Notes under the pieces: model-generated | The model's database searches: none | What the model saw: the letters and a program-made list of their open reading frames with translations, nothing else | Told to the model about the DNA's origin: nothing | Source: an uncultured Alphaproteobacteria bacterium | Lineage (GTDB): Bacteria; Pseudomonadota; Alphaproteobacteria; MPNO01; DASWLB01 | DNA: 64,000 nt | Assembly (NCBI GenBank): GCA_963775315.1 | Contig: CAVZIN010000003.1 | Location: forward strand, 72,011-136,010 | Direction of reading: 5' to 3' | Program-made: the position numbers and the translations under genes | Shown here: piece after piece, positions 1 to 64,000 of the stretch | How positions within the stretch are numbered: the first letter of the stretch is position 1 | Layout of the letters: the number at the start of each line of letters is the position of its first letter

Positions 1-197
1 CGTTCGCGCGCTCGAGCATGACGGGCCTTGCGCGACGGCCGAGCATGGCCCCCGGGCCGGACGTACGGACCGAGTCTCCGCCGGCCGAATGAGGGGCGCG
101 CCTGCGTTTCGGCGCGTTCGGCGCCGGCAGTCGTGCGGCGATCAGATGATTGCGGCGCCAGCGATGAAGCGTCTCGGTTGTCCTGCGGCACCAACCG

Positions 198-1121
198 CTA
201 TTCCAAGGCGCTCACCATCAGCGGTGAACTGCGCCCGGTACGAATCATGTCGAGGAAGGCGCGCAGTGCCGCCGGAGGTTGCCGACGTCCCGAATGGTAA
301 AGAAACAGACCTTCGAACGTGGGCGACCAGTCCTCGAGCACCTGGACCAGTTGACCCGAGCGAAGGAAAGGTTCGGCCAACGCCTCAATCGTATAGGCGA
401 TCCCGAGGCCGTCGACGGCGGCGCGCACGCCCAAGTCAGGATTGTTGACGGTGATCCGCCCATCGACCAGGGTTTGTCGCGACACGCCGTCCCGTTGGAG
501 CGGCCATTCGGCAATTTGACCGTCAGCATCCCGCCGGTAGCGTACACAATTGTGCTTGGAAAGGTCATCGGGGCTGCGCGGCGGTCGCCGGCGTGCGAAG
601 TACGACGGCGATCCGACCACCGCGATCCTCACCGGACCCATGACGCGCACTGCGATCATATCGGCATCGACCCGGTTCTGCGGTCCCACCCCGGCATCGA
701 AACCTTTTGCCACGATGTCGATCGGCGCTTCACCGATTTGGACCTCGAGGTGCACATCGGGATAGCTTGAGAGAAATTTATCCCAAATCGGCGCGATCAC
801 GGCCGATGCGGCCACGTGAGTGGCGTAAAGCCGCAAACGCCCGAACGGACGCTCGCGCTCCTGGTTCAGCCCCTCCAGCGCATCAGTGATCTCCGCCAAC
901 GCTGGCCGCAGGCGCTCTACAAGGCGCAGCCCTGCAACGGTAAGGGCGACGCTGCGCGTCGTACGGTGCAGCAGCCGCATCCCGAGACGCTCTTCGATCT
1001 GCCGCATCGCGTGGCTGATCGCGGAGGGGGTAACGCCCAGCCGCGCCGCCGCCGCGCGGAAGCTCAGGTGGTCCGCGACCACCACGAATGTTGCGAGATC
1101 GGCCAGTTCCCCACGCGACAT
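198..1121 (-). CDS. LysR-family transcriptional regulator
   Basis: N-terminal HTH 'MSRGELADLATFVVVADHLSFRAAAARLGVTPSAISHAMRQIEERLG' followed by a LysR substrate-binding domain. The ATG at 1121 (revcomp of cat 1119-1121) fits a LysR N-terminus. The track ORF runs to 1412, but that upstream part is Arg/Pro-rich junk. Confidence 0.85.
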   Translation of the reverse strand: MSRGELADLATFVVVADHLSFRAAAARLGVTPSAISHAMRQIEERLGMRLLHRTTRSVALTVAGLRLVERLRPALAEITDALEGLNQERERPFGRLRLYATHVAASAVIAPIWDKFLSSYPDVHLEVQIGEAPIDIVAKGFDAGVGPQNRVDADMIAVRVMGPVRIAVVGSPSYFARRRPPRSPDDLSKHNCVRYRRDADGQIAEWPLQRDGVSRQTLVDGRITVNNPDLGVRAAVDGLGIAYTIEALAEPFLRSGQLVQVLEDWSPTFEGLFLYHSGRRQPPAALRAFLDMIRTGRSSPLMVSALE

Positions 1122-1123
1122 TG

Positions 1124-1137
1124 ATGAATGTCCTTCA
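1124..1137. promoter_or_regulatory. Candidate LysR T-N11-A box (TGAATGTCCTTCA, TGAA-N5-TTCA dyad) abutting the LysR start codon, in the LysR/efflux divergent region
   Basis: Dyad read directly in the sequence. LysR regulators classically autoregulate through T-N11-A sites in the divergent promoter. Confidence 0.3.
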
Positions 1138-1585
1138 TCATCGTGAGCAACAGATAATGGATTTTCGTTGATTGTACCAAGCGCTATTTTGCCACAGAGA
1201 GAATCAGCCATGGCCTCCCATGTTGGCGGACGAGGAAAGGGTTGGATCGACTTCCATTCCGGCCGAGGCCGTCGGGCGTGAATCCGCCGGTCAGGTTTGA
1301 TGTCCGGCGGCCAAGGCCTTTGGGGGTCGGTCCCCGTTGGCGCCTGACAGCGGCCAGAGGGCGCAATGGCGACGCGCGCGAATGAACTCGGTCGCAGACG
1401 CGGCGGCCTCACCTAGGCGATGACGGTGCGTAACAAGGCACCCACGCCGGAATTTCGAGATCGGCCGCGAGCGACGCGTTCTGTCGGGCGGCATGGGTTA
1501 CTCCTTGTCATCTGTCGCGGAGGGCTCGTACCTGAGTGACAATGTGAACGTTGGTGGTTTTCACCTTCCCGGCATCGGCCCGCTG

Positions 1586-2719
1586 ATGACCTTGGCCTTC
1601 GCGGCGGCGCTCGTTGCAGGCGGTCCCCGGTTGGCCGAGGCCGCGGATGCTCCTCCGCCCGGCGTCGTGGTGGCGCCCGTCGTGGTGAAGGACGTCGCAC
1701 CGGCCACGCACTATATCGGCCATGTGCTCGCGATTCAGTCGGTGAAGCTCGTGCCACGGGTCACCGCGTATATCGACGAGGTCGCCGTGAAGCAGGGCAG
1801 CGCGGTGAAAGCCGGTCAGGTTCTGTTCCGGCTGCAGAGTACCTCCTACGAGGCAGCGCTCCAGAGCGCACAGGCCAGCTTGCAATCCGCTCGGGCGGCC
1901 TACCAGAACGCGCAGCTGGCCTACCAGCGGGCTCTGCGGCTCGGTAAAACCGGGGCGGCCGCGCAAGCGACCGTCGATCAAGCCCTGGCGACGCGAAATC
2001 AGGACCAGGCCGCGATCCTGTCGGCCCAGGCCGATGTCACCCAGGCCCAGCTGAACCTCAGCTACTGCACCATCACCGCGCCCATTGCCGGCCGTATCGG
2101 AACCGCGACCCTCACCAGGGGCAATCTCGTCACGCCGAACACCGCGGCGCTGACAACCATCAACCAGCTCGATCCGATCCGCGTGGTATTCTCGGTCAGC
2201 GACGCCGATATCGTGGATGCCGAGCAGAAGAGCGTAGAAGCGCAGAATGGCGATCTGCAAGGGTTGAAGGCGAGCCTCACGCTGCCGAACGGCAAACCCT
2301 ACGACCAAGCCGGCAGCATCGCCTTCTTCGACAACCAGGTCGATACCCAGACCGGCACGGTGAGCGTCTACGCCGACTTTGCCAATCCGCACCATCTTCT
2401 GCTGCCGGGCTCGTACGTATCGGTGCAATTGCGCAGGGCCAAGCCCCAACTGGTGCCGCTTGTCCCGGTGGCTGCGGTGCAGACGGACCAGCACGGTTCG
2501 TTCGTTCTGACGGTGGGTCGCGACAACAAGGTCAAGCAGCAGCCGGTGAAGCTCGGTCACCAGATCGCCCAGAACGACGTCGTGGAGAGCGGCCTGCGCG
2601 ACGGCGACCGCGTCATCGTCGACGGGCTTCAGAAGGTCAAGCCAGGCGAGGTGGTCAAGCCGACGACCGCGCCCTCCACGGCGGCCGCTGCCGGCCCACC
2701 GCCCGTCCAGGTCGACTGA
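1586..2719 (+). CDS. RND efflux membrane fusion protein (periplasmic adaptor, AcrA/MexA/MdtA family)
   Basis: Signal-peptide-like start 'MTLAFAAALVAGGPRLAEA', coiled-coil Q/A-rich hairpin segment, then lipoyl/beta-barrel motifs ('YCTITAPIAGRIG', 'GSYVSVQL'). The track ORF starts at an upstream ATG at 1493, which is an alternative start. Confidence 0.85.
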   Translation: MTLAFAAALVAGGPRLAEAADAPPPGVVVAPVVVKDVAPATHYIGHVLAIQSVKLVPRVTAYIDEVAVKQGSAVKAGQVLFRLQSTSYEAALQSAQASLQSARAAYQNAQLAYQRALRLGKTGAAAQATVDQALATRNQDQAAILSAQADVTQAQLNLSYCTITAPIAGRIGTATLTRGNLVTPNTAALTTINQLDPIRVVFSVSDADIVDAEQKSVEAQNGDLQGLKASLTLPNGKPYDQAGSIAFFDNQVDTQTGTVSVYADFANPHHLLLPGSYVSVQLRRAKPQLVPLVPVAAVQTDQHGSFVLTVGRDNKVKQQPVKLGHQIAQNDVVESGLRDGDRVIVDGLQKVKPGEVVKPTTAPSTAAAAGPPPVQVD

Positions 2720-2781
2720 GGCCTTTTCGTCTTGCTCTCCAGCTTTTCATCAATCGGCCCAAGTTCGCCATCGTCATCGCG

Positions 2782-5700
2782 GTGGTGATCACGCTGGCCG
2801 GGCTGCTCGCGCTCAATTCCATCCCGATTTCGCAATATCCGAACGTCACGCCGCCGAAGGTGACGATCCTGGTCAACTATCCGGGCGCCAGCGCCCAGAC
2901 GATGATCAACGAGATCGCCGAGCCCATCGAGGAGCAGGTCAACGGCGTCCCCAACATGCTGTACATGCAGAGCACCAGCTCGGGGACGGGGCATTATAAT
3001 CTGTCGGTGACTTTCGCCCTGGGCTCCGATCCCAATATCGACCAGGTCAACGTTCAGAACCGGGTTCAGGAGGCCGTAGCGCAGCTTCCGTCCGAAGTGC
3101 AGCAGGAGGGCATCGCGGTTCGCGCCGCGGCGGATACCTTCGTGCTGGCGGTGAACCTCTATTCGCCTGACAAGAAATACGACCAGCTCTTCATCTCGAA
3201 CTATGCCTACATGCATCTGCAGCAGCAGATCGCCCGCGTGGCGGGTGTCGGCGACACGCATATTTTCGGCGCGCGCGAGTACGCCATGCGGGTCTGGCTC
3301 AACCCCGCCAAGATGACTGCCCTCGGCGTGACCGTCGGCGACGTGACTTCGGCCATCCAGGCGCAGAACATCCAGGTGGCGTCCGGTCAGATCGGCGAGC
3401 CGCCGGTCAGCGGGAACCAGGCCCAGCAGCTCTCCGTGCTCGCCCCTGGAGAGTTGAGCGACCCCAAGCAGTTCAGTGACATCATTATCCGCACCAACAC
3501 CAATGGCGGGGTTCTTCGGCTCGGCGACGTCGCCAAGGTCGAGCTCGCGGCCCAGCAATACGCCAACTCTTCGGCACTGGACGGCCTGCCCTCGTCGACG
3601 GTGGTCATCTATCAGGCGCCGGGCGCCAACGCTCTTGCGGTTTCCGATAGCGTTGCGCGGCAGATGAAGGTGCTGTCGGCGCACTTCCCGCCCGGCTTGA
3701 AGTACCAGATCGTGTACAACGCCACGAACTTCGTGCGCGCCGACATCGCCGAGATCATGCGCACGCTCGTCATCACGCTTTTGCTGGTGGTCGCCGTCGT
3801 CTACGTCTTCCTGCAGGACTGGCGCGCGACGCTGATTCCGACCATCGCCATCCCCGTTTCGCTGATCGGCGTGTTCGCGGCCCTCTACGTGCTCGGCTAC
3901 TCTGCGAATACGATCGATCTTTTCGCCGTCGTCCTCGCTATCACGCTGGTCGTCGACGATGCCATCGTAGTGGTCGAGAACGTCTCCCGGCATCTGGAGG
4001 AAAACCCGGATGTGGACAGGCGGGAGGCTACCGGCGCGGCGATGCGCGAGATCACCGGCCCGGTTGTAGCGACCACCCTGATCCTCGTGGCGGTGTTCGC
4101 GCCGGTCGGTTTCATCGCCGGCATAACGGGCTCGCTATACCGGCAGTTCGCCGTCACCATCTCGGTGTCGGTGGTGATCTCCGCGATCAACGCACTGACT
4201 CTGAGCCCGGCGCTATGCGCCCTGATGCTGCGGCCGCCCTCGGGCCGCCGGATGCGCCTGTTCCGCTGGTTCAACGGGGGCTTCGAATTCACGCGTAACC
4301 GCTACACGAAAGTCGTCGGGGTCCTGTCACGAAGGCTTATCGTCACCACGATCGGCATGATGGCGGTGTTCGGCGCCACCTACTTCGTTTTCGAAGGGAC
4401 GCCAACGGCCTTCCTGCCGGCAGAGGACCAAGGATTCTTCATGCTCAACGTCCAGCTTCCCGACGGTGCGTCGCTGGGGCGGACGAGCAGCGTGGTGGAC
4501 CGGGTCGCCTCCATGCTGCGCAAGCAGCCGAGCATCGCGCACACCCTGGAAATCACGGGCTTCAGCGTTGTCTCCGGATCCCAGGAGTCGAATGGCGCCC
4601 TCGTCATCGCCATCATGAAGCCGTGGGACGAGCGGGGCGCCGACGAGTCCGTGCCCGCCGTGATACGCGCAATGAAACCGAAGCTGGACGCCATCCCCTC
4701 CGCCGATATCGTGGGGTTCAATCCGCCGGCCATTCCTGGCATCAGCACGACCGGCGGGATCAATTTCGTGTTGGAGGCGCAAAGCGGTCAGGCCTACAGC
4801 AAGCTTGCCTCGGTGGCGCGCAGCCTGATCTTTGCGGCGAACCAGAACGACGATTTGTCCTCCGTGTTCACCGCCTTTTCGGCCAACCAGCCGCAAGTGA
4901 TGGTCCACGTCAACAAGCTGAAGGCAGAGATGCTGGGCGTCAGCCCGCAGACGATCTACGAGACGCTGCAAGCCAACCTCGGCGACCAGTTCGTTAACAA
5001 TTTCAACTATCAGAATTTCGTGTTCCAGGTTCTCGTGCAGGCACAGTCGCAGTTCAGGTCCAAGGTGAGCGACATCGAAAGGCTCTATGTGCGCAGCTCC
5101 AACGGATCGATGGTGCCGCTGAAAGGGCTGATCAATGTCAGCATGATCCAGGGTGCCAACGCCCTGACGCTTTACAACTTGTTCCCGGCCGTGCTGATCA
5201 ACGGCGCCGCCGCCCAGGGCCGCAGCGACGGCCAGGCCATCAACGCGATGGAGCAGGTGGCGGCGAAACACCTGCCGCAAGGCTATGGCTACGAGTGGAC
5301 CGGCATGACCTATCAGCAAATCCAGGCCACAGGCCAGGAAGGGGCTGCCTTCCTCGCCGCAGTGGTATTTTCGTATCTCTTCCTCGCCGCCCTCTACGAA
5401 AGCTGGACCCTGCCGCTGTCGGTCATCCTGCCTGTGGCGTTCGCGATGTTCGGCGGCCTGGTGGCCCTGTACCTGCGTGGGATGGCGCTCGACATCTATG
5501 GACAGGTCGGCCTGGTCCTGCTGATCGGCCTTGCCGCGAAAAATGCCATCCTGATCGTCGAGTTCGCCAAGGACCGCCTCGAGCGGGGCGGCGTGGACGC
5601 CGTCGAGGCCGCCGAGGACGGCGCCCACACCCGTTATCGCCCCGTAATGATGACGGCGCTGGCCTTCATCATTGGCGTTGTGCCTCTCGTCATCGCCACA

Positions 5701-5886
5701 GGGGCGGGTGCCGGCGCGCGACAGTCGATCGGCACCACGGTGTTCGGCGGCATGATCATCGCAAGCTTCATCGGCGTGCTGTTCATCCCGGCGCTGTTCG
5801 TCGGGTTTCGGCACCTGTCAGAGGCCTCCTCGCGCCTGCTGGGCCGCCTTGGGGGACATCGCCACGGGCCGGATGCCGCCGAATAG
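2782..5886 (+). CDS. RND multidrug efflux permease (HAE1 family, AcrB/MexB/MdtC-like)
   Basis: 1034-aa 12-TM RND protein. The conserved N-terminal motif continues in frame upstream of the first canonical start ('...QLFINRPKFAIVIAVVITLAGLLALNSIPISQYPNV' is encoded from ~2740). The coordinates here use the first GTG, so the true start is probably upstream and non-canonical, or the sequence has an error (see findings). Confidence 0.9.
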   Translation: MVITLAGLLALNSIPISQYPNVTPPKVTILVNYPGASAQTMINEIAEPIEEQVNGVPNMLYMQSTSSGTGHYNLSVTFALGSDPNIDQVNVQNRVQEAVAQLPSEVQQEGIAVRAAADTFVLAVNLYSPDKKYDQLFISNYAYMHLQQQIARVAGVGDTHIFGAREYAMRVWLNPAKMTALGVTVGDVTSAIQAQNIQVASGQIGEPPVSGNQAQQLSVLAPGELSDPKQFSDIIIRTNTNGGVLRLGDVAKVELAAQQYANSSALDGLPSSTVVIYQAPGANALAVSDSVARQMKVLSAHFPPGLKYQIVYNATNFVRADIAEIMRTLVITLLLVVAVVYVFLQDWRATLIPTIAIPVSLIGVFAALYVLGYSANTIDLFAVVLAITLVVDDAIVVVENVSRHLEENPDVDRREATGAAMREITGPVVATTLILVAVFAPVGFIAGITGSLYRQFAVTISVSVVISAINALTLSPALCALMLRPPSGRRMRLFRWFNGGFEFTRNRYTKVVGVLSRRLIVTTIGMMAVFGATYFVFEGTPTAFLPAEDQGFFMLNVQLPDGASLGRTSSVVDRVASMLRKQPSIAHTLEITGFSVVSGSQESNGALVIAIMKPWDERGADESVPAVIRAMKPKLDAIPSADIVGFNPPAIPGISTTGGINFVLEAQSGQAYSKLASVARSLIFAANQNDDLSSVFTAFSANQPQVMVHVNKLKAEMLGVSPQTIYETLQANLGDQFVNNFNYQNFVFQVLVQAQSQFRSKVSDIERLYVRSSNGSMVPLKGLINVSMIQGANALTLYNLFPAVLINGAAAQGRSDGQAINAMEQVAAKHLPQGYGYEWTGMTYQQIQATGQEGAAFLAAVVFSYLFLAALYESWTLPLSVILPVAFAMFGGLVALYLRGMALDIYGQVGLVLLIGLAAKNAILIVEFAKDRLERGGVDAVEAAEDGAHTRYRPVMMTALAFIIGVVPLVIATGAGAGARQSIGTTVFGGMIIASFIGVLFIPALFVGFRHLSEASSRLLGRLGGHRHGPDAAE

Positions 5887-6361
5887 TCCGCGTTGAGCGC
5901 TGGGGGGCCGACGGACACCGGAACTGCCGTCGTTGAGCCATAGTTAGCGAAATGCGGGGGCATGATCGCGGGAGAGGGTGCGTGGCGTTCGGGTCGGGGC
6001 GCGCCCCGAAGCGGAAGTGCCCATGCGCGTCGGTCTCGCCGCTGAAGCCGTCACCGGGACCAAGGCATGAACGCCACGGCGGTGTTCTTCCGCGCGCTGG
6101 CCCGGTCGGAGGAAGCGAGCCAGCCGGCCGCGCTTGCCGCCACGTGGCGGAACTCGGGCGAAGTGGCGACGCCAGCGGCGCTTGTCTGCATCGAGCAGAT
6201 CGAACACGCACTCGATCGTCTAAGCGCGGAACCGTGAGGCGCCGCTTTCGTCGCCGGACCGGTGACGATCACCTTGACCATGGCAACCCGACCATTCTTC
6301 CAGGGGGTCAGTGGCCCGCCGTGCCGGCGCCACGCCCCTTGGCCGCCTTCCTGCCCGATCT

Positions 6362-6399
6362 CGATTAAAGAAATGGTGCGGCTGTGCGCTTGCGCACAG
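6362..6399 (-). terminator. Candidate rho-independent terminator on the minus strand (8-bp GC stem CTGTGCGC/GCGCACAG followed by AUUUCUUUAAU) downstream of the ATP-grasp gene
   Basis: Perfect palindrome at 6382-6399 with a U-rich tract at 6362-6372 on the minus strand. On the plus strand it is not followed by a T-tract. Confidence 0.35.
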
Positions 6400-6452
6400 A
6401 GGGCGGCGCGTCTTCGCGCCATGATCGGGTGTTTCCTCCCTTAAGCGAACTC

Positions 6453-6527
6453 GCGGTGCGGACTCCTTGGGGCCGCACCGCTTCTTTTTGCCGCGATGGC
6501 GCCCGGTCGATGTCACCCGATGTGGCT
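6453..6527 (-). repeat. Conserved intergenic element, copy 1 (hairpin CGGTGCGG-loop-CCGCACCG, then ...GCCGCGATGGCGCCCGGTCGATGTCACCCGATG)
   Basis: About 85% identical over ~70 nt to 9588..9657, in the same orientation. It contains an 8-bp stem whose loop carries AAGGAG. Confidence 0.6.
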
Positions 6528-6634
6528 TCTCGCGCAACGGGCAATCGAGTTCCGCCTATCCACTCGGCGGCGAAGCCATCCTCAAAGCTGTCCGAAAAAT
6601 ACCTTTTTCGGCAGTCTGGAGCTTCTCGCGCTCC

Positions 6635-7897
6635 TCAGTTGGTCGCTCGGCCGACAACCCGGTGTTGAACATGGCGTTGCAGCATGTTCCCGAACGCGCG
6701 AAAGATCGTGTCCATGTGTTGCCGCTTGTAAGGGAAGATCTCCGGCGGATCCAGATCGTGGACAACCATGGCGTTTCCGGCCTCGAAGACGAGAAGCCGG
6801 CCGTCTGGCATTTCGGCGCAGTCGACCGCGAAGTAGTCCAGGCGAACGCGTTCGGCAATGGCGTCGATGGCGGCTTTGTGCCGGACGGCGAAGCCGAGAT
6901 CGAACTCGGCCATGAACTTCGCCTCTTCCGCCCGTCGCTCGGCGCGAGTGAGCATCCCGGCATTGACGTAGTGGATCATCCAATCTGACGAAATCGCCAT
7001 GTGACACGGATAGGCTTGTCCATCGATAAACACGATCCGGAATTTCCGGAACAACCCATCTCGGCTTCGGTAATCGATGAACGGCGATATATAAAATTCG
7101 TCTTCAGACCTTTGCGTCAGGAAGGCAGCCACTTCCGCCGCGTCTTCGATTTTCGAGAGGCCTTCCCCGGCGTGCGAATCTCTGGGGCGCCCAATGAGGG
7201 GAAATGCGGCCCCGTCGAGGATCGAGCCAGGCAAGATTTCCCCGCGAGCGATCCGTGACAGCGTCGCGCGTCCGATACTCGCCGTCGGCGGGATCGTTAC
7301 GCCGGGCGCCTTTGCGAGCAGTACGGACACGGCGTCCCGGGTCAATCCGACGATGCGGTTTGGTGCATTGAGGACCGGGCGCTCCCAGCCCGCCAGTCTC
7401 GGCGTCAGCGCCCGCAGGACCCGTTCGTTGTTCTTGGATTCGGCGATCGTGACGAAGGCGAGGTCATGGTCCGGAAGGCGCGGCGGAAGCGGCGCGTCCT
7501 CCGTCACGTAGGCGATATGGAGCGACACGTCGAGATCGTCGAGCAGGAGCTCCAAGGGCGTGTTCGCCATGAAACTGCCAGGTACCATGAATGCCAGGAG
7601 TCGGAGGCCTTGGCGCTCGGCAGTCCGTGAGGGATGGCGGTATACGCGGCTGAGCTTCAGTGCCTCCCGCTGCAAATCGGCGCGGAGCGAGCCCTTGTCG
7701 CAAATCTGTGCGATCGTCGAGAGATCGATAAGGCAAGCCCCATCGGCCGGGTTCCGATCCCGCTGCTCGGCCAGCGACTTCCATACCGGCACCAGATCGG
7801 CTCCCGCATATGCCATTCCGAGGAGGGCCGAAAATCCGTAGGACAGCGCCGGAAAGGCGTCGGTGGACCGGTTCGGGAAAACGCTCCGCTTACTCAT
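6635..7897 (-). CDS. ATP-grasp domain protein (RimK / glutathione-synthetase-like ligase)
   Basis: C-terminal ATP-grasp signature 'FIDYRSRDGLFRKFRIVFIDGQAYPCHMAISSDWMIHYVNAG...LLVFEAGNAMVVHD'. It sits 12 nt downstream of the decarboxylase stop with an AAGG SD, so the two are co-transcribed. Confidence 0.75.
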   Translation of the reverse strand: MSKRSVFPNRSTDAFPALSYGFSALLGMAYAGADLVPVWKSLAEQRDRNPADGACLIDLSTIAQICDKGSLRADLQREALKLSRVYRHPSRTAERQGLRLLAFMVPGSFMANTPLELLLDDLDVSLHIAYVTEDAPLPPRLPDHDLAFVTIAESKNNERVLRALTPRLAGWERPVLNAPNRIVGLTRDAVSVLLAKAPGVTIPPTASIGRATLSRIARGEILPGSILDGAAFPLIGRPRDSHAGEGLSKIEDAAEVAAFLTQRSEDEFYISPFIDYRSRDGLFRKFRIVFIDGQAYPCHMAISSDWMIHYVNAGMLTRAERRAEEAKFMAEFDLGFAVRHKAAIDAIAERVRLDYFAVDCAEMPDGRLLVFEAGNAMVVHDLDPPEIFPYKRQHMDTIFRAFGNMLQRHVQHRVVGRATN

Positions 7898-7909
7898 GCT
7901 TCTGCCTTG

Positions 7910-9373
7910 CTACGCTACTTTTCTGGGCGCCCGCGCCCGGCCGAGCGCCACCACGCGATCGACCAGCATGTCGACGTCGCGCTGGTCGGTGCGATGGTTG
8001 ACGATCGCCGCGCGGATTGCGAGGGATGCGCCGATCCGCGTCGTCGACGGGGCACAAAGTCCCAATTCCTGGAGTTCAACTACGATTTCCGAATTGACCC
8101 GGTCGGGATCGAGTGCGCGGTATCGGAAGCACACGATGTTGAGCTGGACGGGAGCAAGCAGCTCGAGCTCGGGGGTGGCAACGATCCGGCTTTCGAGATG
8201 GCGCGCCAGGGCGCACGTCCGCGACATCGCGGCGCCCAGCGCTTCGGTCCCGTAGACCTTGAGCGTGAACCATGTCTTCAGCGCGCGGAAGCCGCGGGAA
8301 AGGTCGGGTCCCAGGTCGCACGGCCAGGGCGATCCGGCAGCGAGCCCTCGGCACTCGCGTTGCAAATAGCTGGCCGGTGAAGCGAAGGCTTTTTGGTGCA
8401 GCTCGCCGTCGCGCACCAATATGAAGCCCGCGTCGTATGGCACCTGTGCCCATTTGTGGAAATCGAGCGCGATCGAGTCGGCACGCTGGATGCCGTCGAG
8501 CCTCGGCGCAAGGTCAGGGGCCATTATCGCGACGGCGCCAATCGCACCGTCGACGTGGAACCACAGCTTGTTGCGTTCGGCAATCGTCGCCAATGCCGAG
8601 AGATCGTCGAACGCACCGATATCGACGGTTCCTGCCGTCCCGACGATCAGGAAGGGAGTGAAGCCTTCCTTGCGGTCGCGATCGATTGCAGCCGACAGCG
8701 CGTCGATGTCGATCTGGTGATGATCATTGATCGGAATGACGCGAAGGGCGGCCGTGCCGAAGCCGGAAGCGTCCATGGCCTGCGCGATGCATCCATGCGC
8801 CGCAGCGGAAGTGTAAGCGACCAGCCGCGTGGCGCGGGAGGCGAGCCCGTCCTGCCGCACTTCCGCTCCCAACTCCCTGGTGCGGGCGATCAAGACGCCG
8901 ATCAGGTTCGCCATCGACGAGCCGGTGACGAATATGCCGCTTGCTGCGCTCGGGAACGCAAAGAGCTGGCTCAGCCAGCGGACCACCGAACGCTCCACCT
9001 CGATCGGGATGTGGTCGCGCCCTCCGAGATTCGCGTTGAGGCCGGCGGCCAGCATTTCGGCCAGCATGCCAACGACGTTGCCGCCGCCATGCACCCAGCC
9101 CATGAACCCCGGATGGGAATTGCCCGTGGCGTAGGGAAGGACATAGCGCATGAACTCGTGATGCACCTCCGCCAGGTCGGTCGGATGAACCGGCACCGGC
9201 TCATGGAAGTGCGCGCGAACGTTCTCCGGGATCGGCTGCCAGACGGGACGGTCCCGGAGATGCTCGACGTAATCGAGGATGTCGTCGAGCATGCGATGCC
9301 CCTGTGACCGGAGCTGCGCCCAATCGGACGGATCGAGGCCGACGGCGGGGTGGGGCGGCGAGTGATTTTTCAT
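7910..9373 (-). CDS. Pyridoxal-phosphate-dependent group II amino-acid decarboxylase (DDC/GAD/CSAD family)
   Basis: 'SIALDFHKWAQVPYDAGF' PLP-lysine motif (xHKW) and overall group-II decarboxylase layout. ATG at 9373 ('MKNHSPP'). The track uses a TTG at 9394 ('MADTGYGM'), an alternative start. Confidence 0.85.
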   Translation of the reverse strand: MKNHSPPHPAVGLDPSDWAQLRSQGHRMLDDILDYVEHLRDRPVWQPIPENVRAHFHEPVPVHPTDLAEVHHEFMRYVLPYATGNSHPGFMGWVHGGGNVVGMLAEMLAAGLNANLGGRDHIPIEVERSVVRWLSQLFAFPSAASGIFVTGSSMANLIGVLIARTRELGAEVRQDGLASRATRLVAYTSAAAHGCIAQAMDASGFGTAALRVIPINDHHQIDIDALSAAIDRDRKEGFTPFLIVGTAGTVDIGAFDDLSALATIAERNKLWFHVDGAIGAVAIMAPDLAPRLDGIQRADSIALDFHKWAQVPYDAGFILVRDGELHQKAFASPASYLQRECRGLAAGSPWPCDLGPDLSRGFRALKTWFTLKVYGTEALGAAMSRTCALARHLESRIVATPELELLAPVQLNIVCFRYRALDPDRVNSEIVVELQELGLCAPSTTRIGASLAIRAAIVNHRTDQRDVDMLVDRVVALGRARAPRKVA

Positions 9374-9400
9374 TCCGTACCCGGTATCGGCCAAATTCGT

Positions 9401-9416
9401 TAACGGTCCTTAACCA
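9401..9416. promoter_or_regulatory. Near-palindrome GTTAAGGACCGTTAAC (as read on the minus strand), 28-43 nt upstream of the decarboxylase ATG; candidate operator
   Basis: Inverted repeat TTAAGG-ACC-GTTAA read directly; it contains a GTTAAC core. Confidence 0.25.
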
Positions 9417-9587
9417 GAAGGGCAGGGAGCGAAGAAATTTTTGCGGAGAATTTTGGAGCTCGGACAGGCGGTTTGGCCGGTGGACGCCCAGATTCGTGGC
9501 TAAATGACCTTCGGCCAATTGACCGGTGTGGCGCCCTTGAAGCGATCCATCCGGTAGGTGGACTGCTGGCCTGTAAGGGGGATGGGG

Positions 9588-9657
9588 CGGTCGGTGCGGA
9601 CCTTGGGGCCACACGCTTCTTCTTGCCGCGATGGCGCCCGCTCGACGTCACCCGATG
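9588..9657 (-). repeat. Conserved intergenic element, copy 2 (5' leader of the decarboxylase/ATP-grasp operon, overlapping the SDR 3' end)
   Basis: 'CGGTCGGTGCGGACCTTGGGGCCACACGCTTCTTCTTGCCGCGATGGCGCCCGCTCGACGTCACCCGATG'. The hairpin survives between copies through a compensating change (G-U wobble). Confidence 0.6.
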
Positions 9658-10301
9658 CTGACGTACCAGGCGCCGTTCATGTGGATGGTCTCGCCGGTGA
9701 TGTAGCGCCCGTTCGGCCCGACCAGGAAGCGCACCATCGCCGCCACCTCCTCCGCCGTGCCGGCGCGCCCCACCGGGATCGGCTTCTCGCGGAAATGCGC
9801 CGACATGCCGCCGGGCTCGGAGGGCCGCTCGAGATGGCCGGGCGCGATACAGTTGACGGTGACGCCCTGGGGCGCGAGCTCGACCGCGAGGGCGCCGGTG
9901 AAGCCGGCGAGCCCCGCTTTCGCCGCGGCGACCGCCGTGCGGTTCTTCACGCCGGCGTGACCCGAGACGCCGCCGATATTGACGATGGCGCCCGTGCCGT
10001 GGGCGAGGAGGTGGGGCAGCGCCGCGCGGGTGCAGAGGAAGGCCGCGTCGACGGTGGAAGCCTGCACCTCGCGCCACTCGGCGAACGAGGTCTCGCCGAT
10101 CGGCTTCGCGACGCGGTTGGAGATGTTGTTGACCAGCACGTCGAGCCGACCGAACGCCTCGGCCGCGGCGGCGACGAGCCCCTCCGCCGCCTCCGGCACG
10201 GTGAGGTCGGCGAGGTGCACGATGGCCTTGCCGCCCCTGGCCCGCACCTCGTCCGCCACCGCCTCGGCCGCTTCGCGCGACGTGCGCGCGTTGATCGCCA
10301 C
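9648..10301 (-). CDS. Short-chain dehydrogenase/reductase (SDR) family oxidoreductase
   Basis: SDR catalytic region (NNISN..., 'SGHAGVKNRTAVAAAKAGLAGF' with YxxxK-like S-K, 'PGHLERP'). Coordinates follow the track's GTG start. The Rossmann motif 'LTRELEGRAAIVTGSAQNLGRT' is encoded in frame upstream (to 10400) with no ATG/GTG/TTG, so the real N-terminus probably starts at a CTG at 10400 overlapping the upstream TGA, or the gene is damaged. Confidence 0.7.
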   Translation of the reverse strand: MAINARTSREAAEAVADEVRARGGKAIVHLADLTVPEAAEGLVAAAAEAFGRLDVLVNNISNRVAKPIGETSFAEWREVQASTVDAAFLCTRAALPHLLAHGTGAIVNIGGVSGHAGVKNRTAVAAAKAGLAGFTGALAVELAPQGVTVNCIAPGHLERPSEPGGMSAHFREKPIPVGRAGTAEEVAAMVRFLVGPNGRYITGETIHMNGAWYVSIG

Positions 10302-10396
10302 CGAGGCGCCCGCGTCGGCCAGAGCCAGCGCGATCGTCCGGCCGAGATTCTGCGCGCTGCCGGTGACGATGGCGGCGCGGCCCTCGAGCTCGCGCG

Positions 10397-10903
10397 TCAG
10401 GCCGCCACCTCGTACTTGTCGCGCCGCATCCCCGCCAGGTTGATTCCCTCGATGCGGATCAGCCGGGTGGTGGATTCGCGCCGCGGCGAATGCAGGTCAC
10501 CCTCGTTGTAGACATGTGCGACTCCGGGGGTGAGGTCGTAGGTCCGCACCTTCGCGACCTTGCCTGGCCCGCCGCTCGCCGGCTTGGCGACGCAGCGCCA
10601 GTCGGTCATCTCGGTCACGCCTGCGGCCTGGCCGTAGATCGCCCAGCTCGGCCCGTGGTCGTGCGGGTTCGACCCGCGCGCGCCCTTGAACACGTGCGCC
10701 AGGATGCAGAAATGCAGGTCCGGATCCTCGTACAGGATCTTCCGCTCGTCCTCATTGTCGGGGCCGAGATAGGCGGCGACGAACTCGGGGTCGGCGCAGG
10801 CCTTCTCGACGTACCTGCGCACCTCCTCGCGTCCGGCCGGGCCGGGATCCTTCAAGAGCGCCTTGCGGCAATCTTGCGAGAACTGTTCCAGCGTGTAGCT
10901 CAT
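10397..10903 (-). CDS. Cupin thiol dioxygenase, cysteine-dioxygenase type I family (CDO/MDO-like)
   Basis: 'YEDPDLHFCILAHVFKGARGSNPHDHGPSWAIYGQAAG...PGVAHVYNEGDLHSP' matches the CDO 3-His cupin pattern (HDH...H). ATG at 10903 ('MSYTLEQ') has a GGAGGA SD 7 nt upstream. The track ORF's longer N-terminus is unlikely to be real. Confidence 0.8.
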   Translation of the reverse strand: MSYTLEQFSQDCRKALLKDPGPAGREEVRRYVEKACADPEFVAAYLGPDNEDERKILYEDPDLHFCILAHVFKGARGSNPHDHGPSWAIYGQAAGVTEMTDWRCVAKPASGGPGKVAKVRTYDLTPGVAHVYNEGDLHSPRRESTTRLIRIEGINLAGMRRDKYEVAA

Positions 10904-11058
10904 CGCGCTCCTCCGTCGCTTCGCATGGGCGGCAACGGCCGGAAGTCTAGCACCATCGGGCGCCTCGAACACAAGCGTGGATCGGCCGGAGCCTGGTCAC
11001 GGAACCCGCCGCCCGACAGCTCCGTTCGCCCATCGTATCGATGGCGAGGGAGAGGATC

Positions 11059-11349
11059 ATGGCCAGCCACGAGGCGCAGACGACGACCGACCACCAGACG
11101 ATCCGGCGCTGGGCCGAGGCGCGCGGCGGCAAGCCGGCGGCGGTTTCCGCGACGCACAAGGGCGACGACGCGGGCATCCTGCGGATCGATTTCGACGCGC
11201 CGGAGGAAGGGCTCGAGCCCATTTCCTGGGATGCGTTCTTCGAGAAGTTCGAGGAGAGCCGGCTCGCCCTCCTCTATCAGGACAAGACCCAGTCGGGCGA
11301 GACCAGCCGCTTCTTCAAGCTCGTCCGCCGCGACGACGCCAGCCATTAG
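11059..11349 (+). CDS. Small conserved hypothetical protein (~96 aa)
   Basis: ATG at 11059 is preceded by GGGAGAGGA. The composition is not Arg/Ala-biased: 'MASHEAQTTTDHQTIRRWAEARGGKPAAVSATHKGDDAGILRIDFDAPEEGLEPISWDAFFEKFEESRLALLYQDK...'. It converges on the MTase gene, and their stop codons overlap (TTAG). Confidence 0.55.
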   Translation: MASHEAQTTTDHQTIRRWAEARGGKPAAVSATHKGDDAGILRIDFDAPEEGLEPISWDAFFEKFEESRLALLYQDKTQSGETSRFFKLVRRDDASH

Positions 11350-12158
11350 GCCGGCGTTCGCCGCGTCCCGCCCGACCAGGCGCGGCCGGTGGCGGCGGAC
11401 CATTCCTCGACGCGGCCGAACGGGCGCGCGTCAGGATCGGAGGCACAGACATAGATCTCGTGGCCGGGCCGGGCCAGGATGCGAAAGCCGGCGGCGCGCA
11501 GCATCGCCTCGACGGCCGCCTCGTTGGCCGCCCACCACACCGTGGGGTCGCCCGCGAAGTCGCCCTCGACGAAGCTGAGCCGGGGCCAGCCGGGCGCCGC
11601 CATCGCCTGCCGGGTCTGGAACTCCAGCCGGTCAGGCGCCGGCGCGGAAGTTGGTTCGCCCGGCACCGTCAGGGTTTGGAACACCATCAGCCGCGGCGCG
11701 AGGCGCGCCATTGTGTCGAGCGCCAGCATCGGGTACCGCAGATGGTAGGCGACGCCCATGAAGAACACGAGGTCGTAGCGCGTCCGGCTGCGCGCCAGCG
11801 CGTGGATCTGGCGGCGCTGGAACCGAACCCGGCCGGCGAGCCCCATCCGCCGCGCCGCCCAGCGCGCCTGCTTCAGATAGTGGTCGTCGCAGTCGATGCC
11901 GGTGACGCGCGCGCCGCGCCTGGCCAACTCGAAGGCATAGAACCCGGCGTTGCAACCGATCTCCAGCGCGCGCCAGCCGTCGAGGTCGCCGGGCAGGTGC
12001 GGTGCGATCTCGCGCCATTTCCAGGCGGGGAAGTCGCCGAACGGGTGGTCGGGCCGCGTCTCGCGCCCGTCCGGCAAATGCAGGTTCTGGAACCACGGCC
12101 CCAGCGCGGCGATGGCGTCGCGCTCGACGGGATCGGCCCGGCGCTCGGCCACGGTCAC
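11346..12158 (-). CDS. Class I SAM-dependent methyltransferase (last gene of the glycosylation operon)
   Basis: Motif I 'LEIGCNAGFYAFELARRGARVTGIDCD' with downstream MTase fold motifs. GTG start at 12158 overlaps the upstream TGA (GTGA), and a GGAGG SD sits upstream. The track ORF's long N-terminal extension is Arg/Ala junk. Confidence 0.85.
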   Translation of the reverse strand: MTVAERRADPVERDAIAALGPWFQNLHLPDGRETRPDHPFGDFPAWKWREIAPHLPGDLDGWRALEIGCNAGFYAFELARRGARVTGIDCDDHYLKQARWAARRMGLAGRVRFQRRQIHALARSRTRYDLVFFMGVAYHLRYPMLALDTMARLAPRLMVFQTLTVPGEPTSAPAPDRLEFQTRQAMAAPGWPRLSFVEGDFAGDPTVWWAANEAAVEAMLRAAGFRILARPGHEIYVCASDPDARPFGRVEEWSAATGRAWSGGTRRTPA

Positions 12159-13240
12159 GCCTCCGCGGGGCTCGCGGCCCGGCAGGAAAGCAGCAGCGTC
12201 TCGAGCTCCGCGGCGCGGCAGGCGGCGGTGTGCTCGGCCATTACGCGCCGCCGCGCCGAGTTCGCGATGGCGTTGCGCGTCGTGTCGGGCGTGTCGCGCA
12301 GGATCGCCACCGCCTCGTCGGTGTCGCGCGCGATCAAAATGTCGCGCCCGGGCGTGAAGAACTGATCGATCCCGTCCCACCGGTCGCTGACGATCGGCAC
12401 GCCGCACGCGGCCGCCTCGAACAGCCGCACGCTCGGCGACCAGCCGGCTTCGGTCATCGCTTTCCGCGTGATGTTCAGGGTGAAGCGCTGGGCCGAGTAG
12501 AAGGCGCGGTGCGCGCCGGGCGCGACGTGCTCGATCCGCTCGACGTTCGCCGGCCACTGGATGTCGGCCGGGTATTGCGGGCCGCCGACGACGAAGCGCG
12601 CGTCGGCCATCTCGCCCGCCGGGCCGAGCAGCAGCGCGTCGAGACCCGGCTGGCGGTCGTCGCTGTAGGTACCGAGATAGCCGAGCAGCCAGCGGCGATC
12701 GACGCGCTCCGGGTAATGCAGCTCGGGATCGACGGCGCAGTAGAGCGCCGCAGCGCGCCTGGCGCCGAACCTTCGCTCGATGCGGGCGAGCATCGGACCG
12801 CCGGTGAAGGAGAGGTAGAGATCGAAGCGCGGCACCAGCGCGCGAGAGAGATAGGCGCAGTCGCCGGTCTCCAGCGCCGCCACCGTGATCGGCGTGTCGA
12901 TATCGTAGAATGCGGTTGCCCCGCGCGTCGTATCGCACACCCAGCCCGCCACTGCGATCCCGTCCGGCACGTAGGAGCCGACGATCACCGCGGCCGCCTC
13001 GCGCACCAAGGCCGAGAATCGGTCGCGAAGCTCCTCGGTCGAGCCGTAGAGGTGCGTTCGCCCATAGGGCGGGTCGGGCAGGTCGCGGTTCGCTGCGTAC
13101 CATTCGACATCGCGCTCGAGGAACGTCACCTCGTGGCCGCGCCGGACAAGCTCGCGCACCAGCCCGCGATAGGTGGTCGCGTGCCCGTTGCCCCAGGACG
13201 AGGTGATCGAGAGCCCGCAGATGACGATGCCGAGACTCAT
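12155..13240 (-). CDS. CgeB-like glycosyltransferase (DUF3880 / Glyco_trans_1_2 type), paralog C
   Basis: 'MSLGIVICGLSITSSWGNGHATTYRGLVREL...' N-terminal motif and a C-terminal GT-B half ('FEAAACGVPIVSD'). 361 aa. Its ATG overlaps the upstream stop (ATGA). Confidence 0.85.
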   Translation of the reverse strand: MSLGIVICGLSITSSWGNGHATTYRGLVRELVRRGHEVTFLERDVEWYAANRDLPDPPYGRTHLYGSTEELRDRFSALVREAAAVIVGSYVPDGIAVAGWVCDTTRGATAFYDIDTPITVAALETGDCAYLSRALVPRFDLYLSFTGGPMLARIERRFGARRAAALYCAVDPELHYPERVDRRWLLGYLGTYSDDRQPGLDALLLGPAGEMADARFVVGGPQYPADIQWPANVERIEHVAPGAHRAFYSAQRFTLNITRKAMTEAGWSPSVRLFEAAACGVPIVSDRWDGIDQFFTPGRDILIARDTDEAVAILRDTPDTTRNAIANSARRRVMAEHTAACRAAELETLLLSCRAASPAEA

Positions 13241-14322
13241 TCGGCCGCCGATATTTCGGCCTGGCCGTAGAGCAGCGCCTCGACCAGCGCCGCGCGCTGC
13301 GCATAGGTGTGGTGGGCGAGGACGCGGGCGCGGGCCGCGCGGCCGATCTCGGCGGCGGCCTGCATGGTGGTGCGGCCCAGATGCGCGGCGACGTCGGCGC
13401 CGTGGGCGGCGACCAAAATCTCGCGTCCCGGCTCGAGGAACGTCTCGATCCCCTCCCACGCGTCGGAGATCAGGCAGGCGCCGGCGCCCGCCGCCTCGAA
13501 CACGCGCGTCGCGGGCGAGAAGCCGAACCGGGCCATCAACTCGCGGCTGATGTTGAGGACGCAGCGCGCCGAGCAGTTGATGACGTTGTGGTCGCGGGTG
13601 AAGACGTGGCCGATGGCGCGTACGTTGGGTGGCACCTCGGCGCCCGGCCAGCCGTTCCCGCCCAGAAGAATGCGGTCCTCCGGTCGGCGGCGCGCCGCTT
13701 CGAACAGGAACGCGTCGACCCTCGCCTCGCGATCGGGCAGCCTGTTGCCGACGAAGGCGAGGTCGGCGGCGAAGCTTACCGACGGCGGAACCGGATGGTG
13801 CGTTTCTGGATCGACGGCGTTGTAGATCGGCGTGCAGGCGCGCGCGCCGAGCGCCCGATAGGCGCGGCATACCGGCTCGCCGCCGCCATAGGTCAGCACC
13901 CGGTCGAAGCGCGGGATCAACGAGCGCAGCCGGTCGTTCGGATCCGCCGCGATGGATTCCAGCGTCGCCGGCGCATCGACGTCCCAGAAGATGGCGGCCC
14001 GGTGCGGGACGCGTAGCGCGACCACCGCTGCCTCCAGCTCGGCGTCGAGCACGCCGACACCCGATGCCTTCACCACCACGTCCGCCGATGTCGCCTCGTC
14101 GAGCGCGCGTTCCATCCCGTCCGCGGTCGGCGCGTAGACCACGACGCGCGCCCAATCCGGGTCGGGCATGTCGCGATGGGCCTGACGTTCGAACGCGTCG
14201 GGCTCGTAGAACGCGATCTCGTGTCCGCGCGTGGCCAGCGCCTTCAGAAGGCCGCGATAGTAGGTGGCGGCGCCGTTCCAGTAAGCGGAGACGAGGCTCG
14301 ATCCGAAGAACGCAATCCGCAT
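13237..14322 (-). CDS. CgeB-like glycosyltransferase, paralog B
   Basis: 'MRIAFFGSSLVSAYWNGAATYYRGLLKAL...FEAAGAGACLISD'. 361 aa, with an ATGA overlap to the upstream gene. Confidence 0.85.
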   Translation of the reverse strand: MRIAFFGSSLVSAYWNGAATYYRGLLKALATRGHEIAFYEPDAFERQAHRDMPDPDWARVVVYAPTADGMERALDEATSADVVVKASGVGVLDAELEAAVVALRVPHRAAIFWDVDAPATLESIAADPNDRLRSLIPRFDRVLTYGGGEPVCRAYRALGARACTPIYNAVDPETHHPVPPSVSFAADLAFVGNRLPDREARVDAFLFEAARRRPEDRILLGGNGWPGAEVPPNVRAIGHVFTRDHNVINCSARCVLNISRELMARFGFSPATRVFEAAGAGACLISDAWEGIETFLEPGREILVAAHGADVAAHLGRTTMQAAAEIGRAARARVLAHHTYAQRAALVEALLYGQAEISAAE

Positions 14323-15461
14323 CAGACGAGGCTCCCGGCAAGTACGGGCCGTGGTTCCGGCGCGCGCCCCAGCGCATTGAGAATGTCCATCAGCTCGTCC
14401 ACCCGGTGCGCGCACGTATGGCGCGCGCGGATGGTGCGAAGGCCGTTGGCGGCGAGCTGCGCCGCGAGCGCGTCGTCGGACGCGACGGCCTTGAGGTGCG
14501 CGGTCATTTCCGCGCCGTCGCGCGCGCGGAGATAGTCTTCGTGACCGAACAGCCCCTCGGCGTCGTCCCACGGCGCGGACACCAGCGGAATGCCGCAGGC
14601 CAGCGCCTCGAACATGCGGATGGTGGGGATGCCGGGCAGGGCGCGGGCGTAGGGCCGGCGCGGCACGTGCACCGTTACCCGGTGCGCGGCGAAGGCGTCG
14701 GGCACGCGATGGTTGGCGATCCAGCCTTCGTAGCCGATGCCGTGGTGGCGCAGCAGCTCGCGCGCGTGGCGCGGGTACCGCACGCCATGCACGCGTGCGG
14801 GCAGGCCCAGCGCATGCGCCGGCTCGACCAGGAAGGTGCGCAGCTCGCGGCTCCGCTCGCCGTCGCCCCAATTGCCGATCCAAATCAGACCGGCGCGCGC
14901 TTCCGGCTTCGGCGCGCCGGCGGGATCGGGGCGGAACACCGCCGTGTCGGCGGCCTCGTGCCAGGTCCAGGCGCGGCGGCCCCAGCCGCGAGCGCGGTAG
15001 GCCTCCGCCAGCACCGCGCCGAAGGCGAGCACGCCGTCGTAATCCTCGATGCCCATGGCGTCGAGCTCGTCCGGCGCCGTGAGGGCACGGTGGTGGGTGT
15101 CGTGGAACAGCAGGCGGAAGCGGCCGCCCGCGGCGCGTCGCCGCCCGATCGCCCGTGCCAGCGCGGGGTCGGTCCATTCGTGCACGATCACAAGCTCGGC
15201 GCCGTCGAGCGCGGCGTCGAGTTCGAGCGTCTCCGAGTCGTAGAGCCACGGGCGGAGATGGGGAAAGCGCAGCTCGACATCGGCAAGCGCCGCCGGACCC
15301 TGTTCCGCCAGCAGGTGCGTCCGGCTCCACCCGTCCTCCGGCTCGAACACCGCGAGATCGTGGCCGCGCCGCATCAGCTCGCCCGCGATGCCGCGCATGA
15401 AGTGGGCGTTGCCGTGGTTCCAGTCCGAGAGGATGGAATGGCAGAAGAGCGCGATCTTCAC
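14322..15461 (-). CDS. CgeB-like glycosyltransferase, paralog A
   Basis: '(V)KIALFCHSILSDWNHGNAHFMRGIAGEL...FEALACGIPLVSA'. 379 aa, GTG start with a GTGA overlap to the upstream gene. Confidence 0.85.
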   Translation of the reverse strand: MKIALFCHSILSDWNHGNAHFMRGIAGELMRRGHDLAVFEPEDGWSRTHLLAEQGPAALADVELRFPHLRPWLYDSETLELDAALDGAELVIVHEWTDPALARAIGRRRAAGGRFRLLFHDTHHRALTAPDELDAMGIEDYDGVLAFGAVLAEAYRARGWGRRAWTWHEAADTAVFRPDPAGAPKPEARAGLIWIGNWGDGERSRELRTFLVEPAHALGLPARVHGVRYPRHARELLRHHGIGYEGWIANHRVPDAFAAHRVTVHVPRRPYARALPGIPTIRMFEALACGIPLVSAPWDDAEGLFGHEDYLRARDGAEMTAHLKAVASDDALAAQLAANGLRTIRARHTCAHRVDELMDILNALGRAPEPRPVLAGSLV

Positions 15462-16591
15462 AGCGCGGGCTCCAGCCGCCGGGTACGGGCGCGCCCGCCG
15501 GTCAACGCCGCGTACGCGTCGCAATAGAGATCGACCATGCGTGGCGCCGAGAAGCGCCGCGCATGCAGCCGGGCGGCCTCGCCCAGCGCGCGGCAGCCAT
15601 CCTCGTCCGCCATCAGCCCGGAGAGGGCGCGGGCCAGGAGATCGGGCCGGGCTGGATCGACGAACATGGCCGCGCCGTCCCACAGCTCGCGGAGCGTTGG
15701 GATGTCGCCGAGCACCAGCGCCGCGCCCGCCATGGCCGCTTCGAGCACCGCCAGCCCGAACGGCTCGTAGCGCGCGGGGTGTGCGAAGATCGCCGCCTCG
15801 CCGAGCCAGCGCGCAAGTTCAGGCTCCGCGAGCCTCCCGAGCCAGGTGACGCTGTCCGGCGGCACGTCCCCTCCGCCGCCGTCGGGCGCGGCGACGTCGC
15901 CCGCCACCAGCACCGGCCAGGGCAGGTCGCATCCGGCCTCGGCCATTGCGCGGACGTTCTTCGCCTCGTCCCACAGGCGTCCGCAGCCGAACACGCAGCG
16001 CCGCTTCGGCAAGGGCGGGAAGCGCCGCCCGTCGCGCCCGTTCGGGATGACGGCACACCGTCCCGGTGCGCCGTAGATCGCCGCGATCTCGGCGAGGAAC
16101 GCGCGCGTCGGCGCGACCAGCAGCCCGGCGGCGGCAATTCCCTCGGCAACGCGGCTCCGGTAGATGTCCCATTCCGCTGGCGCGTCGCACCCGCGGCAGG
16201 CACGCCACCACGAGGCGACGCAGGAATGGGCCACCGCGACGGTCGGCGCGCGCCAGCCCAGCGCCGCATGAGCGTACCCGTTGAGATGCACCAGGTCGGG
16301 CCGCACGCGCCGCTCGAGCGCGAGCAGCCATTCGCCCTGGCGGAGCACGTCGCATTCGGCGCCCGGCATCCATTCGAGCCGCCCGCCCAGTGTCTCGACC
16401 ACGAGGCGCGGGATCGACTGCGCCTCGGCGCGCTGCGCCGCGCTGGGTGCCGGGCCGAGCGCGCAGAGCGTCACCTCGGTGCCTCGGGCGGCGAGGCCCC
16501 GCGCCAGCTCGATCGCGTAGGTCCAGACGCCGCCGACCGCGTCGGTGGTCATCAGCACGCGCCGCGGCGCATCGGCGACGGACGGCCTCAT
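15458..16591 (-). CDS. Family 4 (GT-B, RfaB-like) glycosyltransferase
   Basis: GT4-type C-terminal domain ('EPFGLAVLEAAMAGAALVLGDIP'). 377 aa, with an ATGA overlap to the upstream gene. Confidence 0.85.
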   Translation of the reverse strand: MRPSVADAPRRVLMTTDAVGGVWTYAIELARGLAARGTEVTLCALGPAPSAAQRAEAQSIPRLVVETLGGRLEWMPGAECDVLRQGEWLLALERRVRPDLVHLNGYAHAALGWRAPTVAVAHSCVASWWRACRGCDAPAEWDIYRSRVAEGIAAAGLLVAPTRAFLAEIAAIYGAPGRCAVIPNGRDGRRFPPLPKRRCVFGCGRLWDEAKNVRAMAEAGCDLPWPVLVAGDVAAPDGGGGDVPPDSVTWLGRLAEPELARWLGEAAIFAHPARYEPFGLAVLEAAMAGAALVLGDIPTLRELWDGAAMFVDPARPDLLARALSGLMADEDGCRALGEAARLHARRFSAPRMVDLYCDAYAALTGGRARTRRLEPAL

Positions 16592-17703
16592 GGCGCAGCG
16601 CGCTCCAAATCGGCGAGCGGCGCCGGCGCCTCGTCCTGAATGTCGCTAAAGGCGCCGAACCGGTCGCGATAGTAGTCGACCGCCCGCTCCCAGGCCCGCG
16701 CGTCGGGCTCGCCCCAGAGCCGCCGGTAGTCGGGCGTGCCGGGATAGGGGAACAGCGGCACCGGGTCGTTGGCCCAGATGCCATGGGCCCGCACCCGCTC
16801 GCGCCAAGCGGCGACCTCGCGCGAATCGTCCTCCGGCGTCAGGATCAGGTTCGCCTGCACGAAGGGCACGTGGCGCTTCGCCTCGATCAGCAGGCCGGTC
16901 AGCGCCTCGGTGTCCACGCGGCAGTCCTTGGACAGCCAGTCACGGCCGGCTTCGGTCAGGCTCTCGACGCCGGCCTCGATCGAGACGCACCCGGCGCGGC
17001 CGAGCAGCGCGATCGTGTCCGGCTTCCAGAGATCGAGCCGCGTCTGCACGCCGAACTTCAGCCCGCGCCCGACCAGCGCCTCCAGCAGCGGCCGGTTCGG
17101 CAAAAAGATTTCGTCGACGAAATAGACGTACTCGACGCCCTGGTTCTGCAGGCGCGCGATCTCGGCGTCGGTCCAGGCGAGCGGCGGCAAATCGACGAAT
17201 TTCGTCGCGCGCGGCCCGCCGCGCCGCCGGATCCGCCCGTCGCGCTTGAAGCAGATGCCTTGCACCTCGGCGTCGCCGCGGGCCAGCTCGGCCAGCGTCT
17301 CCTCGCACTCGCCCATCACCACGATGTCGGCGCCGAGCTTCGCGAGGGCCGGTTCGGGCGTGGTCGAGCCGTGCGGCCCGACGGCGACGGTGAGGCCGGC
17401 GACGTCGCGCACCGCCGCCAGCGTCGCCTGCGGCACGCGCAGCTCGGGCGGTGGGCAGCGCCAGAACAGATAGGTCGGTGCAGTGGTGACGACGGTCATT
17501 TCCGGCCGGAAGGTGGCGAGGCGGCGGGCGAGGGCGGCACCGTCGAGCCCTTCGGCATGGGCGTCGATCAGGGCGACCTCGTGGCCGTCGCGCTGCAGCA
17601 AGGCGCGGGCGCAGCCGAGCTCGAGCGGCAGATGGCGCTCGCGGCAGCCGAAATAGATGCTGCGCGCGAAGGTCCAGTCGGGATTGACCAGCGCGATCCT
17701 CAT
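16588..17703 (-). CDS. B12-binding-like / radical-SAM-like TIM-barrel protein lacking the CxxxCxxC motif
   Basis: N-terminal Rossmann-like B12-binding-type domain ('MRIALVNPDW...IVVMGECEE'), followed by radical-SAM-fold motifs ('YFVDEIF', 'GCVSIEAGVESL', 'LILTPEDD...LFPYPGTPDY'). No Cys triad is present. 371 aa, with an ATGA overlap to the upstream gene. Confidence 0.75.
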   Translation of the reverse strand: MRIALVNPDWTFARSIYFGCRERHLPLELGCARALLQRDGHEVALIDAHAEGLDGAALARRLATFRPEMTVVTTAPTYLFWRCPPPELRVPQATLAAVRDVAGLTVAVGPHGSTTPEPALAKLGADIVVMGECEETLAELARGDAEVQGICFKRDGRIRRRGGPRATKFVDLPPLAWTDAEIARLQNQGVEYVYFVDEIFLPNRPLLEALVGRGLKFGVQTRLDLWKPDTIALLGRAGCVSIEAGVESLTEAGRDWLSKDCRVDTEALTGLLIEAKRHVPFVQANLILTPEDDSREVAAWRERVRAHGIWANDPVPLFPYPGTPDYRRLWGEPDARAWERAVDYYRDRFGAFSDIQDEAPAPLADLERAAP

Positions 17704-19766
17704 GCGACCCGCCCCGTCGGCTCGGGCAGCGCCTCCGGCGTCGGTGCGCCGAGGGGCCCGGGCGCCGTCAGCGGCGCGGTGGCCAGAGGGAAGGCCGGCG
17801 CGCCGGTCAGCCAGGCGTGCAGCTTGGCGACGCCTTCGTGCGCCTTGACGTGCGGCCGCCAGCCCGTGGCCGCGCGGAACCGGCGGGTGTCCGAGGCGTA
17901 CCAGACCTGGTCGCCGGGCCGCCACGCGGCGTAGTCGATGTCCGGCGTGCGGCCGGTCAGCTCGCCGATCCAGCCGACGAGGTCGCGCAGGCTGATCGCG
18001 TTCTCCGGCCCGCCGCCGAGGTTGAATGCGCGTCCGGCGACTGCCTGCGTGTTCTTCAGCGCCAGCAAATAGGCCGCGACCACGTCGTCCGCGTACAGCA
18101 CGTCGCGCACCTGGCAGCCGTCGCCGTAGATGGTGATCGGCCGGCCGGCGAGCGCCGAAATCAGGAAATGCGCGACCCAGCCCTGGTCCTCCGTGCCGAA
18201 CTGGCGCGGGCCGTAGAGGCAGCTCATGCGGAACACGGTGGCGGGCACGCCGAACGTGCGCGCGTAATCCAGGATGTACTGGTCGGCGATGCCCTTGGAG
18301 CAGCCATAGGGCGTGCGCAGATCGAGCGCACGGCCCTCGCCGACGCCGTGGCGGGCGAGGTCCGGGTCGGTCGGCAGGTACCTGTCGCCGCGACGCGCGC
18401 TGGTTTCCGCGTCGAGCAGCGCGCCGTAGACCTTGTTGGTCGAGGCGAACAGGACGGGCGGCGGGCTCGGCCGGTGGCGCAGCGCCTCCAGAAGGTTGAG
18501 CGAGCCGCGCGCGTTCACCTCGAAATCGTCGATCGGCGCGGCGAGGCTCGTCGTCACCGCCACCTGGGCGGCGAGATGGACCACGGCCTTGGCGTCGCGC
18601 GCCGCCGCGCGGAGCGCGTAATAGTCGCGCACGTCGCCGACCTCGACCGCGATCCGCGAGGGGTAGCGCGCGCGCAGCCATTGCAGGTTCTCCTCGACCC
18701 GTGCGCGGGCGAGGCTGTCGAACACCACGACCTGCTCGCCCGTCTCGGCGAGGCGCGCGGCGATGTTGCTGCCGAGGAAACCGGCGCCGCCGGTCACCAG
18801 CACGGCGGGGCGGGCGCGGCGGACGTTCGCCGCCTTCACCTCGCGCGCGAGGCGCTTCGCGCCCGCGAGCCCGCCGGAGGCGAGGGCGCGGTGCACGAGC
18901 TTCGGCTGGCCGTCGGCACGCACGATCCCGGTGTGGTAGTGGCGCTCGTCGAAATGAAAGCCTTCCTGGCTTTCCAGCTCGGGATCGAGGTCCTGGTAGG
19001 AATACCAGTAGACGCGCTCGGCCGGGGCAGCGAGGGCGTCGAGGAACAAGGCGAGCTGGCGCCCTTCCTGGTGGCGCCAGGTGGAGTGGCCCGCCTCTGT
19101 GATCCACACCTCGGGCGTGCAGCCGTGCCGCGCCAGCACCTCGCGCACACTCTCGATCTCGGGCTCCCACCCCTGCCACTGGGCGTTCCAGGTTTCGGGG
19201 AAGCCGTGCACCCCGACCGCGTCGATATGGGCCATGACGCCGCGCCGGCACATCAGCGCCAGCCAGTTCGAATCGGTCGGGCACATGCCGCCCAGCACGG
19301 TGCGCTTGCCCCGCTCCTTCATCCAGTAGGCCGCGCTGCCGACCATCTCGGAGAAGGCACGCCACTCGGCGTCGAGGTGCCAGTTCCAGTCGTTGAGGTT
19401 GTTCGGTTCGTTCCAGAGCTCGACCCAGTCGAAATGACGGCCGTGGCGGCTGACGAACACGTCGAGGAAATCCGCGTAGGACTTCGGGTCGCGCGGCGGC
19501 GCGGTCGTGGTGCCGTCGAGGCTGAGAGACGGCGGGGTGTAGTGGAAGCAGGGCAGTACCTCGAGCGTGCGCGCCAGCTCGGGCAGCAGCCAGCCATACC
19601 ACGCTTCGCCGTCCGGCCGGTGCCAGTCGGCCCACGACACGCCGATGCGCACATGCCGCGCGCCGATGGCGGAAAGCCCGTCGATCATCCTTAAGGCGCG
19701 CTCTCTCTCGCCCGGCCGCAGCCATTCGACGACACCCCATGGGCGCTCGATGCGGGACCGCGCCAT
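17700..19766 (-). CDS. Fusion protein: clan GH-A glycoside-hydrolase TIM barrel (GH5/GH39-like) + NAD-dependent sugar epimerase/dehydratase
   Basis: N-terminal half carries 'VELWNEPNN' (acid/base NEP) and 'VWITEAGHS' (nucleophile TE). C-terminal half carries 'VLVTGGAGFLGSNIAARL', 'YGCSKGIADQY' (YxxxK) and 'YGDGCQVRDVLYADDV'. ATG at 19766 ('MARSRIERPW'). Confidence 0.85.
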   Translation of the reverse strand: MARSRIERPWGVVEWLRPGERERALRMIDGLSAIGARHVRIGVSWADWHRPDGEAWYGWLLPELARTLEVLPCFHYTPPSLSLDGTTTAPPRDPKSYADFLDVFVSRHGRHFDWVELWNEPNNLNDWNWHLDAEWRAFSEMVGSAAYWMKERGKRTVLGGMCPTDSNWLALMCRRGVMAHIDAVGVHGFPETWNAQWQGWEPEIESVREVLARHGCTPEVWITEAGHSTWRHQEGRQLALFLDALAAPAERVYWYSYQDLDPELESQEGFHFDERHYHTGIVRADGQPKLVHRALASGGLAGAKRLAREVKAANVRRARPAVLVTGGAGFLGSNIAARLAETGEQVVVFDSLARARVEENLQWLRARYPSRIAVEVGDVRDYYALRAAARDAKAVVHLAAQVAVTTSLAAPIDDFEVNARGSLNLLEALRHRPSPPPVLFASTNKVYGALLDAETSARRGDRYLPTDPDLARHGVGEGRALDLRTPYGCSKGIADQYILDYARTFGVPATVFRMSCLYGPRQFGTEDQGWVAHFLISALAGRPITIYGDGCQVRDVLYADDVVAAYLLALKNTQAVAGRAFNLGGGPENAISLRDLVGWIGELTGRTPDIDYAAWRPGDQVWYASDTRRFRAATGWRPHVKAHEGVAKLHAWLTGAPAFPLATAPLTAPGPLGAPTPEALPEPTGRVA

Positions 19767-20884
19767 CACGCGACCAGCCCCCGGCTGACCAGCTCCTCCG
19801 TCGCACTGTCGACGCGGTCGGTCGCGATCTGGTCGGCCAGCCATTCGACGAGGTCGGCGAGCCCGGCTTCGAGCGAGACGCGCGGGCGGTAGCCGAGCGC
19901 CTCGGCGGAAACGCTCACGTCGGCGAAGTTGTGGCGGATGTCGCCCGCGCGATAGCGCCCGGCGATCTCCGGCGCGATGTGCGGCTTGCCCATCAGCGCC
20001 GCCATCCGCCTGGCGATGGTGGCGATGGAATGGTCCTCGCCGCTACCGATGTTGAACGAGACGCCGCTCACCTCCGTCGCCTCCAGCGCCAGCCGGAAGG
20101 CGCGCCCCACGTCGCGCGCGTGGACGAAGTCGCGCCGCTGCTCGCCGTCCTCGAAGATCAGCGGCGCGCGCCCGTTCAGCAGGCGCGAGGCGAAGATGGC
20201 GAGCACGCCGGTATAGGGGTTGGAAAGTGCCTGGTTCCGCCCGTACACGTTGTAGAGGCGGAGCGCGACCGTGCCCATGCCGTAGGCTTGGCCGACCACG
20301 TGGCACATCTTCTCCTGCACGTACTTGCCGAGCGCGTAGACCGAGGCGAGGTCGGGCCGCTTGGTCTCCGGCGTCGGGATCGGAACGAGCGGCCGGCCTT
20401 GATCGTCGCGGAGCTCCCATTCGCCGCGATTGAGCTGTGCGGCACCGCGCGGGGCCGGCTCGTGGGGATTGCCGTCGGCGTCGCGGCAGAGCCCCTCGCC
20501 GTAGATGCTCATCGACGAGGCGATAACCATGCGCTCGACCGGCTGGCGCGCGATCTCCTGAAGAAGAATCGCAGTGCCGAGGTCGTTGACGGCGGTGTAG
20601 TCCGCAATCTGGTACATGCTCTGGCCGACGCCGACGCGCGCGGCAAGATGGATGACGGCGTCGGCGCGGGCGAGCGCGCGGGCGACGGCCTCGGCGTCGC
20701 GCACGTCGCCCGGGATCAGCTCCGCCTCGCGCGCCAGGTAGTCCGGCCGCGCCCGCGTCTCGCCGTGAATTTGTGGAAGAAGTGAGTCGAGTATGACGAC
20801 CTCGTGCCCGGCCGCCAGCCGCTCGTCAGTGATGTGTGTTCCGATGAAACCAGCGCCCCCCGTCACAAGCACTCGCTTCGGCAT
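19766..20884 (-). CDS. NAD-dependent epimerase/dehydratase (extended SDR), first gene of the operon
   Basis: 'MPKRVLVTGGAGFIGTHI', YxxxK 'YALGKY'. ATG at 20884 is preceded by GGGGAGAG. The track start (TTG at 20899) is less likely. Confidence 0.85.
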   Translation of the reverse strand: MPKRVLVTGGAGFIGTHITDERLAAGHEVVILDSLLPQIHGETRARPDYLAREAELIPGDVRDAEAVARALARADAVIHLAARVGVGQSMYQIADYTAVNDLGTAILLQEIARQPVERMVIASSMSIYGEGLCRDADGNPHEPAPRGAAQLNRGEWELRDDQGRPLVPIPTPETKRPDLASVYALGKYVQEKMCHVVGQAYGMGTVALRLYNVYGRNQALSNPYTGVLAIFASRLLNGRAPLIFEDGEQRRDFVHARDVGRAFRLALEATEVSGVSFNIGSGEDHSIATIARRMAALMGKPHIAPEIAGRYRAGDIRHNFADVSVSAEALGYRPRVSLEAGLADLVEWLADQIATDRVDSATEELVSRGLVA

Positions 20885-20977
20885 TCTCTCCCCTTCCAAA
20901 ACGCGTTGGGTACAAGTTCACGGTGAACGTAAGAATGTTGCATTCGTTCCGGCCGCGCGGAACGGGCGGAGCGGATG

Positions 20978-21913
20978 TCACGGACGCCCGCGCGGCGCAC
21001 CAATTCCACCGGCTTCGATAAAAATATGCCGCACGCTCGGATGCGATGTCCGGATGCGTTTTTCGATGCGCGCGACGGCGGCGACGACGGCCTCGCCGGT
21101 GAGGCCGGGACGGAAGCGCAGCTCCATGTTAAGCAGCACCTGGTCGGGACCGAGCTGCATGGTGAGCGGGGTTCGGGCGCTGGCCACCGCGGCATCCATG
21201 CGTGCGATACGGCAGGCGGCATGGACCAGCGCCGTGTCGGCGCGCTCGCCCATCAGGAGGGCGCGCGTCTCGATCACCAGGATCGTCGCGACGCCGATCA
21301 GGATCGCGCCGATCGCCAGCGAGGCGGCACCGTCGATCCACGGCGCGTCCAGCCGCTGCGACAGGTACACCCCGGCGAAGGCGGCGAAGATGCCGGCGAC
21401 CGCCGCCGTGTCCTCGGCGACCACGACGAAGACGGACGGGTCCTTGCTCGCGCGGAAGGTGCGGTAGAGCCCCTGGTCGCGGTCGCGCTTTTTCATCAGC
21501 TGTCGCAGCGCGATGGTGAGGGAGGTCGATTCCGCGCCCAGTGCGATGCCGAGCACCGCGTAATTCCACGACGGATCGGTCAGCGTCTCCGGTGTCATCA
21601 CGTGCCGGTAGCCCTCGAGCAGCGACAACCCTCCGCCGATGCCGAACAGCAGCATGGCGACCACCAGGCTCCAGAAATAGAGCTCCTTGCCGTAGCCGAA
21701 CGGGTGCACCGCGCTGGGCGGGCGGGCGCTCGCGCGCATGCCGACCAGCATCAGACATTCGTTCCCGGTATCGACAACCGAATGGAACGCCTCGGACAGC
21801 ATCGACGCGCTGCCGGTCATCCAGGCGGCGCCAAACTTCGCCAGCGCGATGATCATGTTCGCCCCGATCGCGGCGAATACCGCGACGCGGCCGCTCTGCG
21901 AACCGGAGGCCAT
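20978..21913 (-). CDS. Cation diffusion facilitator (CDF) family metal efflux transporter (CzcD/FieF-like)
   Basis: Six-TM CDF layout with the 'HSVVDTGNE' and 'DxxSS' region, and a C-terminal cytoplasmic domain. Confidence 0.85.
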   Translation of the reverse strand: MASGSQSGRVAVFAAIGANMIIALAKFGAAWMTGSASMLSEAFHSVVDTGNECLMLVGMRASARPPSAVHPFGYGKELYFWSLVVAMLLFGIGGGLSLLEGYRHVMTPETLTDPSWNYAVLGIALGAESTSLTIALRQLMKKRDRDQGLYRTFRASKDPSVFVVVAEDTAAVAGIFAAFAGVYLSQRLDAPWIDGAASLAIGAILIGVATILVIETRALLMGERADTALVHAACRIARMDAAVASARTPLTMQLGPDQVLLNMELRFRPGLTGEAVVAAVARIEKRIRTSHPSVRHIFIEAGGIGAPRGRP

Positions 21914-22062
21914 GACTAGCCTACGCCGGCAGGGCCGGCCGGTTCCGGTTTCCGCGACGCGCGCGTTCAGGCGGCCCGCGCCGCCGGCGATTCACCGCGA
22001 ACGCATTTCCGGCCGAACGATCCGGTGCCCGCCTCGTTGACCGAAGGTAACGAAACGAGCGC

Positions 22063-23290
22063 ATGTCCGAACTCAATCTCGTTCTCGCCGTGCTCGGCGG
22101 GGTGACGCTGGTCCTCAGCCTCAGCGTCGACTACGTGCGCGGCCGGCTGCTGCCGCTGTCGGAGCCGCTGCTCGCCACCCTGGCCGGCGTCGCCGCCGGG
22201 CCGGTCGGGCTCGGCTGGATCGCGCTCGACCACTGGGGTCGCCGCGCACGCTGCTCGAGGAGGTGGCGCGGGTCATCGTGGCGCTCGCCGTGATGGGCGC
22301 GGCGCTTCGCCTACCGCCCGCCTATTTCCGCCGCCAGTGGCGGGCGATGGCGGTCGCGCTCGGTCCGGTGATGATGGTCGGCGCCGTGGTGGCCGGCATC
22401 GCCGGCTGGAAGATCCTCGGCGTGCCGTTCTGGCAGGGGGCGCTGATCGGCGCGATCCTCACCCCGACCGACCCGGTGGTGGCTGGTGCGATCGTCGCCG
22501 GCCCGCTCGCCGGGGAAACGTTGCCGACGCGCCTCCGGCGCCTGATCTCGGGCGAGTCGGGCGCCAACGACGGCATCGCCTACCCCATCGTGTTCCTGCC
22601 CGTGCTCATGCTGGTGCATCCGGCGAACGAGGCGCTCGGGCTCTGGGTCGGCGACCGGGTGGTGTGGGCGACGCTTGGTGGGGCGGCGCTCGGCGCGGCG
22701 GCGGGCTACGTCGCGGGGCGGGCGCAGATCCTCGCCGAATCGCACGGCTTCGCCTCCGGCCACGCGCTGGTGACCGGCGTCACCGCGTTCGGGCTCGCGC
22801 TGCTCGGGCTGCTCGGGCTCGCCGGCGCCGACGGAGTGCTCGGCGTGTTCGTCGCGGGGCGCCTGTTCGGCCACGTGGTCGAGACCGAACGGGTGACAGA
22901 GCAGGGCGAGCTGCAGGAGATCATCCGCTGGCTGTTCACCATCCCGAATTTCGTGCTGTTCGGCGCCGCGCTGCCCTGGGCGGGCTGGCACGCGCTCGGT
23001 TGGCCTGGGGTTGGCCTCGCCGTCGCGGTGCTGCTGCTCCGCCGCGTCCCGGTGATCCTGGCTGCGCGGCGCAGCCTGCCGCTCGACCGACCGGCCGACC
23101 TCCTGTTCTACGCCTGGTTCGGTCCGCTCGGCGTCGCCTCGATCTTCTACGCGACGCTCGCGACACGGCTCACCGGGCTCGACGTGGTGTGGCAGGCGTC
23201 GAGCCTCGTCGTCGCGCTCTCGATCCTGGTGCATGGCGCGACGGCGACGCCGTTCCTCCAGCTCTACGCCCGCAAGGTTCCCCGCGAACT
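22063..23290 (+). pseudogene. CPA1 (NhaP-type) Na+/H+ antiporter, frameshifted
   Basis: The N-terminus ('MSELNLVLAVLGG...GWIALDHWG') lies in frame 1, and the remainder ('PRTLLEEVARVIVALAVMGAALRL...') lies in frame 3 from ~22239. This is an apparent 1-nt deletion in the GGGG run at 22235-22238. There is no stop codon before the topoisomerase ORF. Confidence 0.6.
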
Positions 23291-23363
23291 CCGGAACGGA
23301 GGAAGGCGCCGGCCGTTGAGAGCCTGCGGATCATCGAGTGTCTGGCGTGGTGCGAGTGGTGGC

Positions 23364-24695
23364 ATGACGGTGGCGCGGGCGAGAGGCGGATTGCGGCAGG
23401 TTGGGCCCGAGGCGCTTGTGTTGCGGCGCCGCCGCGCCGGGCGCGGGTTCGTCTATCTCGACGAGAAGGGCCGCCAGGTGCGCGACCGCGCGACCCTCGC
23501 CCGCATCCGGAGCCTCGCCGTGCCGCCCGCCTACGAGGACGTGCAGATCGCGCGCGACGCCGACGCCCACCTGCAGGCCGTCGGGCGCGACGCGGCGGGG
23601 CGCGTCCAGTACCGCTATCACCCCGCCTGGACCGAGGAGCGCGAGGCGCGCAAGGTCGAGCGGCTGGGCGCGCTTGCCGCTGCCCTGCCGCACCTCCGCC
23701 GCAGCGTCGCCCGCGACCTCGCACGGCCCGAGCTGTGCCGTCGCCGGGTCCTCGCCGCCGTGATCTCGCTGATCGACAAGACCCACGTCCGCATCGGGTG
23801 CGAGGACTACGTCCATACCGGGCGGAGCCGCGGCGCGGCGACGCTCCTCAAGCGCAACGTGCGGGTCGCTGGCGACCGGGTAGCACTCGACTTCCGCGGC
23901 AAGGGCGGGCGGGCGATCGAGTGCGCGGTGCGCGCGCCGGCGCTCGCCCGCACGGTCCGCGCGCTCAAGCGCCAGCCGGGACCGCGCCTGTTCCGCTTTC
24001 GCGGCGAGGACGGCAGGCTGCACAACCTGACCGCCGCCGACGCCAACGCCTATCTGCAAGAGGTGACGGGCGAGGGGGTGACGGCGAAGGACTTCCGCAC
24101 GCTCGCGGCGACCGCGACGGCGGCCGAGCGGCTCGGCGCGCTCGAGCCGGGCCCCAGCGCCACCGCGCGGCGGCGCCAGATCAACGGCGTGATGCGCGAG
24201 ATCGCCGAGATGCTGGCCAACACCCCCGCCGTCACGCGTAAGAGCTACGTCCACCGCCGGCTGGTCGACGCTTTCGAGCGGGGCACGCTTGCCTCGCTCG
24301 TTGCCGGCTGCGACCGGCCGCGCGGCCTCGCCTGTGGCGAGGCGGTGGTCGCCGCCCTGTTCTCGCCGACGGGCGGGACTGACCGCCCCGGAACCCGTTC
24401 CTGCCGCGCACGTTGGTGGGGCGATCCGGGTTGCTGGAAGGGAACGAGCCATGCCCGCGAAGTCGAAGAAGCAGCAGATGGCCGCGGGAGCGGCGCTCTC
24501 GGCCAAGCGCGGCGAGCGCAAGAAGTCGAGCCTCCGCGGCGCCTCCGAAGGGATGGTCGAATCGATGAGCGAGAAGGAGCTCGAGCGCATGGCGAGCACC
24601 AAGCGCAAGGGAAAGCCGACGACCGCGAACAAGACGTCGAGCGCGAAGTCGACGTCCTCGAAGAAGAAATAGCCGGCCTCAGATCTCCTTCATGA
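23364..24695 (+). CDS. DNA topoisomerase IB (poxvirus/eukaryote-like TopIB)
   Basis: 'GFVYLDEKGRQVRD...IRSLAVPPAY...LQAVGRDAAGRVQYRYH...TAKDFRTLAAT...NTPAVTRKSYVHRRL' includes the catalytic Tyr context SYVH. Its ATG is at 23364. The homologous part should end near ~24390, but the frame has no stop until 24695, so the 3' end is uncertain. Confidence 0.6.
   Translation: MTVARARGGLRQVGPEALVLRRRRAGRGFVYLDEKGRQVRDRATLARIRSLAVPPAYEDVQIARDADAHLQAVGRDAAGRVQYRYHPAWTEEREARKVERLGALAAALPHLRRSVARDLARPELCRRRVLAAVISLIDKTHVRIGCEDYVHTGRSRGAATLLKRNVRVAGDRVALDFRGKGGRAIECAVRAPALARTVRALKRQPGPRLFRFRGEDGRLHNLTAADANAYLQEVTGEGVTAKDFRTLAATATAAERLGALEPGPSATARRRQINGVMREIAEMLANTPAVTRKSYVHRRLVDAFERGTLASLVAGCDRPRGLACGEAVVAALFSPTGGTDRPGTRSCRARWWGDPGCWKGTSHAREVEEAADGRGSGALGQARRAQEVEPPRRLRRDGRIDEREGARAHGEHQAQGKADDREQDVEREVDVLEEEIAGLRSPS
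24451..24672 (+). CDS. DUF3008-family small basic protein
   Basis: 'MPAKSKKQQMAAGAALSAKRGE...SEKELERMASTKRKG' matches the characteristic DUF3008 start. GGAAGGGAA lies upstream. Confidence 0.8.
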   Translation: MPAKSKKQQMAAGAALSAKRGERKKSSLRGASEGMVESMSEKELERMASTKRKGKPTTANKTSSAKSTSSKKK

Positions 24696-25575
24696 TCTGG
24701 GCGTAGGAGAGGAGCGCGAACAGCGCGGTGCCGCCCACCACGTTGCCGGCGAGCACGGGGGCGGTGAAGGCCCACAGCATATGGCCGAGCGCGAGCTCGC
24801 CGTTCACCACCAGCAGAAACGCTTCCACGCTGCCGGCCACGATGTGGGCGAAGCCTGCCGCCGCGATCAGATAGGTGATCACGGTGACGACGTGGAACTG
24901 GGTCTCGCGCGCGCTCGGGATCAGCCACACCATGGTCGCGATCAGGAATCCGGCCGCGATGGCCCGGAAGAACATGCTTGGCCAGTCGTGCGCCATGCCG
25001 TGGCGGCTGATCTCCAGCATGCCGGCCTTGAGTTCGGGCGAGACGACCGGGGTGAAGGTAATGAAGCAGGCCGCGACCAGCGTGCCCGTCATGTTGGCGA
25101 GGAAAACGATGGTCCACATGCGGCCGAGCTTGCCGACGTTGGTCCAGGTGAAGTCGGCCATCACCGGCAGCACGACGGTCACCGTGTTCTCGGTGAAAAG
25201 CTGCTGGCGGCTCAGCACCACGATCAGGAAGCCGACCGAATAGCCGAGGCTCGATACGCCTCGTTCCCACGGCGCGTCGGGCAGGTAGCTCCGCAGCACC
25301 GCCTGGGCGAGCAGCGAGAAGCTGATGGACAGCCCGGCGGCGACGCCGGACCACCAGAGCGAGGTCGCGGGGCGCTGGATCTCCTCGTCGCCATGGCGGC
25401 GGACGATTTCGTAGATGACCGGCGTGCGCGGCGCCGAAAGCTCGTCGATCTCCTCGAGCTCCTGCTCGGTGATGGGCGAGCCCTCGACCGGCCGCTCCGC
25501 GCCGCGTTCCGCGTCGCCGTTCCCGGCACCGCGCTCCTTCGCCGGCCGCCGCGACAATTCGAAGCCTTCCGCCAA
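24679..25575 (-). CDS. Formate/nitrite transporter (FNT) family channel
   Basis: FNT fold with 'QQLFTENT' and multiple TM segments. It has an N-terminal cytoplasmic extension of about 70 aa. Confidence 0.8.
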   Translation of the reverse strand: MAEGFELSRRPAKERGAGNGDAERGAERPVEGSPITEQELEEIDELSAPRTPVIYEIVRRHGDEEIQRPATSLWWSGVAAGLSISFSLLAQAVLRSYLPDAPWERGVSSLGYSVGFLIVVLSRQQLFTENTVTVVLPVMADFTWTNVGKLGRMWTIVFLANMTGTLVAACFITFTPVVSPELKAGMLEISRHGMAHDWPSMFFRAIAAGFLIATMVWLIPSARETQFHVVTVITYLIAAAGFAHIVAGSVEAFLLVVNGELALGHMLWAFTAPVLAGNVVGGTALFALLSYAQIMKEI

Positions 25576-25587
25576 CTCAGTCGCGGC

Positions 25588-26067
25588 TCACGCCGGTTCG
25601 CGCTCGCGCACCGGCGGGGCGTGGAGGGCCGCCTTGCCGTCGGTCGCGACCAGCCGCCGCGCGAGCGCCTCGACCGCGCTCGTCACCGTCTCGACCCCGC
25701 GCCGCCCGTCGGCCGCGATCAGCAGCAGCCGCGGCGCGCCCCCGCCGAGCTCGTGGACCAGTTCCAGCATGGCGCGCGGATCGAGGCCGGGCGCGCGCGG
25801 CGCCGGCCGTCCGGGACGTGGCGGCAGCGCCGCCTCGGTGACCGCGAGGGGATCGGCCGGCGTGTCGCGGGTCGTGCCGTGGACCAGCACGACCGCGTCG
25901 TACCCGTCCGCGGCGGCATAGGCCAGGTCAACCTCGCGCACGCCGAAATCGACCACCTCCACGCCTTGCGGCTGGGGGCGGCGGGCAAGCCGGCGCGCGA
26001 CCGCGACGCCAAACGCCTCGTCGCCGCGCGGCGGCTCGGCAATACCGGTGATCAGGATGCGGCACAT
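25588..26067 (-). CDS. Hydrogenase maturation protease-like protein (HyaD/HybD/HycI superfamily)
   Basis: 'MCRILITGIAEPPRGDEAFGVAVARRL...GVEVVDFGV' resembles the HybD N-terminus (GxxxxxDE(A)xG), though the second metal ligand appears substituted. The ATG has a GAGGGA SD upstream. Confidence 0.55.
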   Translation of the reverse strand: MCRILITGIAEPPRGDEAFGVAVARRLARRPQPQGVEVVDFGVREVDLAYAAADGYDAVVLVHGTTRDTPADPLAVTEAALPPRPGRPAPRAPGLDPRAMLELVHELGGGAPRLLLIAADGRRGVETVTSAVEALARRLVATDGKAALHAPPVREREPA

Positions 26068-26173
26068 CGGGTCCCTCGCTGAGTACGGACCCTGCATGCT
26101 CCGCCGGCCGGCGGGAAGCGGCACTAACCTTGGCTAAGCGGGCGCCGCCGGCACGCGCCGGCGGCGCCGTCGC

Positions 26174-27052
26174 CTACGAAAACAGCTCGCTGTGGCCGGC
26201 GTGGTCGTGGTCGAGCGCGACGCGCAGCTTGTCGAGCGCCTTGCCTTCGATCTGGCGGATGCGCTCCTTGGTGACGCCGAAGCTCGCGCCGATCTCGGCG
26301 AGAGTCGTGCGACCGTCGCCCAGGAAGCGCGCCGCGATGATCTGGCGCTCGCGCGGGGTGAGCGAGTCGAGCGCCTCGTTGAGCCAGCGCGAGCGCACGC
26401 TGCGGTCGTGCCGGTCGGTCACGACCTCTTCCGGGCTCGGCCCGTCGTCGGCCAGGAAGTCCTGCAGCTCGTCCGTGTCCTCGTCGCCGATCGAGGCGTT
26501 GAGCGAGCGGTCGGGCCGCGACAGGTGTGCCTCCATCCGCTCGACCGCCGCGAGCGGCACGCCGAGCGCCTGGGCGATCGACTGGCGCTGCTCGTCCGTC
26601 ATCGAGGTGGCCGTGGCGCCGCCCAGCTTGGCGCGCAGCCGGCGCAGGTTGAAGAACAGGCTCTTCTGCGCGGGCGTCGTGCCGATGCGGACGATCGAGG
26701 CGTTGCGCACGATGTATTCCTGGATCGCCGCCATGATCCACCAGGTGGCGTAGGTCGAGAAGCGGACCTCGCGCTCCGGGTCGAACCGGTTGGCGGCTTC
26801 CATCAGCCCGACATTGCCTTCCTGGATCAGGTCGTTCAGCGGCAGGCCATAGCCGCGGAACCGGCCGGCGATCCGCACCACGAGGCGGATGTGGCTGGTG
26901 ATGATCTCGTGCAGGGCCTTCTGGTCGCGCTCGTCGCGCCACCGGCGGGCGAGATCGACCTCGTGCTCGCGCTCCAGGAGGGGCGCGTCCATCGCCTGCG
27001 AGATGTAGCGCCGATCGTTGCGGTCGGGTGTTCCGGGGTTCGCATATGCCAT
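26174..27052 (-). CDS. rpoH: RNA polymerase sigma-32 factor RpoH
   Basis: Sigma-70 regions 2-4 plus the RpoH box 'QKSLFFNLRRLRAK'. Confidence 0.9.
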   Translation of the reverse strand: MAYANPGTPDRNDRRYISQAMDAPLLEREHEVDLARRWRDERDQKALHEIITSHIRLVVRIAGRFRGYGLPLNDLIQEGNVGLMEAANRFDPEREVRFSTYATWWIMAAIQEYIVRNASIVRIGTTPAQKSLFFNLRRLRAKLGGATATSMTDEQRQSIAQALGVPLAAVERMEAHLSRPDRSLNASIGDEDTDELQDFLADDGPSPEEVVTDRHDRSVRSRWLNEALDSLTPRERQIIAARFLGDGRTTLAEIGASFGVTKERIRQIEGKALDKLRVALDHDHAGHSELFS

Positions 27053-27209
27053 TTGCAGTACTCCGTCCCGGGGCTGGCGTCCGGGGACCTGAGGCGGCGC
27101 GTGCGCCGCACCATTTGCTATCGAGTCGATAATATAATTTGACCCCGCCCCGTTTGCAACCAGTTACCCATGCGCTATATCGCTCCGATACCAAAGGAGG
27201 AAGCACCGC

Positions 27210-27788
27210 TTGGCCAACTCGCGACACGTGGCGGATATGCTCGACCGGCTGGCCCGGATCGCGCACGGCGCCCAGTTCTGCGCGGGGCTCAACCCGGCCC
27301 AGTGGGAGGCGCTGCGCTTCCTCGCACGCGCAAACCGCTATTCCCGCTCGCCCGGCGCCATCGCCGACTATCTCGGCGCCACGCGAGGCACCATCTCCCA
27401 GACGCTTATTGCCTTGGAATCGAAGGGTTATATCCGGCGCAGCCGGTGCTCGGCCGACAAGCGCGGGGTCGACGTGGCGCTGACCGAGGCGGGGCGCGCG
27501 GTGCTTTGCCAGGACCCGCTCACCGTGCTCGGTGCTTCGGTGGCGGCGCTCGGCGAGGAGGAACGCGGCGTGCTCTCGCGCGTGATCGACCGGGTGTTCG
27601 AGCAGGTCCAGCAGGCCAAGGGGATTTGCGCCTTCGGCCGCTGCCGCGACTGCTGCCACCTGAAGCCGGGCGAGGGCGAAACGGCCAAGATGGAAGCCAC
27701 CGCCCCCGGCGCCTGCCGCTGCGGCGTCACCGGCGATTCGCTGAAATCCGACGAACTCAACCAGATCTGCGTCGATTTCCGGCCCTGA
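27210..27788 (+). CDS. MarR-family transcriptional regulator with C-terminal cysteine-rich extension
   Basis: MarR winged helix ('LNPAQWEALRFL...GTISQTLIALESKGYIRRSRCSADKRGVDVALTEAG'). The tail 'CAFGRCRDCCHLKPG...ACRCGV' carries 7 Cys in about 35 aa. Confidence 0.85.
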   Translation: MANSRHVADMLDRLARIAHGAQFCAGLNPAQWEALRFLARANRYSRSPGAIADYLGATRGTISQTLIALESKGYIRRSRCSADKRGVDVALTEAGRAVLCQDPLTVLGASVAALGEEERGVLSRVIDRVFEQVQQAKGICAFGRCRDCCHLKPGEGETAKMEATAPGACRCGVTGDSLKSDELNQICVDFRP

Positions 27789-27917
27789 CGCCGGCCCGGC
27801 CGATCTTCGCGGTATCATAATACCGCGCCCTTAATCCCCTGCCGTACAATGCATTTTTACGGTTGACCTGCGCGTGCGGCGTGGCATATTCCGCCGTCGC
27901 CGAAAGGACCCTGAACG

Positions 27918-28382
27918 ATGAAAACCTATTCCGCCCGGGCACAGGACGTGACCCGCAAATGGGTGGTGATCGACGCCGACGGGCTGGTGCTCGGGCGTCT
28001 CGCCAGCCTGGTCGCCATGCGCCTCCGGGGCAAGCACAAGCCGATCTTCACGCCGCACGTCGATTGCGGCGACAACGTGATTATCGTCAACGCCGAGAAG
28101 GTGCGGCTGACCGGCCACAAGTACGAGGACAAGGTCTTCTACTGGCACACCGGCCATCCCGGCGGCATCAAGGGCCGCACCGCCCGCGCGACGCTGGAGG
28201 GGGCGCACCCCGACCGGCTGATCACCAAGGCGGTGGAGCGCATGGTGCCGCGCAACAATCTGGGCCGCGACGTGATGCGCAAGCTGCACGTCTATGCCGG
28301 TCCGAGCCATCCGCACGAGGCCCAGAAGCCCGAGCCTCTCGACATCGGCGCGATGAACCGCAAGAACAGAAGGAGCGCCTGA
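27918..28382 (+). CDS. rplM: 50S ribosomal protein L13
   Basis: '[30 protein letters not shown]...' is a canonical L13. Confidence 0.95.
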
Positions 28383-28384
28383 GC

Positions 28385-28828
28385 ATGGCCACCGAATTCG
28401 GCGCCGCCGCCGCGCCCCTGCACGAGCGGAAGGTCGACGGCCAGGGCCGCGCCTACGCGACCGGCCGCCGCAAGGACGCGGTCGCGCGCGTCTGGGTCAT
28501 GCCCGGCAAGGGCAAGATCACCGTCAACGGGCGCGAGAGCAACGTGTACTTCGCCCGCCCGACCCTGCGGATGCTGATCAACCAGCCGTTCCTGGTGGTC
28601 AACCGCGACAGCCAGTACGACGTGTACTGCACCGTCACCGGCGGCGGCCTCTCGGGCCAGGCCGGCGCGGTGCGCCACGGCATCTCGCGCGCGCTCACGC
28701 ACCACGATCCGGCGCTCCGGCCGATCCTCAAGAAGGCCGGATTCCTGACCCGCGACCCGCGCGTGGTCGAGCGCAAGAAGTACGGCAAGCCGAAGGCGCG
28801 ACGCAGCTTCCAGTTCTCCAAGCGCTGA
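28385..28828 (+). CDS. rpsI: 30S ribosomal protein S9
   Basis: '...[25 protein letters not shown]...[16 protein letters not shown]'. AGAAGGAG SD upstream, 2 nt after the rplM stop. Confidence 0.95.
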
Positions 28829-28908
28829 CGCGCGACGCCTTTCCGTGTTCGAACGGGCGTCCCGCTTCGGCGGGGCGCCCGTTTCATTTCCGGCCTCGAT
28901 TCCTTATT

Positions 28909-29973
28909 GTGGACGCCATCATGGCCACCAAGCCCAACACCATCCGGACCGCCATTCTCGGCGCCAGCGGCTATACCGGCGCCGAGCTGGTGCGCCTGCT
29001 GCTGCACCACCCGTCGGTCGAGCTCTCGGCGTTGACGGCGGACCGCCACGCCGGCAAGCCCTACGGCGCCGTCTTCCCGCACCTCGGCGACCGGGGATTG
29101 CCCGACCTCGTGAAGATCGACGCCGTCGACTATTCCGGCATCGACCTGGTGTTCTGCTGCCTCCCGCATGGCGAGACGCAGCGCGTGATCGCCGCGCTGC
29201 CGGGCCATCTCCGCGTCATCGACCTGTCGGCGGATTTCCGCCTGGCCGATCTGGCCGCCTACGCCGAATGGTACGGCCACGATCATCACGCGCCCGAGCT
29301 GCAGAAGACCGCCGTCTATGGCGTGACGGAGCTCGCGCGCGAGGCGGTGAAAAGCGCGCGGCTGGTCGCCAACCCTGGCTGCTACCCGACCTCGGCAATC
29401 CTGCCGCTCTTCCCGCTGATCGAGGCGGGCGCGGTCGAAACCGGCGAGATCATCGTCGATTCCAAGTCCGGCATGACCGGCGCCGGCCGCGCGGCCAAGG
29501 AGGAGATGCTGTTCTCCGAGGTGTCCGAGGGCATCAACGCCTACGGCATCGCGCGCCACCGCCACACGCCGGAGATCGAGCAGGAGCTGGGCCGTGCCGC
29601 GGGCGCGGCGGTGCGGGTCGCGTTCACCCCGCACCTCATGCCGATGAACCGCGGGATCCTCTCCACCATCTATGTGCGGCTCGCCAACGGCGCCGACGCC
29701 AGGGCGCTGCGCGTGACCCTCGCCAAGCGCTACGCGGGCGAGCCCTTCGTGCGGCTCGTGCCCGAGGGGATGGCGCCGGCGACGCGCCACGTGCGCGGCT
29801 CCAACCACTGCCTGATCGGGGTGTTCGCCGATCGGCTGCCCGGCCGCGCCATCCTGGTTTCGGTCATCGACAATCTGGTCAAGGGCGCGTCGGGCCAGGC
29901 GATCCAGAACATGAACGCGATGTACGCCCTGCCCGAGACCACCGCGCTGCAGCAGGAGCCTTTGTTCCCGTGA
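28909..29973 (+). CDS. argC: N-acetyl-gamma-glutamyl-phosphate reductase
   Basis: 'AILGASGYTGAELVRLL...NPGCYPTS...' is ArgC with the active-site Cys. Confidence 0.95.
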   Translation: MDAIMATKPNTIRTAILGASGYTGAELVRLLLHHPSVELSALTADRHAGKPYGAVFPHLGDRGLPDLVKIDAVDYSGIDLVFCCLPHGETQRVIAALPGHLRVIDLSADFRLADLAAYAEWYGHDHHAPELQKTAVYGVTELAREAVKSARLVANPGCYPTSAILPLFPLIEAGAVETGEIIVDSKSGMTGAGRAAKEEMLFSEVSEGINAYGIARHRHTPEIEQELGRAAGAAVRVAFTPHLMPMNRGILSTIYVRLANGADARALRVTLAKRYAGEPFVRLVPEGMAPATRHVRGSNHCLIGVFADRLPGRAILVSVIDNLVKGASGQAIQNMNAMYALPETTALQQEPLFP

Positions 29974-30509
29974 CCGGCTTGATCCTGCCCTATGGCAACC
30001 ACACGCCGCTGATCCACAAGACCGCTTTCGTCGCGCCGAACGCGACCGTCATCGGCGACGTCGAGATGGCCGAGGATGCGAGCCTCTGGTTCGGCTGCAT
30101 CGTGCGCGGCGACGACGAGCCGATCCGCATCGGCGCGCGCTCGAACATCCAGGACGGCTCGATCGTCCACGTCTCGTCGGGCGTCCAGGGCACCTATATC
30201 GGCGCCGACGTGACCGTGGGCCACATGGTGCTGCTGCACGCCTGCACCCTGCAGGACGGATCGTTCGTCGGGATGGGCGCGACGCTCCTCGACGAATGCG
30301 TGGTCGAAACCGGCGCGATGGTGGCGGCGGGCTCCCTCGTGACGCCCGGCAAGATCGTCAAGGCAGGCGAGATGTGGGCCGGGCGCCCGGCCCGCAAGAT
30401 GCGCGACATGGGCCCCGACGAGATCGCCTACGGGAGGGAGATCGTCGCCCACTACGTCAAGCGCGGGCGCGAATACACCGACATCCTGGCGCGGCGAGCC
30501 AAGGGCTGA
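29970..30509 (+). CDS. Gamma-class carbonic anhydrase family / hexapeptide-repeat protein (PaaY/YrdA-like)
   Basis: Left-handed beta-helix repeats ('IGDVEMAEDASLWFGCIVRGD...IGARSNIQDGSIVHV'). GTG start overlaps the argC stop (GTGA). Confidence 0.8.
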   Translation: MTGLILPYGNHTPLIHKTAFVAPNATVIGDVEMAEDASLWFGCIVRGDDEPIRIGARSNIQDGSIVHVSSGVQGTYIGADVTVGHMVLLHACTLQDGSFVGMGATLLDECVVETGAMVAAGSLVTPGKIVKAGEMWAGRPARKMRDMGPDEIAYGREIVAHYVKRGREYTDILARRAKG

Positions 30510-30515
30510 GCCAAA

Positions 30516-30577
30516 CTGTCATCCCGGGCGCTGCGCAGCGTGAAATGGTGCGCCGCAGACGCGGGACCCATCCGGCC
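30516..30577 (+). repeat. REP-like palindromic intergenic element (TGTCATCCCGGGCGC...GCGCCGCAGAC.CGGGA.CCATC family), copy A
   Basis: About 85% identical to 31702..31765. It has an internal stem GCGGCGCAG/CTGCGCCGC. Confidence 0.6.
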
Positions 30578-30665
30578 GTTCCCCCGCCCCTGGACTTTTG
30601 CCGCCCGAGGGGGCTAGCATTCGCGATCTTCCACCGTTGGGGCGCGGCCACGGCCGCGAGGCATC

Positions 30666-31685
30666 ATGACCATCGACATGCACCACCACTGGATTTCCAA
30701 GGGTTTGTCCGAGGTCCTTCGCAAGCGTACCGAGATGCCGCGCATCTACAAGATGGACGACGGGCGCGAGTACCTGGATTCGCCCATCGCCGGCTTCCCG
30801 CTGACCGAGGGGTTCGACTCGCCCGAGAAGCGCATCGAGGAGATGGACAAGGGCGGCATCAGCCGCGGCGTGCTGTCGATGATCGGGCTCGGCATCGAGA
30901 ACATGCCGCTGGAGATTTCGCTGCCGCTGCTCCGCGCCTATAACAACTCGGTGTCCGAGACCTGCCGGAAATATCCCGACCGGTTCTCGGCGCTCGCCGC
31001 GATCCCCTATACCGACATGACGGCTGCGGTCGCCGAGTTCGAGCGGGCGATGGACCTGCCCGGCTTCGTCGGCGCCCAGCTTCCTGGCGACGGGTTCCTG
31101 TCGAAGAGGCGCGCCGAGCGCTGGCGGCCCGTGTTCGAGGCTGCCAACCGCCGCCGCGCGCACTTCCTCGTGCATTACGGCAAGCAGGCGAACGATCCCG
31201 AGGCGCCGCGCCCGGACCTTTCGGACCTCGCCACGCCGCGCCGCGGCACGCTCGACATGCAGTCGCGCCTGTCGTCGGCCATGCTGACCTTCGTGATGAC
31301 CGACTTCCTCAAAGACTTCCCGAACGTGTCGGTCCAGACCCACAACCTCGGCGGCAACATCCCGCTGGAGGTCGAGCGGCTCGACCATCGCCACATGATC
31401 TCGCACCCGAACGAGGAGCTGCCCTCGGCCAAGTTCCGCAACATGAAGATGGTGGTCGACTGCAACTCCTACGGCGCGCGCGGCATCGAGCTCGCCGTCG
31501 CGGTCTATGGCGCGGACAAGATCGTCGCCGGCACCGACGGCACGCTGTTCGGCATGGAGTGGACCGAGAGGGCGCTGGGCGAGGCGAACATCTCCGAGGC
31601 CGAGAAGGAGATGATCCGGTCGGGCAACGCGCTGCGCGTCCTCGCGCCCAACCTGCCCGGGGCCACCCGCGCCGCCGCGGAGTAG
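30666..31685 (+). CDS. Amidohydrolase-2 family metal-dependent hydrolase/decarboxylase (ACMSD-like)
   Basis: 'MTIDMHHHWIS' HxH metal motif and the TIM-barrel amidohydrolase-2 layout. Confidence 0.85.
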   Translation: MTIDMHHHWISKGLSEVLRKRTEMPRIYKMDDGREYLDSPIAGFPLTEGFDSPEKRIEEMDKGGISRGVLSMIGLGIENMPLEISLPLLRAYNNSVSETCRKYPDRFSALAAIPYTDMTAAVAEFERAMDLPGFVGAQLPGDGFLSKRRAERWRPVFEAANRRRAHFLVHYGKQANDPEAPRPDLSDLATPRRGTLDMQSRLSSAMLTFVMTDFLKDFPNVSVQTHNLGGNIPLEVERLDHRHMISHPNEELPSAKFRNMKMVVDCNSYGARGIELAVAVYGADKIVAGTDGTLFGMEWTERALGEANISEAEKEMIRSGNALRVLAPNLPGATRAAAE

Positions 31686-31701
31686 GGGCGCCAATAAGGA
31701 C

Positions 31702-31818
31702 GTTGTCATCCCGGGCGCGGCGCAGCAGCGAATTCTGCGCCGCAGACCCGGGATCCATCTCGCCACCATCCCGGATCGGTAGCGCAGAATTCGCTGCTGC
31801 GCGGCATCCAGGATGACA
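31702..31818. repeat. REP-like element copy B (31702-31765, direct) plus inverted partial copy C (31775-31818), forming a large palindrome
   Basis: 'TTGTCATCCCGGGCGCGGCGCAGCAGCGAATTCTGCGCCGCAGACCCGGGATCCATC' followed by its reverse complement, '...GCGCAGAATTCGCTGCTGCGCGGCATCCAGGATGACA'. Confidence 0.6.
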
Positions 31819-31836
31819 TCTTGTGGGGATGACATC

Positions 31837-32799
31837 ATGGACGGCACCAACGCCCGGGCGACGCTGCTGGTCACCGTCCGCGATTCGGTCAGCCTCTGCG
31901 CCATCGACATCGAGACCGGGGAGACGGTCGGCGTCGCGCGGACGGGCGAGGAGGGCGTCGCCAAGCCGCACGAATTCGCGCTGACCCGCAACGGGCGGAC
32001 GGCGTTCACCTCGATCTACGGCAACCGCGGGTACGGCACCAACGACAAGCCGGGCAAGGCGCTCGGCATCGTCGATATCGAGACCATGACCACGGTGGGA
32101 CAGGTCGACCTCGACCTCTACCGCGCGCCGCACGGCATGGATACCGACCGCGACGGCATGATCTGGGTGACCGCCGAGGTGAACCGCTGCGCGCTGGTGA
32201 TCGACCCGGACGCGCGGCGCATCGCGCGCTCGGTGTGGATGGAGGCGCCGGTCCATTTCATCGCCCAATCGAAGGACCGGGCACGCATGTACTTCTCGCA
32301 CAAGGAGGTGCCGTTCGTGTCGGTGGTCGACGTGGGCGAGAAGTGCGTAACCGGCCGCATCCCGCTGCCCATCGGGTCGCAGTCGCTCTCGGTCTCGCCC
32401 GACGACCGGCGCGTCTATATCGGCGATTTCAACCGGCCGCTGCTGCACGTCGCCGACGCCGCGACCAACCAGGTCATCGAGACTGTCCCGCTCACCGCCG
32501 TGCCCGGCTGGCCCTACGCCACGCCGGACGGCAAGTACGTCATCGTCACCACCTATGACGAGCCGAACGACCGCGGCTATGTCGAGATCCTCGACGCGCG
32601 CGACCTCGCGAAGGCGCGTGTGATCGAGATGGGCGCCGAGCCGTTCCATGCCCTTGCCGCGGGGGATGGGCGCCACCTCTACGTCGCGCTCGGCGACGGG
32701 CGGATCCCGAAGATCGACCTCGACCGAGCCGTCATCGCCGAAGACCGCATGCGCGCCAATGGCACCGGCGCCGAAAAGCTGATGATCGTCGCGCGGTAG
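31837..32799 (+). CDS. Beta-propeller repeat protein (YVTN/lactonase-like fold)
   Basis: Repeated blade-like segments. I prefer the ATG at 31837 over 31813, which lies inside the REP element. Confidence 0.7.
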   Translation: MDGTNARATLLVTVRDSVSLCAIDIETGETVGVARTGEEGVAKPHEFALTRNGRTAFTSIYGNRGYGTNDKPGKALGIVDIETMTTVGQVDLDLYRAPHGMDTDRDGMIWVTAEVNRCALVIDPDARRIARSVWMEAPVHFIAQSKDRARMYFSHKEVPFVSVVDVGEKCVTGRIPLPIGSQSLSVSPDDRRVYIGDFNRPLLHVADAATNQVIETVPLTAVPGWPYATPDGKYVIVTTYDEPNDRGYVEILDARDLAKARVIEMGAEPFHALAAGDGRHLYVALGDGRIPKIDLDRAVIAEDRMRANGTGAEKLMIVAR

Positions 32800-32816
32800 G
32801 CGCGGCCGGAGCGGCG

Positions 32817-33008
32817 CTACCTCTTGAACAAGGCCTCGGCGCCCGAGCGGATGCGGTCCTTTTTCGCGATTTCCGCGCGCGCGCGGGCGATCTCGCCCTC
32901 CAGCTCGGCGATATAGGCGTTGAGCTCGGCCACCGACATGGGGTCGAGGTTCTTCGGCTGCGGCTTGGCCTTGAGCGGCCGGAGATCGTCCTCGTCCATG
33001 CCTGGCAT
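32817..33008 (-). CDS. DUF1192-family small coiled-coil protein
   Basis: 'MDEDDLRPLKAKPQPKNLDPMSVAELNAYIAELEGEIARARAEIAKK' is the DUF1192 signature common in Alphaproteobacteria. Confidence 0.75.
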   Translation of the reverse strand: MPGMDEDDLRPLKAKPQPKNLDPMSVAELNAYIAELEGEIARARAEIAKKDRIRSGAEALFKR

Positions 33009-33095
33009 TCTCCCGCGATCGGCGCTTGTCAGTCTGGGACCAACCGGTTATGCCTGCAAGTCGCTCCCGCAACCTTTCGCCCTGGCAAGGAACCC

Positions 33096-34097
33096 ATGGC
33101 CGTTCTGCCCGAAAGCATGACCGCGATCGAGATCGCCGCGCCCGGCGGCCCCGAGGCGCTGCGCCCGGCGCGGCGCCCGACGCCGCGTCCCGCTTCGGGT
33201 GAGGTGCTGATCAAGGTCGCGGCGGCGGGGGTGAACCGGCCCGACGTGCTGCAGCGCCAGGGCAACTACCCGCCGCCCAAGGGCACGACCGACATCCCCG
33301 GGCTCGAGATCGCCGGCACGGTCGCCGCGGTCGCGCCGGATGTGACCTGCCTCAAGGAGGGCGATCCGGTCTGCGCGCTGGTGGCCGGCGGCGGCTATGC
33401 CGAGTACTGCGTCGCACCCGTCCAGTGCAGCCTGCCGGTGCCCAAGGGGCTCTCGATGGTCGAGGCGGGGGCCCTGCCCGAGACGTTCTTCACCGTGTGG
33501 GACAATCTGTTCATCCGCGGCCGCCTTGCGGCGGGTGAATTCTGCCTGATCCACGGCGGGGCGTCCGGCATCGGCACCACCGCCATCCAGCTCGCCCACG
33601 CCCTCGGCGCCAGGGTGTTCGCCACGGCCGGCACGCCCGAGAAATGCTCCGCCTGCGTCGAACTCGGCGCCGAGCGCGCCATCAACTACCGCACCGAGGA
33701 CTTCCTCGAGGTGGTGCGCGAGGCGACCGGCAATCGCGGCGTCGACGTCATCCTCGACATGGTCGGCGGCTCCTATTTCGCCCGCAACCTCGACGCGCTG
33801 GCGGTCGAGGGGCGGCTCGTGTTCATCGCCACGCTCGGCGGCGCCACCGCCGAGCTTCCCATCTTCCGCCTGATGATGAAGCGCGCCACCGTCACCGGCT
33901 CGACGCTTCGCGCCCGCAGCGTGGCGCAGAAGGTGCCGATCGCCGAGGCGCTGCGCGCCCAGGCGTGGCCGCTGATCGAACAGGGCCAGGTGCGCCCGCG
34001 TATTCACGCCACCTTCCCCCTGGCCGAGGCTGGCGCCGCGCACGCGCTGATGGAGGCGGATACCCATATCGGCAAGATCGTGCTGACCAATGGCTGA
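33096..34097 (+). CDS. qor: NADPH:quinone oxidoreductase (zeta-crystallin/MDR family)
   Basis: 'GVNRPDVLQRQGNYPPP', a Rossmann 'GGASGIGT' motif, and the MDR layout. Confidence 0.9.
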   Translation: MAVLPESMTAIEIAAPGGPEALRPARRPTPRPASGEVLIKVAAAGVNRPDVLQRQGNYPPPKGTTDIPGLEIAGTVAAVAPDVTCLKEGDPVCALVAGGGYAEYCVAPVQCSLPVPKGLSMVEAGALPETFFTVWDNLFIRGRLAAGEFCLIHGGASGIGTTAIQLAHALGARVFATAGTPEKCSACVELGAERAINYRTEDFLEVVREATGNRGVDVILDMVGGSYFARNLDALAVEGRLVFIATLGGATAELPIFRLMMKRATVTGSTLRARSVAQKVPIAEALRAQAWPLIEQGQVRPRIHATFPLAEAGAAHALMEADTHIGKIVLTNG

Positions 34098-34172
34098 GGC
34101 GCGCCGGCCTTTCCCGGCGCCCTCCGTGCGCCTATGCTTGATGCTTGGCGCGGCCGCGGAAAAGGAGGGTTC

Positions 34173-34961
<789 letters not shown>

Positions 34962-34984
34962 GGCTCTGTCGTGCCCGTTCGAAT

Positions 34985-35025
34985 ATCCTCGTCCGTCGAC
35001 AGGCTCAGGATGAGGATATTGATTT
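34985..35025. terminator. Bidirectional hairpin (AATATCCTCGTCC...GGATGAGGATATT) between the convergent DUF1013 gene and pepN
   Basis: 13-bp imperfect inverted repeat with AT-rich flanks. Confidence 0.35.
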
Positions 35026-35091
35026 CGGCCTCACCCTGAATTTGTCGGAGGGCGAGGCCGCGGCACCGTGATCCAGCTTTGCTGGAGGCGT

Positions 35092-37746
35092 CTAACTGTC
35101 CCGGCCGAGCGACTTCGACGCGATCTCGTACACGTCGCGCGACAGGCTCGGCGCCGCAAGGATGCGGGATAGCTCTGCCTTCATCCGGTCCTGCCGGCCC
35201 GGATCGTAGCGCCGCCAGCGGCCGAGCGGGGCGAGAAGCCGCGCCGCCACCTGAGGGTTGATCGCGTCGAGCTCCAGCGTGCGGTCGGCGTGGAAGGCAT
35301 AGCCCGACCCAGCGGCCGCGTGATAGCGCAATGGATTGGCGGCGGTGAACGCGCCGATCAGCGCGCGCACCCGGTTCGGGTTGCGCATCGAGAAGGCGGG
35401 GTGGTCCATCAGCGCCTTCACCCGGTCCAGCGTGTCGGGCAGCGACGACACCGCCTGCAGGCTCAGCCACTTGTCCACGACCAGCCGGTCGTCCTTGAAG
35501 CGCTCGAAGAAATCGCCGAGCGCCTGCTCGCGCGCCGCTCCCGGAATGTCGACCAGAAGGCGCAGCGCCGCCATCCGGTCGGTCATGTTGTCGGCGGTGC
35601 GATAGCGCCGCGCGACTCGCTCCAGCATCGCGGGATCGCCTTCCGCCAGCGCGGCGAGATAGGCGAGCGCGGCATTGCGAAGCGCGCGCCGTCCCGCCTG
35701 CGCCGCGTCCGGGCTGTAGGGCTCGGCCGACGCGGGCGCGTCGGCGATGCGGGCGAGCTCGGCGGTCAGTCCCTCGGCGACGGCGCGGCGCAGCGTCTCG
35801 CGCGCCTGGTGGATGCCGGCGGGATCGACGACGGTCATGCGCTCGGCGAGATAGTCCTCGCTCGGCATGCCGATGGCGACGGCGACATAGGCGGGCTCCA
35901 GCGCCCCGTCGCGCAAGATGTCGGCGATCGCGGCGACGAAGGCGGGATCGGCCGCCGTCGTCCGGCCCGCGCGCAGCGCGTCGACGCCGCGAAGGATCAG
36001 GTCGGTCGCGAACTGCTGGCCCGCCTCCCACCGCGCGAACGGATCGGAATCGTGCGCCATCAGGAAGGCGGCTTCGGCCCCGTCGCGCGCCACCTCGACA
36101 TGGACCGGCGCCGAAAATCCCCGGTTGAGCGACAGCGCCTTCGGCTCGGGCGTGTTGACGAAGCGGAAGGTCTGGTGCAGCTCGGTGACGGCGAGGACGC
36201 GCCCCTTGGTCGCGGCGCCCTCCGGCTCGCCGTCGAGGCGCAGCGCGATGTCCTGCCCCTGAGCGTCGAGAAGCCCGACCGCGAACGGGATGTGCAGCGG
36301 CGCCTTGGTTTCCTGTCCCGGCGTCGGCGGGGTCGATTGCGCGACGGTCAGCTCGTAGGCCCCCGCCTTTGCATCGTAGCGCCCGGCGACATCGAGGCGT
36401 GGCGTGCCGGCCTGGGCGTACCAGCGCCTGAACTGGGCAAGGTCGGCGCCGTTCGCATCCGCCATGGCGGCGACGAAATCGTCGCAGGTCGCGGCGGTCC
36501 CGTCGTGGCGCTCCACATAGAGCTTCATGCCCTTCTGGAAGCCCGCCTCGCCGAGGATCGTGTGCATCATGCGGATCACCTCGGCGCCCTTCTGGTAGAC
36601 CGTCGCGGTGTAGAAATTGTTGATCTCGATGTAGGAATCCGGCCGCACCGGGTGGGCGAGGGGGCCGGCGTCCTCGGGGAACTGGCGGTCGCGCAGGCTC
36701 CGCACCTCCTCGATGCGCTTCACCGGGCGGGCGCGCATGTCGGACGAGAACTCCTGGTCGCGGAAGACGGTCAGCCCCTCCTTCAGCGACAGCTGGAACC
36801 AGTCACGACAGGTGATGCGGTCGCCCGTCCAGTTGTGGAAGTACTCGTGCCCGACCACGGTCTCGATGCCGGCGAAATCGGCGTCGGTCGAGCTTTCCGG
36901 GTCCGCCAGGATGTAGCGGTCGTTGAACACGTTGAGGCTTTTGTTCTCCATCGCCCCCATGTTGAAGTCGCTGACCGCGACGATGTTGAACCGGTCGAGG
37001 TCGTACTCCAGCCCGAACCTTTCCTCGTCCCAGCGCATGGCGCGCTTCAGCGCATCCATCGCGTAGCCGGTGCGGTCCTCCTTGCCGTGCTCGACATAGA
37101 TGCGGAGGTCGATTTTGCGGCCCGAGCGCGTCGTGAAGCTGTCGGCGCGGTGGGCGAGATCGCCCGCGACCAGCGCGAACAGATAGCTCGGCTTGGGGAA
37201 CGGGTCGTGCCACACCGCGAAGTGCTGTCCGCCCTCCAGCGCGCCTTCGGCCACCAGATTGCCGTTCGACAGCAGAACCGGGCATGACGCCTCGTCGGCG
37301 CGGATCGTGGTGCGGAAGGTCGCCATCACGTCCGGCCGGTCGAGGAAATAGGTGATGCGGCGGAATCCTTCCGCCTCGCACTGGGTGCAGTAGACGCCGG
37401 ACGAGACGTAAAGGCCGGTGAGCTTGGTGTTGGCCGCGGGCGCGGTCAGCGTCTCGATCTCCAGGATGAACCGCTCCGGCGGGTGCGGGATGGTGAGGGT
37501 CGTGGCATCGAGCGCGTATTCGCCGAGCGCGAGTTCGCGCCCGTCGACCGCGACGCGCACCAGCTCGAGCGCCTCGCCGTCCAGCACCAGGTCGGGCCCG
37601 GCCTCGCCGTCGGCGGCCGCGACCGCGAGGCGCGAGGTGACGCGGGTCCGCTCCGGCGCCAGGTCGAACACGAGGTCGACGGTCTCGATCCGCCAGGCGG
37701 GCGGGGTGTAGTCGCTGCGATGGATGACACGTTGCGCTTGGCTCAT
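35092..37746 (-). CDS. pepN: Aminopeptidase N (M1 family)
   Basis: 'HEYFHNWTGD' zincin motif with 'GAMEN'. ATG at 37746 ('MSQAQRVIHRSDYTPPAWRIETVDLVFDL') matches the PepN N-terminus. Confidence 0.95.
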   Translation of the reverse strand: MSQAQRVIHRSDYTPPAWRIETVDLVFDLAPERTRVTSRLAVAAADGEAGPDLVLDGEALELVRVAVDGRELALGEYALDATTLTIPHPPERFILEIETLTAPAANTKLTGLYVSSGVYCTQCEAEGFRRITYFLDRPDVMATFRTTIRADEASCPVLLSNGNLVAEGALEGGQHFAVWHDPFPKPSYLFALVAGDLAHRADSFTTRSGRKIDLRIYVEHGKEDRTGYAMDALKRAMRWDEERFGLEYDLDRFNIVAVSDFNMGAMENKSLNVFNDRYILADPESSTDADFAGIETVVGHEYFHNWTGDRITCRDWFQLSLKEGLTVFRDQEFSSDMRARPVKRIEEVRSLRDRQFPEDAGPLAHPVRPDSYIEINNFYTATVYQKGAEVIRMMHTILGEAGFQKGMKLYVERHDGTAATCDDFVAAMADANGADLAQFRRWYAQAGTPRLDVAGRYDAKAGAYELTVAQSTPPTPGQETKAPLHIPFAVGLLDAQGQDIALRLDGEPEGAATKGRVLAVTELHQTFRFVNTPEPKALSLNRGFSAPVHVEVARDGAEAAFLMAHDSDPFARWEAGQQFATDLILRGVDALRAGRTTAADPAFVAAIADILRDGALEPAYVAVAIGMPSEDYLAERMTVVDPAGIHQARETLRRAVAEGLTAELARIADAPASAEPYSPDAAQAGRRALRNAALAYLAALAEGDPAMLERVARRYRTADNMTDRMAALRLLVDIPGAAREQALGDFFERFKDDRLVVDKWLSLQAVSSLPDTLDRVKALMDHPAFSMRNPNRVRALIGAFTAANPLRYHAAAGSGYAFHADRTLELDAINPQVAARLLAPLGRWRRYDPGRQDRMKAELSRILAAPSLSRDVYEIASKSLGRDS

Positions 37747-37912
37747 GACCTCACCGTGCGATGGGAACGGGTTCTCTGCACGATATGGCACGAGCGGGGC
37801 CGGATCGGGAGTCCGTATCTCGCGGCGCGACGGCGTGCCGCCACATTCCGGAACCTCCGCGCGATCTCGCCCGTTTCATCTTTGTCCATTGGGACAAAGG
37901 GACGCAAAGCGA

Positions 37913-38382
37913 TGGCAGAGCAGGACCAAGCCGCGCAAGGCGGCAACGGCCACCACAGCCCGGGGGAGGCGGCGCGAAGCGCGGCCCGCCGGCTGCGCGC
38001 CGACGGCGTCGACCTCTACGAATCGGCGAAATCGGCGGTCGTCGATTCCGCCGAGGAGCGCAAGGCGGAGGCTGGAACCTATTTCCGCGACGTCGCCGGC
38101 GCGCTGGAGGCGGGCGCCGAGACGCTCGACGGGCGCGGGCGCGAACGCACCGCGTCGTGGGCCAACTGGCTCGCCGACGAGGTTTCGCACCTCGGCGAGA
38201 GCATGTCCGGGCGCGGCATCGACGAGTTGTGGGACGAGGCCGAAGCGTTCGCGCGGCGCCGCCCGGCGGTGGTCGCGGGCGCGGCGCTGCTCGTCGGCTT
38301 CGGGCTCGTTCGCTTTCTGATGTCGACCGCGGAGCCGGACGAGCCGAGGCCGGGCAACGGCAACGGCGGCACGACGGAGTGA
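37913..38382 (+). CDS. DUF883/ElaB-like membrane-anchored protein
   Basis: C-terminal 'RRRPAVVAGAALLVGFGLVRFL' anchor. AAAGGGA lies upstream of the ATG. Confidence 0.65.
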
Positions 38383-38388
38383 GATGAC

Positions 38389-38775
38389 ATGGCTGTTGAA
38401 GACAAATCCTTCGGCGGACTGATCCGCGAGCTCCTGACCGAACTCCGCGCCCTGATGCGGGCGGAGCTCAACCTCGCCCAGGCCGAGACGCAGGAGAAGT
38501 TCGAGCAGGTGCAGTCCGGCGCGATCCTTCTCGCGGTCGGGCTGCTGGGCGGATTCTGCGGCTTGCTGCTGATGCTGGCGGCCTGCGCCATCGCGCTTGC
38601 CCGCATCATTCCGCCGGCCGCCTCGTTCGGAGCGATCGGCGCGTTCGTCGCGCTGTGCGCCCTCGGCTTCGTCCTCAGGGGGCGCGCCAACCTGAGAGCC
38701 CGCAACCTTCGTCCGGACCGCACCCTGCGCTCGCTGCAGGATGTCGGCCGCACAGCCCGTGAGAGAACCACATGA
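38389..38775 (+). CDS. Holin-X-like (Phage_holin_3_6 family) small membrane protein
   Basis: Two-TM small protein 'LRALMRAELNLAQAE...ILLAVGLLGG'. This is the typical partner of DUF883 and DUF3618. Confidence 0.65.
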   Translation: MAVEDKSFGGLIRELLTELRALMRAELNLAQAETQEKFEQVQSGAILLAVGLLGGFCGLLLMLAACAIALARIIPPAASFGAIGAFVALCALGFVLRGRANLRARNLRPDRTLRSLQDVGRTARERTT

Positions 38776-39659
38776 CCAAGCATTCCCCTTCCCCCGACCA
38801 GCTCGAACACGAGGCGCGCGCCCATCTCGACCGGGCCGTCGCCGCAGCCGAGGCCATCCGCGACCGGGTGACCGGCCTCAACATCGCCGGCAACGCGCTC
38901 GACGTCACCAAGGAGGCGGGCGGCGCGTTCGCCGTCAATTTCGGCCGCGCCGTGCGCGACAACCCGGTGCCGGCCGCGCTGCTCGGCATCGGGCTCGTAT
39001 GGCTCGCTGCCGCCGGGCGCAACGGAAACGGCGTCGAGGACGACGAGTCCGAGGGCCCGATCTACGAGGCGACGCCGGTCGGCTATGAAGCCCATCCGGG
39101 CGGGATCTACGATGCGACCGAGATCCCGGAAGAGCCCGTCGCGCGCTCGCTCGGCGCCGCCGCGGTGAACGAGCAGGCGGCACGCTTCGCCGACGCCGCG
39201 GCCGAGCGCGCCCACCGCGCCCGCGAGGCGGCCGAGGATTTCGCCGACGACGCCGGCGGTCGCGTCCGCCGCAGCGCGCGCCGCGTCGCCTCGGTCGCGG
39301 GCCGCGCGGCCGAGGATGCCGTCGAGTACGGCAAGGCGCACCCGGTCTGGGTGGCGGTCGGAGCGCTCGCGGTTGGCGCCGCCGTCGCCGCCCTGCTCCC
39401 GCGCACGAGGCGCGAGAACCGCACGATGGGCGAGGCGGCCGACGACACCCGCCGCTACGTCCGCGAGCAGGCGGAAGAGGCGGCGGCACGCGCCAAGGAC
39501 GCCGCCCGGCGCGCCGCGGGCGCCGCGCGCGAGACCGTCGAGACCGAGGCGGCGCACGTCGCCGACGTCACCGCCGACGCCGGCCACCGCGCCGCCGAGA
39601 CGGTGCGAGAGGAAATCAAGGACACGACCGGCCACGGCCACGACGACGAGCACTCGTAG
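38772..39659 (+). CDS. DUF3618-family protein
   Basis: Ala/Glu-rich segments around a central TM region ('VPAALLGIGLVWLAAAG'). It overlaps the previous stop. Confidence 0.65.
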   Translation: MTKHSPSPDQLEHEARAHLDRAVAAAEAIRDRVTGLNIAGNALDVTKEAGGAFAVNFGRAVRDNPVPAALLGIGLVWLAAAGRNGNGVEDDESEGPIYEATPVGYEAHPGGIYDATEIPEEPVARSLGAAAVNEQAARFADAAAERAHRAREAAEDFADDAGGRVRRSARRVASVAGRAAEDAVEYGKAHPVWVAVGALAVGAAVAALLPRTRRENRTMGEAADDTRRYVREQAEEAAARAKDAARRAAGAARETVETEAAHVADVTADAGHRAAETVREEIKDTTGHGHDDEHS

Positions 39660-39688
39660 CGCGCGACCTTCATCGGCGCAAAGACGCG

Positions 39689-39720
39689 ATGCCCGGCCAG
39701 GCGCCGGGCATTTCGTTTGC
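39689..39720 (+). terminator. Rho-independent terminator (GCCCGGCCAGGCGCCGGGC + UUUCGUUUGCGCUAUUUCUUCUUUU)
   Basis: 7-bp GC stem followed by a T-rich tract, directly after the DUF3618 gene. Confidence 0.5.
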
Positions 39721-39721
39721 G

Positions 39722-40642
39722 CTATTTCTTCTTTTCCGGCGGCGGCGGGCGGGTGTGGTCGGCGACGTAGGCCTCGCGCATCCCCTCGGGCCGGGCGGGG
39801 CCGACCGTCGAATCGATGTGGGTCTGCATCTCGAGCTCCGAATTGATCTCGGCGCCCATGATGACCACGAACGCGCTGATATAGAGCCACATCAGCAGCA
39901 CCACGACCGCCGCGACGGGGCCGAACGTGCGGTCGTAGCTGCCGAAATTCTGCACGTAGAAAGCGAAGGCGAGCGAGGCGAGCAGCCAGAGCGCGCAGGC
40001 GGTCGCCGCGCCCACCGATACCCAGCGGAGCTTCGCCCGGCGCCGGCACGGCGCGAAGCCGTAGAGCGTGGCGAGGGCGATCATCACCAGCACGGCGAGG
40101 ACCAGCCAGCGGCCCGCCATCAGCACCGAAGCGATCAAGGGCGGCACGGGGAGCACGCCGATCGCGGCGGGGATCGCCGCGATCAGGGCGAGCGAGAGGA
40201 TGACGAACACCACCGCCCCGACGGTCAGCGCCAGCGCCCAGAGGTTGCGCTCGATGAAGCCGCGCCGTTCGGCCTCCTCGTAGGCAACGTTCATCGCCGT
40301 CATCAGCGCGGTCACGCCCTTGGTCGCGCTCCACACCGCGATGAGGATCGAGACGATCAGCCCGATGCTGAGGCTCGAGTTGCTCTTTTTCGCAACCGAG
40401 GTGAGCTGGTCGGTGACGAGCTGGTACACCGACTGCGGCACCAGCCAGGAATACTGGTCGAGCTGGGCGTGCACGTCGAACGGGCTGAACATCAGCCCGT
40501 AGACCAGCACCAGCGCGATCAGCGCGGGGAAGATCGCGAGGAAGCCGTAGAACGCGACGCCTGCCGCGATGATCGAGGCACGGTCGCGCGACACCTCGTC
40601 CTTGACGCGCACCAGCACCTCGCGCCAGGCGCGCCACGGCAT
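39722..40642 (-). CDS. YihY/BrkB-family inner-membrane protein
   Basis: 'AAGVAFYGFLAIFPALIALV' and multiple TMs. Start chosen at ATG 40642 ('MPWRAW') to avoid overlap with the upstream gene. In-frame ATGs at 40756 and 40801 are alternatives. Confidence 0.7.
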   Translation of the reverse strand: MPWRAWREVLVRVKDEVSRDRASIIAAGVAFYGFLAIFPALIALVLVYGLMFSPFDVHAQLDQYSWLVPQSVYQLVTDQLTSVAKKSNSSLSIGLIVSILIAVWSATKGVTALMTAMNVAYEEAERRGFIERNLWALALTVGAVVFVILSLALIAAIPAAIGVLPVPPLIASVLMAGRWLVLAVLVMIALATLYGFAPCRRRAKLRWVSVGAATACALWLLASLAFAFYVQNFGSYDRTFGPVAAVVVLLMWLYISAFVVIMGAEINSELEMQTHIDSTVGPARPEGMREAYVADHTRPPPPEKKK

Positions 40643-40700
40643 GGCGAAGGGCGAGGGCGCGTACTCGCCGCGCGCGCCGACGACCGGCCGCTCGATGCGG

Positions 40701-41423
40701 TCAACCGTGGGTGCCGTACCCGTCGTCGTGCCCGCGCGCACCGTGGTCGCTTTCATGTTCGTGGTCGTGCCGCTGTTCGAACGCGCCCTGGTCGTGCTCA
40801 TGGTCGTGCCTGCGATCGCGCGCCCCCGGTGTCACCCTGAGCTGGGAGAGGAGACGCGGCGTGATCTCGGGACCGGGCGGCAGGTGCGCGTCGCGCCGGT
40901 AGCGGACGATGGCGCGGCGCGTCGCGGGGCCGAGCACGCCGTCCGGCGGCCCCGCCCGATAGCCGCGCCGGTCGAGCGCCTCCTGCACCGCGCGCACCCG
41001 GTCGCGCGCGACGATCCCGCCGGGGGCGCGCCGCTCCGCCCGTCGGTTCTGGTGGCGCAGGTCGCGCCGCTCCTCACGCCGCTCGTCCTGCCGCGCCGCG
41101 GGGCCATTGCCTTCGATCCGCGCCAGCAGCTCGCGAGTCGGCCGGCCGGTGACGCGAAGCCCGTGCGACCTCTGGTAAGCCTCGATCGCGCGGCGGGTGT
41201 GGAATCCCATCACCCCGTCGGCCGGGCCGGCGTTGAACCCTTGCCGGTCGAGCGCGGCCTGCAGGCGAGCGACCAGCCCGCCATGCGAGCCGGCCTCGCC
41301 GGCGCGCCCGACTGGGGCGGGGGCGAATTCTGGCGACGCGGGAAAGGCGTGCGCGGCCGGGGCGGCGGCCGCGAGGGCCAGCGCGGCGGACGCACAGAGG
41401 ATCGGCAGTCGAGCGCGGGACAT
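40701..41423 (-). CDS. Secreted protein with two peptidoglycan-binding (PG_binding_1) domains and His-rich C-terminus
   Basis: Signal peptide 'MSRARLPILCASAALALAAAAPAAHA'. Two 'LQ.ALDRQGFNAGPADGVMG'-type repeats. The tail is 'DRRHDHEHDQ...HDHEHESDHG'. Confidence 0.7.
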   Translation of the reverse strand: MSRARLPILCASAALALAAAAPAAHAFPASPEFAPAPVGRAGEAGSHGGLVARLQAALDRQGFNAGPADGVMGFHTRRAIEAYQRSHGLRVTGRPTRELLARIEGNGPAARQDERREERRDLRHQNRRAERRAPGGIVARDRVRAVQEALDRRGYRAGPPDGVLGPATRRAIVRYRRDAHLPPGPEITPRLLSQLRVTPGARDRRHDHEHDQGAFEQRHDHEHESDHGARGHDDGYGTHG

Positions 41424-41610
41424 GGCGTTCTCCAGTCGATTCGGTGACGGGGTGTGACCCGCCAACGTCCCGCCGGCCGGTCGGGTTCCCCGAATGGCGG
41501 GCAGGGATCGCCGACCGTCAGCCGCCCGAGGGCCGGCCAGCCGCCGCTATCGATCGTCGAAACGCCGGGAAAGCGGGCGGAAGCGCGGCGTTCGACGCCG
41601 CGCGCGCCCT

Positions 41611-42795
41611 CTAGCCGAACAGCTTGGTCTGCGCGGCGGCCACGGCGCCGCCGGTCTTGATGCCCTTCGCGCCCTTCAGCAGATGCTCGAACGCGGCGAG
41701 GAACAGCGTCACGTGGATAGGCGACGCCGACTGCCCCAGGAGCCCGACGCGCCACACCTTGCCGGCCAACGCGCCCAGCCCGGCGCCCACCTCGATGTCG
41801 TAGTCGTTGAGCAGGGCGTTCCGCACCTTCGCCTCGTCCACCCCCTCGGGCACCACCACCGTGTTGAGTTGCGGCAGGCGGTAGGGCTCGTCGACCAGAA
41901 GCTTCACGCCCATCGCGTCGAGCCCGGCCTTCAGCGCCTCGTGGCACTTCTTGTGGCGCGCCCAGGCGTTCTCGATCCCCTCCTCCATCACCATCACCAG
42001 CGCCTCGTGCAGCGCGTAGAGCGGGTTGATCGGGGCGGTGTGGTGGTAGACGCGCGCGCCGGCGCCGGTCCAGTAGCTCATCACCAGGCCGAGGTCCATG
42101 AACCAGCTCTGGACCTTGCGGTTGCGCTTCTTCACCACGTCGGCGGCACGCGGGCTGAAGGTCAGCGGCGCGAGGCCGGGCATGCAGGACAGGCATTTCT
42201 GCGAGCCGGAATAGACCGCGTCGGCGCCCCATTCGTCGACCTTCACCGGGATGCCGCCGAGCGAGGTGACGCAGTCGACGATCGAGAGCGCGCCGTTCTT
42301 CTGCGCCATCGCGCACAGCGCGGCGGCGTCGGACTCGACACCGGTCGAGGTCTCGGCATGGACGAAGGCCAGCGCCTTCACACCAGGGTTCTTCTTGAAC
42401 GCGTCCTCGACCTTGCCGAGGTCGGTGGGCTTGCCCCAGTCGTCCACCACCATGATCGCCTCGGCGCCGCAGCGCTCGACGTTCTCCTTCATGCGGCCGC
42501 CGAACGCGCCGTTCTGGCAGACGATCACCCGGTCGCCCGGCTCGACGAGGTTGACGAAGCACGCCTCCATCCCGACCGAGCCCGGTCCCGACATCGGGAT
42601 GGTCAGGTCGTTCTTGGTCTGGAAGGCGTAGCGCAGCATCTCCTTCAGCTCTTCCATCATCGCGGAGAAGGTGGGATCGAGATGGCCCACCGTCGGCCGG
42701 CCGAGTGCGGCCAGCACGCGCGGATGCAGATCGGACGGGCCCGGCCCCAGCAAAAAGCGGCGCGGCGGGTTGAACGAGCGTGGCGCGGTGGGCAT
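41611..42795 (-). CDS. Serine--glyoxylate / alanine--glyoxylate aminotransferase (class V PLP aminotransferase)
   Basis: 'SGSQKCLSCMPGLAP' PLP-lysine region and the class V fold. Confidence 0.9.
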   Translation of the reverse strand: MPTAPRSFNPPRRFLLGPGPSDLHPRVLAALGRPTVGHLDPTFSAMMEELKEMLRYAFQTKNDLTIPMSGPGSVGMEACFVNLVEPGDRVIVCQNGAFGGRMKENVERCGAEAIMVVDDWGKPTDLGKVEDAFKKNPGVKALAFVHAETSTGVESDAAALCAMAQKNGALSIVDCVTSLGGIPVKVDEWGADAVYSGSQKCLSCMPGLAPLTFSPRAADVVKKRNRKVQSWFMDLGLVMSYWTGAGARVYHHTAPINPLYALHEALVMVMEEGIENAWARHKKCHEALKAGLDAMGVKLLVDEPYRLPQLNTVVVPEGVDEAKVRNALLNDYDIEVGAGLGALAGKVWRVGLLGQSASPIHVTLFLAAFEHLLKGAKGIKTGGAVAAAQTKLFG

Positions 42796-42899
42796 GGCGG
42801 CTCCCTATCTCTGACGCGATTTGGCGCGGCTGGCGGCGCGTTTCGGGCCTTTTCCTACACGGATTCCCGGCACGGCGTAAGGGGGCCGGGACGCTCCGG

Positions 42900-43826
42900 T
42901 CAGCGGGTCGCGGCGCGGCGCAGCCGGTCGTTGATCGCGCGGCCGAGTCCGGTGTCCGGCACCGGCATCACGGCGATCCCCGCGAGCCCGGCCCTGTCGA
43001 GCGCGCGCATCATGGCGAACAGGTTGGCCGCCGCCTCGCGCAGATCGCCGGTCGGGCTGAGGTTGCGCGTCTCGGCCGCGCCCTCGGGCACGGCGGGACC
43101 GAAGGCGAGCAGCGCCTCGTCCCCGCGCGGGTCGGCGACGTCGAGGCGGAGCGGCAGGCGTGTGGCATAGTGCCGCGCGAGCTGGCCGGGGCTCCGCACC
43201 CCCGCGCCCGGCGGGGCCAGCGGGCCGGCGATCTCCGCGATCTCCTCCTCGGTCACCGCGCCGGGGCGCAATATCGTCGGCCGCGCGCCGGTGAGGTCGA
43301 GCACGGTGGATTCGAGCCCGAGCGCGCATGGACCGCCGTCCAGCACCAGGTCGCAGGGCGCGTCGACATGGTCCGCCGTGGTCGGGCTCACCGCGCCCGA
43401 CCGGTTGGCGGACGGCGCGGCGATCGGCCGGCCCGCCGCCGCGATCAGCGCGTGCGCCACCTCGTGCGACGGCGCGCGCACGGCGAGCGTTTCGAGCCCC
43501 GCCGCGGCCAGAAGCGAGACCGGCCCGTCCGGCCGGCGCGGCAGCACCAGCGTCAGGGGGCCGGGCCAGAACTTCGCGGCAAGCGCGTCGGCGCGCGCAT
43601 CGAACCGGACGAGGTTCGCCGCCGCGTCGCGCCCGCCGACATGGACGATCAGCGGGTTGAAGCTGGGCCGGCCCTTCAACTCGAAGACGGCGGCGACGGC
43701 CCGGTCGATGGTGGCATCGCAGCCGAGCCCGTAGACCGTCTCGGTCGGGAAGGCGACCAGCCGCCCGGCGCGGATCAGCCGCGCTCCTTCGGCAATGCTC
43801 TCCGGCGTGGCGGGGACGATGTTCAT
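42900..43826 (-). CDS. L-threonylcarbamoyladenylate synthase (Sua5/YrdC/TsaC family)
   Basis: 'LVAFPTETVYGLGCDA', 'SANRSG' motifs. Confidence 0.85.
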   Translation of the reverse strand: MNIVPATPESIAEGARLIRAGRLVAFPTETVYGLGCDATIDRAVAAVFELKGRPSFNPLIVHVGGRDAAANLVRFDARADALAAKFWPGPLTLVLPRRPDGPVSLLAAAGLETLAVRAPSHEVAHALIAAAGRPIAAPSANRSGAVSPTTADHVDAPCDLVLDGGPCALGLESTVLDLTGARPTILRPGAVTEEEIAEIAGPLAPPGAGVRSPGQLARHYATRLPLRLDVADPRGDEALLAFGPAVPEGAAETRNLSPTGDLREAAANLFAMMRALDRAGLAGIAVMPVPDTGLGRAINDRLRRAATR

Positions 43827-43837
43827 GGCGATGCCCC

Positions 43838-43990
43838 GGGTCTCCGCCCCTCACCCTGTCCCTCGAGGAGAGGGGACCTTGAAAAGGCAGCTTCTTTGTT
43901 TTCCGAACATCGGGTCGTGCCCGGAGAGGCGGAACAGAAGTCGAGGCGTTCCCTCTCCCTGCGGGAGAGGGACAGGGTGAGGGGACGGCA
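43838..43990. repeat. Large palindromic intergenic element: perfect 18-bp inverted arms (CCCCTCACCCTGTCCCTC / GAGGGACAGGGTGAGGGG) separated by ~102 bp, each flanked by a secondary local palindrome
   Basis: Arms at 43847-43864 and 43967-43984, read directly. Confidence 0.7.
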
Positions 43991-43998
43991 CGGCCGCG

Positions 43999-44778
43999 TC
44001 ACCGCTCGCGCCCGCGGGCGATGAACTCGGGGTTGAGGAAGCCGGGCTTGCCGTAGGCGAGCTCCGCCCCGTCGAGCGTGCGCACGCTGCCGCCGGCGGC
44101 GGCGAGGACGGCGTGGCCGGCGGCCGTGTCCCACTCCATCGTGGCGCCGAAGCGCGGGTAGAGGTCCGCCGCGCCCTCGGCCACCAGGCAGAACTTCAAC
44201 GAAGACCCGGCGGTCGCGAAATCTGCGACCTTGATCTCGCCCAGCATCGCATCGAGTCTCGCCTGGTCGCCGTGGCGCCGGCTCGCCACCACCACGACGC
44301 CCGCCTCGGGCGCCGCGCGACAGGCAATCGGCTCGGAGGCGCCCGATGCACGCTGGCGCGTGGCGGTGCCGGGTCCCGCGGCGGCGTAGGTATCGCCCCG
44401 CGCCGGCACGTGGACGACGCCCAGCACCGGCTGGCCGGATGCGATCAGGGCGATGTTCACGGTGAACTCGTCGCTCCGGTCCAGGAACTCGCGCGTGCCG
44501 TCCAGCGGATCGACCAGCCAGAACGGCCCGCCCGCCACGTCGACCTCGGCGCCCGCCGACATCATCTCCTCCGCCACGGCGGGAACGCCGGGCAGCAGCG
44601 CGGCGAGCGCCGGCAGGATGACGGCCTCGGCCGCCTCGTCCGCCTCGGTGACGGGCGAGGAATCCGCCTTGTGCCGCACCGCGTAGTCGCCGCGGTAGAG
44701 CTTCATGATCTCCGCCCCCGCCGCCCACGCGGCTTCGCGCACGCGGTCGAGCAGGTCGGCCGGGGGCGGCAGGGTCAC
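43999..44778 (-). CDS. cysQ: 3'(2'),5'-bisphosphate nucleotidase / inositol monophosphatase family
   Basis: 'WLVDPLDGTREFL' IMPase motif. GTG at 44778 ('MTLPPPADLLDRVREAAWAAG'). The track ORF's longer N-terminus is Arg-rich junk. Confidence 0.85.
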   Translation of the reverse strand: MTLPPPADLLDRVREAAWAAGAEIMKLYRGDYAVRHKADSSPVTEADEAAEAVILPALAALLPGVPAVAEEMMSAGAEVDVAGGPFWLVDPLDGTREFLDRSDEFTVNIALIASGQPVLGVVHVPARGDTYAAAGPGTATRQRASGASEPIACRAAPEAGVVVVASRRHGDQARLDAMLGEIKVADFATAGSSLKFCLVAEGAADLYPRFGATMEWDTAAGHAVLAAAGGSVRTLDGAELAYGKPGFLNPEFIARGRER

Positions 44779-44786
44779 GGTCAGCC

Positions 44787-45959
44787 CTACCCCCACAGGC
44801 GCTTGGAGGCGATGCGGGCCCCCTCGACCAGCGCCTCGAACTTCGCCCAGACGATGGTGGGGTGGATTTCGGGATGCGCGCTCGCCTGGGTGCCGAAGCC
44901 GCAATCGGCGCCGGCGATGACGTTCTCGCGCCCGACGAGCCCGGCGTAGCGCTCGATCCGGTCGGCGACGAGCTCCGGATGCTCGACGAGCGGCGAGGCG
45001 TGGGTGATGCAGCCGGGAATCAGGATCTTCCCCTCGGGCAGCTTCGTCTCCTCCCACAGCCGCCACTCGTGGTCGTGGCGCTGGTTCGCCGCCTCGAACG
45101 AATAGCTGCCCGCATTGATCTTCAGGATGATGTCGAGCACGTGCTTGAGCTCGAGGTCGTGCACGCGGGGGCCGATATTGATGCCGTAGCAGGTGTGGTA
45201 GCGCACCTTCTCCGCCGGGATGTCGCGGAGCGCGTAGTTGAGCGCCTCGATGCGGCTCTCCGCCCACTTGCGCACTTCCGGGATGGTGATGCCCGGGTTC
45301 GACACGTAGTGGCTGGCGAGGCGCGGGTCGTCGATCTGGACTAGGAAGCCCGCGTCGACGATCGCCTTGTATTCCTCGCGCAGCGCGTCGGCGATGGCGT
45401 AGAGGAACTCCTCCTCGGTCTTGTAGTACTCGTTCTTCTGCGCGTTCGCGACGTCGATGGGCGAGATCGAGGGCATGAACGCCTCGGTCGCGCCGGCGGC
45501 GTCCACCGCCTCGCGCAGGTTCTTGATGTCGCGGTCGAGCGCGGCGCGGCCGCTGTAGGTGACGGGCGCGGTGCAGATCATCTGCAGCGTCGCCGCCGAG
45601 CCGACGCGCCCGGCGAAGGTCGCCGATTCCTCGCCGTAGAACTCGGGGAAGGCCAGCGCCTCGCGCGAGCCCGCCCAGGGCGAGTTGCGCGGCACCGACT
45701 TCGCGGTGTAGCCGCCGAGCCGCTGGTTCGCATAGACCGAGAAGCCGGGCTTGGAGAACTCGCCGTCGTCCACCACGTCGATGCCGAGGGCGACCTGGTG
45801 CTTCACGACCCTGGCCACCTCGCGCTTCAGCATCGCCTCGTAGCCGGCGCGGTCGGTGGACGAGCCGTCGTCGAGGGCGCGCATCGCGGCGAACAGCTCC
45901 GGCGGTCGCGCCAGGCTTCCGACATGGGTGGTGAGGATGCGGTCGGTCGAGCGTCTCAT
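44787..45959 (-). CDS. Cobalamin-independent methionine synthase (MetE) C-terminal-domain-like, UroD/MetE family short form
   Basis: Zn-ligand contexts 'RYHTCYGIN', 'GADCGFG'. ATG at 45959 with an AAGGGAG SD. Confidence 0.85.
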   Translation of the reverse strand: MRRSTDRILTTHVGSLARPPELFAAMRALDDGSSTDRAGYEAMLKREVARVVKHQVALGIDVVDDGEFSKPGFSVYANQRLGGYTAKSVPRNSPWAGSREALAFPEFYGEESATFAGRVGSAATLQMICTAPVTYSGRAALDRDIKNLREAVDAAGATEAFMPSISPIDVANAQKNEYYKTEEEFLYAIADALREEYKAIVDAGFLVQIDDPRLASHYVSNPGITIPEVRKWAESRIEALNYALRDIPAEKVRYHTCYGINIGPRVHDLELKHVLDIILKINAGSYSFEAANQRHDHEWRLWEETKLPEGKILIPGCITHASPLVEHPELVADRIERYAGLVGRENVIAGADCGFGTQASAHPEIHPTIVWAKFEALVEGARIASKRLWG

Positions 45960-46050
45960 GTGATCATCTCCCTTTACGCCGGCGGGGCAGCATAGCGGGT
46001 TCGCGCGCCGCCGTGCTAGCATTCGCCGAACGCGAATTCGGGAGGCGACG

Positions 46051-46974
46051 ATGGCGGATACGGGCGTGGCCGGGGACAAGGCAGCGGAAGTCGCGGGGCG
46101 CATCCGCGCGCTCGGGCGGCGCTTCGACCCCGAGGTTCTGCAGGCGAGCTATGCGATCTTCAAGCCGCTGCAGGAGAAGGCGCCCAAGTCCGGCGTCCGC
46201 GTGCTGAAGGACAACGCCTACGGCGACCATCCGCGCCAGCGCGTCGATCTGTTCGTGCCCGAGACGCGTCCGGCGAAGCCCGCGCCGGTCGTGGTCTATT
46301 TCCACGGCGGCGGCTACGTGCAGGGAGAGCGGAGCCCGCTGCCCGGCCTGATCTACGACAACGTCGCGACGTTTTTCGCGCGCCACGGCGCGATCGGCGC
46401 CAACGCGACCTACCCGCTGGCGCCCGAGACGAAGTGGCCCGAGGGCGGGCGCAACATCGGCCGCGTCGTCGCCTGGCTGAAGGCGAACGTCGCCGCGCAT
46501 GGCGGCGATCCCGACCGCATCTTCGTCATGGGCCAGTCGGCGGGCGCGAGCCACGTCGCCGCCTGGACGTTCGATCCCCGCGTGCATGGGGCCGCCGGGC
46601 CCGGCATCGCCGGCGCCATCCTGCTGTCGGGCGTGTATGCGACGCGCGACGACACGTTCAGCCCGGAGCGGCGGGCGGTTCCCAACTACATCCAGTATTT
46701 CGGCGAGGACCAGGCGAGCTGGGACGACAAGGCGACGCTGGCCCAGGTGAAGGCCGGCCACCCGCCGGTCTTCCTCTGCGTCACCGAGTTCGACCCCTAT
46801 CCGCTCTCCTGGCCGACCATCGCCCTCGCCGCCAAGCTCACCCAGGTCGACGGCCAGATCCCGGTGTGGTTCCGGCTGATGCGCGACAACAACCATGTCT
46901 CGTCCGCGCTGCAGATCAACTCGGAGGTCGATGCGCTCGGGCCCGACCTCCTCGAGTTCGTCGCGCGCGTGTGA
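46051..46974 (+). CDS. Alpha/beta-hydrolase fold-3 esterase/lipase
   Basis: 'VVYFHGGGY' oxyanion motif and 'GQSAG' nucleophile elbow. Confidence 0.85.
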   Translation: MADTGVAGDKAAEVAGRIRALGRRFDPEVLQASYAIFKPLQEKAPKSGVRVLKDNAYGDHPRQRVDLFVPETRPAKPAPVVVYFHGGGYVQGERSPLPGLIYDNVATFFARHGAIGANATYPLAPETKWPEGGRNIGRVVAWLKANVAAHGGDPDRIFVMGQSAGASHVAAWTFDPRVHGAAGPGIAGAILLSGVYATRDDTFSPERRAVPNYIQYFGEDQASWDDKATLAQVKAGHPPVFLCVTEFDPYPLSWPTIALAAKLTQVDGQIPVWFRLMRDNNHVSSALQINSEVDALGPDLLEFVARV

Positions 46975-46981
46975 GGTCGGC

Positions 46982-47794
46982 ATGATCACGCTCTACCAGT
47001 TCGGCAACTCGGTCTGCTGCCAGAAGGTCCGCATCACCATGGCGGAGAAGGGGCTCGACTGGGAGACGGTCGAGATCGACCTCTTCAAGTCCGAGCAGTA
47101 CGACCCGAAATACCTCGCCCTCAACCCGAAGGGCGTGGTGCCGACCATCGTCCACGAAGGCAAGCCGGTCATCGAATCCACCCTGATCTGCGAGTATCTG
47201 GACGAGACCTTTCCCGACCCGCCCTTGATGCCGCCCGATCCGTGGGGCCGGACCAAGATGCGGCTCTGGTCCAAGATGGTGGACGAGGGGCTGCACGAGG
47301 GCGTCACCGAGATCAGCTTCTCCGCCATGTTCCGCGAGCGGATGAAGGCGATGCCCGAGCCGATCCGTGAGGCGCGGTTCCGCAATGTCGGCGATCCGCG
47401 CCGGCGCGACCGGTTCCGCTCGACCTACGAGCTGGGCGCGGACTCGCCCTTCGTCGTCCACGCCGTGTTCGCCTACGAGAAGGCGTTCAAGACGCTCGAG
47501 GCGGCGCTCGGCGAGGGCGGGCCGTGGATCCTGGGCGCGAAGCCGACCCTCGCCGACATCAACCTCATGCCCTACGCGGCGCGGCTCGCCTATCTCGGCC
47601 TTCTCGACGTCTGGACCGCGGACCGGCCGCGGAGCCGCGCGTGGTGGCAGCGCGTGCAGGATTGGCCGTCCTTCCGGAAGGGCCTGTCCGATCCGCTGAC
47701 AAAATCCGAGCGCGACGAGATGGCGACGCACGGGCCCACGATCCGCGACACGCTCGCCCGCCACCGCGCCGCCCTTCCCAAGATGCCGGTGTAG
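46982..47794 (+). CDS. Glutathione S-transferase
   Basis: N-terminal thioredoxin-like 'MITLYQFGNSVCCQKVR...VPTIVHEGKPVIES' and a C-terminal helical domain. Confidence 0.85.
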   Translation: MITLYQFGNSVCCQKVRITMAEKGLDWETVEIDLFKSEQYDPKYLALNPKGVVPTIVHEGKPVIESTLICEYLDETFPDPPLMPPDPWGRTKMRLWSKMVDEGLHEGVTEISFSAMFRERMKAMPEPIREARFRNVGDPRRRDRFRSTYELGADSPFVVHAVFAYEKAFKTLEAALGEGGPWILGAKPTLADINLMPYAARLAYLGLLDVWTADRPRSRAWWQRVQDWPSFRKGLSDPLTKSERDEMATHGPTIRDTLARHRAALPKMPV

Positions 47795-47908
47795 GTCTTC
47801 GCAAGGATTTGCCGTCGCGGGGACCGGCCACCGATCCTCCCGTGCGGCATTTTGGCGGGGGGAGCTTTCGCGCTACACTCCCCGGGCGGCCAAGGGAGGA
47901 CTCTGACG

Positions 47909-48949
47909 ATGCAGGCGCTTCGGAACCAATGGTATTGCGCGGCCTTCGGCCATGAGCTCGGCACCGCGCCGATGGGCCGGACCTTCCTCGACCAGGCGGT
48001 GGCGCTCTACCGCAAGGCGGACGGCACCCCGGTCGCGTTCGAGGATCGCTGCTGCCATCGCCGCGCGCCCTTGTCGAAGGGCGCGGTCGAGGGCGACAAC
48101 CTCCGCTGCGGCTATCACGGGTTTCTCTACGACCCCACCGGCGCGGTCGTCTGGGCGCCGGGCACCGAGCGGCTGCCGCCCGGCGCGCATGTGCAGACCT
48201 ACCCGGTGGTGGAGAAGCACGGCTGGGTCTGGATCTGGATGGGCGATCCGGCGCTCGCCGATCCCGCCAAGGCGCCCGACTACGTCTATTACGACCATCC
48301 CGACTGGGCGTCCTACGACCAGCTCATCCCGGTCAAGGGCAACTACCTCCTGATCGTCGACAATCTGCTCGACCTTTCGCATCTGCCGTTCCTGCACGCC
48401 AACACGATCGGCAGCCCCGAGGACGTCAACCCCGACCTGACGTGGGAGCGGGGCGACGATTGGGTGAAGGGGGTGCGCCAGGCGCGCGGCCTCTCGCCCT
48501 CGCCGTCGAACAAGAGCCAGGGGCTCGACTTCAAGTTCGACCGCAAGCAGATCATGCTGTTCGAGCCGCCGTCGCAGGTGACGATCGACATCTATCAGAA
48601 CGAGTACGGCAAGGAGTTCGGCGCGCCCGACGACCGCATGCGCCGGCGCATCGTCATCTACGACACGGTGACGCCCGAGACCGATACGAGCTGCTTCTAC
48701 TTCTGGGCCATCGCGCGCGACTACCGGGTGGATGACAAGGAGCTTTCCCAGGTGCTGCGCGCCTCCACGGCCGCGGCGTTCGACGAGGACACGCAGATGA
48801 TCGGCGCGCAGCAGCGCACGATCGACTTCGACCCGCACACGCCGCAGGTGGACGTGATCGGCGACCACGGCTCGCTCCAGGCGCGCCGCATCATGGAGCG
48901 GCTGCTCGCCGCCGAGCGCGCCTCCGCCCCGCGCCAGGCAGCGGAGTAG
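47909..48949 (+). CDS. Rieske [2Fe-2S] non-heme-iron oxygenase, alpha subunit (VanA/phthalate-dioxygenase-like)
   Basis: Rieske motif 'CCHRRAPLS...CGYHGF' and a mononuclear-iron domain. AAGGGAGGA SD upstream. Confidence 0.85.
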   Translation: MQALRNQWYCAAFGHELGTAPMGRTFLDQAVALYRKADGTPVAFEDRCCHRRAPLSKGAVEGDNLRCGYHGFLYDPTGAVVWAPGTERLPPGAHVQTYPVVEKHGWVWIWMGDPALADPAKAPDYVYYDHPDWASYDQLIPVKGNYLLIVDNLLDLSHLPFLHANTIGSPEDVNPDLTWERGDDWVKGVRQARGLSPSPSNKSQGLDFKFDRKQIMLFEPPSQVTIDIYQNEYGKEFGAPDDRMRRRIVIYDTVTPETDTSCFYFWAIARDYRVDDKELSQVLRASTAAAFDEDTQMIGAQQRTIDFDPHTPQVDVIGDHGSLQARRIMERLLAAERASAPRQAAE

Positions 48950-48991
48950 GGACGGGGAAGGGCGTCGTCCCGCCCTCCCTGCCGGACCATC

Positions 48992-49849
48992 ATGGAGCGG
49001 CCGGTCGAATTCCCGTCCGATGGGCTCGCGCTTCGCGGCGTTCTGCACGTGCCGAACGGCGCGGCGGGACCGCGCCCGGCCCTCGTCCTCTGCCACGGCT
49101 TCGGCGGAAGCTGCCGCGGCGCCGGCCATCCGCAGCTCGCGGCCGCGCTCGCCGGCGCGGGCTATGTCGTGCTGCGGTTCGACTTCCGCGGCTGCGGCGA
49201 AAGCGACGGCGAGACGGGCAGCGTCATCTGCGAGGAGGAGGTGGCCGACCTTCGCCACGCGGTCGATTTCCTGGCCGCGCGTCCCGAGGCGGCACCCGAC
49301 CGCATCGGCGCGATCGGGGCGAGCCTGGGGGGCTCGGTCGCCGTCGCCGCCACCGCCGCCGACCCGCGCCTCAAGCTCTGCGCCGCCAACGGTGCGATCG
49401 GCGACGGCGAGCGCCGCTTCCGCTTCCAATACCCCGCCCAGGACGCGTGGCGCGCCTTCCTCGACCGGCTCGACGCGGCGAGGCGGCAGCGCGCGGCAAC
49501 CGGCGAGGCGACGATGATCGGCCGGTTCGACATCGTGCAGATTCTGGAGTCGAACCGCGCGGGCCTGCCGCCGGGCGCGGTGATGGAGTTCACCGCCGAG
49601 ACGGCGGAAAGCATGCGGAATTTCCGCCCCGAGCGCGTCGCCGGCCGCATCGCGCCGCGTCCGCTGCTTCTCATCCATCCGCGCGAGGACCAGGTCGTGC
49701 CGTGCGCGGAGTCCGAGGCGCTCGCCGCCGCCGCGGGGCCGAACGCCGAGCTCCACATCATCGAGAGCCGCGACCATTTCGGCTCCGGCGGCGCGATGCT
49801 CACCGGCATCACCCTCGACTGGCTCGCCCGCCACCTGCCGGCGCGCTGA
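48992..49849 (+). CDS. Alpha/beta hydrolase (dienelactone-hydrolase-like)
   Basis: 'LCHGFGG', 'GASLGG' nucleophile elbow, and a C-terminal His. Confidence 0.85.
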   Translation: MERPVEFPSDGLALRGVLHVPNGAAGPRPALVLCHGFGGSCRGAGHPQLAAALAGAGYVVLRFDFRGCGESDGETGSVICEEEVADLRHAVDFLAARPEAAPDRIGAIGASLGGSVAVAATAADPRLKLCAANGAIGDGERRFRFQYPAQDAWRAFLDRLDAARRQRAATGEATMIGRFDIVQILESNRAGLPPGAVMEFTAETAESMRNFRPERVAGRIAPRPLLLIHPREDQVVPCAESEALAAAAGPNAELHIIESRDHFGSGGAMLTGITLDWLARHLPAR

Positions 49850-50006
49850 ACTGGCGTATACGCCACCGGCACCGCCGCGCCCCATCCGTGATACTGTTGC
49901 CGAATTCGAAACAATTCCCATTGGCCCCGCTTCGGCGGAGGCGTAGGATCGGGCGAGGCCCAGCCATAAGGGCCAGGAGGTCGAGGCGTTCAGGGAGGCC
50001 GGCCGG

Positions 50007-50519
50007 ATGGGCCGCGTCGCAGCCGCTTATCTGCACCTCATCAACCTGCTGAAGACGCTGTCCGGCGTCATCATCTTCTGCGTCTTCCTGCTTATCGTAT
50101 CGGACGTGCTGATCCGGCTCGTGGGCCTCAACCCCTGGATCTATTCGACCGTGCTGGTCGAGTACGGGCTCCTCTGGTTCACCATGCTGGCCGCGCCCTG
50201 GCTCGCGCGTACCAAGGGCCATGTTTTCATCGACGCGATCACCCAACTCCTGCCGCCCGGCGTGCAGCGCGTGATCGCCAAGTTCGCCTATCTCGTCTGC
50301 ACGGCGACGTCGCTGTGCTTCGCCTACTACTCGGGACGACTGCTGATCAGCGCGATTGTCGGGCACGAGTTCGACACGCGCGCCGTCGACATGCCGATGT
50401 GGACGCTGCTCGCACCGCTGCCGCCCTGCTTCCTGATGGTGGCGATCGAGTACCTGCGATTCCTGGTCGGCATCGACTCGATGTACTCGTCCCGCACCGA
50501 GGTGAGGGACAGCGTGTAG
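50007..50519 (+). CDS. dctQ: TRAP transporter small permease
   Basis: Four-TM DctQ-like protein directly upstream of the large permease. Confidence 0.85.
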   Translation: MGRVAAAYLHLINLLKTLSGVIIFCVFLLIVSDVLIRLVGLNPWIYSTVLVEYGLLWFTMLAAPWLARTKGHVFIDAITQLLPPGVQRVIAKFAYLVCTATSLCFAYYSGRLLISAIVGHEFDTRAVDMPMWTLLAPLPPCFLMVAIEYLRFLVGIDSMYSSRTEVRDSV

Positions 50520-50521
50520 CG

Positions 50522-51838
50522 ATGGAATGGTACTGGGCCTTCGCGCTGCTGCTCGGGATGATCGTCGCGCTGCTCGGGCTCGGCCTGCCGGTCGCGCTCG
50601 CCTTCCTCGCCACCAACATCCTCGGCTGGCTCTACTTCAACGGCTGGAACCCGGAGGCGGTGATCCAGGTGGCCGACAACTCGACCATCCTGATCTCGCG
50701 CTTCACGCTCGGCCCGGTGCCGATGTTCATCATGATGGGCTCGCTGTTCTTCCACACCGGGCTGGCGGTGAGGGTGTTCGACGGGCTCGAGGTGCTGTTC
50801 GGCCGGCTGCCGGGGCGGCTCTGCTACCTGACCGTCGCGGGCGGCGCGCTGTTCGCGACGCTGACCGGCTCGTCGATGGCGAACACGGCGATGCTCGGCT
50901 CGCTGATGGTGCCGGAGATGCAGCGCCGCGGCTACAACTGGCGCATGTCGATGGGGCCGGTGCTGGGCTCGGGCGGGCTCGCCATGATCATCCCGCCGTC
51001 GGCGCTCGGCGTGCTGCTCGCCGCGGTTGCCGGCATCGACGTCGGCCAGCTTCTGGTGGCCGGCTTCGTGCCGGGCTTCGTGCTGGCCGGCCTGTTCGCG
51101 CTGCTGATCCGGCTACAGCTCTGGCTCGATCCGTCGGGCGCGCCGGAATACGACGTCGAGCGGACGACGCTCGCCACCAAGGCGCGGCTCTTCGCGGTGA
51201 ACATCCTGCCCATGGGCGTGGTGGTGTTCATGGTGGTCGGCTTCATCGTGCTCGGCTGGTCGACGCCGACCGAGGCCGCCGCGCTCGGCGTGCTCGGCGT
51301 GATGATTCTCGCCGCGCTGTTCCGCAAGCTCACCTTCAAGGCGATCGGCGTCTCGGTCGAGGGGACGGTGCGCGTCGCCGCGATGGTGTTCTTCATCCTG
51401 ATGAACTCGACCGTGTTCTCGCAGCTCCTCGCCTTCTCGGGCGCGTCGTCGGGCATGCTGGAATGGGTCGGCGGGTTCGACGTGTCGCGCTACTGGGTGC
51501 TCGCCGCGATGTTCGGCGTGCTGATCCTCCTCGGCATGTTCATGGACGGCGTGTCGATGATGCTGATCGCCGTGCCGATCTTCTTCCCGCTGGCCAAGCA
51601 TCTCGGCTTCGACCTGATCTGGTTCGGGCTGTTCGTGCTGCTGACGATCGAGATGGGCGGGACGACGCCGCCCTTCGGCCTGCTGCTCTACGTCATGCTG
51701 GGGATCGCGCCGCCGGGAACGACGCTGTTCCGCGTCGCGGGGGCGGCGCTGCCGTTCCTCGCCTGCGATGTGGTGCTGATCCTGCTGCTGGTCGCCTTCC
51801 CGGGGCTCGCGCTTTACCTGCCGCGCCTGATGTTGTGA
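50522..51838 (+). CDS. dctM: TRAP transporter large permease
   Basis: 'MEWYWAFALLLGMIVALLGLGLP...' DctM 12-TM layout. ATG lies 2 nt after the dctQ stop. The track ORF's upstream extension is out-of-frame junk. Confidence 0.9.
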   Translation: MEWYWAFALLLGMIVALLGLGLPVALAFLATNILGWLYFNGWNPEAVIQVADNSTILISRFTLGPVPMFIMMGSLFFHTGLAVRVFDGLEVLFGRLPGRLCYLTVAGGALFATLTGSSMANTAMLGSLMVPEMQRRGYNWRMSMGPVLGSGGLAMIIPPSALGVLLAAVAGIDVGQLLVAGFVPGFVLAGLFALLIRLQLWLDPSGAPEYDVERTTLATKARLFAVNILPMGVVVFMVVGFIVLGWSTPTEAAALGVLGVMILAALFRKLTFKAIGVSVEGTVRVAAMVFFILMNSTVFSQLLAFSGASSGMLEWVGGFDVSRYWVLAAMFGVLILLGMFMDGVSMMLIAVPIFFPLAKHLGFDLIWFGLFVLLTIEMGGTTPPFGLLLYVMLGIAPPGTTLFRVAGAALPFLACDVVLILLLVAFPGLALYLPRLML

Positions 51839-51847
51839 GGCGCGGGC

Positions 51848-53029
51848 CTAGCCGGCTGTCTCCGCCGTTTCGGCCCAGTCGCCCAGCCGGGCGAGGAAGG
51901 CGCTGCAGCGCTCGATCTGCGCGATTTCGACATACTCGTCCGGCTTGTGCGCCTGGGCGATGTGGCCCGGACCGCAGACGACTGCCGGCATGCCCGCCTC
52001 GGTGTAGAGCCCGGCCTCGCACATGAACGACGCGGTGTGCGATTCGGTGACGCCGGCGAGCCGGCAGGCGAGACGCTCGGCCGGCGAGTCCGCGACCCGG
52101 GCGAGCGGCGGCGAGGCGACCTCGAGCCGGGTGACCACCGACGCGGCGGGGTCGACCGCGCGCATGCGCGGCAGGATGTCGGTGGCGACGAACTCCGCGA
52201 GCCGGCGGACGATGCCGTCGGCGTCGGCGCCCGGCACGGGGCGGAACTCCCAATGGATGTCGCAGCGCCGCGCGACGATGTTGACCGCCGTGCCGCCCTG
52301 GATCGTGCCGACGTTCAGGGTGGTGCCCGGCGGGTCGAACGGGTCGTCCGGCGCCGCCTCGGCGGCGAGCGCGTCGGCAAGGCGGCCGAGGAAGCCCACG
52401 ATCTCGGCCGCGAAGGCGATGGCGTTGACCCCCGCGGCGGGGCGCGACGAATGGCCCTCGCGCCCGGTGACGGTGGTGGTGAGCACGCGGATGCCCTTGT
52501 GCGCGCCGACGACGCGCATGCCGGTCGGCTCGCCCACCAGCACGAGGCGCGGGCGGGGCAGCGCGCGCCCGATCTCGCCCAGCATGCGCCGCACGCCGAG
52601 GCAGCCGACCTCCTCGTCATAGGTGAGGGCGTAGTGGACCGGTGTCCGCAGCGGCCGCGACGCGAAGTCGGGGGCGAGCGCGAGGGCGCAGGCGATGAAC
52701 CCCTTCATGTCGGCCGCGCCGCGCCCGTAGAGCCTGGCGTCGCGCTCGGCGAGGGCGAACGGGTCGGTCGACCAGTCCTGCCCCGCGACCGGCACCACGT
52801 CGGTATGGCCGGAGAGCGCCACCCCGCCCGCCGAGTTGGCCGGCCCGAGCGTCGCGAACAAATTGGCCTTGGTGCGCGCCTCGTCATGCACCAGCTTCAC
52901 GCGCGCGCCGTGACTTTCGAGGTATTCGGCCGCGAATGCGACCAGCGCTAGGTTCGACTTGGCGGAGACGGTGTCGAACCCCACCAGCCGCTCCAGCATC
53001 GCGCGCGCGCCGATCCGCCGTCCCGCCAT
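51848..53029 (-). CDS. M20-family peptidase (acetylornithine deacetylase ArgE / DapE-like)
   Basis: 'LSGHTDVVP', 'GAADMKG', 'GEPTGM' metal-binding motifs. ATG at 53029 with a GGGAGA SD. Confidence 0.85.
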   Translation of the reverse strand: MAGRRIGARAMLERLVGFDTVSAKSNLALVAFAAEYLESHGARVKLVHDEARTKANLFATLGPANSAGGVALSGHTDVVPVAGQDWSTDPFALAERDARLYGRGAADMKGFIACALALAPDFASRPLRTPVHYALTYDEEVGCLGVRRMLGEIGRALPRPRLVLVGEPTGMRVVGAHKGIRVLTTTVTGREGHSSRPAAGVNAIAFAAEIVGFLGRLADALAAEAAPDDPFDPPGTTLNVGTIQGGTAVNIVARRCDIHWEFRPVPGADADGIVRRLAEFVATDILPRMRAVDPAASVVTRLEVASPPLARVADSPAERLACRLAGVTESHTASFMCEAGLYTEAGMPAVVCGPGHIAQAHKPDEYVEIAQIERCSAFLARLGDWAETAETAG

Positions 53030-53274
53030 CGAATCTCCCGCCTTCCGCCCGATGGTCGGGCAAATCGGCCCGCCTGTCCATCGCGGGCGTCCGCTCGCGC
53101 GGCTTCGGGCGGCTGGGGACACGGCTCATCGCACCCCGCGGTCAGCGCGTCGCGGGGGACCGGATCGCAGCATAGGAACGCAATAGGAACATCTACTGTG
53201 AACGTCGCGTGAAATTTGGCTTGGCCCAGCGCGCCATGCCGCTATGTTGGCGCGAAGTCCGAGGGGAGCGCACC

Positions 53275-53619
53275 ATGGCGGCCAAGACCAGCTTCGAGGG
53301 GTTTTCCCGCACCAAGTACGAGTACGAGCTTGCCGACCCGGCAAGCCTCGCCAGCCTGCCGGCGCAGGCGGGGAACTTCATCTTCGCCCGGCGCGTGGCG
53401 GGCGCGCCCGACATCGTGCTGGCGGGCGAGACCGAATCGCTGCGCGGCGGGCTGGCCAACCACCCGCGCTGGCGCGAGGCGCAGAACCGCCACCAGGCGC
53501 AGTTCATCTTCTACCATCTGAACCCGGTGGCCGGGCGCCGCCGGCTCGAGCTGCACGACCTGGTGCGCCGCCACGCCCCGCCGATGAACCCGCCGCCCCG
53601 CGTCGAGGAGGAGGACTGA
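53275..53619 (+). CDS. Hypothetical protein (114 aa)
   Basis: ATG at 53275 is preceded by GAGGGGAG. No family recognised. Confidence 0.5.
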   Translation: MAAKTSFEGFSRTKYEYELADPASLASLPAQAGNFIFARRVAGAPDIVLAGETESLRGGLANHPRWREAQNRHQAQFIFYHLNPVAGRRRLELHDLVRRHAPPMNPPPRVEEED

Positions 53620-53630
53620 CCGGCCGGGCC

Positions 53631-53903
53631 ATGGCCGATCTGCCGCCGCTTCGGTTTACCGTGCATGCGCGCACGGCGTTGGGCGAGCGCCGTATTCCGG
53701 AGGAGTGGGTTCGGCGCGTGCTCGACCGGCCGGAGTGGGCCGAGCCGGACCCGAGCTGGGCTGGCAACACGCTCGCCTTCGGGCGAGTTCCGGAATTCGG
53801 AAACCGGCTTCTTCGTGTAGTATATCGGGATGCTGCGGGTGAGCGCCGCGTGATCACGGCCTTTTTCGACCGCACCCGCGCAAGGCAGGGACGCGCGCCA
53901 TGA
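53631..53903 (+). CDS. DUF4258-family putative toxin
   Basis: 'FTVHARTALGERRIPEEWVRRVL...LRVVYRDAAGERRVITAFF' is the DUF4258 pattern. Confidence 0.65.
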   Translation: MADLPPLRFTVHARTALGERRIPEEWVRRVLDRPEWAEPDPSWAGNTLAFGRVPEFGNRLLRVVYRDAAGERRVITAFFDRTRARQGRAP

Positions 53904-54100
53904 GAGTCCGCTTCGATCGCGAGGAAGACGCGCTATACATCCGCCTCGACGATTCGCCCGTCGTCGAGTCCGAGGAGGTGCGCCCTGGTGTGGTCTTCGA
54001 CTATGACGCCCAGAACCGGGTCGTCGGCATCGAGGTGCTCAACGCCCAGGAGCGCCTCCCGACCGCGAAACTCGGCCAGGTCGATTTCGAAGTGGCATAG
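53900..54100 (+). CDS. DUF2283-family putative antitoxin
   Basis: 'MRVRFDREEDALYIRLDDSPVVESEEVRPGVVFDYDAQNRVVGIEVL'. ATGA overlap with the preceding gene. Confidence 0.75.
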   Translation: MRVRFDREEDALYIRLDDSPVVESEEVRPGVVFDYDAQNRVVGIEVLNAQERLPTAKLGQVDFEVA

Positions 54101-54195
54101 CCCGCGCCCGGCCGGGCCGCCTGCCCCGGCTTGAGGCGGCGCGGCCTCCGGGCGCATCATCGCGGCGGCACGGGGCGGACCGGGCGGAGGGGGCG

Positions 54196-54534
54196 ATGAC
54201 CCACAAGGAGCTGCTGCATTACGAGACGGGCCTTCTGGTCACCTCGGTCGCGCTGGTCGCGGCGGGGTTCTCGGCCCTGCCGGACGCGTGGGAGCTCGCC
54301 GACTGGAAGGGGCCGCTGCTCTCCTTCGTCGCCTGGATGGCGGTGACCGTGATCCTGGCGACGCTCGCCGCCTTCGTCCTCCAGCTCCGCAAGACGGACG
54401 GCGCGGGCACCGCGCGGACCGCCGCCAAAAGCTGGGAGGCGGTGATCGCCTTCGTGCCGGTCCTGCCCGGCCTCGCCGCCGCGTGGCAGCTCATCCGCCT
54501 CGCCTGGTTCACCGCCGGCGTGCCGCTGTTCTGA
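54196..54534 (+). CDS. Hypothetical membrane protein (3 TM)
   Basis: GGAGGGGG SD upstream, with hydrophobic TM segments. Confidence 0.5.
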   Translation: MTHKELLHYETGLLVTSVALVAAGFSALPDAWELADWKGPLLSFVAWMAVTVILATLAAFVLQLRKTDGAGTARTAAKSWEAVIAFVPVLPGLAAAWQLIRLAWFTAGVPLF

Positions 54535-54643
54535 GGGGCGTGCGGCGCTTTCATTAGCCTTCCACGTCCTGAGTTTGTCGAAGGATGAGGCTGGCGAAGG
54601 ATGAGGCCATTCCGGCGGCATAGCCGCTCGTGCCGCCGCCGCC

Positions 54644-54700
54644 TCCCGATTGTCATCCCGGCCAAGCCGCAAAGCGGCGCGAGCCGGGAGCTATCCATCC
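54644..54700 (+). repeat. REP-like element copy D (TTGTCATCCCGGCCAAGCCGCAAAGCGGCGCGAGCCGGGAGCTATCCATCC)
   Basis: Shares the TGTCATCCCGG...CCGGGA.C.ATCCATC termini with copies A and B. Confidence 0.5.
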
Positions 54701-55110
54701 ACGCCTCGGACGCCGCGACATGGGCCCCGGCTCGGCGCGCTCCGCTCGCCGTCCGGGGTGACAAGCGGACATTGGGCGCCAGCCGACCCACGCACTGCTT
54801 TGGCCTGCATCCATCGAGAGTGCAGCCGCCGCAAGACGCGCGGGACCATGCTTACGATGCACTAAAAACAGCGACGCGTTAAATGTTGAGATGATGGAGA
54901 ACGCTCTTTTCCAAATCAGAGATATCTGATTTCGTCTTTTGAATTATCGAATTTATGCAAGACCCGCAGTATAGGGGTCGAGCGGTAAACCCGCTTTTCA
55001 TTCTCGGAATCTGAAAACACCGTTCACCCGTAATTATCTTCTTATCACAACGGTCGCACGTTGTGGCTCGTCCGCAAGTATGAGGAGCAGGAAAACCGGC
55101 AATTATCCGG

Positions 55111-55139
55111 TTGACGTACCAAGCCCCATCCCCTATATT
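55111..55139 (+). promoter_or_regulatory. Near-consensus sigma-70 promoter (TTGACG-17 nt-TATATT) preceded by dyad AACCGGcaattatCCGGTT
   Basis: Read directly; it lies inside a low-GC (~45-50%) segment. Confidence 0.4.
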
Positions 55140-55165
55140 CCCTTCAAGACGAAGGGAACACGGTT

Positions 55166-55411
55166 ATGGCCAAGCTTGATCTGACAAACCCGATCTTCCA
55201 CGACGACGCCAATGGGCCGCCTATCGTTGCCTCTTCCGACAAGACGCCCCGCTTTCTCCAAAAGCACTTTTGTCAATTCGTCACATCAAGAGACTCGAAT
55301 AGGCCTTCCTTAATAGTAAGATTTGGGGCGACAATGAGCACACGACCGTGCGCTATTCCAAATGGCGCGATGGCTGCGAGACCAGATTTTCCGCATCCCA
55401 CAGGGATCTGA
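55166..55411 (+). CDS. Small ORF of unknown function (81 aa) driven by the consensus promoter, antisense to the helicase fragment
   Basis: GAAGGGAA lies 7 nt upstream of the ATG. No homology recognised, so this could be non-coding. Confidence 0.25.
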   Translation: MAKLDLTNPIFHDDANGPPIVASSDKTPRFLQKHFCQFVTSRDSNRPSLIVRFGATMSTRPCAIPNGAMAARPDFPHPTGI

Positions 55412-55704
55412 ACGATGGCAGCATGATTTCCCTTCTTAAAGAACTCGTATAATGCTTGATATGCCTCAATCTGCGGCTCCCGCAATTGGAGGTTTTCCTC
55501 GATGTGCGCAGGTGTCTTTATAAAAAAATTTTCGATAGGAATATTGGAACGGACCCATGCATCAAGGTCCTTCTTGCTGAACAGCCATTTGCTGCCGACC
55601 TTGTTGGAGGGGATGCTGCCGTCCCGCGCCAAATCGTACAGGGCGGTTTTGCCCATCTGGAGGTATTTCGCCGTCTCTTCGATCGACATCCACTCTTCGG
55701 ACAT
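55273..55704 (-). pseudogene. Truncated remnant: excisionase-type HTH fused to the N-terminal fragment of a ResIII/DEAD-like helicase (Walker A 'PVGCGKSG'), in a low-GC island
   Basis: 'MSIEETAKYLQMGKTALYDLARDGSIPSNKVGSKWLF' (excisionase/MerR-like HTH), then 'QIEAYQALYEFFKKGNHAAIVQIPVGCGKSGLAAIAPF'. The ORF stops after ~100 helicase residues and has no continuation in any frame. Confidence 0.6.
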
Positions 55705-55869
55705 GGCCCGCTCTCCCGTTTATCAAATTCTATCATCTGACATCATATGATGCAAGCAGCCGTCCGCCCAGTTGGCCTCGACCCGAAGAACCTGTCGTCT
55801 CGAGTTGGCCACCGGCACCCCCCACCCCGCATTGACGCCCCCGCCTTATGCCCCTAACATCCCCTGGCG

Positions 55870-56005
55870 TTCCTTGGGGTGCCCCGGCAGGGGGCTGAGA
55901 GTCCACCGGGTTCGCTCGCGCGGCGGCCGTTGGCGGCCAAGCGCGGGTCGGGCGGCGTGGAGACCCTTCGAACCTGATCCGGGTCGTACCGGCGTAGGGA
56001 CAGGA
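55870..56005 (+). promoter_or_regulatory. TPP (THI-box) riboswitch in the thiC 5' leader
   Basis: 'GGGGUGCCC...GCUGAGA...ACCCUUCGAACCUGAUCCGGGUCGUACCGGCGUAGGGA' contains the conserved THI-element blocks. Confidence 0.85.
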
Positions 56006-56143
56006 ACATCGGGGGCTTTCCCCCTCGCGTTCCGCAATCTCTCCCCTTCCGCCGGCCCGTCCGGGTCGCACCGCTCCGCGCGGGTCGCGGCGCCGCCCCC
56101 TGGCGCCGCCTGCGTCCCGCCTCCGCCGTATCCGCGTCCCTAA

Positions 56144-58006
<1,863 letters not shown>

Positions 58007-58010
58007 CCAG

Positions 58011-58592
58011 GTGGCCGCGCGGGCGAAAGCGGCCAAGCCGAAGGGGAGGGCGCGGCGCAGCCTGCCGCGCCTCACCCATCTCGGCATCAACGTCACCGAC
58101 CTCGACAAGGAGGTCGCGTTCTACACCAGGCTGCTCGGGCTCAGGGTGTCGGACACCGGCTTCTCGAAGCGGCTCGGCTACCGCCTCACCTTCCTGACGG
58201 GCAGCGAATTGAACCACCACCAGCTCGTCATGGCCGAATGCCGGGCCAAGGGCGCGCCGTCGACGGTGAACCAGATCTCGTTCACCCTGGGCTCGCTCGA
58301 CGAGCTCCGCGCGCTCGACAAGAAGCTGCGCCGGCGCGGCGTCGAGACCACGCCGGTCGACCACGGCAACGCCTGGTCGATCTACTTCCCCGACCCCGAG
58401 GGCAACGTGATCGAGTGCTATCTCGACGCGCCGTGGCAGGTGCACCAGCCGCACGGCGAGAGGCTCGACCTCACGCTCTCCGACGCCGAGATCCGCAAGC
58501 GCACGCGGGCGCGCATCAAGGACGAGCCCAGCTTCCTGCCGGCCGGCCGGTGGAAGGCCGAGATGAAGCGGAAGCTCGCCGCCGCGCGCTGA
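58011..58592 (+). CDS. VOC (glyoxalase/bleomycin-resistance/extradiol-dioxygenase) family protein
   Basis: 'LTHLGINVTDLDKEVAFYTRLLGL' βαβββ module repeated twice. Confidence 0.8.
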   Translation: MAARAKAAKPKGRARRSLPRLTHLGINVTDLDKEVAFYTRLLGLRVSDTGFSKRLGYRLTFLTGSELNHHQLVMAECRAKGAPSTVNQISFTLGSLDELRALDKKLRRRGVETTPVDHGNAWSIYFPDPEGNVIECYLDAPWQVHQPHGERLDLTLSDAEIRKRTRARIKDEPSFLPAGRWKAEMKRKLAAAR

Positions 58593-58598
58593 GGGCGC

Positions 58599-59720
58599 TT
58601 ACGCCGGGGTGTAGTGGGCGAGCGACTCGTCGATTTTGCGCGTGTCGGCCGCGTCGGTGTCGCCGAAATCGATCGTGTCGCAGCGGAACGGCTCGTTGTC
58701 GGGATCGAGCGGGCGGAGCTTCGGCGCCACCTCCTCCATGAACAGGCTCATCGACCGGTCGCGCTTCTCAGGCGTGGCGTAGTCGCGCCCGGCGTGGAAC
58801 ATCAACAGGCCGAACCCGCCGGTGACGTCGTAGAACTCGCGGATGCGCTGGTACACCGTGTCGGGCGAGCCGATGAACAGGTTCTTCGTCTCGATCAGAT
58901 AGTCGTAGGTGATGTCTTCCAGCGTGCCGCCCGGCGGGATGCGCTCGACCTGGTGGTGGGGGGTGTTCTTGATCTCCCACTTGATGGTCTGGGTGTAGGA
59001 TTCGCGCATGTCCTCGACCGCCTGCTTGTCGGTCTCGGCGACGTAGATCACCCGGGTCGTGCTCATCGGGTTGCGCGACGGCGTCTTGCCGGCGGCGCGC
59101 TGCGCCTCGACCAGCGCGTTGCCGAATTTCTGCAGCCGCGGGATCGGGATGAAATCGCCGGTCAGCACCTGGTAGCCGCGCTGCGCGGCGAGCTCGATGG
59201 TCGACACCGAGTTGGCCGCCGCCACCGCGACCGGCGGGTGCGGCTTCTGCACGCAATCGGGCTTCACGAACATCTGCTTGCCCTTCCAGAAGGGCCCGTC
59301 ATAGTCGATCGGCTCGTCCGCGGCCCAGAGCCGCTCGATCAAATCGATCGAGGCGTGCATCATCTGGCGGGTCTTGGAGAAATCGAGCCCGCGCCGCTCC
59401 ATGTGCGCGGCGTAGAACCCGAACCCGATGCCGAGCCGGTAGCGCCCGCCGGTGAGCTGGTCGCAGGCGTTCGCCTCGATCGCCACCTGCATCGGGTGGT
59501 GATAGGCGAGCGGGCGCACGGCCGAGCCCAGCGTGATGTTCCTGGTGACCGCCGCGGCCTTGCAGATGATGAGCTCGGCCGGCGAGTCGTGCTCGCTGAT
59601 CCAGGCCTCGTCCATGCCCAGCCGGTCGGCCGTCTCGATCTCGTGGATGTCGAGGTCCCACTGCACGCCGGTCGACGGCTGGTTGGGACGGCGGCTGTTG
59701 GAAAAGAGGCCGAATCTCAT
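58599..59720 (-). CDS. LLM-class (luciferase-like) flavin-dependent oxidoreductase
   Basis: 'MRFGLFSN...', TIM-barrel LLM motifs. ATG at 59720 with a GGAGGA SD. The track extension upstream is unlikely to be real. Confidence 0.85.
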   Translation of the reverse strand: MRFGLFSNSRRPNQPSTGVQWDLDIHEIETADRLGMDEAWISEHDSPAELIICKAAAVTRNITLGSAVRPLAYHHPMQVAIEANACDQLTGGRYRLGIGFGFYAAHMERRGLDFSKTRQMMHASIDLIERLWAADEPIDYDGPFWKGKQMFVKPDCVQKPHPPVAVAAANSVSTIELAAQRGYQVLTGDFIPIPRLQKFGNALVEAQRAAGKTPSRNPMSTTRVIYVAETDKQAVEDMRESYTQTIKWEIKNTPHHQVERIPPGGTLEDITYDYLIETKNLFIGSPDTVYQRIREFYDVTGGFGLLMFHAGRDYATPEKRDRSMSLFMEEVAPKLRPLDPDNEPFRCDTIDFGDTDAADTRKIDESLAHYTPA

Positions 59721-60199
59721 GCGCGTTCCTCCGCACTTGGCCGCCGTACCGGCGGCCCTGCCACATCGTTGGTCGGTCGAGGATACAACCATCGCGTGGG
59801 GGACGAAAGGCTGGCGGCCGCGCCGGCCGGGCCGATGGGCGACCGTCGCGCCCGCGTCGCCCGAACGCCGCCTCGATCAGGCCCCATGTCGCCGCCATGT
59901 CTCCTCGAAGTCTCCTCGATGTCGCCTATGTCTCCCCGCAAACGCTTGACCGGAAACGAACGTCGCCTCGGGCGGGCCGAAAATCCGATCTGCGACATCC
60001 CGACCGACCGCGCCGCGTCCGTTTCCATGGTCGCGGCCCTCGGGGGCCGACCGCGACGACGCGATCCGCTGCCGCCAACGCCGCGCGTCTTCTATAGGAT
60101 TTTCCTCCTCGTGTCAAGCGAGCTTTCGGCGCATCAAGCGCGGAAAAGGGTTGCCCCGATTCAGTCGCCAGGGGAACTTGGGGCCCAAAAGGGGATCGA

Positions 60200-62863
60200 G
60201 TGTTGGCTGCAACGGTGACCCTGCCCGAGATCGTTTCCCGATTCGGCGCATCGGCGAAAGCCAAATTGTCGAACAAGGCGGTCAGCGGGGCTCCCGAGGA
60301 TCAGCTTCGGGCCCCGATGGAGGAACTCATCGCCGGCTTCGCCGTGCTCGCCGGCCAGCCGGCGGGCGCCGTCGTGGCGGTGGGAGAATCCTCCTTGTCC
60401 GATATCAAGACGCGCCCCGACTACGCCATCACCCTGCACAACGCCTTGATCGGATTCATCGAGCTCAAGGCGCCAGGGAAAGGCGCGGACCCGCGGAAAT
60501 TTCATGACCCGCACGACCGGGAGCAATGGGACAAGCTCAAGTCGCTGCCGAACCTGATCTACACGGACGGGAACGCCTTCAGCCTCTGGCGAGACGGCAA
60601 GCTGGAAGGATCGATCCTACGATTCGAGGGCGATATCGAAACAGCCGGAGCCTCGCTCGCGGCAACATCGGCGTTGACCGCGCTATTCGGAACGTTCTTC
60701 CAATGGCAACCCATCCCTCCCCGAAACGCCCCGCAATTGGCGGAGGTCAGCGCGCGCCTCTGCCGATTGTTGCGGGACGAGGTATCGGAGCAACTGGCGC
60801 TTGGAAGCAAATCCCTCACCAGCCTGGCGCAAGACTGGCGAAAACTCCTGTTTCCGCAGGCTTCCGATGCGGTGTTCGCCGATGGCTACGCGCAGGCGGT
60901 AACGTTCGGCTTGCTGATGGCACGAGCGCAGGGAATTTCGCTCGCCGAGGGGCTGGACCATGTCGCGCGCGACCTGCAAAAGACGAACTCGCTCATCGGC
61001 ACCGCCCTCAAAGTTCTCACCGATCAAGCGGAGAACCAGGCGACGTTGAAGACCTCGCTGGCCACGCTTACGCGTGTCTTGGATGTGGTGGATTGGGCGA
61101 AGGTGAGCAAGGGCGACCCGGAGGCTTGGCTCTATTTTTACGAGCGCTTCCTGAGCGTCTATGACAACGACCTCCGCAAGAAGACGGGCTCGTACTACAC
61201 GCCACCCGAAATCGTCAACGCCATGGTCCGTATGGTGGACGACCTGCTTCGCGACCCCAACCGCTTCGGGCTGACGGGCGGACTGGCTTCTCCTGACGTT
61301 ACGCTCGCCGATCCCGCGATGGGGACAAGGGTCTTTCAAGGGGTGCAGCAGCCGGTTTGCATCGTGATCGCGTCTCGCATGGCCGACACGGACCCTGAAA
61401 CTCCGGCGCGGGTTCGGTTTCACTCGCTTCCGAACGGTCGGCGCGAGGAAAAGTTCGAGGCGATTTCCAAGCTGTCGGTGGGCGGTGCGGCCTGGACGGA
61501 CTGCCCCGCCGAATGGCGCGCTCCCTTCCTGCCGGCGCCGGTAGGTGCGTGGGCGTCCTTCCCCAGCCTGGAGGATTTGTTCGTCTATGACGGGTCGGGC
61601 GTCATGCCGGGCCGGACCTGGGTGATCGCACCTGACGCAGCGTCCCTGCGCGACCGATGGGATCGATTGGTGCACGAGAGGGATCCCGAGGTGAAGGAGA
61701 ACTTGTTCCATCCACACATTGTTGGCGGGCAACCGGCGGATAAGCATTCACGGAAGGCTGCTAAATCCGGCCTGTCCGGACACGAATACCGGGCACCTTC
61801 CGTTGCGAACGATCGAGGCCCAATCGTAAATCCCACGAGGTATGGCTTCCGTTCGTTTGACCGACAATGGGTAATTCCAGACAATAGGCTGCTTAACCGA
61901 TCTAATCCAACACTGTGGAAAGAATACTCAGGTTCGCAGATTTATCTGACCGCGCCGCATGACAGGTCAGCGACAGCTGGTGCAGCATTGACATTCACCG
62001 AGCTCATTCCAGATTTGCACCATTACAACGGGAGGGGCGGCCGCGTGTTCCCTCTGTGGTTCGATGGCAAGGCCACGGTTTCCAATATCAAACCGGCGCT
62101 GCGGCAGGTCCTATCGGATCGATTGGCGAATCCCGTTTCCGGCGAGGATGTCTTCGCGTACGTCGCCGCAATTGCGGCCCATCCCGGTTATGTGGCGCGG
62201 TTCAAATCCGATCTGGTTCAGCCGGGCCTTCGGATTCCGATCACTTCGGACCCGAAGCTGTTCCACGAAGCGGTCCGGCTTGGGCGACAAATCGTATGGC
62301 TTCACACGTTCGGCGAGCGGTTCGTCTCCGCCGAAGAAGGTCGGCCGCCGGGCCCGCCTCGCCTGCCGGAAGGCAAAGCTCCGCGAATACCCGCAGCAGG
62401 CGCGATTCCATCGGCACCGGACAAGATGCCGAACTCGATTTCCTATGACGAGAACAAGCGGCGTCTGTTCGTCGGCGACGGCTACATCGACAATGTGGCG
62501 CCGGGCGAATGGACCTATGAGGTCTCCGGAAAGCAGGTGCTGGTACAATGGTTCAGCTACCGCCGCCGCGACCGCGAGCGGCCGATCATCGGTGATCGGC
62601 GACAGCCGTCGCCCTTGAACGACATTCAGCCGGACCACTGGGTCGCGGAATACACCACCGAGTTGATGAACGTCCTGAACGTGCTCGGTCGATTGGTGGA
62701 GCTCGAGCCGGCGCTGGCGGACCTGCTCGACCGGATTTGCAAAGGGCCGCTCCTGTCCGCCGACAGCCTTCGGGCCGAAGGCGCCTTCGACGTTCCGGCG
62801 GATTTCGGAAGCCAACTTTTGTCCAAATCGACGGACGAGCGTCAAGGCGAGCTTCTGGAATAG
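60200..62863 (+). CDS. MmeI/type-ISP-like restriction-modification family protein: PD-(D/E)xK nuclease-like N-terminus, N6-MTase motifs X/I (GSYYTPPEIV, DPAMGT) but no NPPY motif, type-ISP-like C-terminal specificity domain
   Basis: 'RPDYAITLHNALIGFIELKAP' (D...ExK), 'YERFLSVYDNDLRKKTGSYYTPPEIVNAMV', 'LADPAMGT', and a C-terminal 'NPTRYGFRSFDRQWVIPDN...'. The GC content is visibly lower than the surrounding sequence. Confidence 0.65.
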   Translation: MLAATVTLPEIVSRFGASAKAKLSNKAVSGAPEDQLRAPMEELIAGFAVLAGQPAGAVVAVGESSLSDIKTRPDYAITLHNALIGFIELKAPGKGADPRKFHDPHDREQWDKLKSLPNLIYTDGNAFSLWRDGKLEGSILRFEGDIETAGASLAATSALTALFGTFFQWQPIPPRNAPQLAEVSARLCRLLRDEVSEQLALGSKSLTSLAQDWRKLLFPQASDAVFADGYAQAVTFGLLMARAQGISLAEGLDHVARDLQKTNSLIGTALKVLTDQAENQATLKTSLATLTRVLDVVDWAKVSKGDPEAWLYFYERFLSVYDNDLRKKTGSYYTPPEIVNAMVRMVDDLLRDPNRFGLTGGLASPDVTLADPAMGTRVFQGVQQPVCIVIASRMADTDPETPARVRFHSLPNGRREEKFEAISKLSVGGAAWTDCPAEWRAPFLPAPVGAWASFPSLEDLFVYDGSGVMPGRTWVIAPDAASLRDRWDRLVHERDPEVKENLFHPHIVGGQPADKHSRKAAKSGLSGHEYRAPSVANDRGPIVNPTRYGFRSFDRQWVIPDNRLLNRSNPTLWKEYSGSQIYLTAPHDRSATAGAALTFTELIPDLHHYNGRGGRVFPLWFDGKATVSNIKPALRQVLSDRLANPVSGEDVFAYVAAIAAHPGYVARFKSDLVQPGLRIPITSDPKLFHEAVRLGRQIVWLHTFGERFVSAEEGRPPGPPRLPEGKAPRIPAAGAIPSAPDKMPNSISYDENKRRLFVGDGYIDNVAPGEWTYEVSGKQVLVQWFSYRRRDRERPIIGDRRQPSPLNDIQPDHWVAEYTTELMNVLNVLGRLVELEPALADLLDRICKGPLLSADSLRAEGAFDVPADFGSQLLSKSTDERQGELLE

Positions 62864-62985
62864 CCGCTCGCCGGCCTGCCGGTGGCCGCTGTCCTCGCGC
62901 CGGTGACCCCGGGCGGCCCCATCTTGGCCACTGGCCGGGGCGGCGCGCGGGGGGCACAGTCCCGGTCCGGGAGCGGGGGCTGGCC

Positions 62986-63489
62986 ATGCCGCAATTCCGC
63001 GAACTCCACGAACTCCACGATTTCCTGCGAAGGGCGCTCGCCGGCCGGCGGCGAAGGCAGCGCCTCGCCGCGGTTGCCGTGTGCGCGGTGGCGCTCGGCG
63101 GGGTCGCGATCGCGGCGACCCCCGCGCCCGACCGGCGCCCGTTCGACTGGCTCAGGATCGCCGGAAAGTGCATGGAGCGCCCGGACGGGAGCTGGGCCGG
63201 CTATCGCGGCGAGGTGGTCGCGCGCAACGCCGCGCACGGCACCGGCGTGCGCATCTACGGCAAGGTGCTGCAGAACGACCTGCCCGAGATCACGCGCGGC
63301 GCGGTCGTGACGGGCGGGACGGGCCCCTTCGCCGTGGTCTTCCCCAGTCTGCGCCCCGCCCAGGTGGCCGGCACGCGCCTCCGTCTCGAAGGGGTGAGCG
63401 AACATCTCGGGCTCGACAAGGCGGCCCAGCCGATCCGCGGCCAGGCCGTCTGCGACCTCACCGTCGTCCAGCGCCGGCCGGTGGAGTAG
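62986..63489 (+). CDS. Hypothetical secreted/membrane-anchored protein
   Basis: ATG at 62986 is preceded by GGGAGCGGGGG. It has a hydrophobic 'LAAVAVCAVALGGVAIAATPA' segment. Confidence 0.45.
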   Translation: MPQFRELHELHDFLRRALAGRRRRQRLAAVAVCAVALGGVAIAATPAPDRRPFDWLRIAGKCMERPDGSWAGYRGEVVARNAAHGTGVRIYGKVLQNDLPEITRGAVVTGGTGPFAVVFPSLRPAQVAGTRLRLEGVSEHLGLDKAAQPIRGQAVCDLTVVQRRPVE

Positions 63490-63498
63490 GGGCGGCCC

Positions 63499-64000
63499 CT
63501 ACGCCGCCGCCATCGCCCGGTCGAGATCGGCGATGATGTCGTCGATATGCTCGATCCCGACGGCGAGGCGGACATAGCCCGGGGTCACGCCGGTCTGGGC
63601 CTGCTCCGACACGGAAAGCTGCGAATGGGTGGTCGAGGCCGGGTGGATGGCGAGCGAGCGCACGTCGCCGATGTTCGCCACGTGGTAGAACATCTTGAGC
63701 GCGTCGATGAAGCGGCGCCCCGAATCGCTCCCGCCCGCCAGCTCGAACCCGACCAGCGCGCCGTACCCGCCCTTGAGGTAGGCGTCGGCGCGCCGGCGCG
63801 TCTCGCCCGATTGCTGGCCCGGGAAGATGACCCTGGTCACCTTCTTCTGCTGGGCGAGCCAGTCGGCGACCTTCGCCGCGTTCTCGCAATGCTGGCGCAT
63901 GCGGAGCGCCAGCGTCTCGAGCCCCTGGATGAACATGAAGGCGTTGAACGGCGACATCGCCGCGCCCAGATCGCGCAGCAGCGTGACGCGCGCCTTGATG
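63499..64000 (-). CDS. metY: O-acetylhomoserine / O-succinylhomoserine sulfhydrylase (Cys/Met-metabolism PLP enzyme), C-terminal part; the gene continues beyond the window
   Basis: '...AIHPASTTHSQLS...GVTPGYVRLAVGIEHIDDIIADLDRAMAA' is the C-terminus of the MetY/MetZ/MetB family. Confidence 0.8.
   Translation of the reverse strand, partial: IKARVTLLRDLGAAMSPFNAFMFIQGLETLALRMRQHCENAAKVADWLAQQKKVTRVIFPGQQSGETRRRADAYLKGGYGALVGFELAGGSDSGRRFIDALKMFYHVANIGDVRSLAIHPASTTHSQLSVSEQAQTGVTPGYVRLAVGIEHIDDIIADLDRAMAAA

Follow-up and report, generated by a model that had tools for sequence, protein, structure and literature searches.

At one locus of an uncultured Alphaproteobacteria bacterium, a single reading frame joins a barrel resembling glycoside hydrolases to a sugar-nucleotide epimerase, amid a set of glycosyltransferase (GT) genes. 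This raises the question of whether such a fusion is real, and what a polypeptide of this kind would do in a GT operon. We addressed it in a 64,000-nucleotide stretch of DNA, here called the window, and in related genomes.

Integrity and distribution of the fusion

The fusion gene and its neighbors are arranged as follows:

19766..20884, minus strand: GalE-like SDR, 372 aa (Pfam Epimerase, 1e-48), upstream of the fusion gene and translationally coupled to it
17700..19766, minus strand: fusion gene, a single ORF of 688 aa, GH-A-like barrel plus TyvE-like SDR
16588..17703, minus strand: TIGR04295 B12-binding/radical-SAM (rSAM) homolog, 371 aa, without CxxxCxxC (NCBIfam, 551 bits, cut-off 400)
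15458..16591, minus strand: GT4 glycosyltransferase (Pfam Glyco_transf_4 and Glycos_transf_1)
14322-15461, 13237-14322 and 12155-13240, minus strand: three consecutive CgeB-like GTs (PF13524, Glyco_trans_1_2; Pfam E 9e-34 to 1e-38)
11346..12158, minus strand: TIGR04290-family SAM methyltransferase, 270 aa (NCBIfam, 302.2 bits, cut-off 300)

The fusion is one polypeptide, as the first-pass annotation of this DNA had proposed. Its minus-strand ORF spans 17700..19844, and from the in-frame ATG at 19766, which shares one nucleotide with the stop of the upstream gene (TGATG), it reads through 688 aa with no internal stop. Its GC3 of 0.87 is that expected for coding DNA, given a window of 70% GC. 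The two halves are colinear in 80/80 related genome loci, as they are in over 120 equally long database proteins, which excludes a frameshift or assembly artefact, and the homologous fusion genes of the 80 genomes contain no stops. For a pseudogene, or a sequencing or assembly error that united two genes, no support was found, although the adjoining rSAM gene has an in-frame deletion that points to some decay within the operon (it aligns to the TIGR04295 model in two separate segments, about 51 aa being absent, and the ortholog at locus L002 has CPYACTFC). With an intact, coding-type frame and the same architecture in so many independent genomes, the probability of this reading is negligible. 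The fusion gene encodes a genuine two-domain, soluble cytoplasmic enzyme. Its full-length AF2 model (pLDDT 87.5, pTM 0.88) predicts that the two domains pack rigidly against one another.

The fusion is the standard form of a widespread, uncharacterised protein family and not a one-off. The architecture is present in at least 583 species-level genomes from about ten phyla, so that its earlier description as uncommon holds for the characterised literature only. Paracoccus, Cereibacter, Dyadobacter, Mucilaginibacter and Flavobacterium spp. are among the carriers of the system, fused or split. The closest named relatives of the window's fusion are Rhodospirillales MAGs, at about 60% identity. Some related genomes do encode the domains apart, a possibility that the first-pass annotation had asked to be checked. 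Mucilaginibacter, for example, has a stand-alone epimerase orthologous to the SDR domain (55% identity, E 2e-144) and a stand-alone, circularly permuted barrel adjoining a methyltransferase gene. Such separate genes back a functional link between the domains, in the Rosetta-stone sense, and do not refute it. The free permuted barrel keeps both catalytic glutamates and is 79-98% identical between genera, and at two loci (L082 and L085) the methyltransferase and barrel genes overlap stop to start. At the other extreme, two proteins (P0016 and P0028) are triple SDR-barrel-SDR fusions that carry the upstream SDR in the same polypeptide. We found no publications on this system in searches for the TIGR04295 and TIGR04290 families, for clusters of CgeB, methyltransferase and epimerase genes, or for fusions of PslG or TyvE type.

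A glycosidase-like barrel and an epimerase domain

Within the fusion gene, the following features were located:

18834..19739, minus strand: (beta/alpha)8 barrel, residues ~10-311, clan GH-A, PslG-like
19407..19412, minus strand: N119-E120, predicted acid/base, in a WNEPN motif just past strand 4, aligned to PslG 'WNEPN'
19095..19097, minus strand: E224, predicted nucleophile, in WITEAG, aligned to PslG 'WSTEWG'
17802..18806, minus strand: extended SDR, residues ~321-655, CDP-tyvelose 2-epimerase-like (matches to PDB 9rl0 and 1orr)

The view that the N-terminal half is a GH-A barrel holds up, with the catalytic pair at its canonical positions on alignment to the PslG motifs. The quoted ELWNEPNN motif is present (E120 codon at 19407-19409). 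In the predicted model strand 4 comprises residues 114-117 and is followed by N119-E120-P121, while strand 7 comprises residues 219-225 and holds E224 one residue ahead of its end. The domain thus combines what defines clan GH-A: a TIM-barrel fold, an Asn-Glu-Pro acid/base at strand 4 and a nucleophile Glu at strand 7. In PslG the corresponding acid/base and nucleophile are Glu165 and Glu276 (PMC11912335). Of 120 proteins, 115 keep E120 and 115 keep E224; among the 80 genomes the counts are 73 and 76, respectively, and R40, N119 and H187 are invariant (80/80). From these residues we predict a retaining-glycosidase domain of clan GH-A, with acid/base and nucleophile in place.

Assignment to an existing family is another matter. 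No Pfam family matches the N-terminal half at E<=10, all NCBIfam matches to the fusion protein lie far under their cut-offs, and PHROGs gave no match for the barrel, its phage relative or the permuted form. No curated Pfam or NCBIfam model spans the barrel, and the database label of the family is that of an epimerase only. In a phmmer search of the PDB the barrel reaches PslG at E 3e-4 and GH39 xylosidases weakly (E 0.17-1). With Pfam PF01229 as a proxy for GH39, the barrel lacks significant sequence similarity to that family (structural identity to PslG is 20%), and the additional non-barrel part that follows the catalytic barrel in PslG and the GH39 xylosidases is absent; a permuted relative reaches PF01229 only at E 0.058. 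These matches bear on a reading of the barrel as an ordinary catabolic beta-xylosidase or GH39-type enzyme, fused to the epimerase incidentally. Stand-alone permuted relatives are indeed named 'beta-xylosidase', 'glycosyl hydrolase' or 'GH5 family protein' in databases, and the GH39 xylosidases are the sole sequence-level PDB matches besides PslG. We nevertheless judge this reading very improbable, as Pfam GH39 is not matched, the resemblance to PslG is so distant, the fusion has no signal peptide, and its gene always lies in an operon of biosynthetic character, amid GTs, SDRs and a methyltransferase, where neither sugar transporters nor catabolic genes are conserved nearby.

An extended SDR, complete as had been noted, makes up the C-terminal half. 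The broader label 'epimerase/dehydratase' can be narrowed, since the domain matches CDP-tyvelose 2-epimerases over its full length (9rl0, TaTyvE, E 2.4e-77; 1orr, E 7.6e-72) and the next class follows at 1e-34. The quoted motifs were all located, as GGAGFLG (326-332), YGCSK (Y487/K491) and GDGCQVRD, and TGGAGFLG (325-332), STNKVYG, EDQGW and QVRD are also retained. The defining features of TyvE are the Rossmann glycines, a Thr-Tyr-Lys triad and a TNK segment (PMC13098431, PMC7851689). The domain has GxxGxxG, the triad and TNK, and T443-N444-K445, Y487 and K491 are invariant or nearly so across the fusion family. By alignment, then, the SDR domain is shown to have the fold, cofactor site, Thr/Tyr/Lys and TNK of CDP-tyvelose 2-epimerases. 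W530 and F534 are kept as well, whereas the VAM segment of TyvE reads VAV and the equivalent of TaTyvE Trp210 is His533, invariant in the family. This replacement suggests that the nucleotide preference may differ from CDP.

Operon context and the role of the barrel

As its signature component, the fusion belongs to a glycan-building operon that is widespread and uncharacterised, and its gene is co-inherited with a second SDR, four GTs of the GT-B type and a SAM methyltransferase. The conserved order is SDR, fusion, rSAM or ADH (with or without GFO), GT4, three CgeB-like GTs and the TIGR04290 methyltransferase. Membership of the fusion gene in the adjacent GT operon, an earlier suggestion, is borne out by the upstream SDR, which adjoins it in 78/80 loci, by GT4 in 72/80 and by the CgeB-like GTs in 69-73/80. 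The methyltransferase gene, whose GTG start overlaps the preceding stop (GTGA) in the window, is present in 49/80 loci and the rSAM gene in only 15/80; clusters of antisense ORFs in this 80-locus neighbor analysis are artefacts. The window's TIGR04295 and TIGR04290 homologs pass curated 'hypothetical equivalog' cut-offs, so the operon is already visible to curators as a recurring unassigned cassette. No signal peptide or TM segment was found in any operon protein. The surroundings of the operon in the 80 loci were searched for an exporter, nucleotidyltransferase or acceptor gene that is conserved, with none found, and the window's operon has no 3,6-dideoxyhexose pathway genes. A pyruvyl transferase or a gene of ABC exporter type occurs at some loci, a hint of a surface polymer in those organisms.

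Because the linkage between fusion and GT operon is conserved, the processing or transglycosylation step proposed for the barrel is reasonable, its activity being a prediction. The model that we favor, and hold to be fairly probable, is a bifunctional enzyme: it would supply a C2-epimerised NDP-hexose, and it would trim, prime or transglycosylate the product of the operon, a methylated, probably cytoplasmic glycan. The SDR domain would interconvert Glc- and Man-type hexoses through a 2-keto intermediate and provide the donor for the GTs. The barrel would act on the glycan product by double displacement via Glu224 and Glu120, cleaving or transferring beta-linked segments and so setting chain length or regenerating primers for the methyltransferase and GTs. 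It may also be a structural or binding part of an SDR-barrel-SDR assembly. Linkage chemistry speaks against this model: the retaining enzymes of GT4 as a rule form alpha bonds and those of clan GH-A cleave mainly beta (equatorial) ones, so that the bond attacked by the barrel is ambiguous. Hydrolysis of the NDP-sugar itself, as in hydrolysing 2-epimerases, was considered for the barrel and rejected, since NDP-D-hexoses are alpha-linked and the glycosides attacked by GH-A enzymes are beta/equatorial.

Not all members retain the catalytic glutamates: E120 and/or E224 is lost in 7/120 proteins and 10/80 genomes (~6-12%), so that a non-catalytic role of the barrel is probable as well. An entire Verrucomicrobiota clade carries E120K with the nucleophile retained, and the triple SDR-barrel-SDR fusions lack both glutamates. 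One could conclude that the barrel is mainly a carbohydrate-binding or scaffold module, a pseudo-glycosidase that holds the epimerase and the neighboring SDR together or ties them to the nascent glycan. These losses, in a domain whose R40, N119 and H187 stay invariant, speak for it, as does the full-length pTM, which suggests a fixed structural unit. We regard it as unlikely, given that both glutamates are kept in about 88-96% of members, inside invariant WNEP and TE.G motifs, and in the strongly conserved free permuted form. Moreover, three loci with dead-barrel fusions (L028, L037 and L085) have an intact free copy nearby, which suggests that catalysis is still required. The association between a dead barrel and a free permuted copy is suggestive over all loci (p 0.074) and reaches a Fisher p of 0.029 under a post hoc restriction to the few loci whose visible region includes the methyltransferase. 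A structural or binding role, with catalysis supplied by the free copy, would account for the retention of barrels without glutamates.

In the E120K clade the acid/base alone is naturally lost and the nucleophile kept, a pattern also shown by enzymes that favor transfer or activated substrates, such as GH1 myrosinases and thioglycoligase mutants. The barrel could be dedicated to transglycosylation, as a retaining GH that serves synthesis (elongation, branching or cyclisation of the glycan) and not trimming. We found no sequence features that separate transfer from hydrolysis, the operon already has four GTs, and the nearest structural relative, PslG, is a hydrolase (PMC11912335), which together make an exclusively synthetic enzyme decidedly unlikely.

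Extending the bifunctional model, we tentatively propose, as a possibility that we rate below even odds, that the barrel founds a new GH family in clan GH-A with three topologies (free, circularly permuted, and fused to the 2-epimerase). As an endo-glycosidase or transglycosylase it would provide self-priming or recycling in a new, phylogenetically widespread pathway for a cytoplasmic methylated oligo- or polysaccharide, and would be physically linked to the making of its own NDP-sugar donor, with the rSAM and ADH/GFO slot a non-orthologous displacement for one tailoring step. Should the bifunctional model hold, hundreds of species, from Alphaproteobacteria to Bacteroidota, Verrucomicrobiota and Cyanobacteria, would share an unrecognised modified-glycan pathway whose key enzyme is now mis-described as a plain epimerase, which a domain model for residues 10-311 would remedy. 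The barrel would add a subfamily to GH-A, and possibly a family to CAZy, and would be an example from nature of a TIM-barrel glycosidase with a strongly conserved circular permutation. Nucleotide-sugar tailoring would also be coupled physically to glycan processing, of which we found no published description. TyvE-like 2-epimerases are wanted as biocatalysts for NDP-mannose supply (PMC13098431, PMC12188384), which lends practical interest to this large, untapped clade with its altered nucleotide pocket.

Comparison with known systems

The closest structural relative of the barrel is PslG of Pseudomonas aeruginosa (CAZy GH39; PDB 4zn2, 5bx9 and 9g17), although identity between the two is no more than 20% and the barrel is not matched by Pfam GH39. 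With neither signal nor anchor sequence, the barrel is cytoplasmic, unlike PslG, which acts outside the cytoplasm. The PslG chain has 413 aa against ~311 aa for the barrel; some 100 extra residues are absent here, and the Rossmann domain follows the barrel directly.

For the C-terminal domain, TyvE/RfbE and TaTyvE (PDB 1orr and 9rl0) are the full-length counterparts. They share with it the NAD-binding glycines, the Thr/Tyr/Lys triad, TNK, Gln205, Trp207, Phe211 and a beta-hairpin insertion, and the equivalents of Arg237 and Arg299 are kept in 'QVRD' and 'WRPGDQ'. The differences are VAV for VAM and the invariant His in place of Trp210, a residue that contacts cytidine in TyvE, so that the preference for nucleotide or sugar may differ. 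Characterised TyvEs are single-domain chains of 340-347 aa, whereas here the SDR sits behind a 320-aa barrel, and two accounts of TyvE mention no hydrolase or fused domain (PMC13098431, PMC7851689).

At the level of the operon, NCBIfam families TIGR04295 and TIGR04290 admit the window's rSAM-like and methyltransferase genes, while the fusion protein and its barrel have no curated model. The role proposed for the barrel resembles that of PslG in Psl synthesis and that of MmpH in the synthesis of the mycobacterial methylmannose polysaccharide, an intracellular methylated polymer. The mycobacterial cluster (ManT, MeT1, MeT3 and MmpH) follows an analogous logic of soluble GT, SAM methyltransferases and dedicated endo-hydrolase, a functional analogy only. 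It offers a precedent for a cytoplasmic system of this composition, in which MmpH cleaves the finished polymer inside the cell, yielding primers that are elongated anew and capped with methyl groups (PMC9883506). Direct coupling of the methyltransferase and free barrel genes in loci of the fusion family recalls that arrangement. MmpH cleaves alpha-(1->4)-mannoside bonds, in contrast to the beta linkages typical of clan GH-A, and the window's operon differs from the mycobacterial cluster in its four GTs, its two or three SDRs and a tailoring slot of redox or rSAM type.

Reality and spread of the fusion family

The gene sits within a minus-strand open reading frame spanning 17700..19844 of the window. 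We adopted the in-frame ATG at 19766, which shares one base with the stop codon of the upstream gene (TGATG) and gives a 688-aa product; the other ATG, at 19844, would create a 78-nt overlap with that gene. Third-position GC is 0.87, matching the expectation for a true coding gene at the ~70% GC of the window. All motifs named in the first-pass annotation (ELWNEPNN, WITEAG, GGAGFLG, YGCSK and GDGCQVRD) are found in the protein, and the two halves form one ORF from which internal stops and frame changes are absent. The observation of a two-domain fusion is thus confirmed.

The first-pass annotation also called such a fusion uncommon, and here its interpretation is only partly supported: the fusion is real, but the architecture is standard in a widespread, unstudied family, and this description should replace the earlier one. 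Among the 5.8 billion proteins searched there are more than 120 colinear homologs, most of them 640-760 aa long with 53-66% identity at coverage of at least 92%. They derive from Alpha- and Gammaproteobacteria, Cyanobacteria, Chloroflexota, Bacillota and Planctomycetota, and databases call them ‘CDP-paratose 2-epimerase’, ‘NAD-dependent epimerase/dehydratase’ or ‘GDP-mannose 4,6-dehydratase’. Scanning one genome per species placed a relative in at least 583 species and added Bacteroidota, Verrucomicrobiota, Armatimonadota, Desulfobacterota and Ignavibacteriales. Barrel and SDR are contiguous in 80/80 related genome loci fetched around fusion homologs, with stop codons in none. Searched exhaustively against a representative library, the barrel alone matched 1,725 clusters at E<=1e-3, of which 136 reached E<=1e-30. 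The AF2 model of the full-length fusion has a pTM of 0.88, which is too high for independently tumbling domains, and a fixed barrel-SDR interface is therefore predicted.

Predicted activities of the two domains

Neither Pfam nor NCBIfam gave any match to the N-terminal half, even at E<=10. A phmmer search of PDB sequences matched PslG (GH39) at E 3e-4, in an alignment covering WNEPN and TE.G, the motifs that hold the PslG acid/base Glu165 and nucleophile Glu276 (PMC11912335). In the fusion, E120 lies just after strand 4 (114-117) and E224 inside strand 7 (219-225), one residue before the strand end. This ‘4/7’ placement of the catalytic glutamates is the defining trait of clan GH-A. R40, N119 and H187 do not vary, and W254 is almost invariant. 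Together, the PslG alignment, the glutamate placement and the conserved residues identify the domain as a PslG-like clan GH-A barrel. It fell outside GH39 in a sequence-level membership test, and unlike PslG it has no extra C-terminal part; it is probably a new GH-A family. In the fusion and its homologs a hydrophobic leader is absent, the N-terminus entering strand 1 directly.

Each glutamate is kept in 115/120 database proteins, and across the 80 genomes E120 is present in 73 and E224 in 76. Six Verrucomicrobiota loci (L015, L024, L036, L037, L046, L056) carry a clade-specific E120K (WNKP) with the nucleophile kept, a pattern compatible with either a switch from hydrolysis to transfer or a loss of activity. 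E224A occurs in three loci, including L029, which has E120A as well, and E224K in one. The remaining barrel signature is invariant in proteins that lost a catalytic Glu.

In the Pfam scan, residues 322-654 hit Epimerase (7e-49) and GDP_Man_Dehyd (1.5e-42), while the NCBIfam scan of this half reached no equivalog. Among solved structures the domain is clearly nearest in sequence to CDP-tyvelose 2-epimerases, aligning end to end with TaTyvE (9rl0, E 2.4e-77) and Salmonella TyvE (1orr, 7.6e-72); the next class (GalE, dTDP-glucose dehydratases) begins only at 1e-34. The functional residues of TyvE comprise the Thr124/Tyr164/Lys168 triad, the TNK segment, in which variants N125A and K126A are inactive, Gln205, Trp207, Phe211, the phosphate-binding Arg237 and Arg299, and a conserved beta-hairpin (PMC13098431, PMC7851689). 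All of these are kept, invariant or nearly so, in the fusion family. Unlike in TyvE, the VAM segment reads VAV, and the cytidine-contacting Trp210 (TaTyvE numbering) is an invariant His (His533 of the fusion). The domain is therefore predicted to be a TyvE-like NDP-hexose C2-epimerase of uncertain nucleotide preference.

Operon context and rearranged forms

The fusion is the second gene of a tightly coupled operon whose stop and start codons overlap throughout.

Operon features in the window
20884 down to 11346, minus strand: operon, in the order GalE-like SDR, fusion, TIGR04295 B12/rSAM homolog, GT4, three CgeB-like (PF13524) GTs, TIGR04290 methyltransferase
16588-17703, minus strand: TIGR04295 B12-binding/rSAM homolog, 371 aa against a 422-position model, no CxxxCxxC

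Of the 80 loci, 78 have the upstream SDR adjacent to the fusion, 72 contain GT4, 69-73 the CgeB-like GTs and 49 the methyltransferase. The position behind the fusion varies between loci: 15 carry the rSAM gene and 59 an MDR-type Zn-alcohol dehydrogenase (ADH), with or without a Gfo/Idh/MocA oxidoreductase (GFO). When in the operon, either lies between fusion and GT4, although the ADH/GFO pair is sometimes elsewhere in the locus. The two alternatives never occur together (0/80 loci; for example L002 5791-7062 versus L008 12108-14140), a pattern suggesting that one tailoring step has undergone non-orthologous displacement. In rSAM orthologs such as that of L002, CPYACTFC falls in ~51 residues absent from the window homolog. 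An in-frame deletion appears to have removed them and should abolish radical-SAM chemistry; the window holds no ADH/GFO substitute.

No TM-like segment was found in the eight operon proteins of the window (maximum 19-aa hydropathy 1.73, against 2.58 for a neighbouring CDF transporter), so the enzymes, as distinct from the final product, are predicted to be cytoplasmic. Around the operon, no conserved exporter, nucleotidyltransferase or membrane protein was found in the 80 loci.

The barrel also occurs apart from the SDR. In some loci a ~294-aa gene immediately follows a TIGR04290-like methyltransferase, begins at ‘WNEPN’ (strand 4), and runs through the nucleophile to strand 8 and then strands 1-3. 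BLAST confirms the circular permutation, with residues 5-191 matching barrel 115-296 (E 3e-31) and 197-294 matching 10-109 (E 5e-13).

Rearranged barrel genes in related genome loci
L042 2281-3165; L028 15112-16041; L081 9001-9885; L085 5510-6397: permuted stand-alone barrel after a TIGR04290-like methyltransferase
L084 475-3768 (protein P0016); L085 9326-12556 (protein P0028): triple fusion of upstream SDR, barrel and TyvE-like SDR, ~1,080-1,100 aa

The permuted family is very large (at least 8,000 matches) and shows 79-98% identity between Bacteroidota genera; database names for it are ‘beta-xylosidase’ or ‘glycosyl hydrolase’, and it passes PF11790 only marginally. That the domains might be separate genes in relatives, a check proposed at first pass, is borne out by Mucilaginibacter robiniae. 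In its split operon, the ortholog of the fusion's SDR domain is a stand-alone SDR of 358 aa (55% identity, E 2e-144), and ADH, GFO, GT4 and CgeB-like GTs come after it. Methyltransferase and permuted barrel lie in divergent orientation, and a second barrel is absent from the locus. As Rosetta-stone evidence of the classic kind, this pattern of fusion and fission argues that upstream SDR, barrel and TyvE-like SDR function together.

The barrels of both triple fusions lack both catalytic glutamates (WSGPSN, ITGAG). An intact permuted copy adjoins the methyltransferase in three loci whose fused barrel lacks a catalytic Glu (L028, L037, L085). The association is weak when all 80 loci are counted (2/10 versus 2/70, p 0.074); among loci with the methyltransferase in view it is 2/4 versus 2/45 (p 0.029, post hoc test). 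Our reading is that the predicted catalysis matters to the system and could be supplied in trans, the fused barrel having also a structural or binding role.

A FrhB/FdhB-like gene with a polysaccharide pyruvyl transferase (L081 11184-13678, L082 9249-11581) adjoins a module of methyltransferase, permuted barrel and a ~310-aa gene without assigned function. The transferase hints at pyruvylation of the glycan in some lineages. At L085 an ABC exporter-type gene accompanies the methyltransferase/permuted-barrel module. With such genes at some loci, certain lineages may export the product.

Free barrels without permutation, of ~310-340 aa, also exist. One, P0270 (326 aa, 41% identity to the window barrel; L088 8001-8981, L089 2497-3477), lies in a phage or prophage, with RusA/antiterminator-like genes and small ORFs on one side and terminase genes on the other. 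This interval is the usual site of the lysis cassette. P0270 may be an endolysin or depolymerase; it has no PHROGs family.

Elsewhere in the window, a plus-strand 810-aa ORF at 22263-24695, judged by eye from its translation, seems to join a cation/proton-antiporter-like membrane part to a C-terminal type IB topoisomerase-like part; it may represent a fusion or two separate genes. In 5 loci, an ORF with similar topoisomerase-like character lies near the operon. A TPP riboswitch (RF00059) is found at 55865-56018 on the plus strand (57.1 bits, gathering score 54.3), and no tRNA genes occur across the 64 kb. AT skew is -0.31 at 50001-52000, and GC falls to 0.61-0.62 at 54001-56000 and 60001-62000, against ~0.70 elsewhere.

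Proposed pathway and precedents

Each domain is of a kind already known, clan GH-A for the barrel and TyvE-like extended SDRs for the C-terminal half. We found no description in the literature of the fusion family, the unannotated barrel, the conserved operon or the three barrel topologies, and the operon is covered only by the ‘hypothetical equivalog’ models TIGR04290 and TIGR04295. The fusion is unsurprising in principle, yet it offers a well-defined, testable entry to a glycan pathway without prior description.

With the folds, catalytic residues and enzyme solubility established, and the linkage to GTs, SDRs and methyltransferase known to be conserved, one possible pathway can be outlined. 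The SDR domain would epimerise C2 of an NDP-hexose by way of a 2-keto intermediate, as in TyvE, and its product would be the donor for the operon GTs. The barrel would act on a beta-linked bond in the resulting glycan by retaining double displacement with Glu224 and Glu120, leading either to hydrolysis (chain-length control or primer regeneration) or to transfer to another chain. GT4 enzymes usually form alpha bonds, which is a weak point of the proposed beta-linked bond.

There are two nearest mechanistic precedents. The first is PslG, an operon-encoded retaining endoglucanase. The second is the mycobacterial MMP cluster, whose cytoplasmic endo-hydrolase, MmpH, cleaves the mature polymer to yield primers for the mannosyltransferase and methyltransferases (PMC9883506). 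The direct coupling of methyltransferase and barrel genes is consistent with this scheme.

Follow-up and report, generated by a model that had tools for sequence, protein, structure and literature searches.

The window analysed here is a 64,000 nt stretch of the genome of an uncultured alphaproteobacterium, taken from a 188.5-kb contig in a contig-level assembly. Between 22063 and 24695 it contains, all on the forward strand, a CPA1/NhaP-type antiporter gene, a bacterial topoisomerase IB (TopIB) gene and a gene encoding a 73 residue DUF3008 protein. The antiporter N-terminus lies in a 76 aa frame-1 ORF (22063-22293), followed by a stop-free frame-3 ORF (22263-24695, 810 aa) in which a Pfam domain search locates Na_H_Exchanger (residues 5-333), Top1B_N_bact (395-443) and Topoisom_I (457-661). 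Frame 3 remains open across the complete TopIB and then across the DUF3008 gene (24451-24672), which is read in frame 1, is orthologous to positions 6794-6997 of a related locus we call L018, and matches PF11450 over profile positions 1-56 of 57 (E = 3.7e-27). A preliminary description of this DNA had placed these elements at the same coordinates, with a complete TopIB in frame behind the antiporter, no stop between them, and a run-on overlapping DUF3008 out of frame; all of this holds. Best matches of ThiC and TopIB support an alphaproteobacterial origin. By exact look-up, the 810 aa product and ThiC are absent from records, and the DUF3008 product is missing from the public gene calls for the contig, in which its neighbours' products are present.

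The antiporter gene is broken between two frames. Codons 1 to ~59 (22063-22238, ending ...ALDHWG) are in frame 1 and align with the N-termini of the L018 ortholog and 59 homologs, while the remainder, with the transmembrane core and the ANDG motif (22239-23272), is in frame 3; L018 homology stops at 23272 (...PFLQLYAR). The -1 frame change sits at a run of four G (22235-22238) where L018 and the homologs predict one extra base (WG-S/D-P). A GC3 frame-plot switches frame at 22233/22234 and shows frame-3 coding signal up to 24362, and alignment with the L018 ortholog opens a 1-nt gap at ~22242, confirming the frame switch in the G-run that had been proposed earlier. Homologs read WG-[D/S/H]-P at this site and frame 3 of the window reads G-SPRTLLEE, resembling WGSPRGLLEQ in the outgroup antiporter P0003; on the simplest reading of the sequence, one G would have been lost from 22235-22238. 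The frame-3 part matches PF00999 over profile positions 50-374 of 375 (E = 5.7e-31). The gene product is 79% identical to the L018 ortholog and ~45-50% identical, over 93-99% of length, to 410-430 aa members of the CPA1/NhaP-type family (PF00999; TIGR00844-like); its best matches are 253-454 aa long, the full-length ones 375-454 aa. Unlike those relatives, the window gene changes frame at codon 60 and lacks both the acidic C-terminal tail and a stop of its own, the -1 shift falling within 22235-22242 and the tail and stop having been replaced by other DNA.

TopIB starts at ATG 23364, in agreement with its closest relative, P0121, and has a conserved core of 333 codons (23364-24362) that ends ...ALF (24354-24362). 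Both of its domains are present, PF21338 over profile positions 1-49 of 49 (E = 2.2e-21) and PF01028 over 5-202 of 228 (E = 1.1e-25), an architecture shared with Deinococcus radiodurans TopIB (PDB 2F4Q/3M4A). Alignment to 2F4Q (E = 3.7e-49 over residues 23-307) pairs the catalytic Arg, Lys, Arg, Asn and Tyr with R143 (HVRIG), K180 (FRGKGG), R245 (KDFRT), N286 (ANTPAV) and Y295 (KSYVH); the corresponding Arg-Lys-Arg-Asn/His-Tyr pentad of the Deinococcus enzyme we take to be R137, K174, R239, N280 and Y289. By this alignment the catalytic residues of the window TopIB are all intact. Identity to alphaproteobacterial TopIBs is 57-78%, and protein searches with the antiporter and TopIB found nothing nearer than 78-80%. 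Thousands of TopIB homologs were found, at odds with the earlier remark that the enzyme is sporadic in bacteria.

What sets this TopIB apart from other bacterial TopIBs is its position in frame behind an antiporter remnant and the lack of an in-frame stop after ...ALF: relatives stop 1-25 residues on, and the window frame runs 111 residues further to 24695, a tail found in no homolog. As assembled, the protein is 443 aa from ATG 23364, outside the 310-400 aa size range and longer than any of the 120 best TopIB matches (306-405 aa). The variable tail region (24363-24382) contains two G-runs (24371-24373 and 24375-24377) and ends in the ancestral stop, TGA 24380-24382, which now lies in frame 2; from CTGTTC to the stop there are 17 nt here and 15 in L016, the TopIB locus of the L018 assembly. 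One G added to a G-run yields a TopIB of 339 aa (P0121 has 338). The earlier observation that TopIB has no nearby in-frame stop therefore stands, and its expected stop at ~24390 does not; nor was the codon lost by point decay, since TGA is still there, out of frame by one base. Beyond it the frame-3 run-on (24383-24695, 105 codons) has no homolog, runs through a second promoter and covers the DUF3008 gene in another frame.

The sequence GGAAC-N16-CGTT, the promoter consensus of the alphaproteobacterial general-stress sigma factor EcfG, occurs at 23293-23317, 46 nt upstream of the TopIB ATG, and again at 24390-24414, 36 nt upstream of the DUF3008 ATG, both well inside the ~100 nt before a coding sequence in which such promoters are sought. 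The window holds 7 GGAAC-N16/17-CGTT motifs against 1.1 expected (none of 100 shuffles reaches 7), the excess is confined to spacings 16 and 17, and all 7 are followed, after 30-45 nt, by an ATG that has a ribosome-binding site. Because the motif precedes TopIB here and is likewise conserved ahead of it in six other contexts (L002, L006, L008, L016, L019, L020), we infer that the gene has its own EcfG-type promoter at 23293-23317, an in silico answer to the earlier query whether topIB has a promoter of its own within 23290-23363. In Sphingomonas melonis Fr1, 'Topoisomerase IB' #1831 is among the top EcfG-dependent genes and carries such a motif (PMC6599016). The window TopIB resembles that regulon member in its GGAAC-N16-CGTT and differs from EcfG regulon genes in that the promoter is embedded in the frame running on from the preceding gene, where an out-of-frame TGA (23317-23319) overlaps the -10 element; its dependence on EcfG is suggested by the consensus and by the case of another species. 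The -35 side of the second motif is homologous to a motif downstream of TopIB in L016. A chimeric right-hand promoter, with its -35 from L016 and its -10 and leader from L018, was considered and rejected: the leader resembles that of L018 too little, and the alignment starts at 24450. A sequence scan of 21800-24900 detected no sigma-70 promoters or intrinsic terminators, and the sole match in an Rfam search was a TPP riboswitch distant from the locus.

Comparison with the closest relative (~80% nucleotide identity) accounts for the missing end of the antiporter. L018 has the gene order CDF (reverse), antiporter, DUF3008, FNT (reverse), sigma factor, without TopIB, and the antiporter gene there keeps a tail and stop codon of its own, with 31 bp separating it from DUF3008. 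Alignment by blastn pairs L018 4416-6683 with window 20993-23272 and L018 6793-12762 with window 24450-30352, leaving a block of at most 23273-24449 that is absent from L018; the corresponding interval there is 110 bp long and contains the antiporter tail and stop plus the promoter of DUF3008. The L018 tail is acidic and matches the tails of distant homologs, which on sequence grounds makes L018 the ancestral state. In the same assembly TopIB sits at the separate locus L016, among a luciferase-like gene, an 81 aa ORF and a molybdopterin oxidoreductase gene. This locus aligns with window 23392-24362 at 80%, and its homology extends into both flanks (23307-23335, score reached by 0 of 300 shuffles; 24383-24414, by 1 of 300), giving a minimal block of 23307-24414 and a left junction placed only within 23273-23306. 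As judged from this one close relative, whose assembly supplies both L018 and L016, the comparison shows that a 1.1-1.2 kb block (~23273-24449) replaced the last ~26 codons and the stop of the antiporter, a stop that went with the tail when the TopIB block came in and was not lost by point decay, as had been supposed. TopIB has a dS of 0.58 against that assembly, near the 0.45-0.58 of the flanks, and by this measure the gene has long been resident and has changed place, rather than having been acquired recently from outside.

A contig-level assembly and a relative lacking TopIB at this site would also suit an assembly chimera, in which the TopIB segment was misplaced between antiporter and DUF3008. 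We consider this very improbable: the flanks are in the right order and orientation for >2 kb on the left and 6 kb on the right, and a 1.15-kb piece lying exactly between adjacent genes, with promoters in functional positions, is unlike a mis-join.

The junctions show no target-site duplication, terminal inverted repeats or transposase, the neighbours being CDF, antiporter, DUF3008 and FNT genes, and we found none of the repeats, attC-like site or adjoining transposase or integrase that would mark a transposon, insertion sequence or integron cassette. Self-insertion by TopIB at CCCTT was tried as a candidate and set aside; one AAGGG lies by the right junction, and CCCTT occurs 101 times in the window (both strands), about once per 1.3 kb. 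Among GTDB genomes, antiporter, DUF3008, FNT and CDF genes were near none of 15 TopIB loci, the next-closest TopIBs (74-75% identity) all lie in different contexts (LysR plus ABC permease, or unknown genes), and the outgroup antiporter P0003 has no DUF3008 nearby, which makes its context uninformative. In kind, the event is like the relocation of genes through illegitimate or short-homology recombination, which produces read-through ORFs in high-GC genomes: a single gene moved with its regulatory flanks, transposase, terminal repeats and target duplication are lacking, and run-ons are expected from composition. It differs from ordinary relocation in that both block ends and the target carry one promoter type (GGAAC...CGTT), which may have guided or stabilised the event.

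The cause of the locus's appearance is, from these alignments, a rearrangement of ordinary kind rather than long decay. The preliminary description had called the antiporter decaying and counted three anomalies within 2.6 kb, a clustering that would favour a long-standing pseudogene cluster in which antiporter and TopIB are both dying, their stops lost by point mutation; the set in fact comprises a pair of one-base frame defects plus the absent 3' end of the antiporter gene. Selection on both genes looks like that on intact neighbours: dN/dS is 0.30 for the antiporter against its L018 ortholog and 0.26 for TopIB, compared with 0.17-0.43 in neighbouring genes, and at 145 conserved columns the antiporter has 5 private deviations and the L018 ortholog 4. 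The GC3 coding signal is intact, TopIB keeps full Pfam domains and every catalytic residue, its stop is merely out of frame, and the antiporter stop went with the replacement. Long decay is for these reasons very unlikely. Because there is no sign of relaxed selection, the antiporter frameshift must have arisen recently unless it is a consensus error, and because there is no excess divergence, the gene, if a pseudogene at all, would be a very young one.

The same frame structure might be taken for a functional natural antiporter-TopIB fusion, or for a TopIB whose long C-terminal extension is a functional domain, as both genes share one frame with no stop between them. At the local GC content of 73%, the chance of meeting no stop is 0.62 over 30 codons and 0.18 over 105 codons; long run-ons are expected from this composition and are not the anomaly they had seemed, and for the genes to be in frame without a stop has a chance probability of ~0.2. 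No such architecture or tail appears in the 120 best TopIB matches or in the antiporter matches, and the Arg/Gly-rich sequence of linker and tail comes from translating promoter and leader DNA and a gene in the wrong frame. We give a functional fusion very little credence; the 810-codon frame probably results from stops having been lost or shifted out of frame in high-GC DNA.

Whether the two single-base differences are mutations or consensus errors is a closer matter, and we lean modestly towards mutations. Each frame problem amounts to one missing G in a G-run, a classic signature of long-read consensus error. The suggested low-quality stretch of assembly is not borne out, as no other frameshift was found in ~50 kb of coding sequence in the window, the GC3 frame-plot included, and both problems are confined to the pair of genes adjoining the insertion. 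It is conceivable, though we think it distinctly the less probable account, that the insertion is real and both frame problems are homopolymer errors, leaving an antiporter, a 30-codon linker and TopIB in one ORF of 773 codons, with TopIB also made separately at its normal 339 aa from the internal promoter. One G at 22238 and one at 24377 give exactly that ORF and that TopIB; this computed repair restores a single-frame antiporter and the TopIB stop at 24380, but no antiporter stop. Besides the G-runs, this account has in its favour that the antiporter is conserved as well as its neighbours, that the related assembly, from similar sources, carries several 1-nt indels (rpsI, antiporter, cupin/SDR pair), and that assembly errors tend to cluster near strain-variable structural variants. 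Against it, two errors within 2.3 kb of a structural anomaly would be a coincidence of ~0.2-4% under a uniform error rate, and it leaves an odd membrane-protein/topoisomerase read-through that selection would be expected to remove.

The explanation we favour, with some reserve for it as a whole, is a relocated block combined with real indels. As the comparison shows, a 1.1-1.2 kb block consisting of topIB between two EcfG-type promoters was relocated or duplicated within the lineage, replacing the last ~26 codons of the antiporter, its stop and the native DUF3008 promoter. TopIB would then be transcribed from the promoter at 23293-23317 and translated from ATG 23364, and DUF3008 would now depend on the promoter brought in downstream of topIB. 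The stopless antiporter would read into TopIB, and loss of one G at codon 60 may have silenced it, creating a very recent pseudogene. The TopIB TGA would have gone out of frame through an indel among the final 17 nt, close to the right junction or at it, giving the unconserved 111-residue tail.

For annotation, the 810-codon ORF should not be labelled a fusion protein, and it hides a real gene, DUF3008. Should the G-run differences both prove to be consensus errors, the cell would make a membrane-anchored antiporter-TopIB read-through as well as free TopIB. For the family, these comparisons suggest that topIB genes of Alphaproteobacteria usually have an EcfG-type promoter in front of them and retain it on moving, extending the single experimental report from S. 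melonis. That EcfG promoters act as portable short-homology sites, moving regulon genes as promoter-flanked cassettes, is a speculation that we rate as improbable; if true, the topIB cassette would have taken the place of the 3' end of the antiporter gene together with the promoter it bore, and DUF3008 would have stayed under EcfG control.

On the forward strand, the ORF listing resolves the locus into a 76-aa antiporter 5' ORF in frame 1 (22063-22293) and an 810-aa run-on ORF in frame 3 (22263-24695), the latter matching Na_H_Exchanger (aa 5-333, profile positions 50-374 of 375), Top1B_N_bact (aa 395-443) and Topoisom_I (aa 457-661) in Pfam, with DUF3008 in frame 1 at 24451-24672 (+); the flanking cation-efflux (CDF) and formate/nitrite-transporter (FNT) genes both lie on the minus strand. 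NCBIfam likewise identifies a CPA1 antiporter, and a six-state GC3 frame-plot leaves frame 1 for frame 3 at 22233/22234 and stays there to 24362, so all elements of the preliminary description were found. GC content is ~70% in the window and 73-74% around the locus, and one stop is expected per ~62 codons at local base composition. The run-on lengths are within chance expectation: the probability of meeting no stop is 0.62 for the 30-codon antiporter-TopIB spacer and 0.18 for the 105 codons past TopIB. Open-frame length is thus no puzzle; what has to be explained is that three native signals, the antiporter frame, the antiporter stop and the TopIB stop, are missing or out of frame.

Protein searches place the closest antiporter (P0005, 80% identity; all others ≤50%) and the closest TopIB (P0121, 338 aa, 78% identity; all others ≤75%) on separate contigs of one ENA assembly. 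The antiporter contig (L018) is syntenic with the window and reads CDF(-), antiporter, 31-bp spacer, DUF3008, FNT(-), 173-aa ORF, sigma factor, MarR, rplM, rpsI, with no TopIB. By blastn, window 20993-23272 corresponds to L018 4416-6683 and window 24450-30352 to L018 6793-12762, leaving 1,177 bp between the two syntenic segments in the window vs 110 bp in L018, and window 23392-24362 matches 6029-6999 of the relative's TopIB contig (L016) at 80%. Because homology to L016 runs beyond the TopIB coding region on both sides (23307-23335 on the left, a score reached by 0 of 300 shuffles; 24383-24414 on the right, 1 of 300), the differing block has 23273-24449 as its maximal and 23307-24414 as its minimal extent. 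The L018 antiporter closes with an acidic tail (…YARATVTAEGDDDGNGADAAEPPGTAAR, then the stop) as distant homologs do, which argues that its arrangement is ancestral and that of the window derived. The antiporter's own stop is indeed missing, as had been described, but the comparison attributes this to replacement of its last ~26 codons and stop by the block rather than to point mutation. TopIB dS between window and L016 (0.58) matches that of the syntenic flanks (0.45-0.58), which marks the gene as a clade resident that was relocated or duplicated rather than a fresh foreign acquisition; further close TopIBs were found in still different genomic contexts. Named best matches of ThiC and TopIB (Oceanibaculum, Azospirillum, Stellaceae, Caldovatus) support an alphaproteobacterial origin.

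Elsewhere the two genomes also differ in gene content, and over a longer stretch: ~10 kb at window 10943-20993 (70-74% GC), with glycosyltransferase and epimerase/dehydratase genes of the kind usual in polysaccharide-synthesis clusters, vs 1 kb at L018 3377-4416, which holds a single unannotated 325-aa gene. GC-rich short sequences of ~30-150 nt (short segments 89-95% identical, the longest 72%) are common, in both orientations, to intergenic window positions 43846-43988 and 54738-54769 and to 2523-2970 of the otherwise unrelated L016 locus, and are probably a dispersed REP-like repeat family. A cupin-like ORF (10397-10972, minus strand; region 10370-10500) ends …EVAA-TGA inside GCC-TGA-CGC, where an overlapping downstream SDR (TGSAQNLG motif) begins at CTG (CTGA); its Rossmann motif has no ATG, GTG or TTG ahead of it. 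Conservation of the arrangement in L018 (2770-2935) suggests that the SDR starts at this CTG by coupled termination-reinitiation, or has another non-canonical start. The thiC gene (56159-58006) is preceded by a TPP riboswitch (55865-56018; Rfam RF00059, 57.1 bits), which falls in the window's sole low-GC (55%) kilobase.

The TopIB core is intact: its Pfam domains are complete, it matches the Deinococcus enzyme 2F4Q at E = 3.7e-49 with the catalytic residues R143, K180, R245, N286 and Y295 aligned, and its dN/dS is 0.26. It belongs to the bacterial poxvirus-like TopIB family and is regular but for its C-terminal end as assembled. TopIB had been called sporadic in bacteria, but it is not rare: of the 8,000 candidates examined, 3,911 proteins scored E ≤ 1e-3. 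Relatives' TopIBs end 1-25 residues past a conserved …A(A/V)LF. The L016 gene ends CTGTTC, 15 nt, TGA, then CCGC…CCCCTGGAACCCG; the window has CTGTTC, 17 nt, TGA (24380-24382), then CCGCCCCGGAACCCG. The frame thus lacks a nearby stop, as first described, yet by this alignment the ancestral TGA has been kept, in frame 2, rather than lost. With one more G in either G3 run (24371-24373 or 24375-24377), the frame closes with …ALFSPTGGD and a stop, for a protein of 339 aa next to the 338 aa of P0121.

In the antiporter, one base is missing relative to L018 at ~22242. Homologs read WG-[D/S/H]-P…LE(E/Q) at the site, and the window reads …DHWG in frame 1 and G-SPRTLLEEVARV in frame 3, comparable to WGSPRGLLEQ in the outgroup P0003; the most parsimonious reading is an original TGG GGN TCG whose run has lost one G. 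The gene had been called decaying, but its dN/dS (0.30) lies within the range of its neighbours (0.17-0.43), it deviates privately at 5 of 145 columns conserved in 59 homologs vs 4 for L018, and the ANDG motif is kept. Otherwise undegraded, the antiporter gives no support to decay, and its lesion is either very recent or not real. The L018 antiporter is also split, elsewhere (L018 5967), but this is no evidence of parallel decay, the split being one of several caused by single-base insertions in that contig (ENA ERZ25039483 contig_3786; 2905, 5967, 11006-11811), which join the cupin-like ORF to the SDR, interrupt the antiporter and break up rpsI (ribosomal protein S9). These breaks look like assembly errors, the related assembly being error-prone.

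Pseudogenisation or a low-quality stretch of assembly had been offered as alternatives. No further frameshift was found across the window by frame-plot, gene map, Pfam coverage or inspection of lower-GC stretches: every other frame-plot switch falls at a stop codon, ORF lengths are ordinary, long ORFs occupy the lower-GC stretches, and Pfam coverage is complete or near-complete in 9 of 10 large genes checked (AcrB, 1034 aa, profile 18-1020/1021; PepN, ThiC, DctM and others), the tenth, a 178-aa ORF, being without a Pfam match. If both lesions were consensus errors, their joint occurrence in the 2.3 kb beside an independent structural change would be improbable, with a chance of a few percent at most. 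On the other side, each lesion comes down to a single G absent from a G-run, as is typical of consensus errors in long reads, the source is a 188.5-kb contig whose sequencing technology is not stated, and errors are known to cluster at strain-variable sites. On balance we lean modestly towards two real single-base differences, consensus error being somewhat less probable. Either way the antiporter lacks a stop of its own: with a G restored to both runs it continues through a 30-codon linker, which is promoter and leader DNA, into TopIB, ending at the TopIB TGA after 773 codons; a TGA within the promoter (23317-23319, frame 1) is reachable only by a further -1/+2 change.

The motif GGAAC-N16/17-CGTT precedes TopIB in the window, in L016 and in two other TopIB contexts (L019, L020/L021), and is the consensus of the alphaproteobacterial general-stress sigma factor EcfG (GGAAC-N17-20-GTT; PMC6599016). 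Exact matches also precede TopIB in Oceanibaculum pacificum (L002), L006 and L008, usually as the sole match in ~9 kb. A link between TopIB and the EcfG regulon is already on record for Sphingomonas melonis Fr1, in which 'Topoisomerase IB' (#1831) ranks with the genes that depend most strongly on EcfG, its motif 24 nt from the CDS (PMC6599016). The window holds 7 motifs vs 1.1 expected (0 of 100 shuffles reach 7), the excess being limited to spacings 16 and 17, and all seven are correctly oriented, 30-45 nt before an ATG with a ribosome-binding site. A promoter of topIB's own, looked for in silico in 23290-23363, is represented by the copy at 23293-23317 (+), 46 nt before ATG 23364. The second copy (24390-24414, +) stands 36 nt ahead of the DUF3008 ATG, and its -35 side shares homology with the motif that L016 carries between TopIB and an 81-aa ORF. 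The native DUF3008 motif of L018 sits within the last antiporter codons, its CGTTGA providing the antiporter stop, and this stretch is the one replaced in the window; with the second copy now upstream, DUF3008 still has the same promoter type before it. The remaining five, at 11001-11026 (+), 20926-20950 (-), 37850-37875 (+), 41464-41489 (-) and 62027-62051 (-), are candidate general-stress-regulon promoters; one precedes an epimerase gene (19766-20899).

The block showed neither a transposase nor terminal repeats nor a target duplication, and no sigma-70 promoter or intrinsic terminator was found within 21800-24900. Because both block ends and the target carry the same promoter type, short-homology-assisted illegitimate recombination is suggested as having moved the block, across junctions too diverged to demonstrate it. 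The comparisons establish the replacement, the conserved promoter motifs, the intact TopIB, the out-of-frame stop and the single-base shift. Under stress, transcription of topIB would proceed from 23293-23317, with translation beginning at ATG 23364, and DUF3008 would use the motif at 24390-24414. The antiporter would be non-functional as assembled, the codon-60 frameshift stopping its translation at 22293, so that no antiporter-TopIB read-through product would arise.

The original observation was correct, and the locus is an ordinary rearrangement with one or two adjacent single-base defects. The exact DUF3008 product (24451-24672) is missing from the public protein collection, in which the same contig's 76-aa antiporter fragment, FNT, CDF and sigma factor do figure. 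The practical consequence is one of annotation: the run-on ORF is no fusion gene, and it has probably masked DUF3008 in the contig's public gene calls.

Follow-up and report, generated by a model that had tools for sequence, protein, structure and literature searches.

A gene for a MarR-type regulator whose C-terminal domain carries four invariant cysteines (MarR-Cys4) is found divergent from the heat-shock sigma factor gene rpoH in the 64,000-nucleotide stretch of DNA analysed here, referred to as the window. Comparison of related loci strongly supports a regulatory link of this regulator to rpoH and to its own gene. On balance, we lean towards reading the protein as an autoregulated repressor of rpoH with a Cys4 metal centre (Zn or Fe-S) that is inactivated by oxidative or nitrosative stress. 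The architecture of the protein, the invariance of the four cysteines, the pairing with rpoH, the operator motif with its enrichment and position, and the redox genes next to the regulator in a sister clade are observations. That the regulator binds DNA, that it represses and does not activate, and that it contains a metal, as well as which metal and which signal, we infer. The features of the locus are collected in Table 1.

Table 1. Features of the rpoH-regulator locus, with positions counted from the first nucleotide of the window.
Feature	Position	Strand	Remarks
rpoH (sigma-32), divergent gene	26174..27052	-	NCBIfam NF005693, 374.6 bits against a cut-off of 315
Operator O1 (predicted), TATCGAGTCGATA	27119..27131		Perfect 6-1-6 palindrome; rpoH-proximal; matches the consensus TATCGASTCGATA
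Sigma-70-like rpoH promoter (predicted)	27131..27159	-	-35 TTGCAA 27159-27154, 17-nt spacer, -10 TATATT 27136-27131; promoter scan
Tentative regulator promoter	27154..27181	+	Palindromic TTGCAA as -35, 16-nt spacer, -10-like TATATC 27176-27181 overlapping O2; low confidence
Operator O2 (predicted), TATCGCTCCGATA	27178..27190		Outer 5+5 palindrome, atypical centre; regulator-proximal
Shine-Dalgarno AAGGAGG	27194..27200	+	9 nt ahead of the TTG start; read from the sequence
MarR-Cys4 regulator gene	27210..27788	+	192 aa plus stop; ORF with translation and homologues
Winged helix-turn-helix, aa 26-100	27285..27509	+	Includes the family-invariant GLNPAQW and T-x-GT-x-SQTL (recognition helix)
C-terminal Cys4 domain, aa 138-192	27621..27785	+	Cys invariance in alignments; pLDDT 85-91 outside the loop
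Variable loop of the Cys4 domain, aa 149-170			Sole poorly modelled part
Invariant Cys codons	C145 27642-27644; C148 27651-27653; C171 27720-27722; C187 27768-27770	+	
Promoter-like site of rplM itself	27863-27890		Promoter scan

Profile, fold and operator logic all place the regulator in the MarR family. Residues 26-87 matched both PF12802 (50.8 bits, cut-off 27) and PF01047 (38.7 bits, cut-off 24.6), which bears out the normal MarR winged helix described in the first-pass annotation, and the predicted structure of the monomer has the three-dimensional fold of the family, with helices alpha1 to alpha6 and a wing. A palindromic operator in the protein's own, divergent promoter region is indicated by the comparative evidence given below. 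The scores of the regulator with the NCBIfam models for OhrR, MarR and SlyA were all far under the cut-offs. Homologues numbered 1420 in a search of 5.8 billion proteins, with near-full-length coverage among the matches listed. The existing labels of the members are generic, "MarR family transcriptional regulator" or in a few cases plain "transcriptional regulator". Two JGI entries of the family are labelled as emrRAB repressors.

Two alignments were used to find the conserved positions, one of 120 close homologues and one of 61 sequences that spans both the rpoH-linked clade and a sister clade, with 28-36% identity to the window protein. The positions invariant in the two clades are the four cysteines, F142 and T58, G60, S63 and Q64 of the recognition helix. 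None of the cysteines in the body of the protein, before residue 145, is conserved among the 120 homologues; C24 is present in 27 and C80 in 52 of them, and at the position of C100 cysteine is outside the six commonest residues of the alignment column. No column with an invariant His or Glu was found in either alignment.

The divergent orientation towards rpoH, first seen in the window, is kept in a wide range of genomes. The divergent gene encodes a sigma factor with an RpoH-box-like stretch, QKSLFFNLR. A scan with one genome per species, covering 185,579 species representatives, gave 514 relatives of the regulator, and the best 80 loci were examined. Most of these have alphaproteobacterial labels, among them Defluviicoccus, Ferrovibrio, Sneathiellaceae, Marinibaculum, Desertibaculum and many MAGs. 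The rpoH gene is divergent from and adjacent to the regulator gene in 77 of the 80 loci, with protein identities down to 41%. Two of the three remaining loci have no upstream DNA, and the third, in a Bauldia MAG, has a cytochrome c gene instead.

There is no third conserved neighbour in the 80 loci, the next most frequent gene being found in 25. The first-pass annotation also drew attention to the position upstream of rplM-rpsI. This is true of the window, where rplM starts at 27918, but argC/rplM is found downstream of the regulator only in the three closest relatives. A functional link between the regulator and rplM-rpsI was rejected on account of this restricted synteny and of the promoter-like site that rplM has of its own. 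The rplM-rpsI context of the regulator is incidental.

The intergenic regions between rpoH and the regulator gene share a palindrome of 13 bp, a size that fits what MarR/SlyA dimers bind. The pattern TATCG-N3-CGATA, with the three centre positions free, was used to scan 746 kb of DNA from the 80 loci. Of 43 perfect matches, 41 were found within the 15.9 kb of rpoH-regulator intergenic DNA, as were 108 of 126 matches with at most one mismatch; the enrichment of the palindrome in these regions is approximately 900-fold. In the 158 sites from which the consensus was built, the centre is conserved as A, G/C and T (132, 146 and 147 sites, respectively). The centre positions are thus conserved though they were left free in the search, and therefore the operator of the family can be given the 13-bp palindromic consensus TATCGASTCGATA.

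At least two sites were found in 70 of 78 regions. They are mostly 45-47 bp apart, with a spacing of 57-59 bp in a minority that includes the window, where the start of O1 and the start of O2 are separated by 59 bp. The counterparts of O2 in the three closest relatives (L001-L003) are TATCGCTTCGATA and TATCGCACCGATA. O1 and O2 are the only perfect TATCG-N3-CGATA sites in the whole 64 kb of the window. One site with a single mismatch, at 62112, was considered as a further operator and rejected; it is inside a long ORF and within chance expectation.

The same operators were found with other target genes in the sister clade. When metagenome contigs were scanned without bias for the dual operator, 39 loci were obtained, of which approximately 22 had the rpoH arrangement. 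Another 14 of the 39 contained a distant MarR-Cys4 protein (29-44% identity) and no rpoH. The divergent operon in these 14 loci encodes an AhpC/TSA-Redoxin protein with a CPGC motif, its gene preceded either by a cytochrome P460 gene or by a gene for a secreted protein of about 250 amino acids lacking an assigned function, and one of the loci also has two thioredoxin/glutaredoxin-like proteins.

A search seeded with a sister-clade protein extended the family to Gammaproteobacteria (Thioalkalivibrio, Woeseiaceae), Myxococcota (Myxococcus, Pyxidicoccus) and a Xenococcaceae cyanobacterium. The divergent neighbour is a cytochrome P460 gene in Thioalkalivibrio paradoxus, the gene for an AhpD-family peroxidase in Myxococcus sp. 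CA051A and that for a homologue of the secreted protein of about 250 amino acids in the Xenococcaceae cyanobacterium. All three loci have two operator-like sites, 46-52 bp apart. Where the neighbour is cytochrome P460, NO or hydroxylamine is indicated no less than thiol oxidants.

As judged from these loci, the operator travels with the MarR-Cys4 regulator while the target gene changes. The operator appears to follow the regulator and not rpoH, which argues that the MarR-Cys4 protein is what binds it. The putative targets that can be identified outside the rpoH-linked clade are oxidative or nitrosative defence genes; the association with redox genes comes from the sister clade and not from the rpoH-linked clade.

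The operators are placed at predicted promoters. The promoter scan at this locus found two sites against 0.1 expected, both of which are consensus matches only. The last base of the predicted rpoH -10 is the first base of O1 on the minus strand. This register between -10 and operator is repeated in three other loci (L016, L043 and L119), where it is the sole site called in each, and it is the same in L119 though the target gene there is not rpoH. Over 66 intergenic regions, a -10-like hexamer is present at the fixed register in 43, compared with about 6 in shifted registers, and a -10 together with a recognisable -35 at 16-18 bp in 23, compared with about 3.

On the regulator side, the TTGCAA hexamer may do double duty, serving as the rpoH -35 on one strand and as the candidate regulator -35 on the other. 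The hexamers of the regulator promoter are conserved in the three closest relatives with a variable spacer. This promoter is non-canonical, with a -10 that lacks the final T, and was not called in the promoter scan. A stretch TTG…CTATAT upstream of the regulator gene is suggestive of a possible RpoH-type promoter. An RNA thermometer in the rpoH leader (27035-27125, minus strand) was considered and rejected, the predicted fold being no more stable than those of shuffled sequences (z = 0.61).

An operator that overlaps the -10/+1 region is in the classical position of a repressor, and therefore both repression of rpoH and autorepression are suggested. The first-pass annotation had proposed, from the divergent position, an input to rpoH or to the regulator's own expression; the pairing in 77 of 80 loci, the enrichment of the operator and the predicted abutment of O1 on the rpoH -10 all favour that proposal.

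Some MarR/SlyA proteins activate or counter-silence. It is very unlikely that the regulator activates rpoH or acts dually, or that a different factor binds the palindromes. Activation would agree with the second operator, which in the clade with 45-47 bp spacing is upstream of the predicted rpoH -35, and the promoters are themselves predictions. The proximal operator, however, overlaps -10/+1 at a fixed register, as a classical repressor site would. A binding factor specific for rpoH is unlikely because the neighbour shifts from rpoH to redoxin, P460 or AhpD genes while the two operators remain beside the MarR-Cys4 gene.

The remaining part of the proposed repressor is its tail. The first-pass annotation was right in giving the tail seven cysteines (C140, C145, C148, C149, C169, C171 and C187), out of ten in the protein as a whole; this is far more than ordinary composition would place in the last 53 residues. 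It was mistaken about the end of the protein, which it placed at "...CRCGV". The string that it quoted contains six of the cysteines (C140, C145, C148, C149, C169 and C171), and 19 more residues follow, TGDSLKSDELNQICVDFRP, in which C187 is found.

Conservation of the tail in orthologs, which the first-pass annotation had proposed as a check, was found for four of the seven cysteines. C145, C148, C171 and C187 are each present in 120 of 120 close homologues. They show no exception in any full-length homologue examined, including the 61 sequences, which come from Alpha- and Gammaproteobacteria, Myxococcota and Cyanobacteria. The other three are lineage-specific, with C169 in 86, C149 in 29 and C140 in 15 of the 120 homologues. 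The spacing between C171 and C187 is exactly 15 residues in all 120 sequences, and the loop between C148 and C171 varies from 12 to 27 residues, giving the motif C-x2-C-x12-27-C-x15-C within about 55 residues. Besides the cysteines, G143 is found in all of the 120, and F142 and F190 come close to invariance. A frameshifted C-terminus, which would have made the tail unique to this sequence, is ruled out because the tail is conserved, with near-full-length homologues that have the four core cysteines invariant.

Within the full-length protein the Cys4 domain is predicted with confidence (pLDDT 85-91 outside the loop). Modelled alone it reached a pLDDT of 61.9, and a structural search with that poor model gave no match. 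Profile searches with the domain against Pfam, NCBIfam and PDB sequences gave no significant match. When E-values up to 1-10 were allowed in Pfam and NCBIfam, only sub-threshold matches reflecting cysteine composition were seen, and a DUF702/LRP1 zinc finger was rejected as the identity of the tail (E 0.016-0.33; 17.9 bits, cut-off 42).

A profile restricted to the domain matched 467 proteins among 1.84 billion cluster representatives. The 150 of these matches that were listed are all at most 263 amino acids long, and are either MarR-sized proteins with the domain at the C-terminus or short fragments; no fusion to a non-MarR domain was found among these 150. The long or odd matches are MarR proteins with N-terminal extensions, or fragments, and in each of the full-length or longer matches checked the domain follows a MarR domain on its C-terminal side. 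On the basis of these searches, the Cys4 domain is an unannotated module that appears specific to the family.

The suggestion in the first-pass annotation that the cysteines form a metal- or redox-sensing module stands in part. The four invariant cysteines in a small domain and the redox genes of the sister clade speak for it, and redox or metal sensing by the Cys4 domain is plausible. The term "ribbon" finds no support, since only one CxxC knuckle is conserved; the two CxxC/CxxH knuckles on two beta-hairpins of a classical zinc ribbon are not found in the domain. The irregular spacing of the cysteines is compatible with either a Zn or an Fe-S cofactor.

Where a small domain has an invariant Cys4 site, that site very often binds Zn in a structural role. 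The four cysteines could thus be purely structural, holding together the dimer or the C-terminal fold, with a ligand of the MarR cleft, temperature or the load of unfolded protein as the signal. The body of the regulator is an ordinary MarR fold, and heat is an obvious signal where, as in the rpoH-linked clade, the target is the heat-shock sigma factor. Signals of the temperature type have precedents in other heat-shock repressors and in the MarR/SlyA-type thermosensor RovA. Against this, the family is defined by the Cys4 domain and by no other feature, and nothing else co-varies with the domain. The regulator and operator of the sister clade face thiol-redox, peroxidase and P460 genes and not chaperone genes, and no gene for ligand metabolism or efflux is among the conserved neighbours. 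A purely structural site is rated as rather unlikely.

A sensing role for the four cysteines could also take the form of an Fe-S cluster through which cellular iron, Fe-S status or O2 tension is read, as in IscR, RirA, SufR and FNR, with a homeostatic output. The cysteines are the only invariant candidate ligands, their spacing is irregular as in SufR and ArnR, and the single CxxC knuckle is unlike a classical zinc ribbon. In SufR of cyanobacteria and mycobacteria the cysteines are spaced C-x12-C-x13-C-x14-C, from which the C-x2-C-x12-27-C-x15-C of the regulator differs. SufR and ArnR have a layout like that of the regulator, with an N-terminal winged helix, a dimerisation helix and a C-terminal domain that bears the cysteines. 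ArnR of Corynebacterium, a winged helix-turn-helix protein with C-terminal Cys ligands, binds a [4Fe-4S] cluster, and NO abolishes its binding to DNA; its C-terminal domain is larger, weakly resembles TRAPPC3 and contains three cysteines (PMC12343034).

No homology of the sensory domain to SufR or ArnR was found, whether by profile search of PDB sequences, as a recurrent Pfam match or with SufR-type NCBIfam models, and the regulator has no sequence similarity to models of SufR, IscR or ArnR. Neither clade has a suf, isc or iron-uptake gene among its conserved neighbours. The named carriers include Myxococcus, Thioalkalivibrio and a cyanobacterium, which we take to be aerobes, and this too counts against a sensor of iron status or O2 tension. 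The probability of such a sensor is judged to be low.

CopY is a winged-helix repressor of the BlaI/MecI family in which a C-terminal CxCx4CxC metal site decides DNA binding at copper-efflux operons. Like the regulator it combines a winged helix with a short C-terminal site of four cysteines, but it differs in the family of the winged helix-turn-helix, in the spacing of the cysteines and in its targets, there being no copper-efflux genes near the regulator. By analogy, the Cys4 domain could sense a thiophilic metal (Cu(I), Cd or Hg) through displacement of Zn. The order of winged helix-turn-helix, dimerisation helix and C-terminal Cys4 is the same in both; against this, no gene for a metal efflux pump, chaperone or metallothionein adjoins the regulator in the approximately 120 loci examined, and sensing of such a metal is hardly credible.

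The preferred reading, a metal-thiolate centre that is inactivated by oxidants or NO, places the regulator beside other sensors and yet, by sequence, it is outside the functionally closest MarR subfamilies, OhrR/SarZ/MgrA and AdcR/ZitR. In AdcR and ZitR, Zn is bound by His/Glu sites in the MarR body and activates DNA binding. The regulator differs from these two in its Cys4 appendage, in having no invariant His or Glu and in having no Zn-uptake neighbours. According to a 2024 review, AdcR and ZitR, which control Zn uptake, are the only characterised MarR metalloregulators (PMC11672702). The oxidation-sensing members of the family, OhrR, SarZ, MgrA, AbfR and MosR, are homodimeric repressors that bind palindromes in or near their own promoter regions; their input is cysteine chemistry, their output is antioxidant or thiol-redox genes and oxidation leads to derepression (PMC11672702). 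The MarR fold and the palindromes near the own promoter are common to these proteins and the regulator. These proteins, however, sense through one or two cysteines of the body, chiefly a conserved N-terminal one, where the regulator has none conserved; the conserved cysteines of the regulator are in a separate C-terminal domain of four, and in the rpoH-linked clade its putative target is a sigma factor gene.

The anti-sigma factors ChrR and RsrA act by protein-protein sequestration and have an HxxxCxxC zinc motif. In the regulator, no His stands four residues ahead of the CxxC, the sequence being F-G-x-C-x-x-C, and the fold is a DNA-binding one. ChrR-RpoE-rpoHII of Rhodobacter and RsrA-SigR of Streptomyces follow the logic proposed for the regulator, a redox signal that raises the activity of a stress sigma factor, while the regulator would differ in being a candidate DNA-binding repressor that acts directly at the rpoH promoter. 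In R. sphaeroides, rpoHII is transcribed by RpoE once ChrR has released it, and oxidative stress thereby raises an rpoH paralogue (PMC7074977, PMC3441632).

The mechanism that we propose can be described as follows. The 157 bp between the divergent genes contain the two 13-bp palindromes (consensus TATCGASTCGATA), to which the regulator would bind as a dimer. Bound at O1, the dimer would cover the transcription-start region of the sigma-70-type rpoH promoter, and bound at O2 the core promoter from which the regulator itself is expressed. From the last dimerisation helix the chain would lead straight into the Cys4 domain of about 55 residues, where C145-x2-C148 and C171-x15-C187 would hold the metal cofactor, Zn(II) or an Fe-S cluster. 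The reduced, metal-loaded regulator would be the repressing state. Attack on the thiolate/metal centre by oxidants or NO would unfold the Cys4 domain and lower the affinity of the dimer for DNA until it is lost, with the result that rpoH and the regulator gene would both be derepressed. In the sister clade the derepressed genes would be those of antioxidant enzymes.

Most of what is known about the control of sigma-32 comes from E. coli, with an mRNA thermosensor and chaperone- and FtsH-dependent turnover, and from a few Alphaproteobacteria, with autoregulation and ECF-dependent rpoH2/rpoHII. To our knowledge there is no dedicated sensor-repressor on an rpoH promoter, and none was found in the open-access literature, nor was a description of the MarR-Cys4 family found there. 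What is undescribed is thus both the candidate sensory domain, Cys4, and the wiring of a MarR regulator to sigma-32.

A wider reading, offered tentatively and with rather less than even confidence, is that MarR-Cys4 is an ancient, unrecognised class of one-component redox/NO sensors, in which a MarR body is joined to a metal-thiolate domain (Zn or Fe-S) that is new and about 55 residues long. The class would have kept its pair of 13-bp operators from Cyanobacteria and Myxococcota to Proteobacteria. In one large lineage of Alphaproteobacteria its output would have been rewired from antioxidant enzymes to rpoH, giving redox-gated transcription of sigma-32.

The Cys4 domain, absent from Pfam, NCBIfam and PDB sequences, defines a family of at least four phyla, with members in Alpha- and Gammaproteobacteria, Myxococcota and Cyanobacteria, and the near-invariant operator can be used to predict regulons in the genomes that carry it. 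A Cys4 member, if it binds metal, would extend the MarR metalloregulators beyond sensors of Zn uptake. If the proposed mechanism is true, the circuit is a simple one of one protein, two 13-bp sites and four cysteines. Transcription of the sigma-32 gene would then be gated directly by the redox state, a mode of control not described so far, and the carriers would couple proteostasis to redox and nitrosative stress at the level of rpoH transcription.

The regulator gene, divergent from rpoH, encodes a MarR protein with a C-terminal four-Cys domain (MarR-Cys4). Two ORFs downstream of rpoH are common to the closest relatives only and gave family matches below threshold, to a hydrogenase maturation protease for one (40.3 bits; cut-off 47.45) and to a formate/nitrite transporter for the other (74.7 bits; cut-off 232.3). 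In the window a sigma-70-like site is predicted ahead of rplM, and the interval from the regulator gene to rplM showed no terminator-like site.

In the presumed rpoH 5' leader lies the inverted repeat GCGGCGCGTGCGCCGC, which is rich in GC. As RNA, 27035-27125 (reverse strand) folded no more stably than shuffled sequences did (z = 0.61), and the candidate RNA thermometer in this leader was therefore rejected for want of evidence. In the Defluviicoccus-like clade (loci L007, L009-L012, L016 and L021) the regulator starts approximately 100 nt downstream of O2, the regulator-proximal predicted operator, and its 5' leader carries the conserved blocks gaaattttcttgcc, ggggtggccgaac and gttctaagtaa, in that order.

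Positions of the features at and beyond the rpoH-regulator locus
Feature	Locus	Positions	Strand	Remarks
Two ORFs	window	24679-26124	-	downstream of rpoH
Inverted repeat	window	27094-27109		presumed rpoH 5' leader
O1, predicted operator	window	27119-27131		rpoH-proximal
Sigma-70-like site, predicted	window	27863-27890		ahead of rplM; TTGACC-16-CATATT, extended TG
Secreted-protein gene	L086	957-1682
Secreted-protein gene	L100	2202-2951
Secreted-protein gene	L104	4470-5225
Secreted-protein gene	L118	1594-2418
Secreted-protein gene	L124	3155-3907
Dual-operator pattern match	L088	1251-1307
Dual-operator pattern match	L107	3121-3177
Broken rpoH, dual operator	L094	397-1402
MarR-Cys4-like and cytochrome c genes	L067	3755-5567		Bauldia sp. 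MAG

The metagenome contigs L088 and L107 match the 26-base dual-operator pattern and have neither regulator nor rpoH; both are rich in repeats and low in GC (0.38-0.40), and the matches are probably a palindromic repeat unrelated to the operator. L094, where rpoH is broken into two overlapping ORFs with a dual operator alongside and no adjacent MarR-Cys4 gene, may have decayed or may have been misassembled. In L067 a MarR-Cys4-like gene, whose product has a divergent C-terminal end (…AICAIQEP), adjoins a cytochrome c gene; rpoH is absent and the intergenic region has no operator.

From Proteobacteria to a cyanobacterium, the gene divergent from MarR-Cys4 repeatedly encodes a secreted protein of approximately 230-275 amino acids. 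The proteobacterial and cyanobacterial proteins are 40% identical (E 5e-48), share the conserved stretch TSHPDFDDTPL(Y/W)DE…H(S/T)HWVVL and gave no match in Pfam, NCBIfam or PDB.

GANTC, the CcrM methylation motif in Alphaproteobacteria, is found at the centre of 126 of the 158 predicted operator sites in the 80 best genome loci of regulator relatives, because the palindrome is TCGA-N-TCGA. In the window, O1 has GAGTC at its centre and O2 has no GANTC. Binding to the predicted operators could be open to modulation by methylation state.

Follow-up and report, generated by a model that had tools for sequence, protein, structure and literature searches.

The window analyzed here is a 64,000-nt stretch of DNA from an uncultured Alphaproteobacteria bacterium, and it contains a short islet of low G+C content (Table 1). 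Windowed G+C is 0.489 at 54880-55760 (49% over 54879-55756), compared to 0.689 for the whole window. This is the minimum among all 880-nt windows, ~4.9 SD under the mean. The edges are sharp, with a G+C of 0.70 in the left flank and 0.69 in the right flank. This quantitative check agrees with the original prediction of a low-GC island at ~54880-55760. The islet is composed of three collinear pieces, termed A, B, and C, and every piece has a G+C of 0.44-0.52 against 0.69-0.70 in both flanks.

The islet lies just upstream of a TPP riboswitch, as had been predicted. The riboswitch (55865-56018, plus strand; Rfam RF00059, 57.1 bits, E 1.4e-9) precedes thiC (56159-58006) and is separated from the islet edge by ~110 nt. 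A promoter-like TTGACG-17-TAACAT sequence is found near it, at 55832-55860. The predicted lack of an adjacent tRNA also holds, and no tRNA is found within the 64 kb window. No integrase ORF is present inside or beside the islet, and no direct or inverted repeats of note flank it. Having no integrase, no tRNA or attachment site, and no flanking direct repeats, the islet is not a classical integrative genomic island. A weak Rfam 'M23' match at 54607-54686 (E 0.39) was treated as chance.

Table 1. Features of the low-GC islet, in window coordinates
Feature	Position	Strand	Content
Whole low-GC islet	54845-55756		Cassette wreck plus ~34 nt of trailing sequence (54845-54878, 50% GC)
Piece A	54879-55097	minus	Last 71 codons and TAA stop (54879-54881) of a small 4-Cys zinc-finger gene
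Dyad AACCGG-N7-CCGGTT	55094-55112		Straddles the A/B junction
Piece B	55098-55207	plus	Stump from the left end of an IS1595-family element, with promoter, hairpin in the 5' UTR, and transposase codons 1-14
TTGACG-17-TATATT promoter (predicted)	55111-55139	plus	Sigma-70 match, 10/12
6-bp hairpin CCCUUC/GAAGGG	55140-55156	plus	3' arm holds Shine-Dalgarno-like GAAGGGA
81-aa chimeric ORF	55166-55411	plus	14 transposase codons plus antisense helicase sequence
Piece C, whole	55205-55756	minus	Native promoter/operator and first 167 helicase codons
Piece C, coding part	55205-55704	minus	Codons 1-167 of an HTH_17-SF2 helicase (~670 aa when whole)
Native cassette promoter/operator (predicted)	55705-55756	minus	Recognized by conservation among relatives

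Piece C encodes the beginning of a helicase. Its 143-aa ORF (55273-55704, minus strand) has Pfam matches to HTH_17 (E 1e-14) and to the N-terminal region of ResIII (E 2e-7) and possesses the Walker A motif PVGCGKSG, which bears out the prediction of an excisionase-type HTH fused to a helicase start. The gene had also been predicted to end abruptly at 55273 by deletion. Instead, the ORF ends there in an in-frame TGA at codon 144 (55273-55275), where Arg is found in at least 90% of relatives, and the homology runs 23 codons past this stop to ~55205, the true break, which marks an internal deletion. Helicase residues 1-172 align to 55704-55189 by tblastn (E 5e-89). By blastn, the fragment is 71-76% identical to 13 relatives, and the alignment ends at 55204-55208 in 12 of these and at 55196 in one (L008). 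Relative to the helicase start codon, 55756 to 55205 corresponds to -51 to +497. Over the first 167 codons, identity to the closest relatives is 75-84%. All 32 columns that are invariant in 74 relatives are kept, as are 33 of 35 columns with conservation of at least 90%; the two that differ are the stop and one residue downstream of it. The N-terminal HTH_17 followed by ResIII motif I (PVGCGKS) is present, but motifs II-VI and the C-terminal ~230 residues are missing, so that the fragment has neither the full SF2 core (DEAH motif II plus Helicase_C) nor the 662-681 aa length of the family. The window helicase is a pseudogene fragment and not a functional family member.

Piece A is a second gene remnant that was missed by the original prediction. 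Residues 17-87 of the small protein, from three related loci used as queries (L007, L013, and L017), align to 55097-54885 with E-values of 1e-22 to 8e-26 in the window (tblastn). Three database homologues of 86-98 aa match the piece at E 1e-19 to 1e-21, and the blastn matches span 55085-54930. The 71 C-terminal residues are 50-59% identical to relatives, all conserved Cys are kept, and the gene order and strand agree. In the window copy, the small gene has lost its start, its ~16 initial codons, and its overlap with the helicase gene.

Both remnants belong to a widespread cassette. Relatives were found in 332 species representatives, also on plasmids, and 80 loci were fetched. The intact cassette is ~2.3 kb and is composed of a promoter of its own (TTGCAT-17-TAnnAT, with three ATGATA-type repeats lying across it), a helicase gene (HTH_17, ResIII, and Helicase_C) whose product is uniformly 662-681 aa in length, and an ~85-aa 4-Cys gene whose start codon falls within the last ~8 helicase codons. 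One intact copy occupies 6790-9100 of NZ_CP115781.1. The only genes conserved across the 80 loci are the helicase gene (76 loci) and the small gene, which overlaps the helicase stop in 74 of the 80. No third conserved gene was found in these loci, and the immediate neighbors are heterogeneous. The cassette moves horizontally. Its distribution spans at least six phyla, and it has reached conjugative plasmids, on which it is found beside traG, ArdC-like, and exonuclease genes. In the two annotated plasmid records that were examined, the gene tables do not list the small gene. The G+C of the cassette tracks that of the host in 74 relatives (r 0.87, on average 3 points lower), whereas the window copy is 20 points lower. 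Truncated copies are rare among the species representatives: one helicase of 171 aa (L064) and one of 480 aa (L065) have different end points. Short database matches (85-248 aa) were considered as evidence of recurrent truncation, and this was rejected, the fetched loci being frameshifted long-read assemblies or an IS21 insertion and the species representatives being nearly all full length.

The window copy retains the cassette promoter. TTGCAT (55756-55751) is followed after 17 nt by TAGAAT (55733-55728), three ATGATA-like repeats recur at a distance of 10-11 nt, and a ribosome-binding site (GGGAGAG) is present, so the TTGCAT-17-TAnnAT arrangement with its ATGATA repeats is that of the family. 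Among 16 relatives, upstream conservation starts exactly at TTGCAT, with the consensus TTGCATCATATGACATCATATGATAnnATTTGATAA, and blastn similarity to relatives extends to 55755/55756.

Piece B has no significant similarity to the cassette in a shuffle test. Its N-terminal residues, MAKLDLTNPIFHD, compare with M(N/D)(L/I)DLTNPIFHDE in IS1595 transposases, with 10 of 11 residues identical (E 0.024 in the whole window). The related transposases (L178, L179, and L183) are composed of the Pfam domains Zn_ribbon_IS1595 and DDE_Tnp_IS1595. The DNA alignment with the related IS reveals a common GGCAAyTAT...TTGAC motif, in which GGCAAyTAT lies 13 nt upstream of the -35 element, and similar coding DNA (27/32 identical, counted on the alignment). 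The IS promoters are TTGACA-17-GATATT in L178 and TTGACA-17-CATATT in L179, and the distance from -35 to the start codon is 52-55 nt in the stump and in both elements. The stump hairpin folds at -10.8 kcal/mol (z -2.3). A 6-bp hairpin of different sequence is found at the equivalent place in L179 and a longer interrupted stem in L178, both weak (z -1.4 to -1.6). Thus the stump has both the N-terminal peptide and the promoter/5' UTR architecture of this IS1595 subgroup. The zinc-ribbon and DDE domains of the transposase were not found in the window by tblastn, and the 14 surviving codons end upstream of the start of the zinc ribbon. No convincing terminal repeats were found in L179 or L183, the right end is absent from the window, and no target-site duplication could be delimited. 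Searches of plasmids with the stump DNA and the short peptide returned no match.

The original prediction had placed a near-perfect promoter, an operator dyad, and an antisense ORF in this segment. The promoter is where it had been placed and is a 10/12 match, and two promoter-like sites occur in the region, compared to 0.9 +/- 0.9 in shuffles. Because piece B comes from the left end of an IS1595-family element, the promoter is most likely that of the IS transposase and not part of the helicase element. The dyad is present as described, but 25% of shuffles also place a 6-nt dyad over the promoter region, and the dyad is absent from the L178 and L179 promoters. We judge it to be fortuitous. The 81-aa ORF does run antisense into the helicase fragment from the predicted position. 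However, the IS/helicase junction at ~55205-55207 falls within it, and it has no match in Pfam, PADLOC, or NCBIfam. The ORF is an accidental fusion of transposase and antisense helicase sequence and not a gene family.

According to the original prediction, these three features could be a relic regulatory or antisense module of the lost helicase element. Such a module might be an antisense RNA or a small-protein regulator. The strong promoter match, the suitably spaced ribosome-binding site and ATG, and the course of the ORF into the helicase stub all fit such a module. In intact cassettes, however, it is absent. The equivalent position there is the helicase/small-gene overlap, to which 55086-55204 has no similarity, and the promoter, ribosome-binding site, and ATG at 55111-55168 match the starts of IS1595 transposase genes. 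The dyad is unconserved and expected by chance, and the ORF crosses the deletion junction and therefore cannot predate the deletion. We consider a relic module of this kind very improbable. A further proposal took 55100-55200 as a decayed 3' end of the helicase gene together with the beginning of the small gene, the -35 element lying antisense to 'STG' codons. It was rejected on the shuffle test, which gave no significant similarity, and the IS1595 match. The middle 110 nt could be filler or strongly decayed cassette DNA whose likeness to IS1595 is a coincidence. The peptide match is indeed short, with an E-value of 0.024 in the window that becomes 0.81 against 2 Mb of sequence, no terminal repeats are seen, and a forced MAFFT alignment can set the segment against the helicase 3' end. 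Against this, nine identical residues in a row (DLTNPIFHD) start 4 residues past an ATG that has a ribosome-binding site, as they do in IS1595 proteins, and the coding DNA, the layout and spacing of -35, 17-nt spacer, -10, hairpin, and start, and the GGCAAyTAT motif are all in common. Moreover, 110 nt of extreme local decay is implausible because the flanking cassette pieces are pristine. Filler or decay is thus unlikely.

The 143-aa HTH protein could also have been kept for a function, as a domesticated repressor made from the native promoter that, for example, silences incoming copies of the cassette. The native promoter/operator, the ribosome-binding site, and the whole of HTH_17 are intact, and no conserved residue of the protein is lost. 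Such a product would nevertheless hold half a RecA1 domain, and the few genuinely truncated relatives end at differing places, the short database matches that were checked being the assembly and IS21 cases described above. The pristine state extends past the stop codon and into the promoterless small-gene fragment, and it therefore reflects recency, not selection. A retained repressor hardly seems credible.

The reading that we prefer, with a probability of about 0.8, is that the islet represents a defunct two-gene cassette, acquired horizontally, that carries the stump of an IS1595-family element. The truncated HTH::SF2-helicase gene and its low G+C uphold the original prediction of a remnant; its source is a mobile or accessory element acquired by horizontal transfer. 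An IS1595-family element would have landed at about codon 17 of the small gene, its transposase pointing in the direction of the helicase. One subsequent deletion, spanning transposase codon ~15 through helicase nucleotide ~+497, would have removed the rest of the IS, the small-gene start, and ~1.4-1.5 kb of the helicase gene, leaving the junction at ~55205. In a further lesion, a substitution probably turned the conserved Arg codon 144 into TGA. What remains is the cassette promoter with 167 helicase codons, the 110-nt IS stump, and the last 71 codons of the small gene. Neither cassette gene should be able to make its product, and the 81-aa ORF would be a by-product.

The insertion and deletion appear to be recent, because the G+C has not been ameliorated and the remaining coding pieces are, apart from these lesions, pristine. 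The order of events is deduced from the arrangement of the pieces, as is their place, in this genome or in an earlier host; the equally low G+C of all three pieces hints that the damage came before arrival here. No empty or intact site was found in related genomes, where exact-protein look-ups returned short contigs only. A metagenome scan with ThiC gave matches of at most 80% identity and no synteny, and only the riboswitch was matched. At most, the two surviving promoters are predicted to give convergent transcription across the helicase stub, and plus-strand transcripts from the IS promoter could continue toward the thiC leader. The islet amounts to ordinary debris in the genome rather than a functioning regulatory module.

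We propose that the islet be annotated as two pseudogene fragments and an IS remnant. It is a short stretch of accessory DNA next to thiC, both gained and wrecked recently, and is of little consequence for this genome. It teaches that a convincing promoter and ORF can be an IS scar fused to antisense sequence. It also draws attention to a widespread cassette of two genes, the second of which was overlooked in both plasmid gene tables, and no description of this cassette was found in the literature. An intact copy, for instance that on Paracoccus aerodenitrificans plasmid p2, would make a reasonable candidate for defense or plasmid-establishment screens. Tentatively, and with less than even confidence, we suggest that the wreck may stem from an undescribed conflict or establishment module outside the known defense and anti-defense models. 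This module would be self-contained and autoregulated, pairing an HTH-SF2 helicase with a PARP-like zinc finger that annotations routinely omit. In a weaker variant of this suggestion, transcription entering the thiC riboswitch may still be influenced by the surviving HTH stub and the IS-derived promoter.

Searches of the intact cassette against PADLOC, Pfam, and NCBIfam gave generic or partial matches for the helicase and none for the small protein. The best PADLOC-DB v2 matches of the helicase are partial and cover the ATPase core only (mREase_IV, 3e-16; PbeA, 2e-15), and the cassette appears to match no defense model of that database over most of its length. Type III restriction-modification Res, which the original prediction had listed as a possible parent, has the ResIII (PF04851) SF2 ATPase N-terminal domain in common with the window ORF. 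The cassette differs from it in that the intact relatives are ~670 aa and have no Mod methyltransferase as a conserved neighbor. In PADLOC, REase_III is matched only weakly (E 0.0016-0.0075), Pfam shows no nuclease domain, and this parentage is not supported. The first ~50 helicase residues are similar to the HTH of MADS MAD1 (NF047737, PDLC04133), with 59 bits for the window copy and 54 bits for L017, both short of the 80 bits set as the curated cutoff. MAD1 itself is a separate protein of ~50-60 aa, encoded as part of a methylation system of several genes, whereas no MADS partners are conserved beside the cassette.

For the small protein, a full-length homologue was represented by its AlphaFold model (pLDDT 70), which was compared with the PDB by Foldseek. 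All 26 best matches are PARP-type zinc fingers (zf-PARP; PARP-1 Zn1/Zn2 and DNA ligase III), 25 from PARP-1 and 1 from DNA ligase III, with a TM-score of ~0.47 and an rmsd of ~1.9 Å over 50 residues and with E-values of 0.02 or worse. The CxxC...CxxC of the small protein is in register with these fingers, but its ligands are C4 and those of PARP-type fingers are CCHC. Comparison of sequence profiles with PARP1 gave no significant match (hhalign probability 1.6%), and among PDB sequences the best match is a FYVE domain (E 0.02). The modeled fold makes a PARP-like zinc finger a lead only.

The stump shares with the IS1595 family (Zn_ribbon_IS1595, PF12760; DDE_Tnp_IS1595, PF12762) the (L)DLTNPIFHD peptide, the TTGACx-17-xATATT layout, the 5' UTR hairpin, and the -35-to-start spacing of L178, L179, and L183. 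In contrast to these elements, only ~110 nt is left, with no zinc ribbon, DDE domain, right end, or recognizable terminal repeats, and piece B is therefore a scar and not an element. In RefSeq, the cassette helicase is labeled only 'DEAD/DEAH box helicase family protein' (WP_271112150.1, P. aerodenitrificans plasmid p2; WP_154386586.1, Aminobacter pMDW3). The window copy has the same upstream promoter/operator as these RefSeq cassettes and differs from them by its nonsense codon and its IS stump.

The islet at 54845-55756 is genome debris of an ordinary kind, the remains of an accessory cassette that was acquired recently and then wrecked, most likely by insertion of an IS followed by a deletion. 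The cassette has two genes, an HTH_17-SF2 helicase gene and a small gene for a four-Cys zinc-finger protein. The low-GC island of the original prediction was confirmed in a scan of 880-nt windows, where 54880-55760 has the lowest G+C of all (48.9%, compared with 68.9% for the window; ~4.9 SD under the mean). The edges are sharp, and G+C rises to 0.70 in the left flank and 0.69 in the right flank. They are also the edges of the cassette, with the -35 hexamer at one end and, at the other, the small-gene stop, past which lie ~34 nt of trailing sequence (50% GC). In relatives, the cassette averages 3 points lower in G+C than its flanks (r 0.87), and the window copy is 20 points below its host. No tRNA was found within the 64-kb window, in agreement with the earlier remark that none adjoins the islet.

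Alignment to relatives by blastn and tblastn gave two collinear blocks, both on the minus strand. The first, 55756 to ~55205, aligns with cassette positions -51 to +497, which comprise the promoter and helicase codons 1-167 (E 5e-89). An HTH fused to the start of a ResIII-type helicase carrying PVGCGKSG had been recognized here, and Pfam assigns HTH_17 and ResIII. The proposed truncated helicase is indeed a gene remnant, but its abrupt stop at 55273 is a TGA (55273-55275) standing where at least 90% of relatives have Arg, and homology runs on for 23 more codons, QKCFWRKRGVLSEEATIGGPLA. The fragment retains all 32 columns that are invariant in 74 relatives and 33 of the 35 conserved at ≥90%. 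The second block, 55097 to 54885, covers residues 17-87 of the small protein (E 1e-22 to 8e-26) and was confirmed with three database homologues (E 1e-19 to 1e-21). All conserved Cys residues are kept, and the stop lies at 54879-54881.

Features in the window and in related loci
Feature	Coordinates	Strand	Details
Helicase fragment, 143-aa ORF	55273-55704	-	HTH_17, E 1e-14; first 70 positions of ResIII, E 2e-7; PVGCGKSG
Cassette promoter	55705-55756	-	three ATGATA/TGGCA-type repeats 10-11 nt apart; equivalent positions in cassette relatives L007-L030
Perfect palindrome CATCATATGATG	55741-55752		in window copy of cassette promoter
Middle-piece promoter	55111-55139	+	TTGACG, spacer 17, TATATT; 55 nt from -35 to start codon
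Promoter of transposase gene L178			TTGACA, spacer 17, GATATT; 54 nt from -35 to start codon
Promoter of transposase gene L179			TTGACA, spacer 17, CATATT; 52 nt from -35 to start codon
Small zinc-finger gene, ~85 aa, in relatives	L187 (plasmid) 8823-9083; L188 (plasmid) ~7000-7270; 74/80 loci L007-L086 at ~+1978		overlaps helicase stop
DUF4258 gene, 88 aa	53637-53903	+	4-nt overlap with next gene
DUF2283/YuzE-like gene, 66 aa	53900-54100	+
887-aa ORF	60200-62863	+	Type_ISP_C (Type ISP restriction-modification specificity domain), E 7e-73

Between the blocks lie 119 nt (55086-55204), for which 13 comparisons with the helicase/small-gene overlap of relatives revealed no significant similarity. 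The z-score is ~0 in 12 of these, and the single outlier is an alignment out of register. The plus-strand ORF of this piece starts MAKLDLTNPIFHD, which resembles the N-termini of IS1595-family transposases. This resemblance was tested by scanning viral contigs with a back-translated TNPIFHD pattern, which gave 19 matches. Three of these (L178, L179 and L183) are ORFs of ~300 aa beginning M(N/D)(L/I)DLTNPIFHDE (L179 starts VSVNLTNPIFHDE), each with Zn_ribbon_IS1595 and DDE_Tnp_IS1595 domains. Searched against the window, such a transposase matches 55175-55207 with 10/11 identities (E 0.024 for the whole window and 0.81 against 2 Mb of sequence). Over the first codons, 27/32 nt are identical to the transposase genes in a DNA alignment counted by hand, as were the promoter layouts of the window, L178 and L179. 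The window and L178 have in common a GGCAAyTAT motif 13 nt 5' of the -35. The window has a 6-bp hairpin with the Shine-Dalgarno sequence in its 3' arm (z -2.3); the equivalent place folds into a 6-bp hairpin of other sequence in L179 and into a longer, interrupted stem in L178, both weak (z -1.4 to -1.6). By these sequence features, 55098-55207 is most likely what remains of the left end of an IS1595-family element, in which case the promoter at 55111-55139 would be that of the transposase.

The original prediction read this region as a relic regulatory or antisense module. Its elements are real: the promoter is the best sigma-70-like site of the region (10/12), and both the ATG ORF at 55166-55411 on the plus strand and the dyad AACCGG-N7-CCGGTT (55094-55112) are present. 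The module itself is not borne out, as the transposase-start match and the shared promoter layout indicate an IS scar. The 81-aa ORF joins 14 transposase codons to helicase sequence read in antisense. The dyad spans the junction of the small-gene and IS pieces, and is lacking in L178 and L179; in 25% of shuffles an equivalent dyad falls over the promoter region. The observation was thus accurate and its interpretation right in part.

What is new is only the uncharacterised parent cassette, which is non-functional in the window. A word-indexed protein search with the helicase fragment returned only short matches (85-248 aa); the loci fetched from among these were frameshifted long-read assemblies or IS21-interrupted. 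In one metagenome contig (L006, 8001-13512), an IS21-type element (rve transposase and IstB) splits the helicase gene, another instance of IS disruption of the cassette. Exhaustive HMMER searching gave one full-length representative cluster (P0058, 680 aa), and a one-genome-per-species scan turned up 332 relatives, from which 80 loci were retrieved. Their helicases are uniform in length (662-681 aa), have HTH_17, ResIII and Helicase_C domains, and are up to 84% identical to the window fragment. Among the hosts are Acidobacteriota, Alphaproteobacteria, Gammaproteobacteria, Bdellovibrionota, Vampirovibrionales, Bacteroidota and Patescibacteria. When all ORFs from ~7 kb upstream to 9.5 kb downstream of the helicase start were clustered across the 80 loci, only two genes were conserved, the helicase (76 loci) and an ~85-90-aa gene at ~+1978 (74 loci). 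PADLOC, Pfam and NCBIfam gave generic or partial matches to the helicase and none to the small protein.

Upstream conservation among relatives begins exactly at the TTGCAT -35 hexamer, and the consensus, TTGCATCATATGACATCATATGATAnnATTTGATAA, has three ATGATA-like repeats, 10-11 nt apart, over a TAnnAT -10. These repeats and the palindrome are plausibly an autoregulatory operator for the cassette's own HTH_17 domain.

Plasmid copies occur in Paracoccus aerodenitrificans p2 (16.6 kb, MOBQ; 81% identity) and in Rhizobium, Aminobacter and Skermanella (~55% identity). On p2, the cassette adjoins a zincin-like metallopeptidase gene; on Aminobacter pMDW3, it adjoins traG and is accompanied by an exonuclease gene, and a gene for a zincin-like (ArdC-like) metallopeptidase lies farther off. 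Immediate neighbours vary over the fetched loci and include T4SS coupling proteins, methyltransferases, integrases, PsyrT and AriA/Old-like ATPases. In an Alphaproteobacteria MAG (L001, 4444-6901), a decayed copy lies directly 3' of a Hachiman-like pair (HamA and a ResIII/DEAD helicase), a defence-island context for that copy. A search of the phage collection yielded no full-length relative; the matches there are distant helicases covering ~55% of the query at <30% identity. The 5.9-kb plasmids H19-H25 (Salmonella, Klebsiella, Hafnia, Erwinia) carry a distant helicase homologue (~33-35% identity) without the HTH domain.

The simplest path to the islet would have four steps. The cassette would have been acquired, an IS1595-family element would have inserted at ~codon 17 of the small gene, and one deletion would have removed the DNA between transposase codon ~15 and helicase position +497. 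A nonsense substitution at helicase codon 144 could fall anywhere in this order. Apart from these lesions, the surviving coding pieces are pristine. The near-complete residue conservation and the G+C 20 points below the host suggest that the events are recent, and the similarly low G+C of all three pieces (0.44-0.52) suggests that the damage may have happened in a previous host. A genome with an empty or intact site was sought among relatives and was not found.

Nothing in the islet can work as a helicase system. Retention of the 143-aa HTH protein is conceivable, but decay is equally absent past the TGA and in the promoterless small-gene piece, which favours recency over selection. The two surviving predicted promoters may fire convergently across the helicase stub. 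A simple plus-strand scan from the IS promoter to the leader of thiC, the downstream gene, found no terminator-like site, so read-through toward that leader is possible. The thiC riboswitch predicted beside the islet is a TPP riboswitch at 55865-56018. A promoter-like TTGACG-17-TAACAT (55832-55860, plus strand) ends 5 nt before it, ~75 nt from the islet edge, and is probably the native thiC promoter. The DUF4258 and DUF2283/YuzE-like genes, ~0.8 kb from the islet, look like a toxin-antitoxin-type pair. The 887-aa ORF, where G+C falls to 0.60-0.65, may represent another accessory or defence-related gene in the vicinity of thiC; at a 1e-5 cutoff, Pfam gave it no nuclease, helicase or methylase domain. 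Positions 1-9000 have a G+C of 0.63-0.65, compared with 0.68-0.74 across most of the window.

In relatives, the small gene starts within the final ~8 codons of the helicase gene, shifted to the +1 frame, and the protein has the pattern M.KPKGKTPSL...CxRC...CFxIPK...GF...CxxC...QTKxDL. The gene is conserved across phyla, and neither of the two annotated plasmid records inspected (Paracoccus p2 and Aminobacter pMDW3) has it in its gene table; annotation probably misses it systematically. Sequence comparisons of the small protein with PARP fingers were not significant. An AlphaFold model of one full-length homologue (built from four sequences, pLDDT 70) has short beta-hairpins bearing the two CxxC pairs, followed by a long helix at the C terminus. 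Its best 26 Foldseek matches in the PDB are all zinc fingers of the PARP type; PARP-1 accounts for 25 of them and DNA ligase III for the other (E ≥0.02, TM ~0.47, rmsd ~1.9 Å). This structural likeness is only a lead that the small protein could, as modelled, be a sensor of DNA nicks or ends.
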